Virus record (IMG/VR): IMGVR_UViG_3300014208_000023
Location: 192,001 to 256,000 of that record
Reading direction: 5' to 3' (one strand)
DNA: 64,000 nucleotides
DNA from: a virus
Lineage: Duplodnaviria > Caudoviricetes
In this document: positions 1 to 64,000 of the stretch, piece after piece
Numbering within the stretch: the stretch's first letter is position 1
Layout: each line of letters begins with the position of its first letter
Program-made: the position numbers and the translations under genes
The notes under the pieces: model-generated
Seen by the model: only the letters and a program-made list of their open reading frames with translations
Database searches by the model: none
Told to the model about the DNA's origin: nothing

Positions 1-327
1 TAGGTCCACCATAACTTGTGTTCCAAGTATATTAGAATGAACAAATGGAATGGCTGATGCTATTGAATGATCAACAAATGATTCAGCGGCTCCATTAATA
101 ACATATTCAGGGCGTTCTATTCTAAAAACATTCTCCATAAATTGCTTATCAGCAATATCTCCCATATAAAAATTGGGATGTAAATCTCTATTAAGATTTT
201 TTAAATTATATGGTTGAACAATTTTATCTACTCCAACAATATGATATGGCCACTTCTCTATATATGCTTTACGAACAAAATTAGAGAAAATAAATCCCGC
301 CGTACCAGTCACTAGAATAGTCTTCAT
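1..327 (-). CDS. rmlB: dTDP-glucose 4,6-dehydratase, 5' part only (runs off the window; not in the ORF track)
   Basis: Translated by hand from the ATG at 327 (ATGA overlap with the stop of the upstream gene): MKTILVTGTAGFIFSNF (Rossmann GxxGxxG-like) ... INGAAESFVDHSI ... SNILGT, matching the RmlB AAESHVD and TNxxGT motifs. Confidence 0.85.
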   Translation of the reverse strand, partial: MKTILVTGTAGFIFSNFVRKAYIEKWPYHIVGVDKIVQPYNLKNLNRDLHPNFYMGDIADKQFMENVFRIERPEYVINGAAESFVDHSIASAIPFVHSNILGTQVMVDL

Positions 328-1514
328 TCAATAATCCTTAATTCTGGAAGTGGAATAATGAACTTACCTTTATATCCAGATTTTCTACATTTATCCATAA
401 TTGAATCCGCAAAATTCCAGGCAAGTACTAATAAAACATCTGGATTCTTTTCTTGAATGGCAGATGATGGCATTACCGGTATGTGCTTGCCAGGAGTAAA
501 TGTTCCTTGTTTTAAAGGAGCGTCATCTACAGCAAAATCAATTATAGACTCATCTACATCTAAAGCATACATTAAAGTAGTCGCCTTTGCTGGAGTTCCA
601 TAAATAGCAATTGACTTACCGGCGGCTTTATATTCTTTAAGAATTTTATTTAGATCCTTGCCTAATTTTTTGATATTTATTTTTAATTGTTCAATAAGCT
701 CTTTGGGATTAATTTCATCTGAAACAAATACATTTGTTATGTTTGTTTTATTTTTTACATATACCCTAATTGATCCTCCGTGATTATCAATGTGTTTAAC
801 ATTAACTATTTTTAGATCTAATTTTTCAAAAAATGATATGAGAGGATTAATAGTATGATATGATGAGTGTTCGTGATATACAGTATCAATTAAAGTGTTA
901 TTGCAAACATCTATAAAATATGAGACTTCAAATATAAATACTCCATTATATGCTAGTATTTTTTTAATACCTTTAACGAATCCAATCATATCTGGAACAT
1001 GAGCCCAAACATTATTAGCCGTTATTAATTCAAATTGTCCATATTGTTTTAATATAGTATCGGCATATTCTTCAGTAAAAAATTCCGCTATAGTTTCAAT
1101 GCCTTCTTTATTGGCCTGATCTGCAATATTACGAGCAGGATCTATTCCAAGAACCTTCATGCCTAATTTTTGAAATTCTTTAAGCAGTGTTCCGTCATTA
1201 GATGCAATATCTAATACTTGCATTCCAGGATCAAGCTTGCACTGATCAATTAAATCAATTGCATATTGTCTAAAATGCTCAACATTAACTTTAGACGTAC
1301 CAGATACAAATAAATAATGACGGAATAATCTTTCAGGATCAACCGTTTCATTTAATTGATAATGCCCACACTGCTCACAACAACATACTTGAAGTGGAAA
1401 TTTATCCTGTTCTTCTTTAGTTTTTAAGAATTCATTAGCTAATGGGGTATCTGGAAATTTTAATACGGGCTCACCTAATGGGTATAAACATAGGCGACAA
1501 TTTTCTTGTTTCAT
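324..1514 (-). CDS. NDP-hexose C-methyltransferase (sugar 3-C-methyltransferase family)
   Basis: N-terminal Zn motif CRLC...CEQCGHYQL, SAM-binding VLDIASNDGTLL, YHEHSSY, C-terminal YGTPAKATT...LAWNF; architecture of TylCIII/EryBIII-type enzymes. Confidence 0.85.
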   Translation of the reverse strand: MKQENCRLCLYPLGEPVLKFPDTPLANEFLKTKEEQDKFPLQVCCCEQCGHYQLNETVDPERLFRHYLFVSGTSKVNVEHFRQYAIDLIDQCKLDPGMQVLDIASNDGTLLKEFQKLGMKVLGIDPARNIADQANKEGIETIAEFFTEEYADTILKQYGQFELITANNVWAHVPDMIGFVKGIKKILAYNGVFIFEVSYFIDVCNNTLIDTVYHEHSSYHTINPLISFFEKLDLKIVNVKHIDNHGGSIRVYVKNKTNITNVFVSDEINPKELIEQLKINIKKLGKDLNKILKEYKAAGKSIAIYGTPAKATTLMYALDVDESIIDFAVDDAPLKQGTFTPGKHIPVMPSSAIQEKNPDVLLVLAWNFADSIMDKCRKSGYKGKFIIPLPELRIIE

Positions 1515-1939
1515 TAGTAATCCTCACGAATAACATCTGCCTCATGACTTGCATGATCTCTATTTCGTTTAGAAAATGATAATAATACTGTATCTTCAAG
1601 AAAAACAGTTTTGTGAATTACATTAGGCGGAGTAAATACCATTTGTCCAGCTTTAACTATGAGCGGCTTTGCATTAGGATTGGTAGACAGTCCAACATTT
1701 CTTTCATAGTATTCCATGCTACCAGACATCACATAAAGATAATGAAAATCAGTTTTATGCCAATGATTAGATCTTACGCTACCGGCTTTACTTGTAATTA
1801 TTGATGCACATTGCACTGGCGTATTTAATAGATTTTGAATTCCGCCCCTATCATCTAGAAAAGGAGGGTCGAGTGGAACTATGGGATCTTCTGGATATTC
1901 TTCTTCATTAACAGCATCTGTATAATCTTTATTCTTCAT
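1514..1939 (-). CDS. Cupin-fold NDP-sugar isomerase/epimerase (FdtA/WxcM/RmlC-like)
   Basis: DDRG motif, RSNHWH cupin motif and PPNVIH; lies between the sugar-pathway genes. Confidence 0.7.
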   Translation of the reverse strand: MKNKDYTDAVNEEEYPEDPIVPLDPPFLDDRGGIQNLLNTPVQCASIITSKAGSVRSNHWHKTDFHYLYVMSGSMEYYERNVGLSTNPNAKPLIVKAGQMVFTPPNVIHKTVFLEDTVLLSFSKRNRDHASHEADVIREDY

Positions 1940-3060
1940 TTTTTCTTATCCTTTATTATATCCTCTATTTTAATTGCAATTTTGGACCAGGTGTAATTAG
2001 AAGCAAATGCGGTACACTTTTCTATAATACTGTCCGCAAAAGCTTTATTTGTTAGTCCTTTAATGACAGCATTAGTAAAAGCTGGCAAATTATCTCTAAT
2101 AGGGCTCTTAATTATTACTGCTCCCGAATCATTATAAATAGAGCCTAAACAATCTATATCTGTCATAACCGGCACAGTATATCCTGCGTGATTTTCCATA
2201 GTAGATACTGAAAACCCCTCAGTAAAAGCAACGGTATCTGCCGAAAAGGCAAATACGGAAGCTTCGCTTATTTCTTTTGCCATCGTTTCTCTGCTAACAG
2301 ATCCTATTTGTTCTACGTCTAAATGTTTTAACTTTTTAACACTTTCTTTTATATACCTAAGTCTTTGTCCCATTTCCACTACATGCGGATGATGGCTTGA
2401 ATCATTTGGTTCTATGTTAAGAATATCTCCATAATCAAAATGATAAAATATTTTCAAGCTAGCTTCTGGAACTGCTTCTTTAATTTTAGACCATTGACTT
2501 AGTAACCAATGTAATCCTCTATCACAACTACTTGTCCAAATTACTCTTCCAGGCACTCTTTTATCTTGATACCAAGACGGATCGCATCCAAGCGGAACAA
2601 CTGACCATTTCTCTGGAGTTTTTACTGATTTTTTTATATATTCCATATGCATGTCACATGGACTTAAAAAGACATCAACAAAATCATCATAATCAGCTTG
2701 GCAATATGAAAAATCATTTAAAAATTGCCAACAAATACGTGTTCCAGTAGTATTAACCCCTCGAAATGCATCTGGTTCGTTTATAGATATGACTGCATCA
2801 AAACTATCATCAATAACGGTATGGCGATCTATAAAATTGTATAATTTTACACTCTCCCAAGTATCTGGTTTATTATTTGGTTCGGCATGAACTGTAAATA
2901 AAGAAACATCATGCCCAAGCTTAGCCAGCTCTTTACTAATCATTACTGTTGATAAATCGGTTCCTGTTAAGCCTCTTAAACAGGTCCAAATATTATCATA
3001 CCAAAAATCTAATGGACGCTTTCCAATAGAAAAAGAGCCTAAAAATACTGCAATTTTCAT
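1936..3060 (-). CDS. Glycosyltransferase, GT-B fold (GT4-like)
   Basis: LAKLGHDVSLF, WTSSCDRGL, FTEGFSVSTME (ExFxxxxxE); paralogous to the C-terminal domain of 5140..7875. Confidence 0.8.
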   Translation of the reverse strand: MKIAVFLGSFSIGKRPLDFWYDNIWTCLRGLTGTDLSTVMISKELAKLGHDVSLFTVHAEPNNKPDTWESVKLYNFIDRHTVIDDSFDAVISINEPDAFRGVNTTGTRICWQFLNDFSYCQADYDDFVDVFLSPCDMHMEYIKKSVKTPEKWSVVPLGCDPSWYQDKRVPGRVIWTSSCDRGLHWLLSQWSKIKEAVPEASLKIFYHFDYGDILNIEPNDSSHHPHVVEMGQRLRYIKESVKKLKHLDVEQIGSVSRETMAKEISEASVFAFSADTVAFTEGFSVSTMENHAGYTVPVMTDIDCLGSIYNDSGAVIIKSPIRDNLPAFTNAVIKGLTNKAFADSIIEKCTAFASNYTWSKIAIKIEDIIKDKKK

Positions 3061-4304
3061 TGTGTTTTCACTATAAAATTAACCAATTGTGTAAAATACT
3101 CCATACTTTTAGATATATCAATTGTTTCTTTTGCCTTAATATTAAGTAGTGGCATTGAATGAACAACAATGTCGCATTCAAGATCTGAGAATTTATCGCG
3201 ATGACATAAATTAACTCCGTGCTCAATCCTTTCTAATTCGCAAGAGTCTAATGAATAAATAGTAACTGAATGACCTTTATTTGCTAAAATCATAGCTTCA
3301 TCATGAGCTTCATCAAAAACAATATTTAAGGGTTTATTTATTTTTTTACCATGTGTTGCTTTAATGAAAATATTTCCTTGATTTTCAACGTCTCTTGTTC
3401 CAAGACATAAAGCAACATAACACTCTTCAATATGAAATCCCGCTTCACGAAAATCTGCTGCTACGCTCCATATAGATGGAGCAATTAGATGAAAACGCGG
3501 ATTAGGGTGTAACCATGATGTTCCATTTAATCGTTTATATAGCCATGGATGAGCCCATTCAATATAATTCCCTCGCATCCATGCTCCATATGGTGTGCAA
3601 AGCAAAAATTTTCCATTTTCATTCATTAAATTTTTTGCCGGAATTAGCATATCATTTACTCGATCCATGATATGTTCATATGTATCTGTGCTGGTAATAT
3701 AATCAAATTTTTGATTCAAATTAAGATTGCTTATGTCTTTAAAATATGAAACAAAAAATTTTGCTCCAGTATTAAATTCTTTTGCTTTTCTATTTGCCAA
3801 TGCAACAGAAGTTGTGGATAAATCTATTCCAACAGCTTGATATCCCATTAAAGCATATCTATTTGTAAAACCTCCATCCATCGACCCAAGATCAAGAATT
3901 GATGAGGGAGTTTTTGAGAGATTTTCAACGATTAGATTGAAGCGATTTGCTTCTTGTGATCCCTCTGATAAATTTCGTGGAAGTGGAGTTCCAGCCTCAC
4001 TCTCAGTATTCTCCGGACTGTTGTTTAGAATAGCCGTTTCATTATCATAAATCCATGCAATTGATTGTTTTGTCAAAAACAAAGCCTTTTTTGTTGCGGC
4101 AGAATCTCTAACTCTATATGGTGCATTTTCTAAAAAAATGATCGCGGATTGAACTTCATCATGAAGCATATATTGTTTCCAAATAGCAATAACTACAGAT
4201 TGTAATTGTTCTGTAGTAATATCTAGTGGAAAATCACTAAAATCATATTCGCTTGGAATTGACCAATCATTGGCTCTGTTCGATAATTTTACTTTTGGAA
4301 ACAT
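3057..4304 (-). CDS. Class I SAM-dependent methyltransferase with an N-terminal module shared with 5140..7875 and a remnant GT4 N-lobe
   Basis: ILDLGSMDGG, VGIDLS, FDYITSTDTYEHI, LLCTP; N- and C-terminal segments align by eye with parts of 5140..7875. Confidence 0.75.
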   Translation of the reverse strand: MFPKVKLSNRANDWSIPSEYDFSDFPLDITTEQLQSVVIAIWKQYMLHDEVQSAIIFLENAPYRVRDSAATKKALFLTKQSIAWIYDNETAILNNSPENTESEAGTPLPRNLSEGSQEANRFNLIVENLSKTPSSILDLGSMDGGFTNRYALMGYQAVGIDLSTTSVALANRKAKEFNTGAKFFVSYFKDISNLNLNQKFDYITSTDTYEHIMDRVNDMLIPAKNLMNENGKFLLCTPYGAWMRGNYIEWAHPWLYKRLNGTSWLHPNPRFHLIAPSIWSVAADFREAGFHIEECYVALCLGTRDVENQGNIFIKATHGKKINKPLNIVFDEAHDEAMILANKGHSVTIYSLDSCELERIEHGVNLCHRDKFSDLECDIVVHSMPLLNIKAKETIDISKSMEYFTQLVNFIVKTQ

Positions 4305-4327
4305 AAATGCGCCTTTCTCTAATTCTA

Positions 4328-5143
4328 TTATTTAATAGCTTCAACAACAAAGCTATGCGTCAATCCGAAGTCTACTACTTGTTTTGACATTATATCATCT
4401 TTGCTTTTACCAGTTTCATAATAAAACTCTACATCTTTAAACCCTGCGGCAGATAATACCGCAGTCATTGATTTTTTAGTGAAAAGAAACATATGTCCAT
4501 CATAATTAGTCCAAGTGCATCCTTTGCCACAAGCGCCATACATTATCATAGCTAATTGTGAGCCTGGATCTGCATTCCTATAAAATTCAGGCTGCTCGAT
4601 AGCAAATTTATCCATATCATCATTCAAATAAGCTTTAATGAGTAAATCAAGATCAGGAGTAGTCATCCTAATAACTCCTCCAGGTTTTAACATTCTATGG
4701 CAGTCTTTTAATAATTTTGGAACTTCATGAATTGGATTAAGATGCTCAATAACTTGTCCTATATAAATTGATTCTATGCTATTATCTGCATGATGAGAAA
4801 ATCCATTTCTAATATCATGCACTCTAAAATCTACCATTCCTTTGCTGCGAATGAAAGTAGATAATACTTGTTGGTGCTCAGGCATCTCATGTAAAACATA
4901 AAATAATGTTTTAGCTTCATCCTGCCAGTCTAGATATTTAAGGTAATTCGATATATCTTCACGATCATAATTAATCCAACCTTCAAATGGAAATACATTT
5001 GGTCCAGAACCTATATTAAGTCTTGGTAAATATGTTTTTTTATCTTCTACCGGGATATAACATTCTGATTCTACTGAAGCAATAAAACTTGGTGATGCTA
5101 TTGCCGTACTATTTAGTAATTTTTTAAAATCGTCGTCATTCAT
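4328..5143 (-). CDS. SAM-dependent methyltransferase (type 11-like, glycan-associated)
   Basis: RLNIGSG...GWINYD, YIGQVIEHL, RMLKPGGVIRMTTPDL. Confidence 0.8.
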   Translation of the reverse strand: MNDDDFKKLLNSTAIASPSFIASVESECYIPVEDKKTYLPRLNIGSGPNVFPFEGWINYDREDISNYLKYLDWQDEAKTLFYVLHEMPEHQQVLSTFIRSKGMVDFRVHDIRNGFSHHADNSIESIYIGQVIEHLNPIHEVPKLLKDCHRMLKPGGVIRMTTPDLDLLIKAYLNDDMDKFAIEQPEFYRNADPGSQLAMIMYGACGKGCTWTNYDGHMFLFTKKSMTAVLSAAGFKDVEFYYETGKSKDDIMSKQVVDFGLTHSFVVEAIK

Positions 5144-7875
5144 TGGGTCTTTCTTCTTTCAGGATTTGATTCCAATAATCTTGTATCTCCATTATAATAT
5201 CCATTACCATTTTCTTTATATGGAACAGTTGGTTGATAAGGAGTCATTGGGTGAACATTAACCTCATCAATTAATTGATTAAACATATTGCTCCAGTCTT
5301 GGGCAAGATCATCTAAACCAAATGTTTGTTTAGCATATTGCTGCAAATTAATTCTGTCTGATTCGCTATAATTATTAATCGATTTAATAACCGATTTAAC
5401 AAATTTATCTTTATATTCTATTGATGTCCAATCTCCATTAATTAAAATGCCTCGATTAGATACCGTTTCATTTAATGCAGCAATACTTGAAGTAACTACT
5501 CCTAATCCCGCAGCCTGCGCTTCCATCGCAGTGATGCAAGATGTTTCGGTAAACCATGTTGGATGAATCCAGCAACCGGCTGATAAAAATTCTTCGGCCA
5601 ACACTTCTTTACTCACCCTATCATGATATACCACGCCCAATGGCTCTAGCTCTTTAATTTGATTTTTGAGTCTTCCAATTAAATCAGATTGTAATTTATC
5701 ATGTTGCGCAGAAAATTCCCAGTTTTTAAATCCATAATAAAGATGTAGCTCTGCCTTCGGAACTTGTTTTTTAATTTGTGGCCATACTTCTAATAAAATT
5801 GGCCAGCTTCTATCTGGGCTAGAACTATTAACGCATTTGAATTGATTTCTTTTTATATTTTTCGTGAAAAGATTCAAATCAATTCCATTTCTGGTTACAA
5901 TGACATGATCCGGATGAATATTATGAATATTAACTAATACCTGTTTGTGCCACTCAGTTAGTGCAAGTACCCTATCAGCTTTTAACAATAATTCATTAGT
6001 TGCGGCAATAGCATAAACATCATGAACCCATAATAATTTAAGCTTGGCTTTAATGTTATATTTATCGTCTAACATATCTGCACGACGAGATACAACTAAT
6101 ACGTCACACTCTAAATCTTTAAATTTATTAGTTTGATAATAATGTACTCCATCATAAACTTTACTACCAAAAATTCCACAACTATTATAAACGCTAACGT
6201 TATGCCCTAAAGCCGCCAATCTTTTTGCTTGCTCTAATAGCATAGTTTCACTACCGCCAATACCCATTCTTTTAACGGTTTCAGGGGTCCAAGTTTCAAC
6301 GCCATCTCCCGCAAAAAATATTACATTTAAAGGTTTATCAGTTCTTACTAATGCAGAGGAGGTTGTTGTTATGCTATTTAATTTTTGTTTTTCTAAGTCT
6401 TTAGATATATTAGAAATTCTAATAATATCATCAGAATTTTGCATAGTAATTGGTAAGCTGGCAACTAATGCAGCGGCGGATGCAAATTCATCACGAAGTA
6501 TTAATTGTTTCCATAATAATACTATGGTTGAATTAACTTGATCATCTGATAAGTGTGCAGGAAGCTCTTCGAAATTACATTTGGCAGGAATTTCCCAATT
6601 TAATAAAAATTTATTTTCATTAATGGTCTGTTTATTTAAAACCGCTCCAATAAAATCAGACATTTTAGGAGTTAATTCTTCTAGTGCTCTTAATTGATAA
6701 ATAGCCGCTAATGCTTCTTGTTTATGAATCCAAATTTCATATATTTTTTTATTTATAATAAGTGCTTGATCATTTGGCTGACTCTTAAGACCTATATTAA
6801 CGCTTTCTAATGCTCCTTTAATATCTCCCAATTTACTTAATGCCATATTTAGATATCGATGAATATCATATTCTCTATCTAATGGATTAACAAATAATAA
6901 AGTTTTAGTAACGGGAAGGTTCAATCCAACACGAGAAAAATATACGCATCTTTCCCAATGACGCATTTCATTGGGTCCTCCTCGTTCTGCCAAGAAATAA
7001 AACATTTTAGCTAAAGCAAAATAACCTTCACCCCAAGTTTCTTTAATAGAAATTGTTTTGAATGCCCACTTAAGACCATCTTCATATTTGCCCTGGGCTT
7101 GAAAAATATCAACTAATTTAAGACATGCCATGGCTCGCTCATCATCCCAGCCAGAAATATCTACATACTTACTAAGATGTTGAATAGCTTCATCTACTAA
7201 TCCATTATTATAACATTCTAATCCAAGATAATACATCTGCCTTGCATCAGAATCTCCAACCTTAGCAAAATAATTTCTTAAAATACGTAAATTACGACCA
7301 GACTCCGGAGCCTTATTACTATATTGTCTTCTATGTTTATATACAACAGAATCATCAGTAACGAATGCACAATTAACTCCATCATTAGGAATTACAACTT
7401 CATGTACTGGATTAACCCAATGAAATTTGTTCTTATTAGAGAATAATCTCTCTCTATAATGCAAACAAGTACATTGCCCTAATTCATTATAGGAATATTC
7501 ATAAGGAAACATAAAAGCAATCGCATCAACATCTGGATTTATTGCATCTGTTAATTTTAATAAATTTTCTGCTCCAACAATAACATCATCAGCATCCATC
7601 CACATTACCCATGGTTGGGTTGCAAGTTCAAAAGATCTTTGTCTGGCTTGAGAAAAATCTTCAATCAAACCAGTTTCAGGATTATTACAAGCGGTATAAT
7701 TTTCAAAAACATCTGCTAAACGACGAGCCACATCGGCAGTGCCATCAGTACTGCCAGTATCAACTATAACAATTTCTTTTACATAATCTCGAATGGACTT
7801 AATACAATCTTCTAATAGGGGCTCATTTTTTACAATTATACATACGCTTACGTTTGCTTGGGACTTCATATTCAA
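5140..7875 (-). CDS. Bifunctional glycosyltransferase: GT2 + TPR repeats + GT4
   Basis: VSVCIIVKNE, VDTGSTDGT, DFSQARQRS, WMDADD, VHE (GT2-TPR family of protein O-glycosyltransferases); TPR-like helices; C-terminal GT-B with GIGGSE and FTETSCITAMEAQAAG. Confidence 0.85.
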   Translation of the reverse strand: MNMKSQANVSVCIIVKNEPLLEDCIKSIRDYVKEIVIVDTGSTDGTADVARRLADVFENYTACNNPETGLIEDFSQARQRSFELATQPWVMWMDADDVIVGAENLLKLTDAINPDVDAIAFMFPYEYSYNELGQCTCLHYRERLFSNKNKFHWVNPVHEVVIPNDGVNCAFVTDDSVVYKHRRQYSNKAPESGRNLRILRNYFAKVGDSDARQMYYLGLECYNNGLVDEAIQHLSKYVDISGWDDERAMACLKLVDIFQAQGKYEDGLKWAFKTISIKETWGEGYFALAKMFYFLAERGGPNEMRHWERCVYFSRVGLNLPVTKTLLFVNPLDREYDIHRYLNMALSKLGDIKGALESVNIGLKSQPNDQALIINKKIYEIWIHKQEALAAIYQLRALEELTPKMSDFIGAVLNKQTINENKFLLNWEIPAKCNFEELPAHLSDDQVNSTIVLLWKQLILRDEFASAAALVASLPITMQNSDDIIRISNISKDLEKQKLNSITTTSSALVRTDKPLNVIFFAGDGVETWTPETVKRMGIGGSETMLLEQAKRLAALGHNVSVYNSCGIFGSKVYDGVHYYQTNKFKDLECDVLVVSRRADMLDDKYNIKAKLKLLWVHDVYAIAATNELLLKADRVLALTEWHKQVLVNIHNIHPDHVIVTRNGIDLNLFTKNIKRNQFKCVNSSSPDRSWPILLEVWPQIKKQVPKAELHLYYGFKNWEFSAQHDKLQSDLIGRLKNQIKELEPLGVVYHDRVSKEVLAEEFLSAGCWIHPTWFTETSCITAMEAQAAGLGVVTSSIAALNETVSNRGILINGDWTSIEYKDKFVKSVIKSINNYSESDRINLQQYAKQTFGLDDLAQDWSNMFNQLIDEVNVHPMTPYQPTVPYKENGNGYYNGDTRLLESNPERRKTQ

Positions 7876-7899
7876 TATATATAACCGAGATTATTCGAA

Positions 7900-8619
7900 T
7901 TATGTATTAAATAATACGGCACTTAATGCTGTTACGTCAGCAGTAGTAAATGCCGAAGTACTTCTTCCCCAAAATGGTGATATCATGCCACCATTGAATG
8001 GGAAGTCAGTTCCACCGCTTCTAACTCCTAGGAATTGAGCCGTAGATATTTTCCAATCAGATCCAAGTGTGCCAGTGCCTGTTGAAGATTGCGCAACTGT
8101 ATTAATATATTGAGTAACAACTCCACTTGATCCATTTTTAACTACAATAAGACTAAACCATCCAGCACCAATTACAGTTGCATCAGATAATGCGCCAGCA
8201 AAATTAACTATTCCGCCAGCATCTATATAACAGTTATAGTCATCAACACCATAAAGCCACTCTGCATCGGCAGTTCCATCGCAACGAATTAAAGCTCCCC
8301 AAATAAAATGATCGGTTCCAACGTATGCCGGTAAAGTGGTTATTATATTTGATTGAATACAATCTTGATTTGGCAAAGTTTGCCCATCAAAATCAGGATA
8401 AGATTGTCCCAGTGCCGTTGTTGCGACGGCAGGAATATTCGCAGCCGTACCGCCTGGATTAAGCGCAACTCCATTTCCGGAACCAACTTGACATGTATAA
8501 GTTCCGGTAGAATCATAATTCAAATACCATCTATATAATCTTGAGCCTAAAACATCCAGAATTGTTGTTCTGGTACTTGATCCAGAAAATGATATTAATG
8601 AGGTAGATATTCCAATCAT
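7900..8619 (-). CDS. Concanavalin A/LamG-like beta-sandwich virion protein (probable start 8619)
   Basis: ATGA overlap with the collagen gene stop gives MIGISTSL; [11 protein letters not shown]...YINTVAQ...FLGVR...FNGGM pattern is typical of LamG-like domains. Confidence 0.55.
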
Positions 8620-11600
8620 GAATTTCCGCCTTCCATTCTTTGAAAAATTCCATACCAATTAATAGTTGTATTGCTTCCTCTAACGAAACAAATTCCAGTT
8701 GCACCTGTATATGTCATAGTTGCGTTCCAAAATGAATTATCTTGTTTAGAACCGTTGTCTACACATGTCGATCCTGATGGAATTGCCCACGCCGTAGCTC
8801 CATCATGACGAAGCGTAAAAGAACGTTTAAATACTGCTGCCTGAGCCGCACCAGAACTAACACCATTTATTACTCCATCGAGATTGGTAACTGCTGTTGT
8901 ATCTATTGTGTAAGCATACATTGGCTGCCAACCAGTAGCTGTGGTTGTAAATTCAACTTCATCCGTATAAGTTCTTCCTTTAATAGTAGATCTATTTGTC
9001 GTTCTTGATCCAAGAACATCAATATTTCCACTGCCACTTACTCCAAGCATAGAATAACCAGATAACTGTTTAACCGTAGCTCCAGTAGGTCCGGTAGCAA
9101 GATCGCCTCCAAGTTGAAGTGTTCCCGGCGGTCCGGCAGGTCCGGTAGGACCAATTGGTCCGCCAGCAGGACCAGTAGGTCCCGCAGGACCAATAGATCC
9201 GGTTGGACCTATACTTCCAGTAGGTCCCGGCGATCCTTGGGCTCCAGCTGGACCAATAACACCCTCCATCGAAACTGCTCTAAATGACGCTTTATCCAAT
9301 GAAACTATTCTAGAGTTAGCTATTTTTCTCCACTCAATAAATCCGGTGTGAGAGCCTGCTGCCAAGCTGACGCCAGCAATTGAATTTACTTGCACTGGTC
9401 CAGTATGGACCATAACTTGATTTTCACGTTTCGCAACTCCGTCGATAACCCATCTGGTTTCAACTTGAGCCGGTCCAAGAGTACCAGATGCAAGAAGCTG
9501 CATCGAGTAATCCCACATTGTATTAGCAGCCACGCCCAACGTAATATTAATGTAAGTGCTTGGAATAGCCGTGAATGTAGATCCGGTTGGTTGTCGGTGT
9601 CCCGTGGCAATTAAGAAAGATAATGGCATGACGTCCACACCGCCGATTGGACCAGTAGCTCCTTGTGGACCAATGGATCCCGTAGGTCCAACGGGACCTG
9701 TTGGTCCTGTAACACCACCGCCACCACCACCCGGAATAGCTACTTGAATAACTGTTCCGGTAGTTGTTGATGTTGCTACTGCTGATACGCCAGCTCCTAC
9801 AAAATTAAAAGCGGTGACATTGCCTTTAAGAACATCATCATCTAATACATTTATTCCGGAGAATCCTCCACCTGGACCTTGAGGACCAATACTTCCCGTT
9901 GGACCTGCCGGACCAGTAACTCCAGGCGAACCTTGAGTGCCAATAGATCCTGTAGGTCCAGGTGATCCTTGAATTCCTTGCGGACCGATACTGCCTGTAG
10001 GTCCTTGTATACCTTGTTGACCTTGCGGTCCAGTAGGTCCAGTTGATCCTATCGTTCCAGTTGGACCTTGAGGTCCAATGCTACCCGTTGCACCAGCAGA
10101 TCCTTGTAGTCCTTGAGGTCCAATGCTACCAGTAGCTCCAGCAGATCCTTGCGGACCTTGCAGTCCAGTAGATCCAATAGTTCCAGTTGGTCCCTGTATG
10201 CCTTGTGGACCAATACTGCCCGTAGGACCAATACTGCCTGTAGGTCCTTGAATACCCTGTTGACCTTGGGGTCCAGTTGGACCTGTAGATCCTATAGTTC
10301 CTGTTGGACCTTGAGGTCCAATACTGCCCGTTGCGCCAGCAGACCCTTGTTGACCTTGAGGACCTATAGGTCCAGTAGCACCAACGGTTCCAATTGATCC
10401 GGTTGGACCTTGAGGTCCAATGCTTCCAGTAGCTCCGGCAGATCCTTGTTGACCTTGCGGTCCAGTCGATCCAATAGTGCCTGTTGGACCTTGTGGTCCA
10501 ATAGAGCCAGTAGGACCTTGAATGCCTTGTGGACCAATGCTGCCTGTAGGTCCTGTAGAGCCAATCGTTCCTGTTGGACCTTGAGGTCCAATACTGCCTG
10601 TTGCGCCAGCAGATCCCTGTTGACCTTGTGGTCCAGTTGATCCAATTGTTCCAGTTGAACCACGAGGTCCAGTAGGTCCAGTAGACCCAATCGTTCCTGT
10701 TGGACCTTGAGGTCCAATACTGCCTGTAGGTCCAATAGATCCTTGTTGCCCCTGTGGTCCTGTAGGTCCAGTTGATCCTATAGTTCCGGTTGGACCTTGA
10801 GGTCCAATGCTACCTGTAGCGCCAGCAGATCCTTGTATACCTTGTTGACCCTGAGGACCTGTAGGTCCTGTAGAACCGATAGTGCCAGTTGGACCTTCTA
10901 CGCCTTGTGGTCCAACACTACCTGTAGATCCTGGAGATCCTTGAGGACCAGCTGGACCAGTTGCGCCAGTAGCATTTCCACCAATTGTAAATAAGCTAAA
11001 GTTTGCATCAACAACTGTTAAAACAGTTCCGCCAGATATAGATATTCCTCTAACTCTAATGTCTACAACGTCATTCGCACTTAGAAAATTCAAATCTGTA
11101 ATTGATATTGATGTATTTTGCCCGGTGCCTTGCGAGGCTGCTCGCGCTCGGGCATTTATGTGCTCAACACCATTAATAAAAATTGTCCACTCATAATCTT
11201 TATTCGCGCCGTCTGTATGAAATGTAATAGATGCCGCTAATTTATACCAACCAGCAATATTAATTGTAATATCACTAGTACTAGCGCTTGGAGTTGTTCC
11301 AAATGCATTTGCAACAGTATCAAGTGCTGTTATTTTATAAAAAGTATCAGTAGTTGTAAGGGTTTGTCCAGTAACATTATCGGTTACACTTAGCGTACCA
11401 TAATTTGCAGGATTACCAGCTGGTCCGGTAGCACCTACGCTACCAGTTGGTCCAATTTGTCCAGCTGGACCTATCTGCCCTGTTGGTCCAATAGTGCCGG
11501 TTGGACCAATAGGTCCAATGCTACCAGTAGCTCCAGCAGATCCTTGGGGACCTTGAGGACCAGTAGCTCCACCACCGGCACCGCCGATGCCAGTAGCATT

Positions 11601-11633
11601 TATTTGGTAATTTTTAACTCTTGTATTGGCCAT
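8616..11633 (-). CDS. Collagen-like fibre protein with interspersed globular beta domains (one BclA-CTD/C1q-like)
   Basis: Roughly 120 uninterrupted Gly-X-Y triplets (about 9872-10980; [18 protein letters not shown]) plus four shorter collagen blocks. A domain with [12 protein letters not shown]...[10 protein letters not shown] resembles C1q/BclA-CTD. A GGDLATG module resembles the GGDL modules in 49860..51341. Confidence 0.85.
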
Positions 11634-11637
11634 TGGG

Positions 11638-12222
11638 TTAAATTATTTCAAAGTAATCTATTGTTAAGACATCATCGGGATATGGCGGCGCAACAAATAC
11701 AATTGTATCATAACCAGTTCCAAGCCCTCCGCTTTCAGCAACAAAATAGTCTTCAGGAATATGTTGTCTTAACCCATTAACAAATAATACTTCTTTAAAT
11801 TGAGATGTATGTTTGAATTTTGTTAAAGTTGTAAATGTAATATTAACATTGTTTTGTGTTCCAATTAAAGAAGAATCTTGCACATCAAATCCTCCAGTTC
11901 CAATAGTTCCAGTTACTTCTAGCCCATTAATAATGCCTGCTGATTGCAAAAAAGATTTATGAGCGTCATTAAACTGTAGCAAGTCTATATCGCTTGATAA
12001 TACAGATATTTCGCCAACTCTAATTTTATGTTGAAGCTCTCCTTTTAGAAGCGATGATCTTATATCAGACTCAGACACTCCTGGAATTGCTAAAAGATCT
12101 CTAGATTGTCCAAATGGTATTGGATAATTGAAAATAAATATAGTTTTTTTAGGATTAGAGTTATTATTTACAACAAAACCGCCATTTATTTTTTGGAAAG
12201 GCGCAAATTCATTTAATGGCAT
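11638..12222 (-). CDS. Hypothetical virion structural protein
   Basis: C-terminal LFVNGLRQ...DYFV...TIVFVAPP...DVLTIDY beta-rich module of the kind seen in phage fibre proteins; co-oriented with the collagen gene. Confidence 0.45.
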
Positions 12223-12990
12223 TTACTCTTCCTTCTTCGATTCGTTCCCGATTTCCTTTACTTCTTCAGACTCAATACTGTCAGCAATAGTTATGTTTAT
12301 AGATCGTTTAACATTCTTATTTTCTTTATTGGCCTTTACATTGCCAAATAATTTTTCCATCAATGAATCCTCCTGGACAAATGATGGTTGTTTTATGATT
12401 GGCATTGGTTGGTCACTGGTCTTACTAATTTGATCTTTTAGACGATAATTTGCATACAAAGATTTATGCATTAATTTCTCATCTCTACTAAGGAGAACGT
12501 TTCTAATCTCTTCTTCCGGTAATCTTTCTATATCAGCTGAGGCTAATCTATATCGTAAATAAAGTAACTCATCAAGATAATCAAATTGTGGCTTGAAAAA
12601 ATCATAATCTTTCTGCTCAACGCGCAAAGTATTATCTACGGCATTACATAGAATTCTAGAATTACTATCTAGCCAATCTGGATCGCCTATAAATTGGTCT
12701 TTAATTAAATCTACGGCAGTTTTGACTTTGAATAGATTTTTAATCTTATTAGATATTTCTGGAGAAATGAATGGCTCGCTTCTTTGATAATTTTGAAGAT
12801 TGCGCCGCGGATTAACTGTCGTCTCGGAATTGATGCGTCTAGTGTCAAAGGCTATTTTAGTCATACCACTGGGCAATGCTTCAAAAGCCTCTCTGATTTT
12901 AGAAAGATTAGTGGATTTTTCAGATCTTTCTTCGAAAGAAGCGTGTAATTTCAACAAATCTTTATTTAAGCCAAGGAAAAATAAGCTCAT
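12223..12990 (-). CDS. Hypothetical protein
   Basis: 255-aa ORF that tiles with its neighbours; preceded by a RATA-N6-YATW motif at 12999-13012. Confidence 0.6.
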   Translation of the reverse strand: MSLFFLGLNKDLLKLHASFEERSEKSTNLSKIREAFEALPSGMTKIAFDTRRINSETTVNPRRNLQNYQRSEPFISPEISNKIKNLFKVKTAVDLIKDQFIGDPDWLDSNSRILCNAVDNTLRVEQKDYDFFKPQFDYLDELLYLRYRLASADIERLPEEEIRNVLLSRDEKLMHKSLYANYRLKDQISKTSDQPMPIIKQPSFVQEDSLMEKLFGNVKANKENKNVKRSINITIADSIESEEVKEIGNESKKEE

Positions 12991-13020
12991 TCTAGGAATA
13001 TGTCAAAGTATCGATAGTCT

Positions 13021-14304
13021 TCAGCTAGAGAATACTTTTAGATACATATCGGCAACTTTTTCCCACGAATTCTCTATTAGATGTTTGTTTTGAATATCGA
13101 CCTGATGTTTTTGTGCTTCTTTAGAAGAAAATAATACATCAAGCTCTTTGGCTATTTCTTCTGGAGTATTGGCCTTAATGCTGGGTAAATCCTGGAAATG
13201 CGGTATGCCGGATGTTATAATAGGCACTCCCTTGGCCATAGCAACTCTACAAGCCCCGCTAGCGCCAAATACAAGGTGTTTTGGGTCGGTTCCATAAGGA
13301 AATACGGCAACCTTATTTGTTCTCAAAAAAGAATCTATAACAATTTCAGATTGAAATCCCCTTATCAAACTAATGTTAGATTCAACATTAAGCGTTTTTG
13401 ATAGCTGAACCAGCTCTTCATAATAAATTTGATGTTCAATTCCGTTAAATGGTGATTCAGCAAGTAGGCCAGTAAAAAATACATCAGGATACTTGTCCTT
13501 AAGGATTGCCGTGGCCTTAATACAATCCTCAAATCTTTTATATCTAAAAGAAAATCCTTGCGTAACAAATGTATGGTCTGATTTATAGAAGTTCCATAAC
13601 TTTGGTAAGTTTTGATTTATAAAGCATCCATGTGGAATAACATATACTTTACCGGCAACTTCTTTATTGATCTTAAGAACTTCTTTGGCTCCTTCGCCAT
13701 GAACAACAATTTCTGGTATGCAAGCTTCAACGATAGTTTTATCTTCGTGATAAAATATGGAATGCATGGTGACTATGATTCTATATTTTGATAGCCTACT
13801 TATAAATGATAGCCAATATCTAGCGTTGGGAAATAAACCAAATTCGTGTTGAATTAAAATAACATCAGGCTCATATTTTTCTATCGCCTCTATTAACTCA
13901 TCTAATTGTTCTCCTCGACGCCAGCATTCTATAACTTGATCTTCTTCTGCAATTGTGTTGTCGATTATATTTATGTTCTGCGTAGGAGAGTTGTTATATT
14001 CTATGAATAATTTAAAATCAGCAACTTTCTTTGATATCTCCGGAATAAGTGCCTCAGCATATGTACTTATTCCACACTTCATTTTCCAATTATTAATGAA
14101 TGCAACTTTTAGTTGATCTGACGGCTTTATTGCTTTTCTTAATTCAACCTTATCATTTTTCAAATGATAGTTAAGCATTAATTCTTGAGAAGATATGCCA
14201 ATAAGCTCTTGTGGAAGCTCAATAACTGTCAAATCATCATTAACAAAAAAAGCATTCGAGATAATGCGAATGCTTCCATTTTTAACCCCAACAAAACGAG
14301 GCAT
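13021..14304 (-). CDS. Glycosyltransferase, GT4-like
   Basis: KCGISTY, IQHEFGLF, VTMHS, VIPHG, GASGACRVAMAKGVPII. Confidence 0.8.
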   Translation of the reverse strand: MPRFVGVKNGSIRIISNAFFVNDDLTVIELPQELIGISSQELMLNYHLKNDKVELRKAIKPSDQLKVAFINNWKMKCGISTYAEALIPEISKKVADFKLFIEYNNSPTQNINIIDNTIAEEDQVIECWRRGEQLDELIEAIEKYEPDVILIQHEFGLFPNARYWLSFISRLSKYRIIVTMHSIFYHEDKTIVEACIPEIVVHGEGAKEVLKINKEVAGKVYVIPHGCFINQNLPKLWNFYKSDHTFVTQGFSFRYKRFEDCIKATAILKDKYPDVFFTGLLAESPFNGIEHQIYYEELVQLSKTLNVESNISLIRGFQSEIVIDSFLRTNKVAVFPYGTDPKHLVFGASGACRVAMAKGVPIITSGIPHFQDLPSIKANTPEEIAKELDVLFSSKEAQKHQVDIQNKHLIENSWEKVADMYLKVFSS

Positions 14305-15288
14305 CTATTCCTTAGATATAATAGTTCTAACCTTATCTTTTAGGCTACTGAAAGCATCCAAATTTATTGCCATATCAGTAGTTTTGTCATGTAGGCTTTT
14401 AACAAATAATACATCATCAATTGCAGTTAATATTGCAGATTTAGATGTTCTATAAAAATCTACATTTTTAGTAAGTGTAGCATTAAAATACTTTAATTTG
14501 TCGTGATGATGCAGATTAATGCACGGAGTTTGTGTTATATCCGCCATAACCAATCCGTGATATCGTTGAGATATAATTAATTCGTAAGAAGAACATAGTT
14601 TTGATAAAGATACAAAATCATATTCCTCAAATGGCAATATATTTAATTTGCCATGTGTCATCTTGTTTGCTATCTCGGCTGCCGCAAAATCATCTTTGTG
14701 ATTAGAGTTTCTACACATTGGCAAAACGTCAATAGAGTGCTTATGATCAATAAGAAATTCGAAAGTTTGGGCACACTCTGATTTAAAATATTCCCACGCA
14801 GAGTGCTTCCACGCAGCATCATTCCATTTTGAAACAGTATGAGAGTTTGGCAAAAACAGTATGGATTTTGGTTTTGCTTTCTGCTTGTCGACTTCATCAC
14901 TTAACGCATATACTAAATCTGGACAGTAAATAGCATTAGCATTCAGTGCTTTGATTTTATCTATAGCGTGTATGGATCTTATGCAGACAAAACTGGCTTT
15001 TTGAATTAGAAACTTGTGCCACGGATGTATAGATGTCTCCGCACCTACTCCAAGATAAACAATGGGTTTAGATGGAAGCTTTTCCAATAACTCCTTTGGA
15101 ACATTTGGTTGGCCATCTAAAAACGATCCTCCACCGAGGAATAGGGCGTCGTGACTTTCTAATAACTCTGCCGTTATTTTTTCAGAGAACGTGAATTCAT
15201 ATTCTGGAAATAATTTTTTATATGCTTCAATAAATAAATTGTCTCCGATGTTCGATTTGTTAAAGAACCCATAGACAAGTATTTTCAT
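14305..15288 (-). CDS. Polysaccharide pyruvyl transferase family protein
   Basis: YGFFNKSNIGDNL, LFLGGGSF, VYLGVGA, CIRSIHA, CPDLVY, ISQRYHGLV. Confidence 0.85.
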   Translation of the reverse strand: MKILVYGFFNKSNIGDNLFIEAYKKLFPEYEFTFSEKITAELLESHDALFLGGGSFLDGQPNVPKELLEKLPSKPIVYLGVGAETSIHPWHKFLIQKASFVCIRSIHAIDKIKALNANAIYCPDLVYALSDEVDKQKAKPKSILFLPNSHTVSKWNDAAWKHSAWEYFKSECAQTFEFLIDHKHSIDVLPMCRNSNHKDDFAAAEIANKMTHGKLNILPFEEYDFVSLSKLCSSYELIISQRYHGLVMADITQTPCINLHHHDKLKYFNATLTKNVDFYRTSKSAILTAIDDVLFVKSLHDKTTDMAINLDAFSSLKDKVRTIISKE

Positions 15289-15291
15289 ACT

Positions 15292-15630
15292 TTAGTATAT
15301 AACGCTATATGAAATTTCTCGAACGTTTCCTACGTCGTAAGATATTATTAACTGATAGGCTCCACACTCTTCAATTAATTCCCAGTGTAATGTATCATGA
15401 TGTGGATTACACGGATGACAGGGATGCGAGTTAAATTGATCAGTAAAATGCACAGAAATAAATTTTGGCATATGTGACTGGCATAGATCGATACCAACTT
15501 TGCCGCATCCATTTACAAAAAAGTCTCCATCCATTGTGTGATTGCGAGCTTTATGTTTTTTAAGCATGTAGTATCCTATATAAGTGGCAGATAAAATCGA
15601 GCTTACGACGAGAAGCATGTACAATATCAT
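15292..15630 (-). CDS. Small hypothetical protein with a hydrophobic N-terminus
   Basis: 112 aa; N-terminal hydrophobic stretch, Cys/His-rich middle. Confidence 0.45.
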   Translation of the reverse strand: MILYMLLVVSSILSATYIGYYMLKKHKARNHTMDGDFFVNGCGKVGIDLCQSHMPKFISVHFTDQFNSHPCHPCNPHHDTLHWELIEECGAYQLIISYDVGNVREISYSVIY

Positions 15631-15663
15631 TGTAACCTTATATTCGTTTATGCTCTTATTTTA

Positions 15664-16371
15664 TTAAGCATTAACATAATTTGGATTAACATTGGTTTCA
15701 CCAGTGCATCCAATTATTTGATAACCAAGCGGACTTAAAGCGGAATTAATTACTTCCTTAACTTTATTTGGTCCAACTTTAATTCTATCAGAATTATATC
15801 TAATAGTAACATTCTTACCTTCTACATCAAGACGTAACGACCCTTTAACTCCCTGAACGCTACTATCAAGCGCTGCAACTATATCGGCTGGCAAAGCATC
15901 ATCGGCCTGATTAGCATCTTTTGGAGCTGGTTTTGGTGCTGGCCTGGGAGAAGGCTTGGGAGAAGGCTTTTGATTTTTCTTGTCCAAAGGATCTGGCGGA
16001 AGGTCATCACATAAAGGGTCTCCTTGAAGACATTGCGCCAATTTATGAAAATTAGAGAAGTTTTTACGAAGCCTTGCAACTTTCTCTTCTGATTTTATAG
16101 ATGCAGTTACAATCACTCTAATGGCAGGATTAATTTTTTGAACCACAGCCCTTATTGCAGTCTCAATTTCTCCTCTGGATTTGCCGGCAGTAGTTAAGTC
16201 TTTGGCGCTAACATCAATTTTGACATCGCTAGCCGTGACCATAACGGTACTATCAGTGCTATTTGGAAGCAACTGATTTAAAGCCGCATCAACTGCAGCT
16301 TTAACGGTAGTAATTGGATCTTGAGAGATTTTATAGAATTTTGACGCTATCTTAAGTAAATCATTGACCAT
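15664..16371 (-). CDS. Putative inner-head protein (true start probably MVNDLLKIASK at 16371)
   Basis: The track's 5' extension (to 16449) reads through a terminator and poly-T run. Contains KISQ and KLAQ sites and a Pro-rich linker. Confidence 0.6.
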   Translation of the reverse strand: MVNDLLKIASKFYKISQDPITTVKAAVDAALNQLLPNSTDSTVMVTASDVKIDVSAKDLTTAGKSRGEIETAIRAVVQKINPAIRVIVTASIKSEEKVARLRKNFSNFHKLAQCLQGDPLCDDLPPDPLDKKNQKPSPKPSPRPAPKPAPKDANQADDALPADIVAALDSSVQGVKGSLRLDVEGKNVTIRYNSDRIKVGPNKVKEVINSALSPLGYQIIGCTGETNVNPNYVNA

Positions 16372-16403
16372 ACGAAGATGCTTTAAAATGTATAGAAATA
16401 AAT

Positions 16404-16441
16404 AAAAAAAAAAAAAACGGAGAGCATTTTCATGCTCTCCG
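16404..16441 (-). terminator. Strong intrinsic terminator after the cement-like gene
   Basis: Perfect 10-bp stem CGGAGAGCAT/ATGCTCTCCG with a 4-nt loop, followed on the minus strand by 14 T. Confidence 0.9.
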
Positions 16442-16475
16442 CTTTTCAAGCTAGGAGATAAGGCCTAGCTAGCTA

Positions 16476-17168
16476 TCAGGTAGCTGCGCCTGAGAACCAG
16501 TACGTCGCCATCGTGAAACGATTGGCTGATACCGATGCAACTGACCCTGAAGGTGAGTTGAGTGCAGCGACAAGATTGACTGGCGTATTGACTAGTGAGC
16601 CATTGCTTGAGAACTCGACGAGGCGAGCAACCGCAGTCGCCCCACCGCCGGCCGCGCCCTTGGTTGAACCGACTGGCGTAAGCAATCCGAGGACTGAATA
16701 CGTTAGTGGAGCATTTGGGGCTAGGGTTGCGTTTGAAGGAACTAGTCCGTCAGTCGCGGTATCACAAGCATCGAGGGTCGTAGCATAGAACCCTTGCTGA
16801 CCGTAAATGGTAACTTTACCAGATCCAGCAGCCGTGTGTGGTCCGAGTACCGCTCCGTTAATAACTTGCTGTCCAGTCTGTCCGCCAACAACCTGGCCGA
16901 ATAGAGTTCCGTAACCAGTCGTTCCTTCATCAGCAAGGAATAGTGGTTTCGTACCGGCGGCCATGGCAGTCGTTAGAACGGCGCGTTGTTTGCTGGTCGT
17001 ACCAACATATCCGTCTTCAACGTCAGCAGCTTCGAGATCGATGCTGGTGCCGATTGCAGTTGCGGTGAAGGTAACTAATTCGCCACCCTTGAGGGTAGCG
17101 GTTGGCGCGTCGAGACCGTCGAAGTCGCCGTAGGGCATTAAGCCTGATTGTTTTAATACTAGAGCCAT
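16476..17168 (-). CDS. Capsid decoration/cement-like protein
   Basis: Gly/Ala/Thr-rich beta protein with higher-GC codons, its own promoter motif, SD and terminator (suggesting high expression). Aligns by eye with 23647..24348 (LADEG vs IADDV; GSGKVTIY vs GSQMVTIW). Confidence 0.55.
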   Translation of the reverse strand: MALVLKQSGLMPYGDFDGLDAPTATLKGGELVTFTATAIGTSIDLEAADVEDGYVGTTSKQRAVLTTAMAAGTKPLFLADEGTTGYGTLFGQVVGGQTGQQVINGAVLGPHTAAGSGKVTIYGQQGFYATTLDACDTATDGLVPSNATLAPNAPLTYSVLGLLTPVGSTKGAAGGGATAVARLVEFSSNGSLVNTPVNLVAALNSPSGSVASVSANRFTMATYWFSGAAT

Positions 17169-17222
17169 TTTATTTTCCTATTTTCCAAAAACTTTCACCT
17201 GTTGGTCTTACAAATCTAAATT

Positions 17223-17236
17223 AATATACATTTATT
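17223..17236 (-). promoter_or_regulatory. Candidate late promoter RATA-N6-YATW (one of 10 copies)
   Basis: AATA-aatgta-TATT upstream of the cement-like gene; the other copies are listed in findings. Confidence 0.55.
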
Positions 17237-17267
17237 GCCAGATTTCATAAAATAATTTGTATTTTAT

Positions 17268-18629
17268 TTATTTTCCCCATATACTATTGATAAATTTCAT
17301 AGTATCTTCGTCTGGCTTATGGCCGATAAGGTCCCAAATACTGTTCTCTTGCTTGGCTTTTTGGGCATTTTCAGTGGGTTTTACCTCTGTTGGTTTCACT
17401 TCCTCTTTTGTGGGTTCCGCTTTATTAGATTTTGCTTCTTCTACTGATTTATTTACGATTCCAGTCATAGTAGCTTTTAAATTATCTATTGCTATGGATA
17501 ATGATTTGAATGAATCTCTTACGTCTTGAATATCATTTGCCACGCCAGGGACCTGTAAATAACTAACTGCTTTAGCAAAGGATCCTTGCTTGGCTTTTGC
17601 TTCGAAAGTTTCTTTTATTTTTTCAAATGTTCCAAGCATATCAATGAATATTTTTGAATCATTTTTTACTTCCTGTATTTCATTTGGAGTAACTGGCTCA
17701 TTCTTAATAGATTTAGATTGAACAGTATTTAAAATTGTAATATAATCATTAGAGGCCTTAACTAATTTGCCCATAAAATCTTCTACGGTTTTGAAATACA
17801 CTTCTTCTTCTGGAACGGCTTTTTTTAAATCACCCATCTGATTTAAAAGATCTGCAGAATTTTCTTTAATGTTTTTTACTTTTGGACTGGTATTAAAAAT
17901 ATATCCCTCAATACCACCAATTGTTCCGCCAATTAATGCTCCAACGCCAGCACCAGCAAGCGATAGCGGCCCTCCCCAAGACGTAATAATAGCGCCAACG
18001 AGCGCTCCGCTCGCAGCCCCAGCCAATGCTCCTTCGCCAACTCCGCCAATATCACTAACTAGCTTGTCGCCCTTATTTCCACCGACAAAATCTACCGCCT
18101 TATGTGCGTAGTCTCCAAGATCGCCTAAAAAATCAGCTTTTTTTTTAAACCCATCTAGGCATTCGTCTGCCAATGCGCGAAGCTCTTCTTCGTCTGCATT
18201 ATCCATATCGTTACCAATACGAATTAGTTCCATCGCCAAATCTTTTTCGGCGTCTTTTAAGAACATATCGGAGCTGCCAGATGGTGCCTTGGAAAGAATC
18301 TTGTTAATGATTATGTTTTGACGCTCGTTTATGTTTTCAACCAAAGCATTAATCTTATCATAAGATGGAGCAACAACTACCGCATTTGGATGAGCATACT
18401 CCGCTATATTGTTCTCATATTTAATATAGCTTTCTGGCTTAACGCCATATAATGCTTCTATGGTGGAAATATCATCAGATCCAACACGAGGATACGTTTC
18501 ACTTCTATAATTTTTAAGCTCTTTACTCTCTTTTTCTTTTTTCTTTTCTTCAGCAGCAGTCTTAACTAGGCCTTTTTCTTCGGCAAGTTTAGCATAAGCC
18601 TCAAACATTTCACTTTTTCGTTCTCTCAT
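17268..18629 (-). CDS. Putative inner-head/ejection protein with a glycine-zipper membrane segment
   Basis: VKTAA and KKAD sites; GALAGAASGALVGAIITSWGGPLSLAGAGVGALIGGTIGG; AHP module shared with 21878..23614. Confidence 0.5.
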   Translation of the reverse strand: MRERKSEMFEAYAKLAEEKGLVKTAAEEKKKEKESKELKNYRSETYPRVGSDDISTIEALYGVKPESYIKYENNIAEYAHPNAVVVAPSYDKINALVENINERQNIIINKILSKAPSGSSDMFLKDAEKDLAMELIRIGNDMDNADEEELRALADECLDGFKKKADFLGDLGDYAHKAVDFVGGNKGDKLVSDIGGVGEGALAGAASGALVGAIITSWGGPLSLAGAGVGALIGGTIGGIEGYIFNTSPKVKNIKENSADLLNQMGDLKKAVPEEEVYFKTVEDFMGKLVKASNDYITILNTVQSKSIKNEPVTPNEIQEVKNDSKIFIDMLGTFEKIKETFEAKAKQGSFAKAVSYLQVPGVANDIQDVRDSFKSLSIAIDNLKATMTGIVNKSVEEAKSNKAEPTKEEVKPTEVKPTENAQKAKQENSIWDLIGHKPDEDTMKFINSIWGK

Positions 18630-18655
18630 GGTTTCCTATATTATATGCTTGTATA

Positions 18656-19717
18656 TTAGTTTTTGGGCTTATCTTTAAGATATCCATTTATGATGTAGCT
18701 TACGATATCAATTTTTCTTTCAAAAGGTTTTGGAAAAGAGTATATATCTAATGATTCTGCCAATAGATTTCTGTCTTTAAACATTTTTTCTACTTGAATA
18801 AAGTTTTTAGAGCTAGTAATTTTATTTTCTTCATTTTTAAGATCTGGAAATGCCGATTCAATCCATTGAATTAGATAAGACCTAATATTTCCAATATTAC
18901 CGCGCTCTAACCATACTGTTTTCGGACCATTACTATTAAACTTATATAGATCTCTATCTACTGACGGAGATACCGTAAGATCATAAATTGGCTGGCGACC
19001 CATTGGAGCAGAGCTTGCCTCGCCATCATCTTTTTTTGGATCAGTAGTTATACCTATAGCTCCTCGTGCTGCCCCAGCAGCAGTGGTGAGCCCAATGCCG
19101 GCTATGGCGGTAGTAATTGCAAATGGAATAATTTTCCTGAATAGTTTAGACAATATTCCGCGTGATGTTCCGGCAGCCATTCCTAGAACGCCAGACCGTT
19201 TAATCATAGACGTAATGCTAGAGGCACCAGTAGATGGCGGAAGTTTGTCTTGAGAAGGATTATTTTTGGCCTTATCGTAGGCTTCTTGTAATTTTTCCTC
19301 ATCAACAGTATTGCTTACGTGCTGCGATAAAGCATCATCAGTAGCCTTCTCTATTTTAGACTGCAACTCTTCTTTAGTTGGCTTGGCTGCAGATGGATGT
19401 ATAGTATCTCTAATTATTTCCCATACGGAATTTTTTAAAGATTCCCAGATGCCAGCCCAATCAAATCCAAGCGCACCGGCAACTTCATAAGCAATTCCCA
19501 TCCAAGGAAATCCGAGCCTCATAAGTAGTGGTCCTCCCAAAAATGCCGCAAGACCAGCAAATGGGCGCTCTTTTATTTCATCCCATTTTTTTCCAGCATA
19601 TTCGGTTATTCCAGATAATATATTGTCAAAAGTGCTACCGCCTTCAGCCAAAACAATCATTGGAGATTGTTCCTGATAAAGCTTGTTAATATATAAGGTT
19701 GCTGCTAGATAAGTCAT
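18656..19717 (-). CDS. Putative ejection protein with two hydrophobic segments
   Basis: FAGLAAFLGGPLLMRLGFPWMGIAYEVAGALGF and IIPFAITTAIAGIGLTTAAGAARGAIG. Confidence 0.45.
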   Translation of the reverse strand: MTYLAATLYINKLYQEQSPMIVLAEGGSTFDNILSGITEYAGKKWDEIKERPFAGLAAFLGGPLLMRLGFPWMGIAYEVAGALGFDWAGIWESLKNSVWEIIRDTIHPSAAKPTKEELQSKIEKATDDALSQHVSNTVDEEKLQEAYDKAKNNPSQDKLPPSTGASSITSMIKRSGVLGMAAGTSRGILSKLFRKIIPFAITTAIAGIGLTTAAGAARGAIGITTDPKKDDGEASSAPMGRQPIYDLTVSPSVDRDLYKFNSNGPKTVWLERGNIGNIRSYLIQWIESAFPDLKNEENKITSSKNFIQVEKMFKDRNLLAESLDIYSFPKPFERKIDIVSYIINGYLKDKPKN

Positions 19718-19719
19718 TA

Positions 19720-20850
19720 TTACAGCGGAGAGCTGGCTCCTCCAGTTGATTGGTGTAGCGCCGCCAACTTGCTAGCAGCGCTATTAAAGTTTAATTTATA
19801 TGATGTTGCCATTTGAAACTGACTGCTTAATGATTCGTTTGTTGCAAACATTGGTACGGTTCGCAATATACCTATAAAATTTCCTACGGCCACCATCATA
19901 GATGCAAGTCCAGAGGCAATTTGAGACAGTTCAGAATATGTATATGCATCATTTGATGGGTGACTTGGAATCCCTGGGGCATTTATTTTTGTTGCTGGGT
20001 TCGTAGGCATAGTTATTTCTTGATCTGGAATTGCGCTATTAAATGTGTTTTTTATATTGTTAGCAATTTCAATGCCAGTATCATTTGGCTCACACGCAAA
20101 TCCAGTTTTTTCTGGAGATTTATAAGTCAGTCTTTTTAAACGCAATTGAAGATTATTCATACTAGAAGTTGCGGAATCTAAAGCTCTCTCTATGGTTCCT
20201 CCGCTATTCTCATATTTTTTATACATTTGCTCAATTTGGACCGCTCGTTTATAGATATCAACAAAATCTATATTAATGCCGTCAAAAATTTGAATTGAGG
20301 CTGATTGCCCAGTAGATGGCTGCTGACCCCGACCTGCAGCTGGCTGTCCTGGCTGTCCTGGCTGTCCAGCCGCTTGCTGTCCTGGCTGTCCTGGCTGTCC
20401 TGGCTGTCCTGGCTGTCCTGGCTGTCCTGCTGTGGCCGCTTGTTGCACCGGTTTTGGAGGGAAAATATCCAGTTTTGTATTGAGAACTTTATTTTGGTTT
20501 GCCTCTTCAATAAGCGCCCCTATTGATTCTGATACTGCTGGGTTAGACGCAAAACGATTTCTTAAATCTGCTAAAAATAAAGCGAGACCATCAGGATCAA
20601 ACTGCCCATTTTCAACTATACTATTTCCATCCACCGCAGCATTATTATTTTTTGCCCAATTTTTAAAATCATTTAATGATTCCATATCTTGTAATGTTGG
20701 ATTTTTTGATGCCTTAAGTGGAGATATTTGATTCTTTAGATTACTAATTATTTGAAGGGCAGCGCCGGTTAATTCTGCTGGAGGACTAGCTTGTGCTATG
20801 ACAAGGAGTTTTTCAAGTAAGTCTAAATCATTATATATAAAAGAATTCAT
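19720..20850 (-). CDS. Putative inner-head protein with a (GQP)n linker
   Basis: VIAQ near the N-terminus; Gly-Gln-Pro repeat; hydrophobic C-terminal helix. Confidence 0.45.
   Translation of the reverse strand: MNSFIYNDLDLLEKLLVIAQASPPAELTGAALQIISNLKNQISPLKASKNPTLQDMESLNDFKNWAKNNNAAVDGNSIVENGQFDPDGLALFLADLRNRFASNPAVSESIGALIEEANQNKVLNTKLDIFPPKPVQQAATAGQPGQPGQPGQPGQPGQQAAGQPGQPGQPAAGRGQQPSTGQSASIQIFDGINIDFVDIYKRAVQIEQMYKKYENSGGTIERALDSATSSMNNLQLRLKRLTYKSPEKTGFACEPNDTGIEIANNIKNTFNSAIPDQEITMPTNPATKINAPGIPSHPSNDAYTYSELSQIASGLASMMVAVGNFIGILRTVPMFATNESLSSQFQMATSYKLNFNSAASKLAALHQSTGGASSPL
20340..20426. repeat. 9-bp perfect tandem repeat (CTGGCTGTC) x3 + x5 encoding GQP
   Basis: Units at 20340-20366 and 20382-20426 counted directly. 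Confidence 0.95.
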
Positions 20851-21885
20851 TTATTTGTCCGCAAATGGATTTGGTGGCACAATGGCTGGCTTATTGCTTG
20901 GTAACATTGGCCCAGCAGGGGCAGACGTATTAGTTACCTTTATAGTTCTTTTTTTAATTCCTTGCTCAATAGAAGTTAAAAATGCATAGAGCTGATCATC
21001 ATCTTCAACATCTACATTAAGTTTATCTTTATTTTTTGTAATATATTCTATAAGAAGTTCTTTATTTGATAAATAAAATAGATTTATTGGTTCAGGGAAT
21101 ACTTTTGAGATAAGCTGAATATTATTCATATTTGGAAATTGTTTCTTTAGTTCCTCTTGACCCCTACCTTTTTCTGAATATCCTGCTGGAAGCTCGCCGG
21201 TATTTCTTATGCCAGACATAGTTCCATCCATAGTTTGTAATAACGGAGGGATGCTGTCATGAATTTTAATTAGAATTTCCGTTGCTTGTTCGGCAGCAAT
21301 ATTAACTTGCTTATGATCGGCAATTATTTTTTTAAGAGAACTTATATCATTTTCTCCAAATTGTAATTGTGTTCCAAATTTAGAAGATAAAGGAATCATT
21401 ACATTAGCCAAACTCACTATACCGTTTAGAGCAATAGTTGTATTATTGCCCCATTGACCGTCAGCTTTACCCGGTTTCATTGTTTTATAGTTTGCTGGAG
21501 CTCCTGCCTTATCAATACTTTTAAGAATATTCGATAAAGAAGTTGGTGCTGGACCACTTCCCAAATGTCTGCTGAATATTTTTCCAGTGTGGTGACGGTC
21601 TAATGATTCAATTATTGTTGGATCCGCAGTGCCATCAAGCATTTGTTTTAAGCCTGGTTTTGCTCCAGGCCTATTTTTAGCAATGTCTTCAATTGAAAAC
21701 GCACTTCTTATTCGAAGCATTTCAGTTTGCATGCGCGTTACTTGATCATTATTGGCTGGACGCATTCCTTTTGATGGAACTGTGGCCGCAGCCGGTGTGC
21801 CTGGCGTAGCTGCTGGTGCAGTAGTAGCTGCTGGATTGGCGGGCTCTGTTCCTGGATAAAATTTTGATTGTGCTTTTTTATACAT
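20851..21885 (-). CDS. Putative inner-head protein with a peptidoglycan-binding-like motif
   Basis: Starts MYKKAQ; PGKADGQWGNNTTIAL resembles the DGxxGxxT motif of PG-binding domains. Confidence 0.45.
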   Translation of the reverse strand: MYKKAQSKFYPGTEPANPAATTAPAATPGTPAAATVPSKGMRPANNDQVTRMQTEMLRIRSAFSIEDIAKNRPGAKPGLKQMLDGTADPTIIESLDRHHTGKIFSRHLGSGPAPTSLSNILKSIDKAGAPANYKTMKPGKADGQWGNNTTIALNGIVSLANVMIPLSSKFGTQLQFGENDISSLKKIIADHKQVNIAAEQATEILIKIHDSIPPLLQTMDGTMSGIRNTGELPAGYSEKGRGQEELKKQFPNMNNIQLISKVFPEPINLFYLSNKELLIEYITKNKDKLNVDVEDDDQLYAFLTSIEQGIKKRTIKVTNTSAPAGPMLPSNKPAIVPPNPFADK

Positions 21886-23614
21886 TTGGAAGCTTTGCTT
21901 TTTTAAATGCTGTAACTGGCAAAATTATTTCGTTATTCAATCTATCGGCATATATTTTTACATTTGATGCTTTGTCTGCCGATGATGGTAACTCACTAAA
22001 CTCTTTTAGTTCGCTTGCCAAATGTTTTTTTGTATCTTCTAGCCAAGATATCATTTTAGGTCCCTCAGCTAATTTTTGAGCTTTAATTGCAGACTCATAC
22101 TTGTTGATTAAATTTTCAGTTTCTTTATATTTTTTCAATAAAGAATCAACTTCGGCGCCACCAGCAGCATTTAATTTTTCTTTAGATATTCTATCAATTT
22201 CACTGTCAATTTCTTTAAGGCTAGAATCAATTATTTCGGAGGCTTTTCTACAAAGCTCCATAAAATTGTTTGCAGCAAGCTCTACATCAGCATGACCACT
22301 TAAAAATCTAGTGCCATACATAGATTGTTCTTTATGTTTTTTTGCAGCGTCCCAAATTTTAAATGTTGCTTTATGAGCAGCATTAAGATTACGTTTTAAA
22401 GATACTATTGCAATATAATTTTCTGCAGATGGAGATTTTTTAAATTCATCTTTAGCATTAATTCCTTTTAGGATATTTGGAAGAATGCCCTTCAAATCAT
22501 CAACATTTTTATATTCTGCTGCTGACAAATCTCCTTTAACATCCTCGCATTCCAAAAGAACCTGCTGTCCTGCTTTTTGAAAATCCTGTATTGAATAGAA
22601 TCTATCAAATAACATATAGCCACCGACAGATCCAGCTATCGCTGCGGCTACCCCAGCAATAACTAATGGATTTGCAAGAAAACTAAGCAACCCTCCGCTA
22701 GCTGGTGCCGTTGCTGCTGCTGGAGCCGCAATTGCTCCAGGTATTGCCGCTGGAGCCGTAGCTGCAGCACCAGCAGCGGTTCCTGGAGCAACTAATTCTG
22801 GAACTACTCCTGGAAGAGCGCTTGGTACTGGTGGCCATGGGGCTGCGGTTTTAACGTTTAAAGTTTTTTTTAGCATACTTACTATTTCAGCCTTCTTTGT
22901 TGAAGGCGTGCTATTAACCATTTGCATTATTGAATCAATATATGCATCCACATCTTCAATGCTATCGATTCTAAATTGTGGCCCAATAATGAATTGTTTA
23001 AGGACCGAGAATGCCGTTATACGCTGGCTCTCATCTGGATTATTGAAGTTTTCAACAATTCTTTTGGCCATATCGTGAAGTCTAACCATATATAGATATA
23101 CTGATGATTTCTTTTTGTCCGGAGAGTTAGCATCGCCCTTATTAGACACAATCTTATTATTTAAGGCATCTGCTAATGCTTGAAATTTTTGAGCAATAAT
23201 TATGTTTTTAATTGTGCCAGCTAATTGTGCGCTCTTGAGAACAACTTTTAGTATTTTCTTATGTTGAGAAGGACCAGTCTCAACATCTCCGTTGTTATCT
23301 TGCGCAGGAGCCATTTCCACATCACCATCTGGGTGGGCGGATTCTAGGAGCTCATCTCCTGTTTCCGAATGCGCCCGATAGAGTAAATTTGCATCGACTT
23401 CGGCTTTTTTATATGTTCCAAAGCGATTTTCAAGATTTTCTGCCTGCTGAACATAACCTGCCGTACGCAGCTTTGACGCTAACGTAAGTAGCTTTTCAGT
23501 TAATGATAATTCGGCAGCTGGCTCCACAACTGGAGCTTCTGGAAGAATAACTGGATTCTCCTGAAGTTCAGCCATGATCTCTAGGTGCTTTAGGTCCTTC
23601 AAAGTAAAAGTCAT
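21878..23614 (-). CDS. Putative inner-head/ejection protein with a transmembrane helix (true start probably 23614)
   Basis: SD GAGGA and promoter motif precede the ATG at 23614. Contains LLTLASKLRTAGYVQQAENLE...YKKAE, KSAQ, KKAE, KTAA and the TM LLSFLANPLVIAGVAAAIAGSVGGYMLF. Confidence 0.55.
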   Translation of the reverse strand: MTFTLKDLKHLEIMAELQENPVILPEAPVVEPAAELSLTEKLLTLASKLRTAGYVQQAENLENRFGTYKKAEVDANLLYRAHSETGDELLESAHPDGDVEMAPAQDNNGDVETGPSQHKKILKVVLKSAQLAGTIKNIIIAQKFQALADALNNKIVSNKGDANSPDKKKSSVYLYMVRLHDMAKRIVENFNNPDESQRITAFSVLKQFIIGPQFRIDSIEDVDAYIDSIMQMVNSTPSTKKAEIVSMLKKTLNVKTAAPWPPVPSALPGVVPELVAPGTAAGAAATAPAAIPGAIAAPAAATAPASGGLLSFLANPLVIAGVAAAIAGSVGGYMLFDRFYSIQDFQKAGQQVLLECEDVKGDLSAAEYKNVDDLKGILPNILKGINAKDEFKKSPSAENYIAIVSLKRNLNAAHKATFKIWDAAKKHKEQSMYGTRFLSGHADVELAANNFMELCRKASEIIDSSLKEIDSEIDRISKEKLNAAGGAEVDSLLKKYKETENLINKYESAIKAQKLAEGPKMISWLEDTKKHLASELKEFSELPSSADKASNVKIYADRLNNEIILPVTAFKKAKLPNV

Positions 23615-23646
23615 AGATATTCCTCTTGAAAATGCAAGATTATTGC

Positions 23647-24348
23647 TTATAGTAGCAGTGCTTGTAGCGTAGAATTTATAACTGAAGGAGGAGCAGTACA
23701 TATCGCAACTATTGGACTATTTGGAAGTATTTGTCTTGTAGTAAATAATCCATGCTCATTAAGAAACAAATTTGACATTACATTATATTGCTGATTGACT
23801 TCAAACTGATCTGTCTCAAAAAGCATTCTTTGAAACCAAATCGTAACCATCTGCGACCCAAATGTAGTGTCGTCGCCAATAACATTTGGTATCTGATAGG
23901 GATATCGCACTAGTGTTTTAATTGAGTCTGGAGTGCCTGTCCCGCCTAGATCGAAATTAAGCAGGGTTCCTGCTGGAAATACTATTACTCCATTTCTAGG
24001 AATTAGCTGAACGGGAACTGGATTAGATATAAAGTAGTTACCATCAACGTTTGGGTTGTCTAGTTCGGCCTTGATGTCCATTATAGTAATGAGCTGTCCC
24101 GCCCCATTTACCATGACGTTGGCTGGGTCTGGAGTAACTATACGTTCTTCGTCCCAGCTAACTGCGCTAAATGCTTTGGTTTTAACATCGTCAGCTATGC
24201 CGAAGAAGCTCATTCCGTTGCTTGGAGTCCCCATGATTTGGGAACCGAGAACGGTAAGTGTCATCGCGGTGCCTGATTCAAATGTGGCAGAAGGATCGAC
24301 TGGGACCTGCCATGGAACGGAATTCCCCGCCTCTAAAATCCTAAGCAT
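23647..24348 (-). CDS. Second capsid decoration/cement-like protein
   Basis: Beta-rich, 233 aa; similar layout to 16476..17168. Confidence 0.5.
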   Translation of the reverse strand: MLRILEAGNSVPWQVPVDPSATFESGTAMTLTVLGSQIMGTPSNGMSFFGIADDVKTKAFSAVSWDEERIVTPDPANVMVNGAGQLITIMDIKAELDNPNVDGNYFISNPVPVQLIPRNGVIVFPAGTLLNFDLGGTGTPDSIKTLVRYPYQIPNVIGDDTTFGSQMVTIWFQRMLFETDQFEVNQQYNVMSNLFLNEHGLFTTRQILPNSPIVAICTAPPSVINSTLQALLL

Positions 24349-24516
24349 TACGCGACCTTAGCTGTGGTTGATAGTGGTAAATGGGACCAACTTTTCCCAT
24401 TCACAATATTGTTTATGCATTTTCTACTCACGTTATACTCCTTCGATAATTCGACGTTGCTATATTTGCCACTAATCAGTCTTATCCACATAAATATAAA
24501 AAATTGACTCTTTCAT
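24348..24516 (-). pseudogene. Homing-endonuclease relic: 47-aa HTH mini-ORF (24348..24491) plus an out-of-frame GIY-YIG-like start (MKESIFYIYVDKTD)
   Basis: Hand translation MWIRLISGKYSNVELSKEYNVSRKCINNIVNGKSWSHL... matches the C-terminal HTH of homing endonucleases; its stop overlaps the next start (TAATG). Confidence 0.5.
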
Positions 24517-24589
24517 TAGCGTTATACCTACCTATATATCTACTAATATACTATTATAGCGACTTACCGACAAGAAAAAGAGCTTATAC

Positions 24590-24639
24590 TATAAAATGAA
24601 GGAACCTTCCCGTTTTAAGCAGGAAGGCTTCATTTTATA
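24590..24639. terminator. Intrinsic terminator (possibly bidirectional)
   Basis: TATAAAATGAAG...CTTCATTTTATA outer arms plus an inner CCTTCC/GGAAGG stem. Confidence 0.75.
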
Positions 24640-24658
24640 TTGATGCTAGTTTTGTTCT

Positions 24659-25387
24659 TTAGAAGGATCGTAAAGTGGGCTCGCCACCCGTATTACTTTC
24701 TTCTAATGCATCTACCTTATGTAGTCTTGGACATTCTGCAGCCTGAGCCATATCTGACTCAAGCATATGATCATAACCGCATTCAGGACATATGTCCCAA
24801 AAACCATCTTCTTGTCTTTTTTCTCTTACTCCTGATTCCGGTCCGTGGTAATTGTCGTCAGTTGGTAGTTTTCCTAATCCAAACCACGACGCCACCTCAT
24901 CACCAAATCCTTGGCCCTTATTATTCATAACGCCAGATTTTGGGCCATCATCAGCCATATTACATTCGCCACAATCACTTTTTGGAGCATTAAATACCCA
25001 GCCAATATTTTCTAAATTATCTATCTGTTTCTCTGGAGTAAGAACTTCGGAGGTTACGTCTTTAATAACATCAATAAGCGTTGATGGTTTCTTCTTGGTA
25101 GTAGATTTAGATTTAGATTTCGTTTTGGTTTTTGATTTTGTTTTAGATTTCTTTTTGGCCTTTTTCTTTGCCTCTTTAACCATTGCAAACTGACCAGAAG
25201 CAATAGTCTCCATAAATTGAGTAATTATTTCTGCTTCTTCTGGCAGATTCATTGACTCGAATATTTCTGCCGAATCAGCCAGAGATTGAAGGGCTACTTC
25301 AATCCCGACCTCTTCGTTTTTAGCCGGTAGCGCTTCTAATACTGAAGCTTCAATTTCATTTGCAGAATGACTTTTTTTGAAAAACAT
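24659..25387 (-). CDS. Putative inner-head protein with a Lys-rich tract and C-terminal Zn ribbon
   Basis: Helical hairpin then VKEAKKKAKKKSKTKSKTKTKSKSK; CPECGYDH...CP. Confidence 0.55.
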   Translation of the reverse strand: MFFKKSHSANEIEASVLEALPAKNEEVGIEVALQSLADSAEIFESMNLPEEAEIITQFMETIASGQFAMVKEAKKKAKKKSKTKSKTKTKSKSKSTTKKKPSTLIDVIKDVTSEVLTPEKQIDNLENIGWVFNAPKSDCGECNMADDGPKSGVMNNKGQGFGDEVASWFGLGKLPTDDNYHGPESGVREKRQEDGFWDICPECGYDHMLESDMAQAAECPRLHKVDALEESNTGGEPTLRSF

Positions 25388-25395
25388 TTTAAACC

Positions 25396-25746
25396 TTAAT
25401 TACTAGTTAATTTACCTAATTTATGATAGCCATCAAATAAAAGAGCTATAATATAATCTTTATGAACTTCTGTTACCTTACCATCGCCAAGTTTTGGATG
25501 AACTATTAAATCTCCAATATTATATGAGTGGTTTGGATTATATTTTTTGAAATCAGAGACTTTCTCATTACTAACGGCAATCTCCCAAAGCCTTCTGAGG
25601 TCTTGCTTTGGTTTTTGCTCTGGTTCGTCAATTAGATTTTTTTGTGGTGGGTGTGGATTTCTAATGACTTCTGCAACTCTTCGCGCGGCTTGCTCTGCCG
25701 TGTGATGTCGCTCAACTGTTTTTCCTATAACAACGGTATAGCTCAT
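25396..25746 (-). CDS. Small protein with a C-terminal Tudor/SH3-like (CarD/UvrD-CTD-like) domain; frame is open a further 43 codons upstream without a start
   Basis: YNIGDLIVHPKLGDGKV motif; open frame continues to the A9 run at 25876-25884. Confidence 0.6.
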   Translation of the reverse strand: MSYTVVIGKTVERHHTAEQAARRVAEVIRNPHPPQKNLIDEPEQKPKQDLRRLWEIAVSNEKVSDFKKYNPNHSYNIGDLIVHPKLGDGKVTEVHKDYIIALLFDGYHKLGKLTSN

Positions 25747-25851
25747 TATTGATCCATCAAGATTTTTATTTTCCCAAATTCTAATTCCTGAATCGTGCTT
25801 AACAGAACGCCCGGATTGTAATTCCTTAACAATCCAGGCGATAGTTTCTTT

Positions 25852-25884
25852 ATCTGAAAGATCAGATGCTGTTACTTTTTTTTT
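25852..25884 (-). promoter_or_regulatory. Candidate -1 frameshift / slippage cassette
   Basis: A_AAA_AAG (25881-25875) inside an A9 run, then a 7-nt spacer and the hairpin ATCTGA-tctt-TCAGAT. Confidence 0.6.
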
Positions 25885-26432
25885 GAGGACTTATCGGCTG
25901 GCTTCTTGCCTTTTTTACCCTTTTGAGCGGCGCGCATTTTTTCCATGCGCTCTTTCATTGACATCTTCTTGCCTGGCTTCTTATCTTTCTTTGAGGAGCC
26001 GCTTGAAGAACTTGATGAAGAGCCACTTGAAGAAGAGCTTGATGATCCTGACTTTCCTGAATCTGGGCTTTTCTTTTTCGCAGCAGCCGTCTTTAGAATG
26101 CTATCGGCTAGAACAATCGTGGCCGCAGCTAGTCTATCCATGCCTTGGTCTTCAAGTTCAGTCGAAATCTCTAGAAGAAGTCCGGCGGTGTCTTCAAGAG
26201 AAACTGAAGCTTCTTTCTTTTCTCCTTCTTTTTCATGGCATTCACAGCCACAATCGCCATCACAATCCTCTTCGCATTTACAGTCCGAAGCAAGTTTTTT
26301 CATTTCCTCTTCGACTTCGCTTACTTCCTCCTTGCCTTCTCGTGAGAAGGCAAGTTTTTCCATACTTTTCTGGTGTTCTGCGGATTCGGCAATTTTAACC
26401 ATTTCCGCAGCAATATCAAAGTGATACTTCAT
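25872..26432 (-). CDS. Putative inner-head protein: acidic/Cys-rich N-half, Lys/Ser-rich basic tail
   Basis: KIAE, KLAF, KLAS, KEAS and KTAA sites; CKCEEDCDGDCGCECH; basic tail after ILKTA. Confidence 0.6.
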   Translation of the reverse strand: MKYHFDIAAEMVKIAESAEHQKSMEKLAFSREGKEEVSEVEEEMKKLASDCKCEEDCDGDCGCECHEKEGEKKEASVSLEDTAGLLLEISTELEDQGMDRLAAATIVLADSILKTAAAKKKSPDSGKSGSSSSSSSGSSSSSSSGSSKKDKKPGKKMSMKERMEKMRAAQKGKKGKKPADKSSKKK

Positions 26433-26433
26433 A

Positions 26434-29400
26434 TTAGTACTTTCTGCCTGAGAAGGCTAGGTCAAGCTCGGCCTGTAGATCATCACCACCTGAGTGAGAG
26501 TCACCGGTCTCGCGGATTCCGACCTGGGGAACTAGTCCTGCGGTCTTTACGGAGCCGACTGGCATTTTGGCAATTACTCTTTTGTAACTATCAAAACCTT
26601 CGTCGTTCCACTTCATTGATTCATCAACTTGGCGACCGATCGCAGCGCGTTCGTTCGTGATGAGTCCTCTGCGAGCCATTTCATTGGCAAGCTCGTATGA
26701 GCGAGCAAGCTTGATTTTGTAGGTTCCCATTTCCTCTTCAAGCTTGGCCTTTTCAGCCGCCGCCGTTAGAAGCTTAGCAAACTCCGCTCCACCATCAGCT
26801 TGACCGTAGAAGTCACGCCAGTATTTGACAACTTCTGAATCTAGTCCTTCAGCGACCAACTTATCAAGGTCTTCTTTACGGACAGTTCCAGCGACAATCA
26901 TCTTGTTTAGACGCTCGGCCTCTTTCTTAACCTTTGGGGCCGCTCTGGCTACTTCAAGCATACGCTTCTGAACTTCTGGCTTCGTTTCAACTAGGCCTAG
27001 GCTATCAGAAGGCTTGACATCAAGTTGCGTCTGGCCATCGGCAAGCTTGTTAGCATCTGCCATAACTGGATTGAACTTGATTGATTCAGCAGCGACTGAA
27101 TCCGTGATGTGCTCTGCAAGTTTCGTGCGATAAGCCGCGCGGCCTTCTTTTGTCGTTAGATCCATAGCTGCCTTTTCTACTACTTTTGCATTTGGTGGAA
27201 CTGGTTGGCCTGGAGCAAGCTCGACCACTAATCCGCTGGTTCCTCCGTCATTTACCATTCCGAAATCATCAGCATCTTCGTGCTTTGGTGATCTCTGTGT
27301 TTCTGGCTGCATATCTGGAACTGGATTTTTTTCCGTAGCTGGCATGTCTTCATAATCTGAATCGCCATGAAGATCTTGATCTAGATCTGGAAGAATGTCA
27401 TCATCACCAACATCGGTCATGCCTTCATCTAGTGTCTCTGGAGAGAACTCGCCATCTGCCTCAAAGTCATCATCACCCATGTTAAAATCTCCATCTCCAA
27501 CGTTATTTTCGTCTTCATCAGTTGCGTCCTGAGCGCTCTTTAGACGCGCAGTAAGGTTTTCAACGCCACTTGCATATTTGGCGTATGAGCGAAGAACGCC
27601 CTCGGCATCATTAAGTGATAGCTCGGCCTCTTCAAAAGCCGTTCCAATCATTCCTCTGATGCTTGCATTCTTAACTGTCTCTGAATCAGCCATATCGCTG
27701 ATTAGTTTGAGTTCTGAATAGTGAGCCTTTAGCTCGGAAAGTGATTTTTTAGCGGCAGATACTAGCATTCTTTCAAGTTTGCGACGCATCTCGGCAGCTG
27801 GAGTTAGAAGTGCGGCAGTTGCCTGTGGAAGAGCCTTAATGCCCTCTTCAAGCTCGCCCATTTGTGGTCCGGCTCCTCCAATTTCACGAACAGCCTCAAG
27901 AAGCTCGGCGGCACTATCACGAGTTTTCTCGGCCAGTTTTTCTGCAACTTCCTGTGGATCGCCACTACCACCAGCATCAGCTTCCGCATCTGGAGTAGCA
28001 GCAGGAGCCGCGCCCATATCGGCTACTGGAGCAGCAGCGGCTGGAGCTGGAGCAGCTGCTCCTGGCATTTCCTGAGCGCGCTTATATACTGAAGCGGCTT
28101 TCTCAAGACCAACTTCGCGAATCTTCTCTAGCATTTTGCCACCGAATTCTTTGGTAGCAATCATGTCGAATAGCTGGTCTGACTGACCGGCAGAAATTTC
28201 ATTAACTGAAGCGGTGAAAATAAGCTTGTCACCTTTCTCATCCTTCGCGAATACCTGCCAACCTGAATTGGCTAGATCGTCACGGCCATTTGATCCGGCT
28301 TTACGGATGAAACGAGCCTTAAGTGAAGCTCTTGAAAGCTTCTCTTTAATGGCAAGATCATCGCCATAAAGTCCATCAACATCGCCAACGCCTGGAAATG
28401 GTTTTGCCCCAACCATTTGTTTGTCACCTTTTTCACGAACCTGATCGCGAAGAGGGTCTATTTCATACTTAACTTTTCCTGGGGTTGGCTCATTAACGCC
28501 ACCACCACCGAGCCAGTAACCTTTTTTATCAAGGTTTTTCTTGGCGTTTTCAAGGGCTTCTTTACGACGAGCCGAACGCTCGCCTAATGGACGAACTTCG
28601 GACTTAATCTTATCGTCGCCTTCGCCACCATAATCTTTCGTCTGGAGCATTTGCTTGTCTTCTCCATCACGAGCTTTTTCGTTAAGAGGGTCGGCTGGAT
28701 ATTTTACTTTTCCTGGCGTTGGTTCATTAACGCCACCGCCACCTAGGTAGTATCCCTTTTTATCCATTGAGTTGTCCCGATCAGTCATAATATCCTCTTG
28801 TTTTTTGTTAAGGTCTTCCAAAGTCTGTTCCATTGATGATTTCAATATTTTGAGTTCTGTAAATAATGCTTCAATATCGGCATATACCGGAGCAATATTT
28901 TCATTTGATTTTAAATTTTCTTCTTTTGGTAGATCTTTAAGCTCTACCAGATCATTACTGATCTCCGTCAAATTTTGCTGCATTTGAGCAATCTTCTCTT
29001 GAAGATTTGAAGAATACGTGCTATTTTTAATATTTTGAGCGGACGCAAAAATAGTTCTAATGCGAGCACTCGGGTCAGCAGGATTAACTACAATTGACAA
29101 TTCAATTGGCTTGAGCTGACAATTTATTTCACCGTAACCCGTTTTATTTTTCATATGATCACAAAAATCACGCTCCGAACGAGCTACGCGGCCACAAGAA
29201 TCTTCTGCGCAGATTGCTTTTTCAACAATTGTTCCCATGCTTACTGATGTAGAGTATCCAGTTGAGACCTTACGAGCTAGTTCTGGGTATGAAACTTTAT
29301 CTAAAGCACATAGCGCAATTACTCGTTTGCTCTTAAAATCGTAATAAGTATCAAGAATAACACCACGAATAGCATCTACCGAGTTTGATTTATGATCAAC

Positions 29401-29799
29401 ACATAGTGGCTTGCCAATCCATTCCTTATGAGCCTTAACTAATTCTGACTCTGGAAAAATATCTCCATTGTTATTTTTGTATGGCCGAATATTTGAATCG
29501 CTGCATTTCCAACGAAGACTTTCTGGACCATCTCCGCCAACTTCCCAGCTAGCCGTTACTGGCTGTCCATCACGACCTGTTTTTAGGGAGCCATCATCAT
29601 TATAAAGACAAGCCTCCGCGGCCGTCATCATGAATGTGCTGAAATAAGTAAAATCATTTGCTTTTGGAGCTATTTTTTTGAGTTCTCCGGCAAACTTCTC
29701 AAATCTTTTGTTAATATCTTCATTGCTCAATACTGATTCGGCAGACTGAATTGAAGTTGGATTGAGAGCGAATGACTCGCCTTGTTTATGAAAACTCAT
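26434..29799 (-). CDS. Prohead maturation protease fused to a scaffold
   Basis: Assemblin/HK97-type protease core: NNNGDIF, LCVDHK (His), SVSMG (Ser), Zn insert C..C..CDH, IELSIVVNPADPSA; then about 850 aa of helical, acidic and coiled-coil scaffold. Confidence 0.8.
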   Translation of the reverse strand: MSFHKQGESFALNPTSIQSAESVLSNEDINKRFEKFAGELKKIAPKANDFTYFSTFMMTAAEACLYNDDGSLKTGRDGQPVTASWEVGGDGPESLRWKCSDSNIRPYKNNNGDIFPESELVKAHKEWIGKPLCVDHKSNSVDAIRGVILDTYYDFKSKRVIALCALDKVSYPELARKVSTGYSTSVSMGTIVEKAICAEDSCGRVARSERDFCDHMKNKTGYGEINCQLKPIELSIVVNPADPSARIRTIFASAQNIKNSTYSSNLQEKIAQMQQNLTEISNDLVELKDLPKEENLKSNENIAPVYADIEALFTELKILKSSMEQTLEDLNKKQEDIMTDRDNSMDKKGYYLGGGGVNEPTPGKVKYPADPLNEKARDGEDKQMLQTKDYGGEGDDKIKSEVRPLGERSARRKEALENAKKNLDKKGYWLGGGGVNEPTPGKVKYEIDPLRDQVREKGDKQMVGAKPFPGVGDVDGLYGDDLAIKEKLSRASLKARFIRKAGSNGRDDLANSGWQVFAKDEKGDKLIFTASVNEISAGQSDQLFDMIATKEFGGKMLEKIREVGLEKAASVYKRAQEMPGAAAPAPAAAAPVADMGAAPAATPDAEADAGGSGDPQEVAEKLAEKTRDSAAELLEAVREIGGAGPQMGELEEGIKALPQATAALLTPAAEMRRKLERMLVSAAKKSLSELKAHYSELKLISDMADSETVKNASIRGMIGTAFEEAELSLNDAEGVLRSYAKYASGVENLTARLKSAQDATDEDENNVGDGDFNMGDDDFEADGEFSPETLDEGMTDVGDDDILPDLDQDLHGDSDYEDMPATEKNPVPDMQPETQRSPKHEDADDFGMVNDGGTSGLVVELAPGQPVPPNAKVVEKAAMDLTTKEGRAAYRTKLAEHITDSVAAESIKFNPVMADANKLADGQTQLDVKPSDSLGLVETKPEVQKRMLEVARAAPKVKKEAERLNKMIVAGTVRKEDLDKLVAEGLDSEVVKYWRDFYGQADGGAEFAKLLTAAAEKAKLEEEMGTYKIKLARSYELANEMARRGLITNERAAIGRQVDESMKWNDEGFDSYKRVIAKMPVGSVKTAGLVPQVGIRETGDSHSGGDDLQAELDLAFSGRKY
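28460..28770 (-). repeat. Internal duplication in the scaffold: DKKGY(Y/W)LGGGGVNEPTPGKVKY..DPL...DKQM x2
   Basis: Both copies are visible in the translation; DNA differs at synonymous sites. Coordinates approximate. Confidence 0.85.
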
Positions 29800-29961
29800 T
29801 TATGCCTTTGTATCCGCAGACGGTATTTTGCCAACAAGTTTTTCATCTTGAGCCGCTTTTTTAGCTCTTTCAAGGGCTTCCTTGGCAGACTCATCAATAA
29901 CTTCTGGAGCATCGATAACGTGTCTAATTGGTTGTGCGTCTCCGTGCTTTATGAACATCAT
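29800..29961 (-). CDS. 53-aa ORF missed by the track (MMFIKHGDAQ...)
   Basis: SD GGAG and promoter motif upstream; stop abuts the protease start; N-terminus F-x-K-x-G-[DE] mirrors the protease's MSFHKQGE. Confidence 0.7.
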   Translation of the reverse strand: MMFIKHGDAQPIRHVIDAPEVIDESAKEALERAKKAAQDEKLVGKIPSADTKA

Positions 29962-29989
29962 TCTCCATTCTTATAGTAAATTATTACTA

Positions 29990-30628
29990 TTAATCAGCCT
30001 TTGAATTGGTTTCTTCGGTTTTTTTATTTCTATCATTAACCATTCTAATAGAATTCGGAATCTTATCTTCAATCTTTTCCTGTAGCTCCTTACTAACAAG
30101 ATCTACCCAGGTGCGATTTAGTATATTGTTCTCAATGTGAGCCATAATACGATCTTCTATTATTTGCTCTAGTTGGGCGGCTTCCTTTTTGATATTATCT
30201 ATTGATTTTATTATGGAGGCGCCGAACTCTTTAGATTTTAATTCTGAAAAAAGCTCTGCAAATCTATTTACTTGCTTCTCTATGTCGCCAATAGATAATA
30301 CGAAAGACTTATTTAGTTTTACAACTTGAGCGTCAGATGAAAAATCGTGCATAATAGCAAAGCACTTAAACGAAATTCTTTTAACTTTATTGAAAATTTC
30401 AATATTGGCATCTCTAAATCTCCAAAGAGCCGCTCTAGCTTTCCACGATTGCTCTGGCGTGATAGCCTCTCCATCTTTAAATGGAATATAGATTAGATCC
30501 AAATGGGTAATGGCCTCTTTTAATGTCTTAAGAAGAAATCCGTAATATGCAAGGGCCTTTTCAGCCTTTTCTTTTTCCTCATCCGTAACAGAGTAGGATA
30601 GCTGGACTGCATATCGTTTAAGGCTCAT
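29990..30628 (-). CDS. Hypothetical helical head-module protein
   Basis: 212-aa ORF tiled within the operon. Confidence 0.55.
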   Translation of the reverse strand: MSLKRYAVQLSYSVTDEEKEKAEKALAYYGFLLKTLKEAITHLDLIYIPFKDGEAITPEQSWKARAALWRFRDANIEIFNKVKRISFKCFAIMHDFSSDAQVVKLNKSFVLSIGDIEKQVNRFAELFSELKSKEFGASIIKSIDNIKKEAAQLEQIIEDRIMAHIENNILNRTWVDLVSKELQEKIEDKIPNSIRMVNDRNKKTEETNSKAD

Positions 30629-30654
30629 CGTAGTAATACCAGTTAAATGACATA

Positions 30655-31311
30655 TTATATTGTTGTTGAGCCGCCACCAACTACGCTTGGCCCAAAACCA
30701 CCCAAAGGATCTCTTTCTCCATCGTTTAAAGATGTGCTAGTTTCTGGAAATTCTCTAACATTCCTATCTCCATATGGAGACCAAGATAAATTTTCTGATG
30801 GAGCTCCAAAATAATCATCATAGCTTTGTCTTGACCCATCTACTATATCGGAAGCTGAATTAACATCGTCATTTTTATCGGAATTTATAATGAAAGATTT
30901 ATAAATATCTACTACTTTCGGATCTAATCCTTCACCAAAGCCAAAAGTTTTAGCCTCTTTAATTGCCTCTTCCGCCGTCCAATCTTCATTTTCACATCTA
31001 TACATTGCTATAGCCAAGCCTGTTCGATCTTTACCATGCAAACAGTGAATTAACGTTTTTTTAGGAGCATCAAATAGATTTCCTATTTTTGCTAAAAAAG
31101 TTATTAGAGTAGTGTTTTTACCAATATCTATTGGAAGCATAATATGCTCAATATCTAATAGCTTGCATGAAAGCGCTATTTTTTTACCAGCAGAAGCATC
31201 TAGCGATATTATTCTTTTAATTCCAACTTTTTTATTTAGCCAAATAACATCCTCAGGCGTCGGAGCTGAAGATCTATATAATTTTTCAGATACTTTTCTA
31301 AAATTATACAT
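30655..31311 (-). CDS. Dual-specificity/tyrosine phosphatase family protein (Siw14/PFA-DSP-like)
   Basis: NFRKVSEKLYRSSAP and the catalytic loop IHCLHGKDRTG (HCxxGxxRT), followed by an acidic tail. Confidence 0.9.
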   Translation of the reverse strand: MYNFRKVSEKLYRSSAPTPEDVIWLNKKVGIKRIISLDASAGKKIALSCKLLDIEHIMLPIDIGKNTTLITFLAKIGNLFDAPKKTLIHCLHGKDRTGLAIAMYRCENEDWTAEEAIKEAKTFGFGEGLDPKVVDIYKSFIINSDKNDDVNSASDIVDGSRQSYDDYFGAPSENLSWSPYGDRNVREFPETSTSLNDGERDPLGGFGPSVVGGGSTTI

Positions 31312-31994
31312 TAAAGATTCTTTACTATAGAGTTTAGCACATTTCTAATATATTGCGGGTTGTGCTCCAAAAGTATATTCTTTAGAATGGTTATCGCTTG
31401 CCCCATAGAAGAATGGGTTGGCGTTTTCTTGTCGCTAACCTCATATTCATTTATCATATAGATTTTTTTTCTAATTGATTGAATAGCCGCTGACCGTTTG
31501 GCATCAGGAATACGACGAAGAAGAAATTTTACAAGATCGCTCAATCTTTTCCCTGCAAATTCGGAATCACCCATTTCGATTGCGTTAGCATTTTTTTTAA
31601 AGTGTTTTATTGATGATATTGCAATTTCAAGAGCGTCGTTTTCTGGCTCATCATCACCCTCTAAATATAAACGATCAAAATTTTCCTTAAACAGTTTTTG
31701 AAATTTTTCAACAGTTTCTTTTTCAAACTCTTTATTTAAAAGTCTTATAATTGATGAATAGCTTAAAGAAGGATTATTTGTTTCGGCCTTTTTATGCTTA
31801 AAGAACTCTATTTGCCGCAGCCTTTTTACGGCTTTAGTTTTGGAATCATATTCTCCAAGAGGCTTTCCTTTTTTTGAAACAACTTCCCATTTACCTTTTC
31901 TATTTTTTCTAACGAAGGCAAATTTATCCATACTTGAAAAGTTATAAAACTGATCGGCATAGATTTCTAATTTGTTCGTAGAAATACGAGACAT
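31311..31994 (-). CDS. Putative inner-head protein with a basic module
   Basis: DKFAF, KKAE and KNAN sites; GKWEVVSKKGKPLGEYDSKTKAVKRLRQIEFFK module. Confidence 0.5.
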   Translation of the reverse strand: MSRISTNKLEIYADQFYNFSSMDKFAFVRKNRKGKWEVVSKKGKPLGEYDSKTKAVKRLRQIEFFKHKKAETNNPSLSYSSIIRLLNKEFEKETVEKFQKLFKENFDRLYLEGDDEPENDALEIAISSIKHFKKNANAIEMGDSEFAGKRLSDLVKFLLRRIPDAKRSAAIQSIRKKIYMINEYEVSDKKTPTHSSMGQAITILKNILLEHNPQYIRNVLNSIVKNL

Positions 31995-32389
31995 TACAAT
32001 CCTTTTTGTTTTATGACGCTTCTTACGAGCGCGGCGTCCTTAACATTTAGGAAGATATCATTTAGGCTACCAAGACCGTCAAGAACCGTCATGGCACGAA
32101 TTTGAAAAGCATTTATATAGATTTTGTTTCCAGTAAGAACTTCACCATTTTTAACGTATAGGCACTGAAGTATTATAAAGCGATCTAAAACATCTATTAA
32201 TTTTCCAAATATGGAACTATTTTGTGGAACTGATATTTCATCGTAGTTCATAGTTTCACACTGATCTCCAATATAAAGCTCTAGATATTTTCCTTTAAGC
32301 GCAAGAAGCTCATCAGAGAAAAGTTTTAATTCTGCTTTTTTATCTTCACCATACATTTCGAATGGGTTTGATGAGTTGCTAACTGGCAT
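31994..32389 (-). CDS. Hypothetical protein, possibly Sm/LSm-like beta fold
   Basis: IFGKLIDVLDRFIIL ... GNKIYINAFQIRAM resembles Sm1/Sm2 strands. Confidence 0.3.
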   Translation of the reverse strand: MPVSNSSNPFEMYGEDKKAELKLFSDELLALKGKYLELYIGDQCETMNYDEISVPQNSSIFGKLIDVLDRFIILQCLYVKNGEVLTGNKIYINAFQIRAMTVLDGLGSLNDIFLNVKDAALVRSVIKQKGL

Positions 32390-33503
32390 TATATCCTTGG
32401 GCTATTTTAAGTTTGAATTTACGACGATTTATTTCAGATATCTTAATGTCCATTTCTGGGTATCTAGAAGCTCTTTCTGGCAAAATAACTGTGCTGGTTT
32501 TACAGCCACCAATTTTCTTGGTGGCAAATTCGAATACTCCAGAAACAGCCTCGCATACTTCTGCTAAAACTGAAAGCCCATCTTCTTTTTTTAATGGAAT
32601 AGAGCAATTTAATTCAACGGCATCATTATGGTAATGAATATTGGAATTAATTTTTAATTCCTCAAGCAACACAGATTGTAAAATTCTAGCATATTCCGCT
32701 TTGGTTATAGAGTCTTCTGCATTAACTATGATTAGAAACTTATTTGACGAACCTTCTGTTGATGCGAAAGATGATAAGAATTCATTAATTCTATTAAGAA
32801 AAGACTCAAGAATGCTTTGTTGTGGCTTAACTGATCTATTAGCAACTTGTTGCTCTTGTTTGTATGATTTTCCTGTCACAACTGAAAGATGACCATTTAA
32901 AGCCGAAGCATAATCTCTAATGTTATTTCTCTCTGCCTCTTCTGCGCTTTTAGCTTCTTTAAATGGTGGCATTTTTAAATTTCTTGGATTTCCTGGTGGA
33001 ACCCAAAACCCTTCATAGTAATGATGATTCCTCATTGATTTAGATACGGCTTCAGATGATCCGGAGGCAGCGGCTTTTAAAGTGTCAGGCTTACCCCAAG
33101 ACATAAGAAATGCCATGGCTGCCTCTACGTCATTTGGAAAAAGATAAAAATATACATTTCTTCCGGCATCCTTGCCTTTTTCTTTTGTTGGATGAAGTCC
33201 TGCAGCTTTAAAATTACGCATAGTTTTTTCATCTCCAGGCGTACCACTTTGTAATGCTCCCCAATTATATTTATTTTGCCCAGCCCATACGGCAAATTGT
33301 CCAGGGTGCGCCCAATTTGCAGACCCCGCTCTTCCATATCCAGATTCAAAGAAAGCCGTAGCCAATCCAAAATCTAATTCTCCATCAGACGGATCTTTAT
33401 GAAAAAGCCGTTTATAAGCTTCTTTTAAGGCCTCTCTAGCGTTTCCATGGCTTAATGGTTTTACTATTGGCTTTTCAGCTATTTTTAATTTATTGAGAGA
33501 CAT
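32379..33503 (-). CDS. Lysozyme-superfamily (glucosaminidase/GH73-like) muralytic protein with a C-terminal extra domain
   Basis: ATAFFESGYGR catalytic-Glu helix, YNWGAL, FPNDVEAAMAFL, HHYY; bounded by LKIAE and LKIAQ. Confidence 0.6.
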   Translation of the reverse strand: MSLNKLKIAEKPIVKPLSHGNAREALKEAYKRLFHKDPSDGELDFGLATAFFESGYGRAGSANWAHPGQFAVWAGQNKYNWGALQSGTPGDEKTMRNFKAAGLHPTKEKGKDAGRNVYFYLFPNDVEAAMAFLMSWGKPDTLKAAASGSSEAVSKSMRNHHYYEGFWVPPGNPRNLKMPPFKEAKSAEEAERNNIRDYASALNGHLSVVTGKSYKQEQQVANRSVKPQQSILESFLNRINEFLSSFASTEGSSNKFLIIVNAEDSITKAEYARILQSVLLEELKINSNIHYHNDAVELNCSIPLKKEDGLSVLAEVCEAVSGVFEFATKKIGGCKTSTVILPERASRYPEMDIKISEINRRKFKLKIAQGYNAS

Positions 33504-35592
33504 CTTGTATTTTTACGTTAGTTATTTTATTAATTGTAACGTGACCCTCATATTTGGCCAATCTACATGTGGCCGTGAAAGTTAATACTTGTCCCATAAA
33601 TGCTGGATGAGGATCTATCTGTTCTAATTTAATAAATGAGAATATTTGCAATAAACAATCTTTATTTTCATTACACATCGCATTAGACTCTAGCTGTCCT
33701 TGAGTCATCGCTCTCTTAAATGCATCAATAAATTTTAACTGAACACCAGGATCTTCATCGTCATATGGTAGATTATGGGAATCTAATTGCTTAACTACCG
33801 CTAAAAATAATGAATTAGCAGTATTTGGACTAACCCTTATGCTTTCCGGCCTAATGCGGGCCAGAAATGGTATTTCAAACCAACGCTTTTTAACAGATCC
33901 TATTGGGATTCCATGCTCAACTGGCTTGAACTTATTTTGGTGTAATTGCTGCAATAGGTCTCCTGGCTTACCTGGCTCTCCAGGCTTTCCAGGCTTTCCA
34001 AGATCCACCACTACTGGCGCGGACCCGGCCGGAAGAGTTGATGGACCTTCAGTAATTTTACGAGTTTCGGGACCAACATTAATGCTTCTTTGCGTTTGTG
34101 GTCCGGCCTCTAGATTTTCAGTTGGAGGATCTGACGGCGGGTATGGTTCAGACACCACGACCGGCTCTGGCTCTGCTTTTGGTTTTTTTGGATCTTTAAC
34201 CGTCTTCTTTTTTGCCGCAGCGTCCTTTTCTATTAATCCTTCTGCTACCGCCAATAATTTAAGACTTTCTTCTTCTGAATATTTCTCTACCTCTTCAGAA
34301 TAAGAAAGGATTTCTTTAATTATTTCGTGATCAGTAGAAAGCTTTTCTATTCTTTCTATGAATTGTTGGTGCGCTTTAGTTGGGGTTGTTGGCGGCTTAC
34401 GTTTGGTAAGCTCATACTCAACTAAATCATCAGTGTCTTCTTTTGGTCCTGCTGGCGCACTAAATGAAAATGGAGCATCTTCATTATCATTGGCCGGTTG
34501 TGTATTAGTAAAAAATGGATATCTGCCGGTAGTTCTTTCTTGATGAACATTTTGACTTGAGCTAGACGGAGCAGCAGGAGCCTGAATTAAACTAGGAACG
34601 CTATCTCCTTGCGGCTTGCTTGGAGGACCTTCAAAAGCTGGGCTAGCAGGCTGCAAATTTAGGCTAGGAGCTGCAGCGCCGGTTCCTGATGCCGGCGCTC
34701 CACCGCCGGCGGGACCTGGCTGTCCTGGAAAAGGATCTGGCATTTCAAGAAATTTTCTATCAGATGGTTTTGCTGATTTACCAGCCTCCCTTTCCTTATC
34801 TTTTCTTTCTTGCAATTCTTTCATTGGAACAATATTATTTTTATGATATTTTATATATTCATCATGATATGGGCTGAAAATTTCATTAAACCCAATCGTA
34901 TCTTGTATATACTCGCCAACATCTCTCCGCGCCCAAGCAGATCCCATTCTATGAAAACGATCCAATACGTCATCATAGATTGATTCGCTCGACTCAATCA
35001 TTTTTTCAGTGTCTGCTTTAAGTTGCCTGAAAAATGGTACAGAGAAACTTTTCTCCATAGTACGCATTTCCCTGCCACGCTCAGAAACAAATCCTTTATA
35101 TAGATCTTTGAATCTGCCGGGAATCCTCCACCAATCTTTGGCTTGGGCTTGATATAAGCTTTTTCCTAGCCCCGCTGCAGTAGAGACTAAGCCATCATCA
35201 GCTTTGTTTCCTATGTTTGCTTCCGGATCATATTCTAATAAAAATTTCTTATCTTTATGATCGAATTTTTTTAATAAAAACTCTCTTTGTTTTTCTTCTG
35301 GTATGCTTGCTTTAAATTGCTTAAGCTGATGATCAATTAATCTAGCTTTTTCATGAAATTTACCAAGATAAGTCCCGGCAGTCATGTAATCTTTGCGCTT
35401 ATAAAACGACTTCGCCATGCCCAGGAAATAGTTAAGATCTTCTGCTTCTTTTCTAACTTTTTTATCTACGACATCAAGGTCTTTTATGACCTTTCTAAAA
35501 GGAGATTTATTTACTAAAGAATTAGTAACGTCATTTACAAGTCTGCGTGCCTTATGACGGCGTTTAAGCTGTTGGGCTGTTTTGTTCTGCAT
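33490..35592 (-). CDS. Large putative inner-head protein
   Basis: Starts MQNKTAQ; helical domain, Pro-rich linkers, EKDAA site, C-terminal globular domain. Confidence 0.55.
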   Translation of the reverse strand: MQNKTAQQLKRRHKARRLVNDVTNSLVNKSPFRKVIKDLDVVDKKVRKEAEDLNYFLGMAKSFYKRKDYMTAGTYLGKFHEKARLIDHQLKQFKASIPEEKQREFLLKKFDHKDKKFLLEYDPEANIGNKADDGLVSTAAGLGKSLYQAQAKDWWRIPGRFKDLYKGFVSERGREMRTMEKSFSVPFFRQLKADTEKMIESSESIYDDVLDRFHRMGSAWARRDVGEYIQDTIGFNEIFSPYHDEYIKYHKNNIVPMKELQERKDKEREAGKSAKPSDRKFLEMPDPFPGQPGPAGGGAPASGTGAAAPSLNLQPASPAFEGPPSKPQGDSVPSLIQAPAAPSSSSQNVHQERTTGRYPFFTNTQPANDNEDAPFSFSAPAGPKEDTDDLVEYELTKRKPPTTPTKAHQQFIERIEKLSTDHEIIKEILSYSEEVEKYSEEESLKLLAVAEGLIEKDAAAKKKTVKDPKKPKAEPEPVVVSEPYPPSDPPTENLEAGPQTQRSINVGPETRKITEGPSTLPAGSAPVVVDLGKPGKPGEPGKPGDLLQQLHQNKFKPVEHGIPIGSVKKRWFEIPFLARIRPESIRVSPNTANSLFLAVVKQLDSHNLPYDDEDPGVQLKFIDAFKRAMTQGQLESNAMCNENKDCLLQIFSFIKLEQIDPHPAFMGQVLTFTATCRLAKYEGHVTINKITNVKIQDVSQ

Positions 35593-35625
35593 TAAAAGTC
35601 CTCAATGGAAATACGAGAATATTCA

Positions 35626-37500
35626 TTATGGAGCTGGAGGTGGAGCCGCTGGCGGAGTCCCGGCCGGAGGTGGCGCTCCGCCTTCTGGCGTAGGCGCTCC
35701 TGGTGGTGGTCCGCCGGAAGGAGGCGCCCCAAGGCTTCCAAGATCTGGAATCGCTCCCAAAGGCCCACCGCCTCCTCCTGGCGCTCCCATTCCTCCACCC
35801 ATGCCGCCATCTGCTGGCGCTCCACCTGGACCACCGGCCCCAGCTTCGTATGGGCTATCTGCAGCTACGGCAGAGTCAGTTATCTCTGGAATATCATCAT
35901 CTTCACCAAGGGCACGAAGTTCATTAAGTGACATTTTGGCAAGATTTTCTTTTTCTTTCTTGCGTATAGCCTCGTTAATATCTTCTTTTCGTATTTTGCG
36001 AATCTCTTCTTCGCCCTCTAGCCCCAATGAATCATATAGAGTTTCTCTGGAAACACGCTTATCTTCTCCAGTTGATAACTGCAGAAGAATATTGATGTAG
36101 TCCATCGTATCGAACATCGTAAGACGGTTCCACTCAACTTCTGGAACAATTAGCTTCTTTTCACCGTCTTTGTATTCGTAGAAATCATTTAGCCTTGAGA
36201 TTGGTGCAAAGATCTTATTCTTTAACCAAGCAGACATCATATTACGGAATTGCATGTAGCGCTGACGAAGAACGTCTAGAGAAATGCCTCCGTTAGCATA
36301 ACTGATATCTCCTCCGCCAGTCATTACTACTTCTGGAATCATAAGTCCCATAAAAATTTCTTTTAATAGCTGAGTGATATCGCCAGAAGTATCTATGATT
36401 GCAGAGTTAGCTCCGATGCGCTCTACCGTAACCGCTTCGTGAGTGAAGATTTTGAAATTCTTATCGGCAAGAGATTGGGCCCAGGCGTTTCTCCAAACAT
36501 CAAGGTCTTCTGGAGTTGGCTTGTAATCAGCGCTTCCAACTTTCACTAAAGTAATTGGATTGATTAAGTCTTGGGCCTGTGTGAATTTGCATTCACGAAT
36601 CTGATCGAAAAGCATAAGCTGACGGAAACAACTGACTGGCAGCCCGGTTCCGCGAGTTTCATATGCACTTAATTTTCTAGCTAAATGTGAGATATAGAAA
36701 TTATCTAGAGGTATATTCTCGCCGCGTTTGATGTGTTCTATAATAGTTGGATTTATTTGTTTGCGCTGCTGAATATCAGAAGGCTTATTGGAGAACACCA
36801 GCCGCCGTAACTCGTCGTCCGGCTTTAACATTATGATTGGATCTGAATGAATAGATGTTTTCTTTACTATGATATAGTCTGGGTTCTGAAGAACAATACG
36901 TCTCCATTTAGCATTATTTTCATCAAGATCGCATTGTGGGAAAGCTTCTCCCAATAGCCAATATTCCTGGGCTACTTCAGTGCAAACATTAGCTAACCCA
37001 ATTTCTTCATTCATTTGATTGAAAAAGTTTTCAATTTTTGGATGAGCACATTTTATATTAAGTTTGCTGATGGGATATGTGCTATGAAGATTTATAGCAT
37101 TTTGAACGAATGATTGAAGGGCTAGGAATGATCTGCTCCAAGCATTAATGGTTGCCCTATCTCGTGGAAGATTAAGATTGCTATTTAGCCAGAGCGGAGA
37201 ATATATATCTGGCATCTGTCTCAATGCACTTGATGCCCCTCTCCAGTCGCCAGAAGCAGCGGTAGATGATGTTACCTGAGCGTTTTTAACCTGACCAACT
37301 GCTGTAGATAAAAACGAATTAGATGTCGTAGAAGTTTGATTGCTAGAACCATCACGCCATAGTCCGCGCTCATATTCCTTCGTTAAGGTTCCTTTTCTGT
37401 AATCAGAAACTTGATGATAAACCCTAGAGTTCATTTTAGAAGGCTGCTCTTTTGGAGGAGTCGGAACATTTATAACTGGTGGATTTTTACGATTACTCAT
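35626..37500 (-). CDS. Portal protein
   Basis: VQNAINLHSTYP...EYWLLGEAFP, RGTGLPVSCFRQL, helical clip/crown pattern; directly follows terL; Pro/Gly-rich tail; VKNAQ site near the N-terminus. Confidence 0.75.
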   Translation of the reverse strand: MSNRKNPPVINVPTPPKEQPSKMNSRVYHQVSDYRKGTLTKEYERGLWRDGSSNQTSTTSNSFLSTAVGQVKNAQVTSSTAASGDWRGASSALRQMPDIYSPLWLNSNLNLPRDRATINAWSRSFLALQSFVQNAINLHSTYPISKLNIKCAHPKIENFFNQMNEEIGLANVCTEVAQEYWLLGEAFPQCDLDENNAKWRRIVLQNPDYIIVKKTSIHSDPIIMLKPDDELRRLVFSNKPSDIQQRKQINPTIIEHIKRGENIPLDNFYISHLARKLSAYETRGTGLPVSCFRQLMLFDQIRECKFTQAQDLINPITLVKVGSADYKPTPEDLDVWRNAWAQSLADKNFKIFTHEAVTVERIGANSAIIDTSGDITQLLKEIFMGLMIPEVVMTGGGDISYANGGISLDVLRQRYMQFRNMMSAWLKNKIFAPISRLNDFYEYKDGEKKLIVPEVEWNRLTMFDTMDYINILLQLSTGEDKRVSRETLYDSLGLEGEEEIRKIRKEDINEAIRKKEKENLAKMSLNELRALGEDDDIPEITDSAVAADSPYEAGAGGPGGAPADGGMGGGMGAPGGGGGPLGAIPDLGSLGAPPSGGPPPGAPTPEGGAPPPAGTPPAAPPPAP

Positions 37501-37523
37501 CTATATCTTATATATCAAAGGGT

Positions 37524-39365
37524 TTATAGTCCTGGCAAATATCCAACAACTACTGGTGGGCGACGTTTTGGAGAATTATTCATCATTGAGGGATGTTTAA
37601 TACTGAATCCATTACTAACATAGAACTTATAAGCTAAATAAGCATTTAGTAATGCCATAAATCCATCGTTAGGTCCTGACTTAACATATTTGGGAGTAAC
37701 TTCTCCTGAACGACTTATACTGGGCTTAATTTCCATATTAGTGCAATGTTGTATTAACCAAGCAATTTTTTCATAATCTCCCAATGGAAATCTGATATTA
37801 CCTTTGCGCATCTGCTCATACATTTCTGCTATCCAAAAGTCTTTCTCAAAAGTAATTACTTTTGGAAAAATAGAATCATTGAACTTAATATGATCATTAA
37901 CTCTATGAGATGATGTTGAAGATAGAAATTTATCTCCCCATTCTGTTTGTAATACTTCAGATAAGTCTCCAGTAAATCCAAGGTCTATTACTCCAAGATT
38001 AACTGAATACTTCCGCATGAAGTAATTTATCGTTTCTTTTTTGGAGGCAAAATCGTTTCTTTTGAATTTTTCAGCTCGCTCTATAGTAATTCTTTGCGAC
38101 CCATTAATAGTTATTATTACTGCTGTGCTATAACTCTGTCCTTGTTCCGCTATTTTTGGACGATCGATTAGTTGCTCGATATCGTTCTTTGCGCCAATAT
38201 CTATTCCTAGGAAAACCATTTCTCCGTCATCGGGAGTTATGGTTGCCCGGAACTTCCGTTCTGGATCTCCGCAAATATCCCTGATTTCATCTGGGGAAAT
38301 TATTCCAGTTTCACCAGACCAAAAATTACCTAAAACTTCATTCTGATAAGTTCTTTCGGTATTGGTTGCGCTATGGCCCGGTTTTTCGTCCATAATCCGC
38401 TCTTTGGTATATTCTGGATTGTAAAGCTGGTTTAGATGGAAACCGATATATTTACATTCACCAAGGTCTTTAGACGCAATCCATTTTCCGCGTTCGACGG
38501 CCTCACTCTTATCTTGCTCAAATCCACAATGTTTACAGCGAACCGTAAATCCATAAAGCCAAATCTCTTCCCACTCATTTGAGTTTTGAGTAAATAATGG
38601 AAAATGTTTTTTGCACTTCTCACACCCAAGGTGATAGAATTGCTGTGATGATTCGCTCCACATATCAGAGAACATGGACCCTCTTTGTAGAGGGGTTCCG
38701 AAATATACTTGAACGCCTTTACCAACTGAACCATAATTTGCTTTGGTTAGAGTTTTAGTTGAGTTACCCAGTCCCAAGGCGGGCATCTTCTGAACCTCAT
38801 CAGCAAATAGAATATCAGTTGATTTACCCATCATTCTATTTCCATCAAGACCAATGCTTTCAATAAACATATGGTTACCGCCTTGAAATTGTTTAAAATT
38901 CAAGCTGTCGTTGCTATCAGAAGACCTATCAAGCATATTTTGCATAAATGATTTTGCTTTTTGCCCCTTGATTGGCTTATCGCTAATTACAATTGAATTA
39001 TTAATCATTGAATTGAGTTTTACCTTGGAATAGGCATTTGCTAGCTCTAATTGTGGAAAGCAGTGAATAATTCTTATTGGAGGGTTATGGCCATTACCGA
39101 ATACTCCGCTTCCCATAAAATACATTTCAAGGGCCGCACATAGAATGGTTAGTCCTATCTGCCGTCCCTTACAAATAACTATTGGAAGGCCGCCCTTTTC
39201 GAGCGCCTTCATTCCAATTGTTCTTGCGATATCGGCTAACGGTTTATACCCGTTGCCATTAATGCGATATGGCTTACCCTCTAATGTAAGGTGTTTTTGG
39301 CACCACTCAACGGGGTCCATGGCAAGTAGACCATCTTTAATTCTGTCAAATATTATATCCGTCAT
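37524..39365 (-). CDS. terL: Terminase large subunit, lambda GpA-like (probable start MTDIIF at 39365)
   Basis: Walker A KGRQIGLT, Walker B FADEVQ, GTP, Zn motif CEKC...CKHC, GFHLNQL, nuclease LGIDIG...NDGFMA. Confidence 0.9.
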   Translation of the reverse strand: MTDIIFDRIKDGLLAMDPVEWCQKHLTLEGKPYRINGNGYKPLADIARTIGMKALEKGGLPIVICKGRQIGLTILCAALEMYFMGSGVFGNGHNPPIRIIHCFPQLELANAYSKVKLNSMINNSIVISDKPIKGQKAKSFMQNMLDRSSDSNDSLNFKQFQGGNHMFIESIGLDGNRMMGKSTDILFADEVQKMPALGLGNSTKTLTKANYGSVGKGVQVYFGTPLQRGSMFSDMWSESSQQFYHLGCEKCKKHFPLFTQNSNEWEEIWLYGFTVRCKHCGFEQDKSEAVERGKWIASKDLGECKYIGFHLNQLYNPEYTKERIMDEKPGHSATNTERTYQNEVLGNFWSGETGIISPDEIRDICGDPERKFRATITPDDGEMVFLGIDIGAKNDIEQLIDRPKIAEQGQSYSTAVIITINGSQRITIERAEKFKRNDFASKKETINYFMRKYSVNLGVIDLGFTGDLSEVLQTEWGDKFLSSTSSHRVNDHIKFNDSIFPKVITFEKDFWIAEMYEQMRKGNIRFPLGDYEKIAWLIQHCTNMEIKPSISRSGEVTPKYVKSGPNDGFMALLNAYLAYKFYVSNGFSIKHPSMMNNSPKRRPPVVVGYLPGL

Positions 39366-39411
39366 ACACGTTAATACCAAAAAAAACCTATAATTATGAT
39401 ATAGAGCATAT

Positions 39412-40059
39412 ATGTCAGTGTGCCGTAAGTGCAATATATTGCTAACAAATAATAATTGGACGCCGGGTAGACGGATAGGTAAGAATTATATTTGCCAATC
39501 TTGCGCAGTTATAGTTCGTAAAATATCTTATGATGGACGCAAAGAAATTGAGCAGTCCGTCCAAAAGGCCAGGGCAAAATTTGAAAAACAAGAAACCATA
39601 AAATTCTATGGCTCTTCCTGCGCTAGTTGTGGATTAAACGAAATTAAAAAGCTAACTATCGACCATATTGATAACACTGGCGGGAAACATCGCAAAACAG
39701 GTATTGGTGACATATATGGATGGCTTTATCGTAATAAGTTTCCAACTGATAATTTTCAACTGCTATGTTATAATTGTAATTGCACCAAAACCATAGCTTT
39801 TAATGATAAACACCATCTTCGCAACAAAGAAAAAGTGATGGCCGCTTATGGCGGCCAATGTAATGATTGTGGCGTATCAGAATTAAAATATCTCACGATA
39901 GACCATTCCAACAACGATGGCGCAGAACAACGTCGGAGCCTATCTTGCGGCAAAGGCTCCATATTTTACAGATGGCTTATAGCAAACAATTTTCCGAAAA
40001 ACTTGGGGCTACAAGTATTATGCTATAACTGTAATTGTAGTAAGCTCACTTCTGATTAG
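39412..40059 (+). mobile_element. Free-standing HNH-type endonuclease with a tandem-duplicated nuclease domain
   Basis: Two copies of CxxC...LTIDH...GxxHR/QR...YxWL..N.FP...Q.LCYNCN plus an N-terminal CxxC...CxxC; antisense insertion upstream of terL. Confidence 0.8.
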
Positions 40060-40619
40060 AAGGCAGTCGGAGACATTACATTCAATGGGTTATTATCTTT
40101 AACCGTATTGTTGTCTATGTCAAGGTCTACTTTTCCATCGGCCTTATCATCCTCTTCGGGATGCATTTGGCTTTTAAGTTTGTTAATATATTCCTCGACA
40201 TCTGATGGAATATTTTCTCCATTAGGTATCGCGTTTTTATATTTTGGTTCTTGAAGAATAAGATCTCCAATTGCACTAACCGCAGATCCTGGAAACACAT
40301 CTAATTTATCCTTAATGAAATCTTTCATATCAGGAAATTTTTTAAACATTTCAGGCTCGTCGGATGCTTGCTTTTGAAGAATTTCAAATAAGCCAGTTCG
40401 TTTTTGCATATCAAGAACGGCCTCTTCTACGCTGGAATATTTTGACTTAGCATTACCAAGTATTTGATTGATCTCATCAAATATCGTAGCATCTTCTTTG
40501 CGAGATTTTACCGAATATTTTTCTACGGCATCAAAATAATCTTTTGCCCAAGAAGGATCTTCGTTTGAATATGTAGAGAAGCTTTTGTCTCTAGAAATTT
40601 TGCCACCAAATCTGCTCAT
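40056..40619 (-). CDS. Hypothetical head-module protein
   Basis: 187 aa with a QKQAS site. Confidence 0.5.
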   Translation of the reverse strand: MSRFGGKISRDKSFSTYSNEDPSWAKDYFDAVEKYSVKSRKEDATIFDEINQILGNAKSKYSSVEEAVLDMQKRTGLFEILQKQASDEPEMFKKFPDMKDFIKDKLDVFPGSAVSAIGDLILQEPKYKNAIPNGENIPSDVEEYINKLKSQMHPEEDDKADGKVDLDIDNNTVKDNNPLNVMSPTAF

Positions 40620-40623
40620 TTTA

Positions 40624-41439
40624 TTATGCCCTATAGTTGGAGGCTAGATCGCCACGGCCATTGTCAATTTCAACGTCTTCATCTGGAAGCATAAGTCGAT
40701 CGTCGCGAAGTGGGAATCCCATATCTTCTAGGTGCTGAATAAGCTCGGCCTGCTCTCTGGTATTTAGGCTATATTTTTTAACCTGCTCACGATAAAGAGA
40801 TGGTAAATCGTGCCCAGCAGAAACGGTTCCATTTATACACACACGCGCGCATCTAGAAATAATTAGTGGAACTGTTACGATAATTCCGCCAGTATATGGG
40901 GTTCGCGCTTCCTTAACCATTTTTCCATCAGATTCTCCAGCAGCAGCTTTGTTGCTGTAGTCAGTTTCATGACGTTGCTCAAAAATGCTTTTTAAGGTCT
41001 TGATTGATTCAAAAATCCACTTACGAACAGTTTCTATGGCCTTAACATCTATGTCACCATCATAATCCGTAGAAATTGCTCTTGATATTTCTTTGTTGAA
41101 ACGCTCTAGATAACTAATTCCTCTTTCTATTGCTGTGGTCTCATTACCACTCATGTCTGGTATTGAATTAAGTCTATCCTGACACCATTCCATAAATTTT
41201 TCTAGACCCATTGATTGCCAGTCCCAACGATCTTTCGGTCCCTTTTCTTTGGTAGCTTTTGGGGAGTGTGATTCCTCAGAAACCTCAATAACTCCGGCAG
41301 TTGGAAGAGTTGGGAAATGAAACGCATGATTATCGTTGCTAGGCTGATGCAGCTCTACAACGTCATCCATTTTAGGCATTTCGTCAAATATGATAACTTC
41401 ATTTTCTGGGTTTTCTAGGGCGCTCTTAAAAAGTGGCAT
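40624..41439 (-). CDS. Hypothetical head-module protein
   Basis: 271 aa with an MVKEAR site; SD GGAG and promoter motif upstream. Confidence 0.55.
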   Translation of the reverse strand: MPLFKSALENPENEVIIFDEMPKMDDVVELHQPSNDNHAFHFPTLPTAGVIEVSEESHSPKATKEKGPKDRWDWQSMGLEKFMEWCQDRLNSIPDMSGNETTAIERGISYLERFNKEISRAISTDYDGDIDVKAIETVRKWIFESIKTLKSIFEQRHETDYSNKAAAGESDGKMVKEARTPYTGGIIVTVPLIISRCARVCINGTVSAGHDLPSLYREQVKKYSLNTREQAELIQHLEDMGFPLRDDRLMLPDEDVEIDNGRGDLASNYRA

Positions 41440-41456
41440 GGATCTCCATCATTATA

Positions 41457-43136
41457 TTATTTTATTGCAAGTTTGGTAAATAGGTTTGCCATTTCTTCTA
41501 TGTTAATTGACTCTAAAAGGCCGTTAGATTGATAGATATTGTTATACGGATTATTAACAACATTTTCTGAATCTTCTTCGTTTGGCTTTCCAACATGCTC
41601 GGCTAATGGGAAGGCAAATAATCCCTCATCGCCGTGCATTGATGAATACATTGACCCGCTAAAATCAGATGGGTTTAGCAATGTTTCGCCAGTATCTCCG
41701 CCATCTTCTCCCTCATCCTTATCTTGCTCTTCTACCGCCTTAATTGCAGGATCATTTTCTTTTCGATCCATAGTAGATTCTAGGTCATCATTTAAAACTA
41801 TTGGAAAATTATCAGTATCATACTCATCAATACCGGTATAATAGGCCTGCTTTTCAATGTCACCTAAATATCTGCGATCTATTTTCCATATATCTATATC
41901 GGAAGGATCTATTTTGGCTCCCTGTATTTTTTTCCAATTATATCCTCCTCCGGTCTCATAAACGCCAGGAGAAATATCTACACCGAAAGCCTCAGCGTCA
42001 TTATAAACAACTATAAATGCGTGATCGTCGCCATCATGACCACCATCGGTAAGATCTACTTCCGGTATTGCAGATGAAATGACAGATCCCATGGCCTGCG
42101 CTACCTGGTCACAAACGCCACCAGAGCCAAGATCCTCGCTGATACCATCTTCGTCTTGAAGCCATCCATCAACTATATGCTGTGCGGCTACTGCAAATTG
42201 TGATCTTAATTCATTTAATTTAGAATATAGATTAGTTTTTGAGGCCAATTTCATATCCTTAATTTTTTTAATGACTTTTTTACGTTTCTTTTTGTTCTTT
42301 CTTCTATAATCGGAAATGCTCTTATAGTCTGGCATATTGGCGTAAAATCCTTCGCCATAATCCATATTGCGTTTAAGCTGTGCCGTTTTCGATCCTTTTG
42401 GATAGTGAGCATAAAGCGATTCTGGTATTGGTAATGATTTCCACAAATCCAAAGACGTTATTGATTCGGCAGTTTTCTCTACTCCATATGCGGCAGCTTT
42501 ATTTAGATTTTTAGTTATATATCCAGGATCTATATGTGCCAATAAATCTTTATTGTTTTTTATAAAATCTATAATTTTTGGATCTATAGCGAACCCTAAT
42601 TTTGCGGACAAGTATATTACTCTAATGATCCTATTGACATTATATTTAAGAGTAATTTCGGGATCTACACAAGTTCTAATTATTTTAGATTTAATATCTT
42701 TGGCGCCCATCTTTGTGGGATCTGAAATTTTATTAAGTCCAAAATCCATCAATAATGAATTGCAAGTAAAATCTCTAGAATATGCCTCACGCATTAAATT
42801 AGTAGGATTTTTAACGCCTTTTTTTAGAAGCTCACCATCAATATTTGGAAGTATAAAGTTAGATGAAAAATCTAGTTTTAATCCCCCTAAAAATATAGAG
42901 GTATGGCCATCATCCATTAATTTAGATTTAACGGAAAATGTTCTGCCTAAATCAAGCTCCACTTCTTTAGCCAAATTTTTAATACTTGACTCGCCATTAG
43001 TTATGTCGATATCCTCTAATTTTGTTAGAGTTCCCATAAACTTTTCGCGAACTGCTCCGCCACAAATCATTGGCGTAGCAATATTGTTCTTTTTTGCTAT
43101 TCCTTCAATTTTGGCTAGTAATTCGCGTAGTTTCAA
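41457..43136 (-). CDS. Class II tRNA nucleotidyltransferase/poly(A) polymerase-family domain fused to further modules
   Basis: ICGGAVRE...EDIDIT (DxD), SRDFTCNSL, NRIIRVIY..KLGF; TTG start; no HD domain; C-terminal half punctuated by KTAQ, KLAS and KQAY. Confidence 0.8.
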   Translation of the reverse strand: MKLRELLAKIEGIAKKNNIATPMICGGAVREKFMGTLTKLEDIDITNGESSIKNLAKEVELDLGRTFSVKSKLMDDGHTSIFLGGLKLDFSSNFILPNIDGELLKKGVKNPTNLMREAYSRDFTCNSLLMDFGLNKISDPTKMGAKDIKSKIIRTCVDPEITLKYNVNRIIRVIYLSAKLGFAIDPKIIDFIKNNKDLLAHIDPGYITKNLNKAAAYGVEKTAESITSLDLWKSLPIPESLYAHYPKGSKTAQLKRNMDYGEGFYANMPDYKSISDYRRKNKKKRKKVIKKIKDMKLASKTNLYSKLNELRSQFAVAAQHIVDGWLQDEDGISEDLGSGGVCDQVAQAMGSVISSAIPEVDLTDGGHDGDDHAFIVVYNDAEAFGVDISPGVYETGGGYNWKKIQGAKIDPSDIDIWKIDRRYLGDIEKQAYYTGIDEYDTDNFPIVLNDDLESTMDRKENDPAIKAVEEQDKDEGEDGGDTGETLLNPSDFSGSMYSSMHGDEGLFAFPLAEHVGKPNEEDSENVVNNPYNNIYQSNGLLESINIEEMANLFTKLAIK

Positions 43137-43137
43137 T

Positions 43138-44787
43138 CTACGCTCCTGGTGGAACTAGGGCTTTTGGTTTTGGAGCCGGAACTGCTGGCCTTTTAGGTTC
43201 TAGTGGAGCCTCTGCCAATTCTGCGCCAGGGCTTTCAACTTCAATTTCTGGCTTATCGGTATCTTCAAGCTGAAGTTTTTTGTTATTAACCTCTTTGCGC
43301 ATTTCTTTGCGATCTTCCTCTTTCTTCTCTTCGCTTTCAAGATGACGCTGTAGAAGTTGAGCTTCTGGATCGGTCTCTTCTTGGTTTCTTGTAAGATCGA
43401 TTTTTCCTTTGCCAAGTCCGCTTTGTAGAGTTGAAATAATATCATCCATACGAGTTGCGGAATAATTAAGGCAGTCCAAATTTTTCTGCTGAACTTCAGA
43501 GAAGTTTGAGAAGTAAGGAGTTAATCCTAATCTTGAAAGCATAAGATCAGCAAGAGCTAATTGACGATTGATCTCTTTTCTTTTGAAAATAAGATTGATA
43601 TCCTGAAGTTTTGCTAGCAAATCTTCCATTGTTAATTTATCAAATGCCGAATTTACTAGCGCATCAAAATCACTAGCCGGGGCCACTTCCTTAAGGCCTT
43701 TAGAGCTTGTAGGTTTTGCCGTTGGATTTTCTCCATCTGGGCGTTTTTCTTTCTGAATTTTATTTGGAAGATTTTCTTTTGTAAGTCTAGCGTCTTGTCC
43801 GGTTACCACTAGCTCATCGTCTGAAAAATCAACAAAAGCCTCAACCTCTACTTCATCCTCATCCATAACAACTTCATCTTCTGGGCTATCGTCGTTATTT
43901 AGCTCTTCTTTATTTATTTTGGCGCCATCAGTTATGCCGGCGCCTTTAGTATTATCTATGAATCCATCAATTCCTGTTAATGGGGCTTCTTCCGGCTCTG
44001 CGGCACCAGGCGGAACTGGATTCAAGTTTGGCATTGGTGCTCCCAAATTTCCAAGTCCTTGAGGTATGCTTCCGCCTACTGGTGTTTGGCCCATTGCTAG
44101 GTCTCCTGTATTTCCAGGAGTTTGCTGGGCGAGTTTAATCATAATATCGGCGCCTACCATACAATTTTTACGTTGAAGTATTCCGGCGTGCTTTATGAGC
44201 AAATCAACGCACGTTCTCGCAGATAAGGCCAGTCTGCCTTGAGTGCTTATCATCATCTTTAGGTCATGAACTGACTTAAGTAATGATTTGTAATCTTTAC
44301 CAGAAAACAAATATCCACGCTGTGTGTTTAAGTGTTTTTCTATAGAATTAAGTCTTCCTAATAAAACTTTACGAAATGCTTCATTAGCAGCATCTTCATC
44401 TGCCTTTTGTAGTCCTGGCTGAAATCCATCAGCAACATAGTTTGCCTCTTGAGCAATATCATTAATGCTTTTTATTGGCGATGGAACTGGATGTTTTGCT
44501 CCAGGAGGATTGGGCATATAATAGTTGCCCTCTTCGCTGTAATAAGAATTTTGTGCAGTTTTGTATTTATATACTTCTCCACTTTCGTAATATTTCATCC
44601 AATTACTAAAATTGTATTTTTCTGCGGCAGTCCAGTCGCCAACAATAGCTTCTGTGGCGGCCGTTTTATTAAGCCCTAAACGGACCTTGACATAAATATC
44701 TCGAAGAGCAGATGTCCAACGCTCAAGGTTATAGACTGTAGACATTGGCATATACTCACTATAGTTTGGGTAAGCTTCTTTTATCAC
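43138..44787 (-). CDS. Putative inner-head/scaffold-like protein
   Basis: GTG start; MIKEAY, YKTAQ and IKLAQ sites; acidic linker and coiled coil. Confidence 0.55.
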   Translation of the reverse strand: MIKEAYPNYSEYMPMSTVYNLERWTSALRDIYVKVRLGLNKTAATEAIVGDWTAAEKYNFSNWMKYYESGEVYKYKTAQNSYYSEEGNYYMPNPPGAKHPVPSPIKSINDIAQEANYVADGFQPGLQKADEDAANEAFRKVLLGRLNSIEKHLNTQRGYLFSGKDYKSLLKSVHDLKMMISTQGRLALSARTCVDLLIKHAGILQRKNCMVGADIMIKLAQQTPGNTGDLAMGQTPVGGSIPQGLGNLGAPMPNLNPVPPGAAEPEEAPLTGIDGFIDNTKGAGITDGAKINKEELNNDDSPEDEVVMDEDEVEVEAFVDFSDDELVVTGQDARLTKENLPNKIQKEKRPDGENPTAKPTSSKGLKEVAPASDFDALVNSAFDKLTMEDLLAKLQDINLIFKRKEINRQLALADLMLSRLGLTPYFSNFSEVQQKNLDCLNYSATRMDDIISTLQSGLGKGKIDLTRNQEETDPEAQLLQRHLESEEKKEEDRKEMRKEVNNKKLQLEDTDKPEIEVESPGAELAEAPLEPKRPAVPAPKPKALVPPGA

Positions 44788-44807
44788 AAGTGAATGCGAA
44801 ATAATAG

Positions 44808-45548
44808 CTAAATATCGAGCTTGTCTTTGATTTTGCCTTCAATCTCATAGGCCGCGTCAAGCCTCTTATCCATCGGAATAACTGACTCTTCGCTAGCTTT
44901 TAGCTCTGAAAGTCTTTTCGTAAATAATTCAGTAAATAACAAAGACGTTTCGTAGTCTAACTGCGCTAATATTTCTCGTATAACACCATATACCATATTT
45001 ATGTGACTATCGACTAACTGAATGCTGATATTATTCTGAATAGTTACTTGCTCTGGGTTGCCGTTAGTAACTAAATCGAATTTTTCCAAGGTATTTAATA
45101 GAAGCGTGAACCACTCAATCAGGGTCCTATCCATCTTAATGTTTCTAGGATCTCTTTGGATGTGATCAAAAACCTGCTCGGCTCTGTGCTCTATGGATAT
45201 CACTAGCCTTTTAATAACTGTTTTTATATCTAATTCTTTATCGGCAATATCTAAAAGTTTCTTTTTATATGCCTCATTGCCCTTGATTTCTTCCATAGCA
45301 TCTTCAGGCTCTACCGCTAAATTGAACTGGGTTTTAAGAAGGTCTTCTCTTATTGTAGAATAAAAATCTAAATATTCATCCTTAAATATAGTTAAATTCT
45401 TCTTTGTTATAAGAAGCTGCTTCTGCCCATTGTATTTGGCCTTAAGCCAGTCCGCAATGTCTTCCTCAGATATTTCAGATATTAATTTTGTTATAATCTC
45501 ATCCTTATCTGGATGAGAAGTAATTTGATCCGCTACTTGCTTGGCCAT
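44808..45548 (-). CDS. Hypothetical protein, candidate terminase small subunit
   Basis: N-terminal HPDKDEIITKL...EDIADWL HTH-like segment, helical oligomerisation body, near terL. Confidence 0.3.
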   Translation of the reverse strand: MAKQVADQITSHPDKDEIITKLISEISEEDIADWLKAKYNGQKQLLITKKNLTIFKDEYLDFYSTIREDLLKTQFNLAVEPEDAMEEIKGNEAYKKKLLDIADKELDIKTVIKRLVISIEHRAEQVFDHIQRDPRNIKMDRTLIEWFTLLLNTLEKFDLVTNGNPEQVTIQNNISIQLVDSHINMVYGVIREILAQLDYETSLLFTELFTKRLSELKASEESVIPMDKRLDAAYEIEGKIKDKLDI

Positions 45549-46480
45549 TATTCTCCAGGGTTATATCCCATACGTGTCGCGCGGCTATCAAACGTTGTAA
45601 ATGTATTGTGATGATCGGAGGCATTTTGCTCTTGAACAGTGCTGCCTGGAACTTTATTTCCTTTTTGAGTAGTAAAGCCTTCATCCCAATTATATGATTT
45701 GCCGTCTAGAGCGCAACGAACCGTATGCTCACCAACTCTATATGTTGAAACTCCGGCATGATCTGGACAGTATCGTGTTGAAAGAGGTTCTTCCATTACA
45801 CGATATTCTTTATATACCGGACTTTTCTCGATATCTTTAATCGCCTGAGCTATATGATTGCCTTCTAGCTGTGATTCTCTGGTATCGTTATATTTTTTTT
45901 TTAATTGCTCAATACGATCGTCATAATCGGCCGTAGAGAATAAATAAGAATTTTTTGGAGACGCTAAAGTTAGTAGAAGGTCATCCAAAACGGCGGCTTG
46001 TTTTTGTAGAAGTTCGTCATCTGATTCGGCAAAAGCCTCGGCTACTGCGGCAATTTCATCTAGTTTTTGTGGAGTAAGTGCTTCTGGAGCAGGCTCAAGT
46101 GCTGCAATATCCTCGGCGGCTTCACGTAAAGCATCTGCGGCCTTCATAAATGAGAGGGCGACCTTATCCAATACGTCATTATCTTCTGCGGCAATTAAGG
46201 TTTCATTTTCTGAGCTTTCGAGGGCTTCAGCCATTTTAAGTAATTGATTTGATGATATTTTACCTTCAACAGGCATTTTGTTATGCTTAAGGCCTTTGTT
46301 GTCTTTATTAATTGCCCACTGACGAATTAGCACGCTCATTAATTCAAGAGATTTATCTAATGACGCAAGTAGTTCTTCGCATACTGGATCAGTAGCCAAT
46401 GAGCGGTCTTCTAATAGTTGTTCGGCCTTATAGCTTAATCCACGACAAGCTTCATTTATTTCTTCTAAAATTCTAGTCAT
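45548..46480 (-). CDS. Helical head-module protein with a C-terminal Zn ribbon
   Basis: TRYCPDHAGV...RCALDG; acidic helical hairpins. Confidence 0.5.
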   Translation of the reverse strand: MTRILEEINEACRGLSYKAEQLLEDRSLATDPVCEELLASLDKSLELMSVLIRQWAINKDNKGLKHNKMPVEGKISSNQLLKMAEALESSENETLIAAEDNDVLDKVALSFMKAADALREAAEDIAALEPAPEALTPQKLDEIAAVAEAFAESDDELLQKQAAVLDDLLLTLASPKNSYLFSTADYDDRIEQLKKKYNDTRESQLEGNHIAQAIKDIEKSPVYKEYRVMEEPLSTRYCPDHAGVSTYRVGEHTVRCALDGKSYNWDEGFTTQKGNKVPGSTVQEQNASDHHNTFTTFDSRATRMGYNPGE

Positions 46481-46487
46481 TTTTTCC

Positions 46488-47948
46488 TTAGTAAAGAATC
46501 TTTGAGTTCATAAAGTAAGCACCTTCATAGCTATCTTCCATTCCTTTACGAGACATCGGGCGGCAATCTCCATGCTTATCCTGAAATACTTTATTGAGGG
46601 GAAGATTTAGGTGACCACAAACTGGTTGTGTACTATTTGCAGTTTTAACGATTCTAGAGCACTTTGCGGTAGAAGCCTCCTTCTTAACGCTTGATAGGCC
46701 ACTAGTGTATTCGTCAAGAGCAATCTTATAGGCTTTGGCATCATCCATATTGGCTAGAACATTAAGGGCATCTTCTGCTTTTGCGTAATTTCCTTCTTCG
46801 GTAGCTTCTCGAACCGTCTCAACTAAATCAGACGCTTTAAGTGTGAATAACGGAGAAACAATTGCTGCAACCTTATTATCAGTAAGTTCGGCCGATTGAA
46901 GGCTTTGTATTCCGTCAGCAGTAAATGACTCAATGCTTCCTTTGCAAAGAATAACGGCCGGCTCTTGTAGTCTTCCGGACTCTATTTTAACTGGAACCTT
47001 GAATGCAACACCATCACAGCTAACTCCGTAAGTAATGCTATCTTTAGTGGCTTCTAATATATTTACCTGATGGCTACGCTTACCAAATCCGTTAAGCTTC
47101 TGGGATATAATGCGTCTTCCCTGCTCTGGCAATTCACCATGCTGAAAAGCAGCGATTCCTTTTGCAGAAGATAGATTGCTGGCAAAAGACTCAACTTCTT
47201 TAGCATCTACGGTTGGCTCGACTAGCTCAGCAAAGGCCTCTCCTACCGATTCGTTGCCATGACTTCCTGCTTTGGTGAAGAAATTAGAAACATAATTCGT
47301 AATGCTTTTCTTGCTAATATAGTGCTGACCATCTTTTCCAGTGAAGAATGATGGGGCAGTGGCGGTTTTGCGGAACATTTCTACTGGAACGTAGAATGAG
47401 GCATTTCCTTGTGGTGTGCGATATGTGGCTGCAACAACTACGACGTTTTCGTCACCAGATACGGCTCTAACTACTGGCTCTAGATTTGGAAATGAACACT
47501 CCATAACGACCGCTTTTTCGGCAGCCTTGGCAATGTCATCTGGCAATCCATTGGCAGTTGGATTAAACGCAGCATTTAAGCTAGCTAAAAGCGTCTTGTC
47601 AGTATCCTGGTAGATATCAAATTCCTGGAAAACTTCTTCTGTGCGTGAAGCGGCGGGCTCAGCAGCAGCCTCAAGTCCTAGCTCCTCGGCAAAGATTTCT
47701 TTGAACTTCGTGTTATGGCTATATAATTTATTATATAGATCCTTAACTTCAGCTCTCGAAATAAATAGCCTATTACCAGCATTCATTCTATCAACAACCA
47801 AAGACATCTGATTGATAGTTTGATCCTCTGGGTTGGCCGCTCCAGATTTGTGCAGCTTTTGGGCGAAGAATGCCAAAGCGATTTTTTCATGTCCGTCAAG
47901 AGCGGATTGAAGATTTGAAATGGCCTTTTTTAGCTCAGAAGGTAGCAT
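46488..47948 (-). CDS. Hypothetical head-module protein
   Basis: 486 aa; KKEAS and VKTAN sites before a C-terminal Cys-containing tail. Confidence 0.55.
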   Translation of the reverse strand: MLPSELKKAISNLQSALDGHEKIALAFFAQKLHKSGAANPEDQTINQMSLVVDRMNAGNRLFISRAEVKDLYNKLYSHNTKFKEIFAEELGLEAAAEPAASRTEEVFQEFDIYQDTDKTLLASLNAAFNPTANGLPDDIAKAAEKAVVMECSFPNLEPVVRAVSGDENVVVVAATYRTPQGNASFYVPVEMFRKTATAPSFFTGKDGQHYISKKSITNYVSNFFTKAGSHGNESVGEAFAELVEPTVDAKEVESFASNLSSAKGIAAFQHGELPEQGRRIISQKLNGFGKRSHQVNILEATKDSITYGVSCDGVAFKVPVKIESGRLQEPAVILCKGSIESFTADGIQSLQSAELTDNKVAAIVSPLFTLKASDLVETVREATEEGNYAKAEDALNVLANMDDAKAYKIALDEYTSGLSSVKKEASTAKCSRIVKTANSTQPVCGHLNLPLNKVFQDKHGDCRPMSRKGMEDSYEGAYFMNSKILY

Positions 47949-48391
47949 TAGAATAGCTCCGGATAAAGTTTTTTAACTTCTGTTTGACGCTCTGGAGATA
48001 GGGCGGAAAACAAAGCCTCAACGAAATGTTGATCGGTTGAAAGTTTAGTTGGCAGAAAATTTACGATGGTATCAGCATCTTCATGAGCGAATTTGGTAAA
48101 TGCCGCTCCTTTATAGAAGAGATGAACATCTCCCTCTTTAGATATCGCTTCCCATTGGTTTTTGGCGCTTGCTTGTTTAATAGGTGATGTTTCTTCGTCA
48201 GTATTGTATCTTGCTACAATATAATCACCATCATCGGCGCTTTGGATCTCCCAAAGTTCATCGATTGGCGCTCCTTGTAGTCTAACAACATCAAAGGCTA
48301 CTCGGATAATTCTATCCTTAACTTCTGACAATTTGTAAGTTTTTTTATCTAGTTTTTCAAGATCAGAATAGTTTAGGTCAAACAGTCCCAT
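47948..48391 (-). CDS. Hypothetical head-module protein
   Basis: 147 aa with an IKQAS site; SD GGAG and promoter motif upstream. Confidence 0.55.
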   Translation of the reverse strand: MGLFDLNYSDLEKLDKKTYKLSEVKDRIIRVAFDVVRLQGAPIDELWEIQSADDGDYIVARYNTDEETSPIKQASAKNQWEAISKEGDVHLFYKGAAFTKFAHEDADTIVNFLPTKLSTDQHFVEALFSALSPERQTEVKKLYPELF

Positions 48392-48470
48392 TAAATATCT
48401 CCAAATGTATGCTTTATTATCCGTTATTGTTCTTTGAGCGCAAGTTTTCTGTGCGACTTGAGATTATATT

Positions 48471-48929
48471 TCAAATATATGTGTTGTTTCGTAAGTCAGA
48501 GATTTTATCCATAATCTCTTTTATGGCTGGGTCTTTATCTACTACCCTAGCTAATTTTTTACAAATGCCACCATAGGAAGCTTTACCATTATCTTTTGAA
48601 TAATCGACATTTCCATTAATGCTTTTCGTAATGCTGCTTTGATTAACACCCAATTTCCTTGCCGCCTCTTGTTGAGTGGCCCCCTCTTTTAATAACTTAA
48701 CTATTTCCAATTGTCTTGGGGTGAGGTGTTCATTTATGATTTTCCAAAAACGCTCTTTGAGTTGATCTTCTAAAATTAGAATGTCCTCATTATAATCAAA
48801 TGGATTCAATTTTTTATATACACTATCATCATTTGAGAACGTCTCCATCATTTCATGGCTAAAGGCTTTCTCCACAAGAAGATGTTGATAAAGCTGACTT
48901 CTCGTTGGTCGTTTTCTCTCTGGGGCCAT
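48471..48929 (-). CDS. Sigma-70 region 4 / LuxR-like HTH transcription factor
   Basis: HLTPRQLEIVKLLKEGATQQEAARKLGVNQSSITK; no region 2 recognisable. Confidence 0.7.
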   Translation of the reverse strand: MAPERKRPTRSQLYQHLLVEKAFSHEMMETFSNDDSVYKKLNPFDYNEDILILEDQLKERFWKIINEHLTPRQLEIVKLLKEGATQQEAARKLGVNQSSITKSINGNVDYSKDNGKASYGGICKKLARVVDKDPAIKEIMDKISDLRNNTYI

Positions 48930-49069
48930 TTGTTCCTATTATTATGCTACAAAATTGTAAGCCTATCTTACGCATAATAATATATCAATGGTTTTAAATT
49001 ATGAGTATAATCAACACATTAGATTGCAATCATTTTTTTGAGCATTAGATATTCTATAATATCATATAC

Positions 49070-49816
49070 TTACGACAGGCTCCTTATAAACTCTTTTGCG
49101 CGATCTCCTTCAGATTCTAAAAATTGATCAAGATCTTTATATCCATCTGGCAAACAGGCTTTTGTTATATTTGCCCTCTTACCATAGTTAGAAACAATTC
49201 TATCCATCCCCGCAATACCAGCCTTATCATTGTCAAGCAACAGAATGATATTGTCCGTATAACGCATTAGCATTGCAAATTGATTAAAGGCCATATTTCC
49301 TGAGCCTAAACAAACGCAATTTTCAATTCCATTGCTCATGGCTCGTATGCAGTCAAACTGGCCCTCTACAACATATACGCAATTTTCTTTTACTATAGCT
49401 GGCTTTGCTCTATATAGTCCAAATAAATGATTCTTTTTCTTAAATGATGTATTTTTATACTTTGATATATTCGCAGTCTTAAACTCATTGTCTCCAAGAA
49501 TAGTTCTTCCAACTAATGCTATAGTTTTTCCATAAGCATTTTTATATGGCATAACCATATTATGATTTTCTAATACAGAAGCAAGAGCCATCTCTCCTTC
49601 TATAGATCTATAATAGAATAGTCCAGACTTAACTAAATTTTCTTCGCCAAGAATATTAACTAACAAATGTAAATTATCTGTGCTTGGAAAGTATCCCATT
49701 TCAAATTCTTTTTGAATGTTTTTGTCAAGCCTATTATCGAGATATTCCCTAACCGGTTCGGCATAAGGAAAATCAGTTAAAAGATTTTGACATATTTTAG
49801 TAACCTGGTCTAACAT
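49070..49816 (-). CDS. dnaG: DNA primase catalytic (Toprim) core lacking the Zn-binding domain
   Basis: EYLDNRL, KYKNTS...FGL, VVEGQFD, LLDNDKAG. Confidence 0.85.
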   Translation of the reverse strand: MLDQVTKICQNLLTDFPYAEPVREYLDNRLDKNIQKEFEMGYFPSTDNLHLLVNILGEENLVKSGLFYYRSIEGEMALASVLENHNMVMPYKNAYGKTIALVGRTILGDNEFKTANISKYKNTSFKKKNHLFGLYRAKPAIVKENCVYVVEGQFDCIRAMSNGIENCVCLGSGNMAFNQFAMLMRYTDNIILLLDNDKAGIAGMDRIVSNYGKRANITKACLPDGYKDLDQFLESEGDRAKEFIRSLS

Positions 49817-49859
49817 TTATTTCTCCTCTGACCGTGACAATAAGAAAGTATAATTGAGT

Positions 49860-51341
49860 ATGACTAGTCAATATCCTGCCAAAATAGACGACAACATAAC
49901 TTTACCCGTGTCGCTAGATAATTCTACTTTGGTTAGAGCCAATGTTTTAAATGACCTTCGTGGGGCAATTATAGCAATTGAATCTGCTATGGGTGTAAAT
50001 CCAGCATCAGTATATGGGACAGTTAGGGAGCGGCTAAACACTATCGAAAATGCTTTAACTAGCATTACCATTGGTGGTGGTGGAATTACTGTTGGCGGGG
50101 ATCTGTCCGGCTCATCTATATCACAGATCGTAGTGGGTTTGCAGGGCAATGCGATTTCTAATATCAGCCCGACAGACGGTTATGTTCTCACTTGGAAATC
50201 ATCCACTAGTAAATGGACGCCCTCTTCTGCGGCAAGTGGGTTCGCTGCCGGTGGAGATTTAACGGGGTCATCAACATCACAGCAAGTTATTTCTTTAACC
50301 GGATCTGCCGGAGTAGTTTCAGTGCCAACAGCATCAATTGCTTTTAATACAATTCCAGCAACTTCTGGAGATATTAGGTTATCTAACATTTCAAGCATAC
50401 AATCACGTACATTCGTTGATAATGCCAATATTATTATGATGGCTACCGATGCTACAGATTCATTATTTATTGGAACTAATAATTCTTGGACAGAACAAAC
50501 AATTGGCCTTAATATGTATGCAAGCTCTACTGTTGCATTGGGTCTTGGAGCACTAACTCACTTATATATTATTTCAGGATTTACAGAATCTTGGGTACCC
50601 ATTATTGGTAGTGGTACAGGATCTTCACCATACGGTGTTCATGGCGTTGGTACTCAAGCAATGGCTGATGCCAACCAAACACCAGCAAGTACAATTTATC
50701 AGTATAATACAATAGTAACTACTGACGCAATTACTGCCAATAGAACATTAACATTACCAACTGCAACAGATGTTGCTGGCTATACTAAAATAATAGATAA
50801 TACTTGTGCCGGAGCATTTGCAGTTGTAGTAACTACTGGCGCTGGAGTAACGGCAACCATCAATAATGGAACCAAAGGAATTGTTCTTATTGATTCTAGA
50901 GGCGTTACATTAGTAGGTGCTCCAACATTACCAACAAGATATGAATTGAATCTTGCATCTGGATTGTTTTCTACTACATCCACTACTTTTACCAGGACTG
51001 GTGGCAGACAAATTGATATGAGTATTTTCCCGGCAACAATTGGAGCATTAGCTAGAACCGTAGCATTCTCGGCAGATATTGATATGACGGCCGGAGCTAC
51101 TTCCGTTGAAATTCAATTATATGATATTACTCATAGCGTGGCAGTAACAAGTACGGATTTAACATCCTCATCAACAACCAATACAAGAGTGACAAGTGGG
51201 TCATTAACCGTTGGATCTTCGGCCGGAAATATTAGAAGTGATGTCGCGACTCAATATGAGTTACAATTTAAAATGAATGGCGGAGGAGGATCTGATGCAG
51301 TATTCCTTACAAATTCAAGATTGGTTATCACATATGCATAA
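49860..51341 (+). CDS. Virion fibre/attachment protein (probable start ATG 49860)
   Basis: N-terminal YPAKIDD...NDLRGAIIAIES..GVNP..YGTVRERL helical module, two GGDL.G modules, Thr/Ser-rich beta body. Confidence 0.55.
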   Translation: MTSQYPAKIDDNITLPVSLDNSTLVRANVLNDLRGAIIAIESAMGVNPASVYGTVRERLNTIENALTSITIGGGGITVGGDLSGSSISQIVVGLQGNAISNISPTDGYVLTWKSSTSKWTPSSAASGFAAGGDLTGSSTSQQVISLTGSAGVVSVPTASIAFNTIPATSGDIRLSNISSIQSRTFVDNANIIMMATDATDSLFIGTNNSWTEQTIGLNMYASSTVALGLGALTHLYIISGFTESWVPIIGSGTGSSPYGVHGVGTQAMADANQTPASTIYQYNTIVTTDAITANRTLTLPTATDVAGYTKIIDNTCAGAFAVVVTTGAGVTATINNGTKGIVLIDSRGVTLVGAPTLPTRYELNLASGLFSTTSTTFTRTGGRQIDMSIFPATIGALARTVAFSADIDMTAGATSVEIQLYDITHSVAVTSTDLTSSSTTNTRVTSGSLTVGSSAGNIRSDVATQYELQFKMNGGGGSDAVFLTNSRLVITYA

Positions 51342-51368
51342 TAAAATAATTGTTAAAGGAATATTATA

Positions 51369-52379
51369 ATGGCATATACCTTTTCAGTAAATAATACTCC
51401 ATTAACAGGCGCTGTAGCCATGTACCAATTAGTATCTGCGCTTATGTCGGCTGGCTGGCTTAAGAAAATGGATTCTGATGGCACTACTTATAGTGCTACT
51501 GGTGTTCAAGTAACCTCTGGGGCATCTGGGGCTAATGGTTTGGGTAATTCTAATGCTTGGGTTAGACTGCAGGCCCCACCAGTTAATGGCGGAACAATAG
51601 TAAATCAAACTAGAGAGCTAACTATTCAAAGAGGTACTACTGATTTAGTATGGAGAATTAAGTACTCAGCATCTGCATTATTTACTGGAGGTACTCCAGG
51701 CATTTCCCAAACACCATTATCAACAGATGAGGTTTTTATGGCAGGCGGTGGTACCAATGCTTCCCCAACATTCTTATCAATGTTTCTTACAAATAATACT
51801 TATGTTTGGCATATTGCTGCTGGAGACTCTAACGAATTTTATTCTTTTGTTGTTTGGGGAAATCTATTTGGAACTGCTGGCATAACAAACGTTAATGCAA
51901 TTGCAATTGATGTTTTGGCTGCTGGAAGTTATCCGGCAACAGATGTCGATCCCGCCGTAATTTATTTACAAACTTCCAGCGCTTTTGCAACTATAGTTTC
52001 TTCTGGATTTACAACTACTAATGTAACCAATCCATGTGTAGCTAGGGGCTGGATGGGCGCAACTAGCGCTGTAGGCGCATCAACAAGCTCAAATAATCAA
52101 AATATGAATATATCTACTTATGGTACTGCGTTAGGCATGCTACAAAACAGTAATGGCTCAGATCCTTGGACAAATAGCGATCAGCTTTTGCCATGTTTAT
52201 GGGGCTGCAATACAACGGCAACTCCTAAAGGAGTAAAGGGATTTTCTACACTATTTAGGATGGGAACTATTTATAGATATAATAGCGACATGTGCAGTAC
52301 TGTCGTTGGAGGCCTTTCAGATAAAATTTACGTTAATGGGCTTTGGTTACCATGGAGCGGCGTGAAGCCGATAAGGTAA
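51369..52379 (+). CDS. Tandem paralogue 1 of 5 (beta-rich putative virion surface protein)
   Basis: MAYTFSVN...AGW...DSDG...NAW.RL.AP...WRIKYSA...DEVF..GGGT...WHI...DVDPAV...W.PWSG. Confidence 0.75.
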   Translation: MAYTFSVNNTPLTGAVAMYQLVSALMSAGWLKKMDSDGTTYSATGVQVTSGASGANGLGNSNAWVRLQAPPVNGGTIVNQTRELTIQRGTTDLVWRIKYSASALFTGGTPGISQTPLSTDEVFMAGGGTNASPTFLSMFLTNNTYVWHIAAGDSNEFYSFVVWGNLFGTAGITNVNAIAIDVLAAGSYPATDVDPAVIYLQTSSAFATIVSSGFTTTNVTNPCVARGWMGATSAVGASTSSNNQNMNISTYGTALGMLQNSNGSDPWTNSDQLLPCLWGCNTTATPKGVKGFSTLFRMGTIYRYNSDMCSTVVGGLSDKIYVNGLWLPWSGVKPIR

Positions 52380-52380
52380 A

Positions 52381-53400
52381 ATGGCATATACTTTTTCAAT
52401 AGCAAATACTCCCGCATCTGGCGCAGTTGCAATGTATCTTATTAAAACAACACTAGTAACGGCTGGATGGGCCGTTGTGGCTGATTCTGATGGATCTACT
52501 TATAATGCTACTGGGGGACAAGTAACTACTGGCGCAGCTGGTGCCGGTGGTCTTGGAAATGCTAATGCATGGATTCGTCTTCAAGCCCCAACAGTAGGAA
52601 GTAATACGAGAGAAATAACTATTCAAAGAGCAAATAGCGGAGTGGTTGCAACTGATGATCGCGCATGGAGAATTAAGTATTCTGCTAATGCGCATTTTAC
52701 CGGAGGCTCCCCAGGAGTCTCACAAACCGGATCGGCTACCGATGAAGTATTTATACTAGGGGGAGGAACTGACGCCTCTCCAACATTTACAGCAAGTTGG
52801 TTTGCGGCAAATGGCGGTTATCGTTGGCATATTGCTGCCGGTGGGGCTACTGAATTATATTCATTTTATGCGATTGCTCTTACGAGCGCAACCACTACTC
52901 AACAAAACGCAATGTTTCTTGATGTAATGGCGGCTGGAAGCTATTCTTCTTCTGACGTAGATCCAGCCGTAATGTATTGCTCTTCGGCTGCTGCAAGCGC
53001 AATAGGAATATCTGAAGTAATATCCAGCGCTTTTCCTATATCAGCCAACGTTACTAATCCTGCCCTAGCTAGGGCATGGCTTGGAGCAACAAGTGCGGCA
53101 GGCGCATCAATAACAAGTAACAGTGTAAATGTAAATATGGTTACTTATGGAAGTAATTTTGGAAATGCAACTTCACTTGCAGTAAATCCATTTAGCACCA
53201 AAGATACATTAGTATTTACTTTGTGGGGTAGAAAATGGGGAAGCAATCCTTATCCGCCAGCAGGAATCAAAGGAATTTCTACTTTATTTTTAACTGGATC
53301 TATGAGTAGAACGAATCTAGATACAAATCTTTCTCTAACTAAAATATGGTATGGAAAATTATGGTTACCCTGGGATGGCGTAACTACACCATCAGCATAA
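52381..53400 (+). CDS. Tandem paralogue 2 of 5
   Basis: Same motif series as paralogue 1. Confidence 0.75.
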   Translation: MAYTFSIANTPASGAVAMYLIKTTLVTAGWAVVADSDGSTYNATGGQVTTGAAGAGGLGNANAWIRLQAPTVGSNTREITIQRANSGVVATDDRAWRIKYSANAHFTGGSPGVSQTGSATDEVFILGGGTDASPTFTASWFAANGGYRWHIAAGGATELYSFYAIALTSATTTQQNAMFLDVMAAGSYSSSDVDPAVMYCSSAAASAIGISEVISSAFPISANVTNPALARAWLGATSAAGASITSNSVNVNMVTYGSNFGNATSLAVNPFSTKDTLVFTLWGRKWGSNPYPPAGIKGISTLFLTGSMSRTNLDTNLSLTKIWYGKLWLPWDGVTTPSA

Positions 53401-53414
53401 TGGAAACAATATAA

Positions 53415-54941
53415 ATGGCATATACATTTTTAGTAAATCAAACTCCCTTAACCGGATCTGTAGCTATGTATCAGCTCATCAGTACTCTAATAACTGCTGG
53501 CTGGACTAAAGTTATGGACTCAGATGGTACAACATATAGTTCGTCAGGAGCGCAAGTTACTTCTGGAGCATCTGGAGCTAATGGTTTAGGAAATAATAAT
53601 GCTTGGGTACGTCTTGCAGCACCGGCGGTAAATGGTGGCTCTGTAGTTAATCAGACAAGAGAGTTAGTTATTCAAAGAACAAACGCAGATACGGCTTGGA
53701 GGATTAAATATTCTGCATCTGGAGGATTTGGAGGTGGCGCACCCGCTGCAACTATTTCTCCATCAAACCCAACCGCATATAGTTATCCAGAAACCAACCA
53801 AGATGCAACGACATCATTATATACTGGCGCAATTATTGGAACAGGCCAGTCTTTTACGGGAACTGGATCGGCAATAAGTACGACAAAATGGCATTTAAAA
53901 AAGACAGGGTCTCCTACTGGTTCCGCATTCGTTAAAATTTATGCTCATTCAGGGTCTCTTGGGACAACAAGCATACCAACTGGAACCGCTTTAGCCACTT
54001 CCAATGCATTTGATGTTTCAACATTATCTGGCGTTTATGCTTTAACAGAAATAAAATTTACAGGAGCCAATAATATTGTTTTGGCTAATGGGACCGATTA
54101 TGTTATAGCAATTGAATATTCTGCTGCAGGAAGCAGCATAACAACCAGCTTAGATGTTGGTGGAGACGGATCTTCTCCTACTGCAACCGGTAACTCATCA
54201 ACGCTTACCGGATCTACTTGGACTGCGGTTAGCACTAGTGATTTATGCGCTATAGTTTATGTTGGACAACAGGATGAAGTATTAATGGCTGGAGCAGGTA
54301 CCGATGCTATACCAACCGGAACGGCAGGATGGTTTGCTACTAATAATACTTATCGTTGGCATATTGTTGCTGGTGGAGCGGCAGAGTTTTATTCATTTGT
54401 TGCTTGGGGAACAGATAGTGGAACAACATCGTCACAAGGAAATGCAATAGCTTTAGATATTATGCAAACAGGAAGCTATCCATCTACTGATCCTGATCCT
54501 GCCGTTATGTATGTTTCTCCTGCCTGGAATAATAATCCTTTCTCATCAATCATGTCAACAATATTTGTGTCGGCCTGGTCTACTAATCCGGCCAATGCAA
54601 GAGCTTGGTTAGGCCCCACAAGCAACGTTGGGGCATCAATAACTTCAGGAATTAATAGCGTTAATGTAACAATGATAAGTTTTGGTTCTTTTAGTGGCGC
54701 ATCAGCCGCATCATTAGGAACTAATCCCTGGACTACTAATGATGATATTTTACATTGTGTGTGGGGCTGTTTAAATTCATCTATACCGCGCGGGGTAAAA
54801 GGTATTTCCACCATTTTTAGAGCACCAACTATGGTTAGAAGATACATGGATACATATAATACCATATCTCCAGGGTCTAAAGATATAATTAATTTTAATC
54901 AAGTTTGCTTACCATGGAGCGGCGCGACGCCGATCATTTAA
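53415..54941 (+). CDS. Tandem paralogue 3 of 5, with an ~170-aa inserted domain
   Basis: Same motifs; insertion at about 53764-54272 between ATISPS and DEVLM. Confidence 0.75.
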   Translation: MAYTFLVNQTPLTGSVAMYQLISTLITAGWTKVMDSDGTTYSSSGAQVTSGASGANGLGNNNAWVRLAAPAVNGGSVVNQTRELVIQRTNADTAWRIKYSASGGFGGGAPAATISPSNPTAYSYPETNQDATTSLYTGAIIGTGQSFTGTGSAISTTKWHLKKTGSPTGSAFVKIYAHSGSLGTTSIPTGTALATSNAFDVSTLSGVYALTEIKFTGANNIVLANGTDYVIAIEYSAAGSSITTSLDVGGDGSSPTATGNSSTLTGSTWTAVSTSDLCAIVYVGQQDEVLMAGAGTDAIPTGTAGWFATNNTYRWHIVAGGAAEFYSFVAWGTDSGTTSSQGNAIALDIMQTGSYPSTDPDPAVMYVSPAWNNNPFSSIMSTIFVSAWSTNPANARAWLGPTSNVGASITSGINSVNVTMISFGSFSGASAASLGTNPWTTNDDILHCVWGCLNSSIPRGVKGISTIFRAPTMVRRYMDTYNTISPGSKDIINFNQVCLPWSGATPII

Positions 54942-55960
54942 TGTCTTATATCTTTTCAGTAAATAATACTCCAGCGACTGGCGCTATTGCTATGTATCAA
55001 CTCATCAGTACTCTAATAACTGCTGGCTGGACTAAAGTAATGGATTCTGATGGTACCATTTATAGCGCTTCTGGAGCTCAAGTTACTTCTGGTAATACCG
55101 GATATACGGGATTAGATAACTCTAATGCTTGGATTAGATTACGCGCTCCCGCAGTTCTTAAAGGTGGGGCGGTCGCAAATCAAACAAGAGAAATAACTTT
55201 TCAAAGAGGAACTACTCAAGTTGCATGGAGAGTTAAATACTCTGCTTCGGCTGGTTTTTCAGGAGGATCTCCAGCAACTACAGTAACGCCATCATCTACT
55301 GATGAGGTATTTATGTTAGGAGGCGGCACAGATGCCTCTCCAACATTTAACAGTTGGTTTAGCACTCTTAATACTTATAATTGGCATATTATTGCTGGAG
55401 GATCAGATGAATATTATTCTTTTGCCGCATGGGCTATGGCAAAAGGACAGACAGCTTCATCAGGAAATATGATAGCCTTAGATGTTATGGCATTAGGAAG
55501 CTATCCCTCTATAGATGTTGATCCTGCAGTTATGTTTTGCTCAACCGCCGGAACATCATCTACTACCGATTTAACCTCGGCATTATTTGCTGCATCTACG
55601 GTAACTAATCCGTCTTTAGCTAGGGCCTGGTTTGGATCCACAAGCGCAGCTGGTGCCGCTGTTACTGGAACAAATAATGTAAATGTTCAAATGATTACTT
55701 ATGGTTCCGGAACAATTGGAAATTCTGGAACATTAGGAACTAATCCATGGACAAATGATGATGATTTGCTTCCATGTCTATGGGGAAATGCCGCAACCCT
55801 TGGGCCTCGTGGTATTAAAGGGTTTTCTACTTTATTTTTAGTAGGATCAGTTAATAGAAAAAATATGGATACATGTGATTTTTCTTATACTGGCGCTAAA
55901 GATAAGGTTTATTTTAATCAATTCTGGCTACCATGGAGCGGCGTTACGCCGGCAATATAA
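54941..55960 (+). CDS. Tandem paralogue 4 of 5 (true start MSYIF at 54941)
   Basis: TAATG overlap; N-terminus aligns with the other paralogues. Confidence 0.75.
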   Translation: MSYIFSVNNTPATGAIAMYQLISTLITAGWTKVMDSDGTIYSASGAQVTSGNTGYTGLDNSNAWIRLRAPAVLKGGAVANQTREITFQRGTTQVAWRVKYSASAGFSGGSPATTVTPSSTDEVFMLGGGTDASPTFNSWFSTLNTYNWHIIAGGSDEYYSFAAWAMAKGQTASSGNMIALDVMALGSYPSIDVDPAVMFCSTAGTSSTTDLTSALFAASTVTNPSLARAWFGSTSAAGAAVTGTNNVNVQMITYGSGTIGNSGTLGTNPWTNDDDLLPCLWGNAATLGPRGIKGFSTLFLVGSVNRKNMDTCDFSYTGAKDKVYFNQFWLPWSGVTPAI

Positions 55961-55961
55961 A

Positions 55962-56963
55962 ATGTCATATACCTTTTCAGTGAATAATAGCCCGCTTACT
56001 GGCGCCGTGGCAATTTATCAATTAATAACGGCATTAACTACTGCCGGCTGGATTAGGCAAGCAGATTCTGATGGCAGCACTTATAACGCTGCTGGAGGAC
56101 AAGTAACTTCAGGTAATACTGGAACTAATGGGCTAGATAATCCTAATGCATGGATTAGGATGCAAGCACCAACAGTTGGAAGTAATACAAGAGAATTAAC
56201 CTTTCAAAGAGGAGCGTCCAATCTTGGATGGAGAATTAAATATTCTGCTAACGCTCATTTTACAGGTGGCTCGCCAGGAGTTTCTCAAACAGGGTCTGCT
56301 ACTGATGAGGTATTTATGACTGGCGGTGGAACCGACGCTTCTCCAACATTTACTACTAATTTTATGAGTGCGAATAATTCATATCATTGGCATATAGTGA
56401 CAGGTGGGGCGGCAGAGTTTTATTCATTTGCTGTTTGGGGAGCTGTAAATGGCACCTCTACATCAGCTTCTGGCATGTGTCTTGACGTAATGGCAGCTGG
56501 AAGCTATCCTGCAGCAGATGTAGATCCTGCAGTTATGTATTGTTCTTCATCTACTATTGGCGTATTTTCAGAAGTATATTCTACCTCAACATTAGCCTCA
56601 GTTAATGTGACCAACCCAGCCCAAGCAAGAGCGTGGTTGGGCGCTACTAGCGCCGCAGGTGCGTCATTAACAAGCACCAACGTGAATGTTAGCATGGTTA
56701 CTTACGGAGCAAATCAAATGGGAGCCACAGTAACTATAGGCACTAATCCCTTTACAAATAAAGATGATTTATTTCCCATGATATGGGGATCAGGTTTTAC
56801 CGGTTTTCCGCGTGGACTAAAAGGATTCTCTACATTATTTATGTGCGGAACTATACAGAGAAGAAATATGACAACAGCAGATACTATCAGTTCAAATTCT
56901 AGAGATAGAATTTTTATGAATGGCGTTTGGATACCATGGAGCGGCACCAAGCCGGCAATATAA
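55962..56963 (+). CDS. Tandem paralogue 5 of 5 (true start MSYTF at 55962)
   Basis: N-terminus aligns with the other paralogues. Confidence 0.75.
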   Translation: MSYTFSVNNSPLTGAVAIYQLITALTTAGWIRQADSDGSTYNAAGGQVTSGNTGTNGLDNPNAWIRMQAPTVGSNTRELTFQRGASNLGWRIKYSANAHFTGGSPGVSQTGSATDEVFMTGGGTDASPTFTTNFMSANNSYHWHIVTGGAAEFYSFAVWGAVNGTSTSASGMCLDVMAAGSYPAADVDPAVMYCSSSTIGVFSEVYSTSTLASVNVTNPAQARAWLGATSAAGASLTSTNVNVSMVTYGANQMGATVTIGTNPFTNKDDLFPMIWGSGFTGFPRGLKGFSTLFMCGTIQRRNMTTADTISSNSRDRIFMNGVWIPWSGTKPAI

Positions 56964-56964
56964 A

Positions 56965-57264
56965 ATGACAGTATTTACAGGAGAAGTATTTATAGCGCCA
57001 GCAATAGCGTTTGCCAACATAGATGGATATGGAGAATTCTTATCATATGTGCAACAAACTAATGCAAATCAAGATGGATATGGAGCTCCAAAATTTACAG
57101 CAATAGCATCATCAAACATTAACCCAATTCCACATTATAAGTTGTCATGCGAAGACAATACTGGATTAAGGCATTATTGGGTAGATACTAGCGTTTCTTT
57201 AATTAATGCTCCGGCAGGATTTACCTATGTAATAGGCACATTCGTTAATCAGGGCAAATTCTAG
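56965..57264 (+). CDS. Small hypothetical protein ending the fibre operon (start MTVF at 56965)
   Basis: Same junction sequence as between the paralogues; internal IDGYG/QDGYG repeat. Confidence 0.55.
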   Translation: MTVFTGEVFIAPAIAFANIDGYGEFLSYVQQTNANQDGYGAPKFTAIASSNINPIPHYKLSCEDNTGLRHYWVDTSVSLINAPAGFTYVIGTFVNQGKF

Positions 57265-57617
57265 CGGCCTTTAGCCTCTTCTGCATCTTCCTTAATTCTA
57301 GTTAAAATAGCCTCTTTAGTTAGTATTTCAAAAGATTTTGGGATTTTAACTAAATGAGTGCTACATTTCGTGCAGCAAAGCTTATCTCCAACTAATTTTG
57401 GAAGTGCCTCATTAGAGCAGGCGTGACATTTAGCAGAAAAGCTTTCTTTTTTTGGACGCTTAATTTGCTTTAGGTTTTTTAGCTGAGCTTTGGTAAATTG
57501 AGTTACATTCGTAATTGTCTTATCGCAATCAGCGCAATATACCTGATTATCTTCAAGGTTAATTACTGCTTGAGTATTTTTACCACAACCTTTGTTATCA
57601 CAATTAATTAAAAACAT
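57261..57617 (-). CDS. Double Zn-ribbon protein
   Basis: CDNKGC...CADC and CHAC...CTKC. Confidence 0.65.
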   Translation of the reverse strand: MFLINCDNKGCGKNTQAVINLEDNQVYCADCDKTITNVTQFTKAQLKNLKQIKRPKKESFSAKCHACSNEALPKLVGDKLCCTKCSTHLVKIPKSFEILTKEAILTRIKEDAEEAKGR

Positions 57618-57618
57618 T

Positions 57619-58566
57619 TTAGTTTCCTTCTTTTAAGATCGATATTAATTTTTCTTTGTTTTTTGGATAACTTACATCCAAAATAACTCTTTCATTTCCC
57701 TGAAGATTAACTCCTAAATTTTTAAGAATAATCTCTTCCTTATTTCTACTATCTGCCGGCACCTCTATATTTTGATCTCCTTTAATGGATGGAACGGTTT
57801 TTGAACAACCCTCCAATGCTTCCAATAGAGATATGTTTAAATTGCATATAACATCGGCTCCGTCTAGCTTCAATTGCGTATCATTTTTTACATTTATAGT
57901 CATAAGTATATTTGAGTGTGCATCTCCAAAAATTGAGCTATGAGAGTAGTGTCCGGCCCCTTGCAATTGTATGATATTTTTATCAGACACTCCGGCAGGT
58001 ATTTTAACCTTCATTTTTGTTTTGGATTTAGAGAATCCTTTTTTATTGCACTTTAAACACTCTTCTTTTGTGCTCTGGCCGTGACACTGAGAACAAAGAG
58101 TATTCATTATCATATTTCCTCTTTGAACGGAAGAGTGGCCAAAACCATCACAATGAGTGCAGTTATTTTTCTTCTGCTTAAATGTTTGACCATTACATTC
58201 ATCACATTTAACATCACGATCTATTTCTATTTCTTTTTCAGTTCCAAGAATACTTTCTTCAAAAGAAATGTTTTGATCTATAGTGATGTGGCTGACATTC
58301 CTAGGTGGCGGACCTTGATCTTGTCTAAATCCAGAAAATCCCTGAAATATATCGGCCATATTAAACGGCATTCCTTGTTGAGGAGGATTTTTCCGATAAT
58401 CTTGTATTTGCTGGTACGCCGAATTTATTTGTTTAAACTTATCCGGATTTTCTTTATTTATATCTGGATGATATTTTTTAGCTAATGATTTCCATTTTTT
58501 CTTTAGATCGTCATCAGATATATTTTCTGACGATTCAAGTATTTTATATGCTTCTTGTATATTCAT
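57619..58566 (-). CDS. dnaJ: DnaJ/Hsp40 co-chaperone (type I architecture)
   Basis: J-domain with YHPD, short G/F region, four CxxC Zn repeats, C-terminal KIPAGV and ISLLEALEG motifs. Confidence 0.9.
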   Translation of the reverse strand: MNIQEAYKILESSENISDDDLKKKWKSLAKKYHPDINKENPDKFKQINSAYQQIQDYRKNPPQQGMPFNMADIFQGFSGFRQDQGPPPRNVSHITIDQNISFEESILGTEKEIEIDRDVKCDECNGQTFKQKKNNCTHCDGFGHSSVQRGNMIMNTLCSQCHGQSTKEECLKCNKKGFSKSKTKMKVKIPAGVSDKNIIQLQGAGHYSHSSIFGDAHSNILMTINVKNDTQLKLDGADVICNLNISLLEALEGCSKTVPSIKGDQNIEVPADSRNKEEIILKNLGVNLQGNERVILDVSYPKNKEKLISILKEGN

Positions 58567-59135
58567 TTGCTTTCAGTAATTATTTGGTTGCAATAATAAG
58601 CTACGGCTATAGCGTCCGCCATATCATAATGCTCTTCCATTAATCTTGGTGATTTGCCTCTAACATCTCTTGTTGGCCTAGGAATTTCTATATTTAGAAT
58701 AGTTTCTAATAAGGCCGGTATCTCATCCTTTTTTGGAAGAGAAGATAGTTTCGAAGCCTTTTTAATGCGTGTGCGTATTGATATGACATTGCATATGTGT
58801 AATGGCAATTGAGAGAAAGTCTCTGTAATAGATAGGCATAGGGTTCTATTTAAGACTGCCAACGGTATTATAGTGGCGGCCCCCGATCCTCCACTCATAA
58901 ACTTTATAAAATCTTCTACTGCAACATGATCTGGTTTATATTCTGAAATAATAGATATTATTTCTTTTTTAGCCAATCGCAACATATTTAAAAAATCGAA
59001 GTTATGATCCGGCAACAATCCTTTTTCTGGCTTATAATATCCTATATGGATAATGATCGCTTTTCCGTTGTCATCAAAATCAATAACCGAAATCCCTATG
59101 GTCGAGGTCGATACATCCAAGCCTAAAATGCGCAT
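58563..59135 (-). CDS. ruvC: RuvC-like Holliday junction resolvase
   Basis: ILGLDVSTSTIG, VAVED, DMADAIAVA. Confidence 0.8.
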   Translation of the reverse strand: MRILGLDVSTSTIGISVIDFDDNGKAIIIHIGYYKPEKGLLPDHNFDFLNMLRLAKKEIISIISEYKPDHVAVEDFIKFMSGGSGAATIIPLAVLNRTLCLSITETFSQLPLHICNVISIRTRIKKASKLSSLPKKDEIPALLETILNIEIPRPTRDVRGKSPRLMEEHYDMADAIAVAYYCNQIITESK

Positions 59136-59163
59136 ACCTTATATATAACGCATCTTTTATTAG

Positions 59164-59253
59164 TGGAAAGTCAAGGAGTCGAACCCTGAATTATTTGATG
59201 GATGAACGATATCAAACTATCCGTGCATAGAGACAAATCTCAAATGCCTTTCC
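59164..59253 (-). ncRNA. tRNA-like RNA (canonical acceptor stem and T arm, non-canonical D/anticodon region, no encoded CCA)
   Basis: GGAAAG/CTTTCC acceptor, CAGGG-TTCGACT-CCTTG T arm, discriminator A; 90 nt; no valid anticodon loop found by eye. Confidence 0.55.
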
Positions 59254-59285
59254 AAAAGAAAAGGCCCAGGTTTTAGCTGGGCCTT
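59254..59285 (-). terminator. Intrinsic terminator after the SSB gene
   Basis: 9-bp stem AAGGCCCAG/CTGGGCCTT with a 7-nt loop, followed by TTCTTTT on the minus strand. Confidence 0.85.
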
Positions 59286-59310
59286 CTCTACACACGATTA
59301 CGATTTAGAA

Positions 59311-60012
59311 TCAGCCGTTAACTGCTTTTTTCTTATTATCGTAATTCTTGAAGAAGCTATCTCCTTCTGCTTCTTCTTCATCGTCTCCAGCTGAGGCTTT
59401 ATCGCCACTATCAGTTGAAGGCGCTCCTCCGGCCGCATTGATTTCGTCCTGAATTTTATTCAAACGATCTCGTACGAATGATGGTGATGGTGCCTCTACT
59501 TTCGCCGCCAAATTCTTGGCTGGATTCTCTTCCTGAAGACGAATATCGTCAGCAGTTAGAGGCGTTGGTGGCATTGGGCTAACATAGTAATAGTTAGTCG
59601 CGCCTCCATTAGGATCCACTACGATATCAAGGTCATAGCCTTCTGGGCTTCCCCATGGACCTTTTGCTAGCGTCTGAATCGACTTGAAAACTGAATATCC
59701 TATATCAAGGGTTCTATAGGTTCCAGTTTTACGATCGATAACGCCAACGAACCAGCGTCTTTTCGCCTTGTTCACTGGTGACATCTCACATAGTGGACAT
59801 TTCTCTTCGGTTTCCGAGCGAGAACAATTGATGCGATATCCGTATTTCTTGCCTCCGGCGGGCTCATAACGGTGCTGATGATATTGGTGTGGGAGGGTTA
59901 GTAACCGAATTAAGTTACTGCCAGGATTTAGTCGAAGAAAATCGTTTTTGCTTTTTCCTCCACCAAGTGATGGCTCGCCCCAACCTACTACTCCATTTTT
60001 TACATTACTCAT
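59311..60012 (-). CDS. Single-stranded DNA-binding protein, T4 gp32-like
   Basis: FLRL..G.N.IRLL, H...C...CPLC Zn site, WFVGVIDR, GYDLDI, acidic C-terminus. Confidence 0.75.
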   Translation of the reverse strand: MSNVKNGVVGWGEPSLGGGKSKNDFLRLNPGSNLIRLLTLPHQYHQHRYEPAGGKKYGYRINCSRSETEEKCPLCEMSPVNKAKRRWFVGVIDRKTGTYRTLDIGYSVFKSIQTLAKGPWGSPEGYDLDIVVDPNGGATNYYYVSPMPPTPLTADDIRLQEENPAKNLAAKVEAPSPSFVRDRLNKIQDEINAAGGAPSTDSGDKASAGDDEEEAEGDSFFKNYDNKKKAVNG

Positions 60013-60070
60013 TTTTATTTTCCTATTTCTGTTTTTAGCTGTTCGCTATTTTTTGTTTACTGATTTTGAG

Positions 60071-60400
60071 TTACCGCTGAACGAATTCAACTACTCTCTT
60101 ACGCATGTGATCAGTGGTTCTTGTGAAATTCACCTTAACACCTGATCGTCTTAAACTATATATCACATTATTAACTACCTTACGCATTACTGATGGTGAG
60201 GATGGCCAATTAGTTGGAGTTTTATTTCGACTAACCGTACGGAGCGCGTTTCCTAGCTCTGTCATATTTCCTGACCATTCACCCCCCTTCTTTCCCAGTA
60301 GGGATACGATTCTTTCTTGAATCGTGCTGGCAAGAACTTTATTCTTGTAGACTCCAGTTTGTGTCGTTGATCTTACTTGTTTTACATTACTCTTACGCAT
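60071..60400 (-). CDS. Small basic putative DNA-binding protein
   Basis: 109 aa, Lys/Arg-rich, winged-helix-like layout. Confidence 0.45.
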   Translation of the reverse strand: MRKSNVKQVRSTTQTGVYKNKVLASTIQERIVSLLGKKGGEWSGNMTELGNALRTVSRNKTPTNWPSSPSVMRKVVNNVIYSLRRSGVKVNFTRTTDHMRKRVVEFVQR

Positions 60401-60416
60401 TACTTACCTGTATTGT

Positions 60417-60656
60417 TTATTGTTTCTTGTGTTTCTCTCGCCTTTTGGGCTCAAGTCTTTTCATTATCTCGGCAGCTTCGGCATACGCCTTTTGACATTC
60501 CAGATCTAGTTTTATTTCTTCTCTTATTTTAGCAATCAGCGCCCTATTGAACTCTTCTTGTTTCTTTCGGCAGCGTTTATTTTCGCAGATGTAGCAGTCG
60601 CACTTGCACCCATCATTATGTTGTTCGCCCGCGATGCAGTAGTGCGTTTCACTCAT
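60417..60656 (-). CDS. Small Cys-rich hypothetical protein
   Basis: CIAGEQHNDGCKCDCYICENKRC followed by a helix. Confidence 0.5.
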   Translation of the reverse strand: MSETHYCIAGEQHNDGCKCDCYICENKRCRKKQEEFNRALIAKIREEIKLDLECQKAYAEAAEIMKRLEPKRREKHKKQ

Positions 60657-61144
60657 GAATTTCTTTTTATCTGCTCTACCAAATTATCTAATGGTTGCAA
60701 TTTATTTTTAGGCGCCATATAAAAAGTTTCGTTTATTTTTCTAACTCTATCAAATCTAGTTTCTTGCGTCCAATAGTCTGGTTTATTATAACTTGGCAAA
60801 CAAAGCATTGCTTTTGTTTCTCTTGAAATCATAACATATGCTAATGGCTTATTTATTTTAGCATCATACCCAGCTACTGTATCTACAAAAATTGTGCTGT
60901 ATGGAAAATCTTTTGCTGACGTAAAAGACTCTCTACGAGACTTTATTTCAATATAGTGACCATTAACTAAAAGATCTTTAGAATCTATGTAGTCACCGGC
61001 CTTTTCAAAGGAGCCGCGAAAGGTTAGTTTTGGCATTTGAACTTCCAATCCATTTTCGTGAAAATAGATTCCGGCTATTTTTTGCCACTCGTAACCTTCG
61101 CGAAGCTCCTTAAAAAAGAGAGTGTCGTTATCTTTCCAACTCAT
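60653..61144 (-). CDS. PD-(D/E)xK-type nuclease-like protein
   Basis: DSKDLLVNGHYIEIKSR (D...E-x-K). Confidence 0.55.
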   Translation of the reverse strand: MSWKDNDTLFFKELREGYEWQKIAGIYFHENGLEVQMPKLTFRGSFEKAGDYIDSKDLLVNGHYIEIKSRRESFTSAKDFPYSTIFVDTVAGYDAKINKPLAYVMISRETKAMLCLPSYNKPDYWTQETRFDRVRKINETFYMAPKNKLQPLDNLVEQIKRNS

Positions 61145-61153
61145 TTTTGAGAA

Positions 61154-61504
61154 TCAGGCCTCTATCTCGATGTCTATTGATCCATCATCTACTTTTTGCC
61201 ATTTATGTTGCTTGACGTGTTTTGATTTTGGAACTGATCGGCTTTTCATTCCCTCAATAACGTCACGAAATGACATCCATGGGTAAGCGTCTTTGCCTAG
61301 CGATTTAAAGCGCTCAATTTCATTGGCGTTAGCAGATCCACTTCTAACTGAAGCAAATAATGCTCTTCGGAATTTTCTGCTCATCCCAAAAGGACTTCTT
61401 CCATCAATTACTGATTTAGATTCCTTTACAGATGAGCTGGGGAGACTCAATGTTTCTGGGTCCATTAGCTGTTCATGTATTACGGTTTCTTGTGTCTTAC
61501 TCAT
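61154..61504 (-). CDS. Hypothetical protein
   Basis: 116-aa ORF tiled within the operon. Confidence 0.5.
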   Translation of the reverse strand: MSKTQETVIHEQLMDPETLSLPSSSVKESKSVIDGRSPFGMSRKFRRALFASVRSGSANANEIERFKSLGKDAYPWMSFRDVIEGMKSRSVPKSKHVKQHKWQKVDDGSIDIEIEA

Positions 61505-61824
61505 TATTTTGTCCCTTTGTGTCTATAAATCAGATTCTGAATTGAATGCACTTGATGCCATGGAAATGACATTTCTACCATCTCCTCTATTTTAGCTCCG
61601 GCAATCATCGTTGAATGTCCAGACATTATGTTTTGGAGTTTGGCATTTTTATTTGTAAATAGGCCTACCGCCTTAACCGTGCTTGGTCCCTCATCTATTT
61701 TTGTAGCTAGAAAATATGGGCTTATAGTTCCCTCGGCAAGAGAGATAAGATATGTTGGCCCAGATCTTATTTGGATATTTACCGGAACATTACCGGTAAT
61801 TTGTATTTGCATATCGTTTGACAT
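61504..61824 (-). CDS. Hypothetical protein
   Basis: 106-aa ORF coupled to recA. Confidence 0.5.
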   Translation of the reverse strand: MSNDMQIQITGNVPVNIQIRSGPTYLISLAEGTISPYFLATKIDEGPSTVKAVGLFTNKNAKLQNIMSGHSTMIAGAKIEEMVEMSFPWHQVHSIQNLIYRHKGTK

Positions 61825-62987
61825 CAGACCGCCTCGCTCTTACTCTTATCAGCTTTTTTGGGCTTCTCGACAACTTTTGCCGTATCGCTTATAGACACTG
61901 GATTTTTGCTAAAATACTTTCTATCACGAATTTCTTCAATTTTCTGAAGAAGCTCGGTAGCTAGTCCTGGAACCTCAAGCAATGCATCAGTGAATTTGCC
62001 GGCGCCTACCCACTTATAGTCCTTATACGTATAAGACATTGTGGTTGGGCGTAGAACTATATCATACTGGATTGCTAGATTGCCAATCTCTTCATACGCA
62101 TTATGAATTCCTTTGGTGAAATCTATTTTGAATTCAGTTTTCTTTGGCCAAATACCAAACTTATTCTTTTCGATTGTTGCTCTGATAACGTGACCAATTT
62201 TTTCTTCTTTTTCATTAAGAATCTGGGCGTCTTTGCGAGCGACCATTTCAAAATAAATGTTTGCAGAAAGGAAGTGGTGGTATGAATTACCTCCGGCACT
62301 GGCGTGATCTGGCCCATAAGCATTCATCGTGCTACGAACGTGATTGATCATTACCATGGCTACGTTGGCCTTCTTTACTTCTAGGCTCAACTTTTTAAGA
62401 GCAGTTGAAAGGAAGCGTGGTAGAGGGCTAATATTTACCTTACCAACTTCGCTTATTTGTTCTTGTGGAACCTGAAGTGCTCCGACGCTATCTAGAATAA
62501 TAAGATTGACATTTAGATTTCCATCAGCAACTTCGTCTAGAAGACCTCTTTTGGATTTTCCCGCAAAGAAGTGTTTGTTATCTTCTTTTGGAACGCCAGT
62601 TAGCATTTCAAATAGTCTTTTTGCAGAAACTGCCAAATCATCCTGAATAAGCATTATCTTTTCTGGATCTGCTCCAAGATCCTGTGCCCATGTTGCACTG
62701 AATGTTCCTTCGGCGTCAATATATATTTGGTGTGCTTGTGGGTCCTGTTTTTGAGCTTCTTTAATTAGAAGAATACTCATTGCTGTTTTGCCAGAACCTG
62801 GGGCACCATATAACTGCGTAATTCTGCCTCTAACTATTCCGCCAGAACAAAGCGCATCATCTAGACTTGGAGATCCTGTTGGAATTGCTTGTGGTTTTTC
62901 GCCAATACCATCACTGGCAGATCTAACCTCCATACTGTCTTCGGTATCTGAAAATGCTTTGAAAAAATCTTTAAACTTATCGCTCAT
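61824..62987 (-). CDS. recA: RecA/UvsX recombinase
   Basis: PTGSPSLDDAL..GG..RGRITQLYGAPGSGKT, DAEGT, IILDSVGAL, INHVR, KNKFG. Confidence 0.95.
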   Translation of the reverse strand: MSDKFKDFFKAFSDTEDSMEVRSASDGIGEKPQAIPTGSPSLDDALCSGGIVRGRITQLYGAPGSGKTAMSILLIKEAQKQDPQAHQIYIDAEGTFSATWAQDLGADPEKIMLIQDDLAVSAKRLFEMLTGVPKEDNKHFFAGKSKRGLLDEVADGNLNVNLIILDSVGALQVPQEQISEVGKVNISPLPRFLSTALKKLSLEVKKANVAMVMINHVRSTMNAYGPDHASAGGNSYHHFLSANIYFEMVARKDAQILNEKEEKIGHVIRATIEKNKFGIWPKKTEFKIDFTKGIHNAYEEIGNLAIQYDIVLRPTTMSYTYKDYKWVGAGKFTDALLEVPGLATELLQKIEEIRDRKYFSKNPVSISDTAKVVEKPKKADKSKSEAV

Positions 62988-63011
62988 TGTTTTCCTTATT
63001 GTTGTTTTAAA

Positions 63012-63533
63012 TTACCATCCGACTTTAGGAGGGTTATCTCGTTCTGTTGGTATACTTTTACTTGTTCCCGTTATTACTGACTGTTTCTGGCCCTGAGCCA
63101 GTTCTTTGAAATAATAATGCATCTTAATTAAGACATCATATTTCTTTTCTAATGCTGATTTGGCACCTTTTGTTTTGGCGAGAAGTAGGCCCAGCTGCTC
63201 TACTTCAGGATGACTTTCGCCAGCTTGTTTACGCATTTCTGCCGTAACTCGGACTTTATCATCCTCACATTTGTATTCGAGAGCAGCGCGGTTTTTAACC
63301 GTATTAACTCTGCTCTCAATAAATCCTGAAGTTTTAATTAACTTCGCAATCATATCTATTAAAATTTCTGCTGCGTATAAAGCTCTGTGTTGTAAAAATT
63401 CGGCATGAGCAATATCAAACGCCTCATTGTCTCTTAAGCTTTTTAAGACCTTTTGAACTTCAGTTAGATCGAATTCTTCGAATGGTTCAATATTCTGGCT
63501 GCCCATTAGCTGGCCAAGTGTTATCTGTGACAT
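63012..63533 (-). CDS. UvsY-like recombination mediator
   Basis: Helical protein with VTAEMRKQAGESHPEV...LEKKYD, directly upstream of recA/uvsX. Confidence 0.55.
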   Translation of the reverse strand: MSQITLGQLMGSQNIEPFEEFDLTEVQKVLKSLRDNEAFDIAHAEFLQHRALYAAEILIDMIAKLIKTSGFIESRVNTVKNRAALEYKCEDDKVRVTAEMRKQAGESHPEVEQLGLLLAKTKGAKSALEKKYDVLIKMHYYFKELAQGQKQSVITGTSKSIPTERDNPPKVGW

Positions 63534-63591
63534 ATTACAATTCCTCTTACTGTATTATACTGAATGCGACAATTTTCTCGACAAGTGAAAA

Positions 63592-63954
63592 CTACTTGCT
63601 CTTTTGTAGTTCGGCTAGTTTTTTATCGAATTTTATCGTTAATTCGCTTAATTTTTGCTCAAATTTTTCCGTTAGAGCGTTTAGCCTTTCCTCTTCTCTA
63701 GCCTCCATGAGCCTACGGCCTTGCTGCTCATATATGGCGCACACAAATAGAAATACTTCCATTGAGGTTTGGCGCGCAGGTGATTTGATAAAAGTTATAT
63801 TTCCATTTTTATCAGTTTCAAATAAATCTATAAATAGATCGTCTCCCTTAAAGTTTGGGCGATCATATGATCTGCAAATGCTATCATATGCAGTAGATTC
63901 TTCTGGCGTCAATGATAACTTTTTGTTATGAACTATTCTGATTGATGCAGCCAC
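63592..63954 (-). CDS. Hypothetical protein
   Basis: 120 aa, GTG start with SD GAGGAG, C-terminal coiled coil. Confidence 0.55.
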   Translation of the reverse strand: MAASIRIVHNKKLSLTPEESTAYDSICRSYDRPNFKGDDLFIDLFETDKNGNITFIKSPARQTSMEVFLFVCAIYEQQGRRLMEAREEERLNALTEKFEQKLSELTIKFDKKLAELQKSK

Positions 63955-64000
63955 TTATTCTCCTCTAGAAAACTTGCCTAAACCAGTTGGCTGTTGCCTT

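Follow-up and report, generated by a model that had tools for sequence, protein, structure and literature searches.

A proposed phage-encoded protein O-glycosylation system that would act on the phage's own collagen-like fibre

Genes for sugar synthesis, glycosyl transfer and methylation surround a collagen-like gene in a 428-kb phage genome, which raises the question of what these enzymes act on. The phage is uncultured, and a metagenome is the one source from which it is known. The window analysed here, i.e. the whole stretch of 64,000 nucleotides (positions 192,001 to 256,000 of record IMGVR_UViG_3300014208_000023), carries this cluster near its left end (Table 1). A preliminary description had named an RmlB, a C-methyltransferase, a cupin, three genes with GT-B domains, two further methyltransferases, a pyruvyltransferase and the collagen gene, and all of these were recovered in their places on the minus strand. 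We consider it moderately probable that the phage uses this cluster for O-glycosylation of protein in the cytoplasm, with its own collagen-like fibre as acceptor. All comparative tests that were run favour glycosylation of this fibre by the GT2-TPR enzyme, and the modification itself is what we infer from them.

Table 1. Features of the locus, with positions in the window
Feature	Position	Strand	Evidence or remark
RmlB, dTDP-glucose 4,6-dehydratase-like, first 109 aa	1..327	-	PF16363 9.3e-60
NDP-hexose 3-C-methyltransferase (TylC3/TcaB9/MtfC type)	324..1514	-	Methyltransf_13 + Methyltransf_23 + Methyltransf_14
Small cupin protein	1514..1939	-	Cupin_2 2.2e-7
GT4a, stand-alone GT-B (GT4-like) glycosyltransferase	1936..3060	-	weak Pfam; profile vs MshA 1.3e-5, PimA 9e-3
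MT415, class I SAM methyltransferase	3057..4304	-	Methyltransf_23 2.2e-11
MT271, second SAM methyltransferase	4328..5143	-	family match
GT2-TPR-GT4 fusion, 911 aa	5140..7875	-	Glycos_transf_2 5.3e-17, Glyco_transf_4, Glycos_transf_1
u252, Ser/Thr/Gly-rich	7900..8658	-	between collagen gene and fusion enzyme
Collagen-like protein, 1005 aa	8616..11633	-	Pfam Collagen 2.4e-61
u194, directly upstream of collagen gene	11638..12222	-	conserved gene order
u255, charged, conserved	12223..12990	-	upstream of u194
GT4b, GT-B glycosyltransferase	13021..14304	-	Atlas features 0.98; structure TM 0.73-0.83 to GT4 clusters
Polysaccharide pyruvyltransferase	14305..15288	-	PF04230 7.6e-19
u112, small protein, N-terminal membrane helix	15292..15630	-	hydrophobic window, residues 1-23
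Intrinsic-terminator-like hairpin, strong	16412..16447	-	16-bp stem + T run

In the ORF list, the genes of these classes within 1..15288 all lie on the minus strand, and the cluster genes abut or overlap by their coordinates. The strong hairpin sits just after the head-module gene 16476..17168 and is likely the upstream limit of the unit from which the glycosylation and collagen genes are transcribed; the minus strand showed no comparable terminator within 1..15288. With the major capsid gene (phrog_2522, 1.6e-78) 7 kb to its left and protease, portal and terminase genes to its right, the block occupies a structural-gene setting. This setting argues for modification of the phage's own fibre, as do the abutting or overlapping genes behind one strong upstream terminator and the lack of a second long collagen ORF in the genome.

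We propose that the fusion enzyme initiates protein O-glycosylation and that its additional domain elongates the glycan. Its N-terminal 400 aa find Listeria monocytogenes GmaR (PDB 22ao), a flagellin O-GlcNAc transferase, as their best solved-structure match (E 8.6e-16 alone, 6.8e-26 as a profile), followed by SunS (profile 1.2e-16) and a ThuS-like enzyme, and the best NCBIfam match is the SunS peptide S-glycosyltransferase model. Residues ∼200-400 are TPR (profile against TPR proteins 5.5e-25) and residues 540-860 are GT4 (profile against MshA 8e-7). The GT2-TPR identity first assigned to this gene is thus upheld, with a GT4 domain in addition and protein or peptide glycosyltransferases as the nearest solved relatives, a kinship that favours a protein acceptor in the form of the phage's own fibre. 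The catalytic motifs are intact: D94, D96 and D97, where D-x-D is expected, and the pair E777 and E785, which corresponds to E-x7-E, are invariant in the alignment. IVDTGSTD and D-A-D motifs are common to the phage enzyme and GmaR, and both have TPR downstream, whereas GmaR acts on flagellin, serves also as an anti-repressor and has no GT4 fusion.

The 1005-aa collagen protein has 163 Gly-X-Y triplets, in runs at residues 22-75, 223-585, 640-663, 791-823 and 825-839 that are separated by globular beta-rich domains. The triplets first listed as dominant were correct (GPT 31, GSI 20, GAT 12, GST 11, GTI 10), but the list missed GPQ, the second commonest with 25. Position Y is mostly T (56), Q (42) or I (37) with Pro just 6 times, position X is mostly P (71) or S (44), and charged residues are nearly absent (a single Glu and a single Arg overall). 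Apart from glycans, bacterial collagens are usually stabilised by charged residues and Y-position Pro. These stabilisers are therefore missing here, which favours the protein as the putative glycan acceptor.

The GPT-rich composition recalls BclA of Bacillus anthracis, a GPT-rich collagen filament whose Thr residues are O-glycosylated with a rhamnose and anthrose oligosaccharide, with rml genes nearby; the sugars are methylated 6-deoxy sugars made from dTDP-glucose through RmlB. In the phage, too, a GPT-rich collagen comes with an RmlB-type gene, and in both proteins the collagen is preceded by a short N-terminal attachment segment. The sugars differ, with a 3-C-methyl branch predicted for the phage cluster, the C-terminal C1q-like domain of BclA is not demonstrable in the phage protein (model pLDDT 35), and BclA forms part of a spore nap, not of a virus particle.

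Relatives tie the enzyme to collagen repeatedly. The order u255-u194-collagen-GT fusion-MT271-GT4a-cupin-C-methyltransferase-RmlB-reductase is kept in 13 of 15 phage loci. In a wider sampling (25 huge-phage loci, 46-70% identity, GC 0.30-0.68), a collagen gene lies within 8 kb of the fusion gene in 23, and a 24th has a 3965-aa collagen ∼11 kb upstream, so that the co-occurrence put forward for checking was borne out in 24/25 loci, with collagen upstream. In a separate Bacillota clade of GT2-TPR proteins of ∼360 aa, a collagen ORF lies within 10 kb in 48/80 loci, and in 42/80 a G-x-T collagen gene, with Thr dominating position Y, lies within 500 bp; the background in these loci was just 7 collagen ORFs in 787 kb more than 3 kb from the GT2-TPR gene. 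Adjacent collagen is absent for ∼40% of bacterial homologues, and no recurrent alternative partner was found for ten of them. Phage and Bacillota enzymes form separate clades in the tree, with 99% support each, at 25-37% identity between the phage enzyme and bacterial proteins, and the Bacillota pairing is independent of the phage pairing. The arrangement goes beyond chance: the 428 kb contain no other long collagen ORF, and relatives as well as bacteria show the pairing again. The 24/25 and 42/80 counts are among the reasons why we favour the fibre as acceptor.

A described system has the same arrangement. The gene for Clostridioides difficile SgtA (358 aa, GT-A and four TPR) lies upstream of the gene for BclA3, a collagen-like glycoprotein of the exosporium, and in vitro the enzyme attaches beta-O-GlcNAc to GPT/GAT/GLI peptides at Thr and Ser (PMC7157674). 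By published architecture and gene setting, rather than by sequence alignment, the phage enzyme resembles SgtA: GT-A precedes TPR, the enzyme is soluble, its gene adjoins a same-strand GPT/GAT-rich collagen gene, and bacterial relatives in which the module stands alone have the SgtA architecture and nearly its length. In contrast to SgtA, the phage enzyme has an extra C-terminal GT4 (and a methyltransferase domain in relatives), belongs to its own clade and comes with a branched-deoxysugar pathway, and its product would sit on a virus instead of a spore.

The enzymes might instead glycosylate other or additional virion proteins, such as the major capsid or tail proteins, with the collagen gene a mere conserved neighbour in the structural region. 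The proximity of the capsid gene fits this, as do three more distant high-GC phages, L120 (80 kb, 89% complete), L123 and L124 (the last two being fragments), which have the fusion enzyme and in which no collagen was found, so that the enzyme family is not strictly tied to collagen; in a 42-kb spring podovirus, too, which has no collagen, a 26%-identical enzyme directly follows the capsid gene. Mycobacteriophages are cited as glycosylating capsid and tail-tube subunits (Freeman 2023, as cited in PMC12619734). Nevertheless, collagen is the constant neighbour of the enzyme across the whole GC range above, and bacteria, which have no capsid, keep G-x-T collagen beside it, hence we regard this reading as unlikely. 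Che8, Corndog and Myrna are reported to glycosylate their own virion proteins (Freeman et al. 2023, PMC10527164), and resemble the system proposed here in having phage-encoded glycosyltransferases beside structural genes and cytoplasmic modification of particle proteins. Their acceptors are capsid and tail-tube subunits, modified on C-terminal tails, the enzymes are of other families, and neither collagen nor TPR nor a dedicated branched-sugar pathway is reported for them.

Alternatively, the collagen protein could be glycosylated and yet not belong to the virion, being released at lysis or shown on the infected cell as a matrix, adhesin or decoy. Its place on the particle, head or tail, is deduced from the gene setting; its globular domains (structure model pLDDT 35) match no known fibre domain, and its PHROG 'tail fibre' matches stem from the collagen repeats alone. 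Against this, neither a signal peptide nor a membrane segment was found in the protein, its gene lies between capsid and portal genes, and in relatives its length (1005 to 3965 aa) and distal domains vary widely, as in receptor-binding fibres. Moreover, it is preceded by u194 (498 relatives in a sequence search), whose N-terminal module is widespread and opens proteins as long as 1323 aa that carry beta-helix, lectin or collagen parts. The u194 model (pLDDT 89.9) is a beta-sandwich that resembles phage fibre-anchor domains, with fold matches at Z 6.3-8.0, a range where Ig-like sandwiches can match by chance, to the N-termini of T7 gp17 and CBA120 TSP4 and to portal-tail chains of T5, LME-1 and P-SCSP1u. 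We therefore find a role outside the virion distinctly unlikely and take the protein to be a putative virion fibre, and the likeness of u194 to fibre anchors also favours the fibre as acceptor. The u255 product has neighbours 37-43% identical in four relatives (L004, L008, L010, L013) and gave no family or fold lead. The u252 slot varies among relatives; u252 itself, whose probable start is an ATG at 8619, immediately next to the stop codon of the collagen gene, had no family match and no homologue in related loci.

The remaining genes suggest which sugar would be attached. The full RmlB gene (316 aa) extends beyond the window on the left, as far as genome position 191377, and scores 342.9 bits (1.6e-102) against TIGR01181, just below the cut-off of 365.1 bits. 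The C-methyltransferase matches MtfC (PDB 4rv9, 3.8e-70) and TcaB9 (8.3e-54) over its full length, and a Gfo/Idh/MocA reductase gene lies just beyond the window edge. The cupin, which adjoins the C-methyltransferase in relatives too, may be a sugar epimerase or ketoisomerase; calling it an isomerase was a guess, since Cupin_2 alone matched, and the further matches were to generic cupins and the Cap5F cupin domain alone. GT4a, kept in relatives, is a paralogue of the fusion's C-terminal domain (residues 538-842, to which it is 23% identical over 326 aa). MT415 residues 2-383 align to ∼434-842 of GT2-TPR-MT-GT4 proteins of 1082-1153 aa (L008, L010, L109, L116, L117), so that many relatives have MT415 within the enzyme itself, as a domain that separates its TPR part from its GT4 part, and this fusion is a further reason to favour the proposed system. 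MT271 homologues, 49-61% identical, directly follow the fusion enzyme in L003-L007, L013 and L109.

In the mechanism we propose, the TPR array would hold the unfolded or folding collagen chain while the GT-A domain adds the first sugar to Y-position Thr, and perhaps X-position Ser, of Gly-X-Y, in the manner of SgtA acting on BclA3. The fused GT4 domain and GT4a would extend the glycan, and MT415 and MT271 would methylate it. RmlB, the 3-C-methyltransferase, the cupin and the reductase could supply a 3-C-methyl-branched 6-deoxyhexose donor, starting at NDP-glucose from an RmlA-like gene; this gene, the only sugar-1-phosphate nucleotidyltransferase found, lies 96 kb from the cluster, and 'self-contained' is therefore too strong a term for the system. 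The glycosylated trimer would be mounted on the virion together with u194. The sugar identity and the order of steps are our deduction from the gene content.

Deoxysugar pathways, GT4 enzymes, methyltransferases and CsaB-like pyruvyltransferases typify polysaccharide loci, and the cluster might thus modify host LPS, capsule or a cell-wall polymer, e.g. against superinfection. A family search of the genome found no Bac_transf, WecA/MraY, Wzx or Wzy member, i.e. no lipid-carrier transferase or initiating phosphoglycosyltransferase, flippase, polymerase or ligase; no enzyme has a membrane-like segment, those of the core cluster are all soluble, and the lead enzyme belongs to a protein/peptide glycosyltransferase group. 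Soluble enzymes and the lack of polysaccharide export machinery instead favour glycosylation of the fibre, and we judge a host-surface role of the cluster quite improbable. Such a role may suit the GT4b-pyruvyltransferase pair, whose pyruvyltransferase scores 55.9 bits against the CsaB model, far under its 213-bit cut-off. In relatives, the pyruvyltransferase gene always adjoins GT4b away from the collagen cluster: the pair lies ∼155 kb from it in G002 and G004, with a u112 homologue beside the pair in G004, and no match was found in three other relatives searched, two of them complete genomes. GT4b, the pyruvyltransferase and u112, the small membrane protein, thus make up a separate three-gene mobile module that may act on another target; the link of GT4b to the collagen system is not conserved, and the proposal of a pyruvylated glycan is not supported. 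That the transferases decorate phage DNA bases to evade restriction, as phage glycosyltransferases often do (Pyle 2024, as cited in PMC12619734), is very improbable indeed, given the GT2 and TPR architecture, bacterial neighbourhoods that point to protein acceptors, and no base-hydroxymethylation gene found in the cluster or its flanks.

No paper describing a phage collagen fibre paired with its own glycosylation genes was found in the literature. Mimivirus and other giant viruses bear glycosylated fibrils and have collagen-like proteins (review PMC9614988). As proposed for our phage, they encode sugar-nucleotide pathways and transferases that coat surface fibrils, and collagen-like genes are present; unlike it, they infect eukaryotes, their enzymes are unrelated, and their collagen is modified via hydroxylysine.

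The N-terminal part of the 911-aa enzyme encoded two genes downstream of the collagen gene holds a GT-A (GT2) domain (PF00535, 5.3e-17). A single-sequence search with this N-terminus found GmaR (8.6e-16) and SunS (7.5e-11), and a profile of 11 homologues gave 6.8e-26 and 1.2e-16, respectively. In the profile, residues 8-203 align with GmaR, and both VDTGSTD and D-A-D are kept; D94, D96 and D97 are invariant across the 11 homologues, and the D-x-D and E-x7-E positions are both invariant. TPR follow directly behind the catalytic domain, where profile positions ~200-400 match consensus TPR proteins (5.5e-25 and 4e-16); single-sequence matches to TPR_1 and TPR_2 are weak. Further downstream, positions 622-862 of the same profile match the GT4 enzyme MshA (8e-7). 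Thus, these matches and the invariant motifs make the enzyme a GT2-TPR-GT4 fusion: the 'GT2-TPR fusion' of the preliminary description was correct. The first module groups with protein and peptide glycosyltransferases. Among cultured and deposited phages searched, no close homologue was found (best identity 26%).

In many relatives the transferase is longer (1082-1153 aa, GT2-TPR-MT-GT4), because the methyltransferase that is here a gene of its own (MT415) sits there as an insert behind the TPR part and ahead of the GT4 part; this gene fusion ties MT415 to the same pathway as the transferase. The domain is internal to the transferase in the relatives' loci L008:9995-13399, L010:9989-13237, L109, L116 and L117. 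Since the enzyme of the present phage retains short flank remnants (residues 426-481 and 491-611), the methyltransferase appears to have been split off here.

Five runs make up the 163 Gly-X-Y triplets of the collagen protein, and the longest run counts 121 triplets. Thr (56), Gln (42) and Ile (37) lead in the Y position, Pro (71) and Ser (44) in the X position. With 31 occurrences GPT leads the triplets, which contain a single Glu, a single Arg and only six Y-position Pro. A long uninterrupted Gly-X-Y region in which Thr dominates Y is a trait of BclA-type bacterial collagen-like glycoproteins, and the phage protein shows it. Neither a signal peptide nor a membrane segment was found in the protein, and the 428-kb genome has no other long collagen ORF. 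A triple helix lacking hydroxyproline had been assumed; Pro is indeed rare in Y, but at a great distance from the collagen gene the genome encodes a P4H-type 2OG oxygenase (205 aa; PF13640, 3.8e-19), so the absence of hydroxyproline is not certain. Conservation of the globular domains among relatives is poor, as distal fibre domains would be expected to show; domain 1 has a counterpart in L005 only, and domains 3 and 4 in L010/L011 only. A Pfam search with these domains gave no match, not even to C1q, where BclA-type proteins have a C-terminal C1q/TNF-like trimerising jelly-roll, and the AlphaFold model of residues 655-1005, built from a two-sequence alignment, is all-beta, but at pLDDT 35 no fold can be assigned. 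Matches to PHROG 'tail fibre' families were dropped as evidence, the alignment being confined to the repeats. The transferase gene lies ~740 nt from the collagen gene, with a gap of 25 nt to u252, a protein without a named family; in one relative this slot, flanked by the collagen and transferase genes, holds six tandem paralogues of ~330 aa each that are unrelated to u252 (L012:3855-9964; Ser/Thr ~21%).

The pairing of the two genes was followed across IMG/VR contigs. Among close loci, 13 of 15 keep the order u255-u194-collagen(s)-GT fusion-MT271-GT4a-cupin-C-methyltransferase-RmlB-reductase(-patatin), where u255 and u194 are proteins without a named family. A wider set of 25 loci was taken from a GT2-TPR profile scan (46-70% identity, contigs up to 472 kb, GC 0.30-0.68); in 23 of them, collagen genes of the same strand lie at most 8 kb upstream, and in a 24th a 3965-aa collagen lies ~11 kb upstream. 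The suspected co-occurrence of GT2-TPR and collagen genes across huge phages was thereby borne out (24 of 25 loci paired), and Thr and Gln dominate the Y position across these loci. Three more distant high-GC phages carry the fusion enzyme, with no collagen found, and viral proteins sharing the GT2 domain without TPR never had collagen nearby in the wider scan. The 3965-aa frame (locus L112; G006:C1:200000-211600) consists almost wholly of collagen repeats and is among the longest collagen-like ORFs met.

The best 80 bacterial relatives, almost all from Bacillota, are ~360 aa long and GT2-TPR only. A collagen ORF, with Thr dominant in Y, lies within 10 kb in 48 of the 80 loci and within 500 bp in 42; the background of 7 collagen ORFs in 787 kb more than 3 kb from the enzyme would predict about two adjacent cases. 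Beside the collagen-less homologues we found neither flagellin nor another recurrent partner, the ten neighbours being unrelated housekeeping or sugar genes. In the tree, the phage enzymes and those of Bacillota fall into two separate clades (99% support each), hence the enzyme-collagen association holds in two lineages, and the bacterial pairing counts as independent support for that in phages.

SgtA of C. difficile (358 aa), encoded upstream of bclA3, combines a GT-A domain with four TPR; in vitro it transfers beta-O-GlcNAc onto Thr, and also Ser, of GAT/GLI/GPT triplet peptides (PMC7157674). With a GT-A domain, TPR after it and an adjoining G-x-T collagen gene, the phage enzyme fits the SgtA/GmaR-type GT2-TPR proteins, and sugar transfer to Thr or Ser of its acceptor protein is predicted for it. 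Its likeness to SgtA, whose architecture the bacterial relatives share, is one of architecture and context only.

The virus record is 428,320 bp long with direct terminal repeats (completeness estimate 100%), and every gene in 1..49816 lies on the minus strand (see the table for positions). The capsid gene and the protease-scaffold, portal and terminase genes around the block place it within the huge-phage morphogenesis region. Genes of 1..15630 abut or overlap by a few bases, and a strong terminator parts this glycosylation/collagen block from the head genes upstream. A sigma-70 promoter scan did not outperform shuffled sequence (72 sites against 70.6 expected). One called ORF begins within the terminator hairpin, so that either its true start lies farther downstream or the ORF is no real gene. 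On the other side, an HNH-endonuclease-like gene splits RmlB from the Gfo/Idh/MocA reductase, which are direct neighbours in most relatives, and the patatin-like gene that closes the row of sugar genes downstream is kept in several of them (L008, L010, L013). The major capsid gene and the PhyH-family dioxygenase gene directly behind it are on the plus strand, against the direction of all genes around them.

Positions of features in the window or, with the prefix C1, in the whole genome (L001, a stretch of the same genome)
Feature	Position	Strand	Remark
Window	C1:192001-256000
P4H-type 2OG oxygenase	C1:17666-17968	-
Major capsid gene	7 kb left of window		phrog_2522, 1.6e-78
Major capsid gene, then PhyH-family dioxygenase	C1:183893-185805 (L001:8893-10805)	+
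Patatin-like phospholipase	past left window edge, C1:188973-189836 (L001:13973-14836)	-
Gfo/Idh/MocA oxidoreductase	past left window edge
HNH-endonuclease-like insert	past left window edge, C1:190745-191365 (L001:15745-16365)	-	phrog_559, 4.5e-12
GT4a	1936..3060	-
SAM methyltransferase MT415	3057..4304	-
SAM methyltransferase MT271	4328..5143	-
GT2-TPR-GT4 fusion enzyme	5140..7875	-	911 aa
Collagen protein	8616..11633	-	1005 aa
u194	11638-12222	-
GT4b, pyruvyltransferase, u112	13021-15630	-	GT4b at 13021..14304
Called ORF	15664..16449
Strong terminator	16447-16412		hairpin
Prohead protease-scaffold	26434..29799	-
Portal	35626..37500	-
Terminase	37524..39434	-

Of the RmlB-like dehydratase, a putative dTDP-glucose 4,6-dehydratase, 109 aa of a 316-aa gene product lie inside the window; TIGR01181 is its best match by a wide margin, at 342.9 bits against an equivalog cut-off of 365.1. 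The C-methyltransferase has the Zn-binding N-terminal domain, class I core and family-specific C-terminal domain of its family (PF08421, PF13489 and PF08484, the last at 1.6e-37) and matches MtfC (PDB 4rv9) at 3.8e-70 over residues 5-394 and TcaB9 at 8e-54, which places it with the NDP-hexose 3-C-methyltransferases of the TylC3/TcaB9/MtfC type. Comparison of the cupin with RmlC, FdtA and other sugar enzymes led to no assignment, and the sole match of the Gfo/Idh/MocA protein is a 'putative oxidoreductase'. GT4a has a GT-B fold by profile, and GT4b by Atlas structure (TM 0.73-0.83). Because the reductase lies past the window edge and the sole sugar-1-phosphate nucleotidyltransferase of the genome (RmlA-like, TIGR01208 5.5e-45) is 96 kb off, the system is, contrary to what had been supposed, not self-contained within the block.

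Besides the position of the block among morphogenesis genes, a link to the virion may come from u194, the conserved partner upstream of the collagen gene, whose family has at least 498 cluster representatives. Its first ~100 residues head proteins of 100-1323 aa with beta-helix, ConA-lectin or collagen parts, a pattern that resembles a shared anchor on exchangeable receptor-binding proteins; the module is thus far a candidate universal fibre or spike anchor, outside Pfam and PHROG families. The confident u194 model (pLDDT 89.9) has a C-terminal beta-sandwich, and its 13 best PDB rows come without exception from tail, neck or fibre chains of phages (Z 6.3-8.0, rmsd 2.0-3.6, 64-76 aligned residues), although Z values up to 8 can come from a common sandwich. 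The matches include the N-termini of T7 gp17 and CBA120 TSP4 and the portal-tail complexes of T5, LME-1 and P-SCSP1u. This likeness in fold to phage fibre anchors is suggestive of a virion link, not conclusive. For u255, no lead was obtained in Pfam, NCBIfam, PHROGs or Atlas.

A polysaccharide role of the core cluster, e.g. in host-surface modification, is argued against by two results: none of the core-cluster enzymes has a membrane-like segment, and the complete genome contains no Bac_transf, WecA/MraY-type, Wzx or Wzy family member, whereas the control genomes do. The three-gene module of GT4b, pyruvyltransferase and the small membrane protein u112 is a unit of its own. In two related huge phages (L146:10533-13067; L147:9722-11944) ~155 kb separate it from the collagen cluster, and its surroundings there are unrelated and non-structural; a search of three further relatives, two of them with complete records, gave no match. 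A pyruvylated fibre glycan, as first proposed, therefore has no support from conservation. The PF04230 protein (69.1 bits, cut-off 25.3; TIGR03609 55.9 bits, cut-off 213.1) would be a member of the pyruvyltransferase family and not CsaB itself. The module is the best candidate for a target other than the fibre, and this target is possibly in the host envelope.

For the core cluster, we consider it quite probable that the collagen protein is the glycan acceptor. The full model, in which the phage glycosylates its own collagen-like virion fibre, is favoured by us with less confidence. More tentatively, and a little short of an even chance, a huge-phage clade (GC 0.30-0.68, genomes to ~470 kb) may carry an exosporium-like nap of 1000-4000-residue collagen fibres, with O-glycans placed on Thr by an SgtA-like assembly-line enzyme of the phage (GT2-TPR-[methyltransferase]-GT4); a phage-made methylated, 3-C-methyl-branched 6-deoxyhexose would be part of the glycan, which would both stabilise a hydroxyproline-poor, charge-free triple helix and form an outer adhesive or shielding surface.

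Glycosylation is established for phage virions (mycobacteriophages), spore collagen (SgtA-BclA3, BclA), flagellin (GmaR) and giant-virus fibrils, and our literature search turned up no description of collagen fibres paired with an SgtA-like enzyme in a phage. To our knowledge, experimental proof of protein glycosylation on phage particles comes from mycobacteriophages only, where it alters antibody recognition of the particle. Should the sugar-coating of collagen fibres be routine in huge environmental phages, phage surfaces would be chemically richer than assumed, with consequences for how hosts are recognised, for particle stability, for grazing or immune recognition and for the reading of virion proteomics. 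Moreover, as a compact and soluble protein, the fusion enzyme is a candidate tool for attaching O-glycans to collagen-like peptides, because initiation, extension and, in relatives, methylation share one chain, and with the collagen protein it offers an enzyme-substrate couple directly testable without phage culture. The bacterial sequence nearest the phage enzyme clade (34% identity) is from a Pyrinomonadaceae MAG of the Acidobacteriota (L018:1-1477), where the enzyme follows a G-x-T collagen ORF at the contig end; this locus may belong to a prophage, or it may point to the phylum of the host.

Follow-up and report, generated by a model that had tools for sequence, protein, structure and literature searches.

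The gene for a 186-amino-acid protein (p186) in a 428-kb phage genome ends in nine A residues, a G and a stop codon, and beyond this point the -1 frame stays open into what gene callers annotate as a separate gene. It was therefore asked whether a share of the ribosomes passes from one frame to the other at this site and, if so, what the resulting fusion would carry. The window referred to throughout is the whole 64,000-nucleotide stretch of this genome that was analyzed.

A slippery sequence at the end of a head-module gene

The genes surrounding p186 and the elements at its 3' end are as follows.

37524-39434, minus strand: large terminase, further upstream of p186
35626-37500, minus strand: portal, further upstream of p186
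26434..29799, minus strand: prohead protease with a long scaffold-like region fused to it, 1,121 aa, the upstream neighbor of p186
25872..26432, minus strand: p186, the carrier gene, an ORF of 186 aa
25875..25884, minus strand: slip site, with A9 at 25876-25884 and G at 25875
25875-25881, minus strand: in-frame heptamer A_AAA_AAG, read as TC[A AAA AAG] TAA, in the correct register for the zero frame
25872..25874, minus strand: zero-frame stop TAA, abutting the slip site in the "shifty stop" position
24659..25387, minus strand: p242, the downstream neighbor of the locus

The protease-scaffold gene matched the head maturation protease family phrog_18299 (E = 1.9e-14, residues 108-241), and p186 was found directly after it in every fetched locus that reached upstream. 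Similarly, p242, which directly follows the carrier in cargo-free relatives, gave a tblastn match in every locus whose contig passes the junction (the contig of lineage L011 ends at the junction). From its synteny with the protease-scaffold, portal and terminase operon, p186 is a candidate virion structural protein. From the N terminus it has a helical region, an invariant cluster of Cys residues, a further helical segment, a linker rich in Ser and Lys, and a Lys-rich tail (KSSKKK*); the invariants of its alignment are C51, C53, C61, C63 and KERM. A total of 28 homologs were identified, some on contigs of 248 to 431 kb, and no match to p186 was found in Pfam, PHROG or the ESM Atlas. Paralogy between p186 and p242 was ruled out (BLASTP E = 14).

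The last codons of p186 in the window are GAT AAG TCC TCA AAA AAA AAG TAA. In the -1 frame the same end reads TAA GTC CTC AAA AAA AAA GTA..., where the TA of the p186 stop TAA completes GTA (Val), the first -1 codon. Past the A9 run, 43 codons without ATG, GTG or TTG (VTASDL...DGSI) continue in frame with the ATG at 25746 of a 116-aa ORF. The first-pass annotation of this DNA had reported that p186 ends TCA AAA AAA AAG TAA with the heptamer abutting the stop, that a 7-nt spacer and a 6-bp hairpin (25867-25852) follow, and that 43 start-less -1 codons run into the ORF at 25396..25746; each of these descriptions was found to be exact in the sequence.

A/T runs of at least 9 bases are rare, with nine in the 428 kb. 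However, A_AAA_AAG occurs in frame 45 times in the ORFs of the genome, and other ORFs contain A9 and A10 runs as well as an A/T run of 14 bases (T14 in the sense strand); thus, the site alone is not diagnostic. It is the combination that is rare: when gene ends were paired with alternative frames across the genome, 3 of 1,272 pairs gave an ORF of at least 60 codons that is start-less for at least 30, with the window locus the only one having a slippery run. Among its own tRNA genes, the phage encodes tRNA-Lys(UUU) and no tRNA-Lys(CUU).

Three RNA elements were delineated 3' of the slip site.

25852..25867, minus strand: 6-bp hairpin AUCUGA-ucuu-UCAGAU, 7 nt 3' of the heptamer
25800..25874, minus strand: predicted three-way junction made up of an outer stem (25874-25869/25805-25800), the 6-bp hairpin and a 12-bp stem
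25840-25808, minus strand: the 12-bp stem of the predicted junction, with the loop UAAGGAAUU

The 6-bp hairpin folds at -6 kcal/mol (z = -4.0), with 1 of 200 shuffles folding as well. It is partly an insertion relative to lineages L011 and L006, and no counterpart at the same spacing was seen in L011, L004 or L012. The larger three-way junction had been overlooked in the first-pass annotation. Over the 85 nt after the run its predicted folding energy is -28 kcal/mol, against -12.0 ± 2.6 in shuffles (z = -6.1). A search of Rfam with the junction structure returned no match, and a terminator scan did not flag the 12-bp stem of the window. The cargo-free lineage L006 has a homolog of this stem, a terminator-like hairpin, in its 83-nt spacer. 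As the start-less stretch overlaps a stem that is homologous to this noncoding hairpin, some of its nucleotide conservation could serve RNA structure; the region of the junction contains no substitutions in strain X3 or X5, so no covariation signal could be obtained from them. No Shine-Dalgarno (SD)-like element was seen 5' of the slip site in the window, and comparison of the window with L011, L004 and L012 revealed neither a conserved 3' stimulatory structure nor a conserved 5' SD-like element. From these comparisons, the adjacent stop codon is the sole conserved candidate stimulator. Of the proposed dnaX-like site, the lineages share the A run with its G and the stop next to it; the hairpin is not conserved in the other lineages.

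The start-less -1 frame encodes the N terminus of a cargo

The ORF entered by a -1 shift, here termed the cargo, and its domains are as follows.

25396..25875, minus strand: cargo ORF in the -1 frame, 159 codons (VTASDL...KLTSN), with the stop at 25396-25398
25648..25860, minus strand: N-terminal alpha-beta-beta-beta-alpha domain of the cargo (residues ~7-77 of P0001)
25429..25590, minus strand: C-terminal module of the cargo by sequence pattern, a WEIAVS motif and a Tudor/SH3-like barrel (GDLIVHPKLGDGKV)

Using codon usage, the 43 start-less codons were found to have a log-odds score of 18.8, against 10.5 ± 6.3 for windows of true coding sequence. Stop-free windows outside genes average -2.1 ± 7.6, and 0.4% of them reach 18.8. 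Comparison with L002, an approximately 96%-identical strain, identified four substitutions in this stretch, three of which are synonymous in the -1 frame (pS 0.104, pN 0.010; flanking genes, pS 0.137 to 0.139 and pN 0.005 to 0.018), with zero to one synonymous changes in the other two frames. A single-sequence AlphaFold2 model of the cargo has pLDDT values of 82 to 90 over residues 11 to 70 and consists of a helix (residues 9 to 21), three strands (32 to 38, 44 to 51 and 54 to 58) and a second helix (61 to 73), with the annotated start Met45 (ATG at 25744-25746) falling inside strand 2. On the basis of codon usage, pN/pS and the predicted fold, the 43 start-less codons are coding, and the cargo is under purifying selection (pN/pS about 0.1).

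Relatives of the cargo are scarce, and its conservation was therefore judged against near-identical strains only. No match was found by tblastn and blastn against 50,697 phage records or in scans of IMG/VR and JGI metagenomes. A word-index protein search returned P0002 as the sole match, and HMMER over 1.8 billion representative proteins added to P0002 only distant proteins sharing its Tudor-like barrel. The second ORF had been regarded as a further head-module gene; it is instead a lineage-specific cargo, missing from most relatives.

The nearest solved structure to residues 7 to 74 of the cargo model is YkuJ (2ffg_B; VIA-align Z 7.4, rmsd 2.1 over 64 residues), a Z in the range common for unrelated small folds and used here solely to indicate that these residues form one domain. 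A Foldseek search of the P0001 model against the PDB returned nothing at an E of ≤0.001. The C terminus of the cargo scored 14.9 to 16.7 bits against Pfam CarD_TRCF_RID, under the cut-off of 23, and was not assigned to PF21196 or PF02559. Four distant homologs (P0003, P0005, P0008 and P0010) lie above the PcrA_UvrD_tudor and/or CarD_TRCF_RID cut-offs, and a fifth (P0007) falls slightly short at 22.7 bits against 23.9. A profile search of the PDB gave UvrD/PcrA C-terminal Tudor chains at an E of about 0.1. Together, the sequence pattern and the distant homologs tentatively suggest that the C terminus is Tudor-like, and the cargo is described as a YkuJ-like alpha/beta domain, a linker and, with the same reserve, a Tudor-like barrel.

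One proposed slip site, different cargos in relatives

A cargo in the -1 frame was identified in four lineages, comprising the window, L011, L004/5 and L012, all of which have A9 or A10 followed by a G and a stop. The run is A9 in the window and L011 and A10 in L004/5 and L012, the register is common to all, and the stop directly after AAG is TAA or TAG in all four. In L011 the carrier ends ...TCA AAA AAA AAG TAA and the -1 frame continues as VTADEKKPTHKREILRLWEMA, a sequence homologous to the linker of the Tudor module in the window cargo. L004/5 has GAA AAA AAA AAG TAA followed by a 140-codon -1 ORF, the first 72 codons of which are start-less, and L012 has GAA AAA AAA AAG TAG followed by a 70-codon -1 ORF with the first 40 codons start-less. 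The cargo ORFs of L004/5 and L012 end where the conserved gene that follows has its ATG, a point that the L011 contig does not reach; relative to the p242 ATG, the cargo ORF ends 8 nt before it in the window, abuts it in L004 and overlaps it as TAATG in L012. The +1 frame in L011, L004/5 and L012 is closed within 1 to 3 codons. Codon scores of the start-less parts are positive throughout, ranging from 6.0 to 21.0, and at the intergenic stop frequency the probability of all three start-less stretches staying open is about 5e-5.

The L012 cargo is unlike that of the window and resembles DUF7336, at a score under the Pfam gathering cut-off (22.5 bits, cut-off 25; E = 1e-4; positions 2 to 51 of the 60 in the profile), and phrog_3002 (E = 1.1e-4, positions 2 to 64 of 65). 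As this homology covers residues 13 to 69, the domain begins about 28 codons ahead of the first start codon. An AlphaFold2 model of the L004 cargo was all-helical with a mean pLDDT of 47.6 and was unusable.

In L010 the predicted product is hard-wired in frame by one extra base (GAA AAA AAA AAG GTA GTA GCC, encoding KKK-VVA...). In-frame C-terminal domains were identified at the extension site in L010, L016 and P0031 to P0035, which include a more distant clade. A9 or A10 followed by G and a stop is present in four of four -1 cargo lineages, strain X3 with its A8 being the exception, and in none of seven cargo-free lineages, a contrast that exaggerates independence because the lineages share ancestry. 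One of the cargo-free lineages, L006, retains a remnant of the cargo 5' end with the run broken: AAAAAAGAAATAA. The carrier tree places L011 with the cargo-free lineage L008 and gives poor resolution for the rest of the clade that contains all four cargo lineages. An open -1 extension was absent only from relatives that also lack both the cargo and the A run. The junction of carrier and cargo, likened in the first-pass annotation to the cleavage sites, has no conserved motif (VTAS, VTAD, VSKA, VANT and VVAQ across lineages).

Probable recoding, alternative explanations and known systems

Given a slippery A run, a stop and a start-less -1 ORF, with other cargos in three lineages, a share of the ribosomes probably shifts frame. 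The reading favored here, with a probability of roughly 0.8 on comparative and computational evidence, is that recoding at the A run, by -1 ribosomal frameshifting and/or RNA polymerase slippage, yields a minority 345-aa fusion of a conserved carrier and a swappable cargo. This agrees with the original suggestion of a -1 shift or A-run slippage giving a minority fusion of ~345 aa, which is well supported by the same evidence. Established here are the features of the sequence, the fact that the start-less stretch is coding, and a layout that is conserved while its cargos are swapped. That slippage occurs, how efficiently and by which machine, and that the carrier and fusion enter the capsid, we infer.

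Under this model, the majority of ribosomes would stop at the UAA and release the carrier alone, and a minority would pass into the -1 frame on the A9-G tract, most likely because tRNA-Lys(UUU) moves back one base on A_AAA_AAG, or on AAG with the slow-to-decode stop in the A site. RNA polymerase slippage adding one A to the A9 may contribute to, or replace, the ribosomal route, and both would produce the identical protein (...SSKKK-VTASDL...). Shifted ribosomes would translate a further 159 codons, giving the 345-aa carrier-cargo fusion. The slip site may thus be a port at which one conserved head-module protein receives, substoichiometrically, an accessory domain that varies between lineages.

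Nested within the favored reading is the possibility that RNA polymerase slips on the A9 or A10 and adds one A, the fusion then being made by ordinary translation with little or no ribosomal shifting. This would account for runs of 9 to 10 A in all four -1 cargo lineages, 2 to 3 bases beyond what the heptamer needs, and for finding no conserved mRNA stimulator of a ribosomal shift; runs of nine A/T slip efficiently in vivo, and this is the route taken in Thermus dnaX (PMC5009743). Near-identical strains differ in the run, with A8 in the wastewater strain X3 (L002; contig depth low, at 6.9). A8 moves the cargo to the +1 frame, and a -1 slip there meets a stop immediately, which speaks against the favored reading; if polymerase slippage is bidirectional, this strain could still give some in-frame mRNA (A7 or A10). 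However, neither the conserved terminal G (never AAA AAA AAA) nor the adjacent stop is needed by a slipping polymerase, and both are needed by A_AAA_AAG "shifty-stop" frameshifting, while the tolerance of A9, A10 and T14 inside other ORFs argues against very high slippage. Polymerase slippage as the main route is considered possible but rather unlikely. A difference residing in the DNA itself, in contrast, is highly improbable. It would make the true or ancestral gene a single fusion (A10 or A7), with A9 an assembly error, or would make the run a hypermutable switch or a recent inactivating contraction, with the cargo silent or decaying. The variation between A9 (window and X5) and A8 (X3), the in-frame state in L010 and the invisibility of minority alleles in contigs could be cited in its favor. 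Against it, A9 rather than A10 was found in independent Logan contigs of two groundwater runs (X1 and X2, probably the source; no RNA run is listed as containing this DNA) and in the related freshwater strain X5, and the carrier proteins of L004 and L012 recur as letter-identical copies in 3 and 4 contigs, respectively. An identical one-base deficit would be required in four lineages, no fused A10 or A11 allele was found among the 1.8 billion representative proteins, and L010 owes its in-frame state to an extra base beside the terminal G rather than to a lengthened run of A. The pN/pS of about 0.1 and the intact ORFs of 159, 140 and 70 codons also argue against a decaying cargo.

Two separate proteins would result if the cargo starts at an unconventional codon (e.g., ATC at codon 12 or ATT at codons 30 and 32) or at Met45, the A run being a by-product of the Lys tail. 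An AGGA lies 6 nt ahead of the ATT at codon 32, gene callers annotate the 116-aa protein, and A_AAA_AAG is common in the genome. A 4-nt SD match is present at 45% of starts against a chance expectation of 22%, and with SD use this weak genome-wide, initiation context, including that of the ATG at 25746, is uninformative. However, unconventional starts would be required in three to four lineages with unrelated cargos, the same slip site and the same -1 frame. Starting at Met45 would cost a domain predicted with confidence its first helix and first strand, the first start codon of L012 falls in the middle of its DUF7336/phrog_3002 match, the L004 cargo opens with 72 start-less codons, and the in-frame version in L010 indicates that a fusion is viable. 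Separate initiation is thus regarded as quite improbable. A bypass resembling that of gene 60, from AAG to AAA at 25849-25851 over the hairpin, is conceivable but not needed, and nothing corresponding to it is present in L004, L011 or L012. Three other candidates were rejected. Beyond the TAA, the zero frame has a codon-usage score of -24 and its substitutions relative to L002 are nonsynonymous, which excludes read-through; the +1 frame of the window is closed after 3 codons; and long ORFs are intact under table 11 with all three stop codons in use, excluding an alternative genetic code.

The favored reading, recoding at the A run, has precedents. A_AAA_AAG is the most shift-prone heptamer tested in Escherichia coli, and runs of nine A/T cause efficient RNA polymerase slippage (Atkins et al. 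2016, PMC5009743). Phage structural proteins acquire C-terminal domains by +1 or -1 frameshifting or in frame, with 3'-end examples in T7/T3 gene 10A/10B, the major head protein of Lactobacillus phage A2 and Listeria phages A118, A500 and PSA (PMC5009743), and the Ig-like domains of Fraser et al. 2006 are in frame, out of frame or absent among relatives (reviewed in PMC5009743). The locus resembles this class in that the shift would occur at the very end of a gene of the morphogenesis module, within its last codons, a major short and a minor extended product are predicted, and the extension is an autonomous accessory domain that is in frame, out of frame or absent in relatives. It differs in that, in place of a major capsid or tail-tube protein, the domain is added to a small Lys-tailed carrier encoded beside the protease-scaffold gene of huge phages, and in that one A9/A10-G-stop site serves at least three unrelated non-Ig cargos (Tudor-like, DUF7336-like and a 140-aa domain).

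With E. coli dnaX the window shares the heptamer and its register, as well as a hairpin 7 nt downstream. Unlike dnaX, where the heptamer is preceded by an SD-like element and followed by a strong stem-loop, it has no SD and only the nonconserved 6-bp hairpin of -6 kcal/mol; the shift here adds 159 residues, whereas that in dnaX truncates, and the genes are unrelated. Candidates of dnaX with a zero-frame stop directly after the shift site, in which shifting gives the longer product, have been described (PMC5009743). The slippage sites of Thermus thermophilus dnaX (a run of nine) and Shigella mxiE are alike in having a 9- to 10-base run at which one extra base joins two ORFs, but differ in that the site studied here has a conserved G and adjacent stop and is known from DNA alone. 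The G/GT frameshift of lambda-type tail assembly chaperones is similar in being conserved, in its -1 direction and in its place close to the 3' end of a small gene for phage morphogenesis, and it sets a fixed short-to-long ratio. In contrast to G/GT, the carrier lies in a head module (terminase, portal, protease-scaffold, carrier) between the protease-scaffold gene and p242, away from the tail tube/tape-measure position, with no tape-measure gene following and with a variable cargo in place of the conserved T domain.

The mechanism class, a 3'-end frameshift that extends phage structural proteins, is therefore already known, and what is new is the modular swapping of cargos and its presence in uncultivated huge phages. 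A speculative extension, to which we attach a low probability, is that the carrier targets the capsid or is an internal protein of the head and that the A run and stop form a loading port for swapped effector domains, packed in low fixed doses and delivered with the DNA; homopolymer mutation (A8, A9, in frame) would then work as a heritable dial, with settings of none, a few per cent and all. The domains concerned would be a Tudor-like and possibly RNA polymerase-binding one in the window, a peptidoglycan-binding-like one in L010, and DUF7336 and others elsewhere.

Gene callers split the locus into proteins of 186 and 116 aa and leave "intergenic" gaps of 125 to 212 nt in the window, L004 and L012; as a result of this splitting, the cargo N-terminal domain and the fusion are missing from every protein database searched. 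Recognition of a recoding port would correct the annotation of a phage family with genomes of about 250 to 430 kb. The lineages also provide a natural series for a minimal shift site consisting of an A run and a stop: some members have the cargo out of frame, another has it hard-wired in frame, and in others it is lost and the run broken. Small accessory domains that are probably made in small amounts on a head-module protein are candidates for packaged and injected host-takeover factors, including a possible RNA polymerase binder.

Gene order and the open frame behind the carrier stop

The locus lies on the minus strand, inside a tightly packed morphogenesis operon of a 428,320-bp source record with direct terminal repeats, of which the window covers positions 192,001 to 256,000, and groundwater metagenomes contain the DNA of the window. 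The features are listed in operon order.

37524-39434, minus: large terminase
35626-37500, minus: portal
Between portal and protease-scaffold gene, minus: several unknown genes
26434-29799, minus: prohead protease with a fused scaffold-like region, 1121 aa (phrog_18299, E 1.9e-14)
25872-26432, minus: carrier gene, 186 aa
25396-25746, minus: 116-aa ORF, the annotated part of the cargo (25396-25875)
24659-25387, minus: p242 gene, 242 aa
23647-24348, minus: 233-aa gene

The gap between the carrier and the 116-aa ORF is 125 nt, which is unusual as most gaps in the operon are below 40 nt. The carrier ends TCA AAA AAA AAG TAA, with an A9 run at 25876-25884 and, seven bases downstream, a 6-bp hairpin without mismatches (25867-25852; -6 kcal/mol, z -4.0). 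In the -1 frame, a TAA two codons upstream of the run is followed by 43 codons without ATG, GTG or TTG, leading into the ATG at 25746. The carrier end, the hairpin sequence and the open -1 frame had been described in the first-pass annotation, correctly in every point. Absent from that account were the 125-nt gap and a predicted three-way junction, far stronger than the 6-bp hairpin, in the 85 nt downstream of the A run (-28 kcal/mol, against -12.0 ± 2.6 for shuffles); its 12-bp stem spans 25840-25808, with AAGGA in the loop.

Several other features of the operon were recorded. The 233-aa protein shares 92 to 94% identity with its counterparts at the related loci L004 and L008, where neighboring genes share only 52 to 67%; this small protein of unknown family is constrained to an unusual degree and could be one of the key structural components. 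The largest gap of the operon (24349-24658, 310 nt) separates its gene from p242, lacks a long ORF, and contains a terminator-like hairpin on the minus strand (24629-24603). In the protease-scaffold protein, a unit of approximately 60 residues, KKGY(Y/W)LGGGGVNEPTPGKVKY...DPL..., is duplicated, as it also is in the relative L003 (45% identical).

Coding status of the start-less stretch

Three independent lines of evidence, namely codon usage, substitutions and structure, indicate that the start-less 43 codons are coding. Using a codon-usage model trained on long ORFs of the same genome, the stretch scored a log-odds of 18.8 in the -1 frame, compared with 10.5 ± 6.3 for true in-frame 43-codon windows and -2.1 ± 7.6 for stop-free windows outside gene frames, only 0.4% of which attained 18.8. 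The window was also compared with L002, a 1,611-nt Logan contig from a strain (run X3) that is approximately 96% identical. Three of the four substitutions in the start-less stretch are synonymous in the -1 frame, against one or none in each alternative frame, giving pS 0.104 and pN 0.010; the corresponding values are 0.139 and 0.005 for the carrier gene and 0.137 and 0.018 for the 116-aa ORF. The RNA structure predicted above occupies the substitution-free region, 25800-25884; some of the constraint there could thus act on RNA.

The translated cargo (P0001, 160 residues) was modeled with AlphaFold2 without an alignment, and residues 11 to 70 reached pLDDT 82 to 90. The predicted domain is alpha-beta-beta-beta-alpha (helix 9-21; strands 32-38, 44-51 and 54-58; helix 61-73). 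Among solved structures it is best matched by YkuJ (2ffg_B; Z 7.4, rmsd 2.1 over 64 residues), a comparison that was used solely as evidence of domain boundaries and that places model residues 7 to 74 in one domain. The annotated start, Met45, falls within strand 2; thus, a product begun there would miss one helix and one strand of its own fold.

Junction classes in the carrier family

Searches of 50,697 phage records, of IMG/VR and of JGI contigs returned no relative of the window cargo, and among 5.8 billion protein clusters and 1.8 billion representative proteins the L002 copy was its only close relative. For the carrier, 28 homologs were identified, some on contigs of 248 to 431 kb, and the gene directly follows the protease-scaffold gene in every fetched locus that reaches upstream. 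Reading the junction locus by locus gave three classes.

Carrier junctions by class (L, loci or contigs of relatives; P, proteins)
Class 1 (-1 frame cargo), window: TCA AAA AAA AAG TAA; A9; -1 ORF 159 codons; first start after 43 codons
Class 1, L011: TCA AAA AAA AAG TAA; A9; -1 ORF at least 21 codons (contig ends); first start after 16 codons
Class 1, L004/L005: GAA AAA AAA AAG TAA; A10; -1 ORF 140 codons; first start after 72 codons
Class 1, L012: GAA AAA AAA AAG TAG; A10; -1 ORF 70 codons; first start after 40 codons
Class 2 (in-frame cargo), L010: GAA AAA AAA AAG GTA GTA GCC...; KKK tail, then VVAQQ... and a peptidoglycan-binding-like domain
Class 2, more distant clade (L016, P0031 to P0035): C-terminal domain in frame
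Class 3 (no cargo): L003, L006/7, L008/9, L013/15, L017-22, L023, L024

In class 1, the -1 ORF extends as far as the p242 homolog's ATG wherever the contig shows its end, stopping 8 nt short of it (window), abutting it (L004) or overlapping it as TAATG (L012), and the +1 frame closes after one to three codons. Every start-less part has a positive codon score (18.1, 6.0, 14.6 and 21.0). No homology links one cargo to another, except that the L011 cargo, which lacks the N-terminal domain of the window cargo, starts with VTADEKKPTHKREILRLWEMA, a match to the linker of the window C-terminal module and to its WE(I/K)A motif. Residues 13 to 69 of the L012 cargo match DUF7336 (positions 2-51; E 1e-4, just under the gathering score) and phrog_3002 (profile positions 2-64), which puts the beginning of the family domain approximately 28 codons upstream of the earliest start codon. 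The in-frame L010 product is exactly what an L012-like sequence would yield after a -1 shift; a single extra base fixes it.

In class 3, the p242 homolog lies 0 to 9 nt after the carrier (83 nt in L006), and the last codons of the carrier contain no long run (AAA TAG, AAG TCG TAA, TCT AAA TAA, AGT AAG TAA or TCC TCA TAA). The L006 carrier ends AAAAAAGAAATAA, with the run broken and the G displaced. Its spacer (L006:2175-2257) retains a recognizable remnant of the 5' end of the window cargo, including the 12-bp stem, here 15 bp followed by a T run, terminator-like and homologous to window 25808-25840; this would be either a coding remnant turned terminator or a terminator taken into a coding region.

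The A9/A10-G-stop site was found in all four lineages with a -1 cargo and in none of the seven cargo-free lineages, a strong association that is not to be counted as eleven independent points. In the carrier tree, L011 clusters with the cargo-free L008 lineage, and the clade holding the four cargo lineages and cargo-free ones is otherwise largely unresolved.

At an intergenic stop frequency of 6.1%, the three start-less stretches would all be open by chance with a probability of about 5e-5. The slip site alone proves nothing, since A_AAA_AAG occurs in frame 45 times in the genome and A9/A10 runs lie within other ORFs. When 636 ORFs were screened in two alternative frames for a reading frame of 60 or more codons past the stop, start-less for at least the first 30, only three cases were retained, and of these the carrier end alone had a slippery run. 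The only other gene end with a long -1 ORF (91 codons, start-less for 40; genome 313264-313842, minus) reads CAA TTG TAA, without a slippery run. A 64-aa ORF (genome 102741-102935, minus), which carries A_AAA_AAG in frame three codons away from the stop, did not pass the filter for a long start-less -1 ORF. Long homopolymers within other, intact ORFs would likewise be prone to polymerase slippage: sense A9 at 18138-18146 (453-aa gene), sense A10 at 45893-45902 (310-aa gene) and 14 bases of A/T at 16404-16417 (261-aa gene).

Run length is variable in nature, as L002 has A8 (depth 6.9), which leaves its cargo in frame +1. In the sister strain X5, which has a 12-nt deletion and many substitutions in common with L002, the run is A9, so the A8 appears to reflect either a recent shortening of a mutable tract or an error.

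Probable recoding at the A run and relation to known systems

Recoding at the A run, by ribosome or RNA polymerase, is the probable reading of these comparisons (about 0.8). A ribosome would slip -1 on A_AAA_AAG, enhanced by the adjacent stop in the A site; alternatively, RNA polymerase would slip on the run itself, and either route would yield an identical protein, ...SSKKK-VTASDL.... Of the heptamers tested in Escherichia coli, A_AAA_AAG shifts most readily, because the single tRNA-Lys(UUU) pairs less well with AAG than with AAA; slowly decoded stops in the A site boost such slips ("shifty stops"), and RNA polymerase slips efficiently on a 9-base A/T run (PMC5009743). The runs of 9 to 10 exceed the 7 bases needed by the heptamer, pointing to a transcriptional contribution, whereas the conserved G and stop speak for the ribosome. 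The ribosomal route is modestly preferred, with polymerase slippage as a contributor or a slightly less probable alternative. The phage encodes tRNA-Lys(UUU) and no tRNA-Lys(CUU), which would favor a slip on AAG. This is one of 16 tRNA-like genes (genome 25058-25131 and 371499-371967), in two of which ARAGORN reports a 2-base anticodon, i.e., a shortened anticodon loop.

Both routes named in the first-pass annotation, an A_AAA_AAG frameshift or A9 slippage, thus fit; what the lineages with a -1 cargo conserve is the A run, terminal G and stop directly behind, and the dnaX-like hairpin is not conserved. With regard to stimulators the site differs from a dnaX-type cassette, and no SD-like sequence was seen upstream of the window slip site.

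The carrier has four invariant cysteines (C51, C53, C61 and C63) and a nearly invariant His in the family alignment (A2; 25872-26432, minus), suggesting a small metal-binding cluster, together with a conserved helical segment, a Ser/Lys linker and a basic tail. Its conserved K-x-A sites are KKEA|S and LKTA|A, and most family members keep KKEA-S and (L/I/V)K(T/E)A-A motifs. It had no match in Pfam, PHROG or Atlas, and by synteny alone is given a putative head role. The C-terminal cargo module has the pattern GD-x3-H-x-K-x-GDG-x-V of PcrA/UvrD/CarD-type Tudor domains. It falls below Pfam cutoffs, which some of its distant homologs pass, and matches UvrD/PcrA Tudor chains in the PDB only at E of about 0.1. 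"Tudor-like" is a fair description of its sequence, and RNA polymerase binding is hypothesized.

A G/GT chaperone site was rejected, as the module and neighbors are wrong. The closest known kind is the C-terminal accessory domain appended to phage structural proteins by frameshifting, as in T7/T3 10A/10B, Lactobacillus phage A2, Listeria phages and the Ig-like domains of Fraser et al.; such domains are joined in or out of frame indifferently (PMC5009743), and both arrangements occur in the carrier family. The carrier family differs from these in the carrier itself, in its non-Ig cargos and, chiefly, in that one slip site is kept and unrelated cargos are exchanged behind it. Without amounting to a new principle, the locus corrects the annotation and is of solid interest to those working on recoding and on huge phages.
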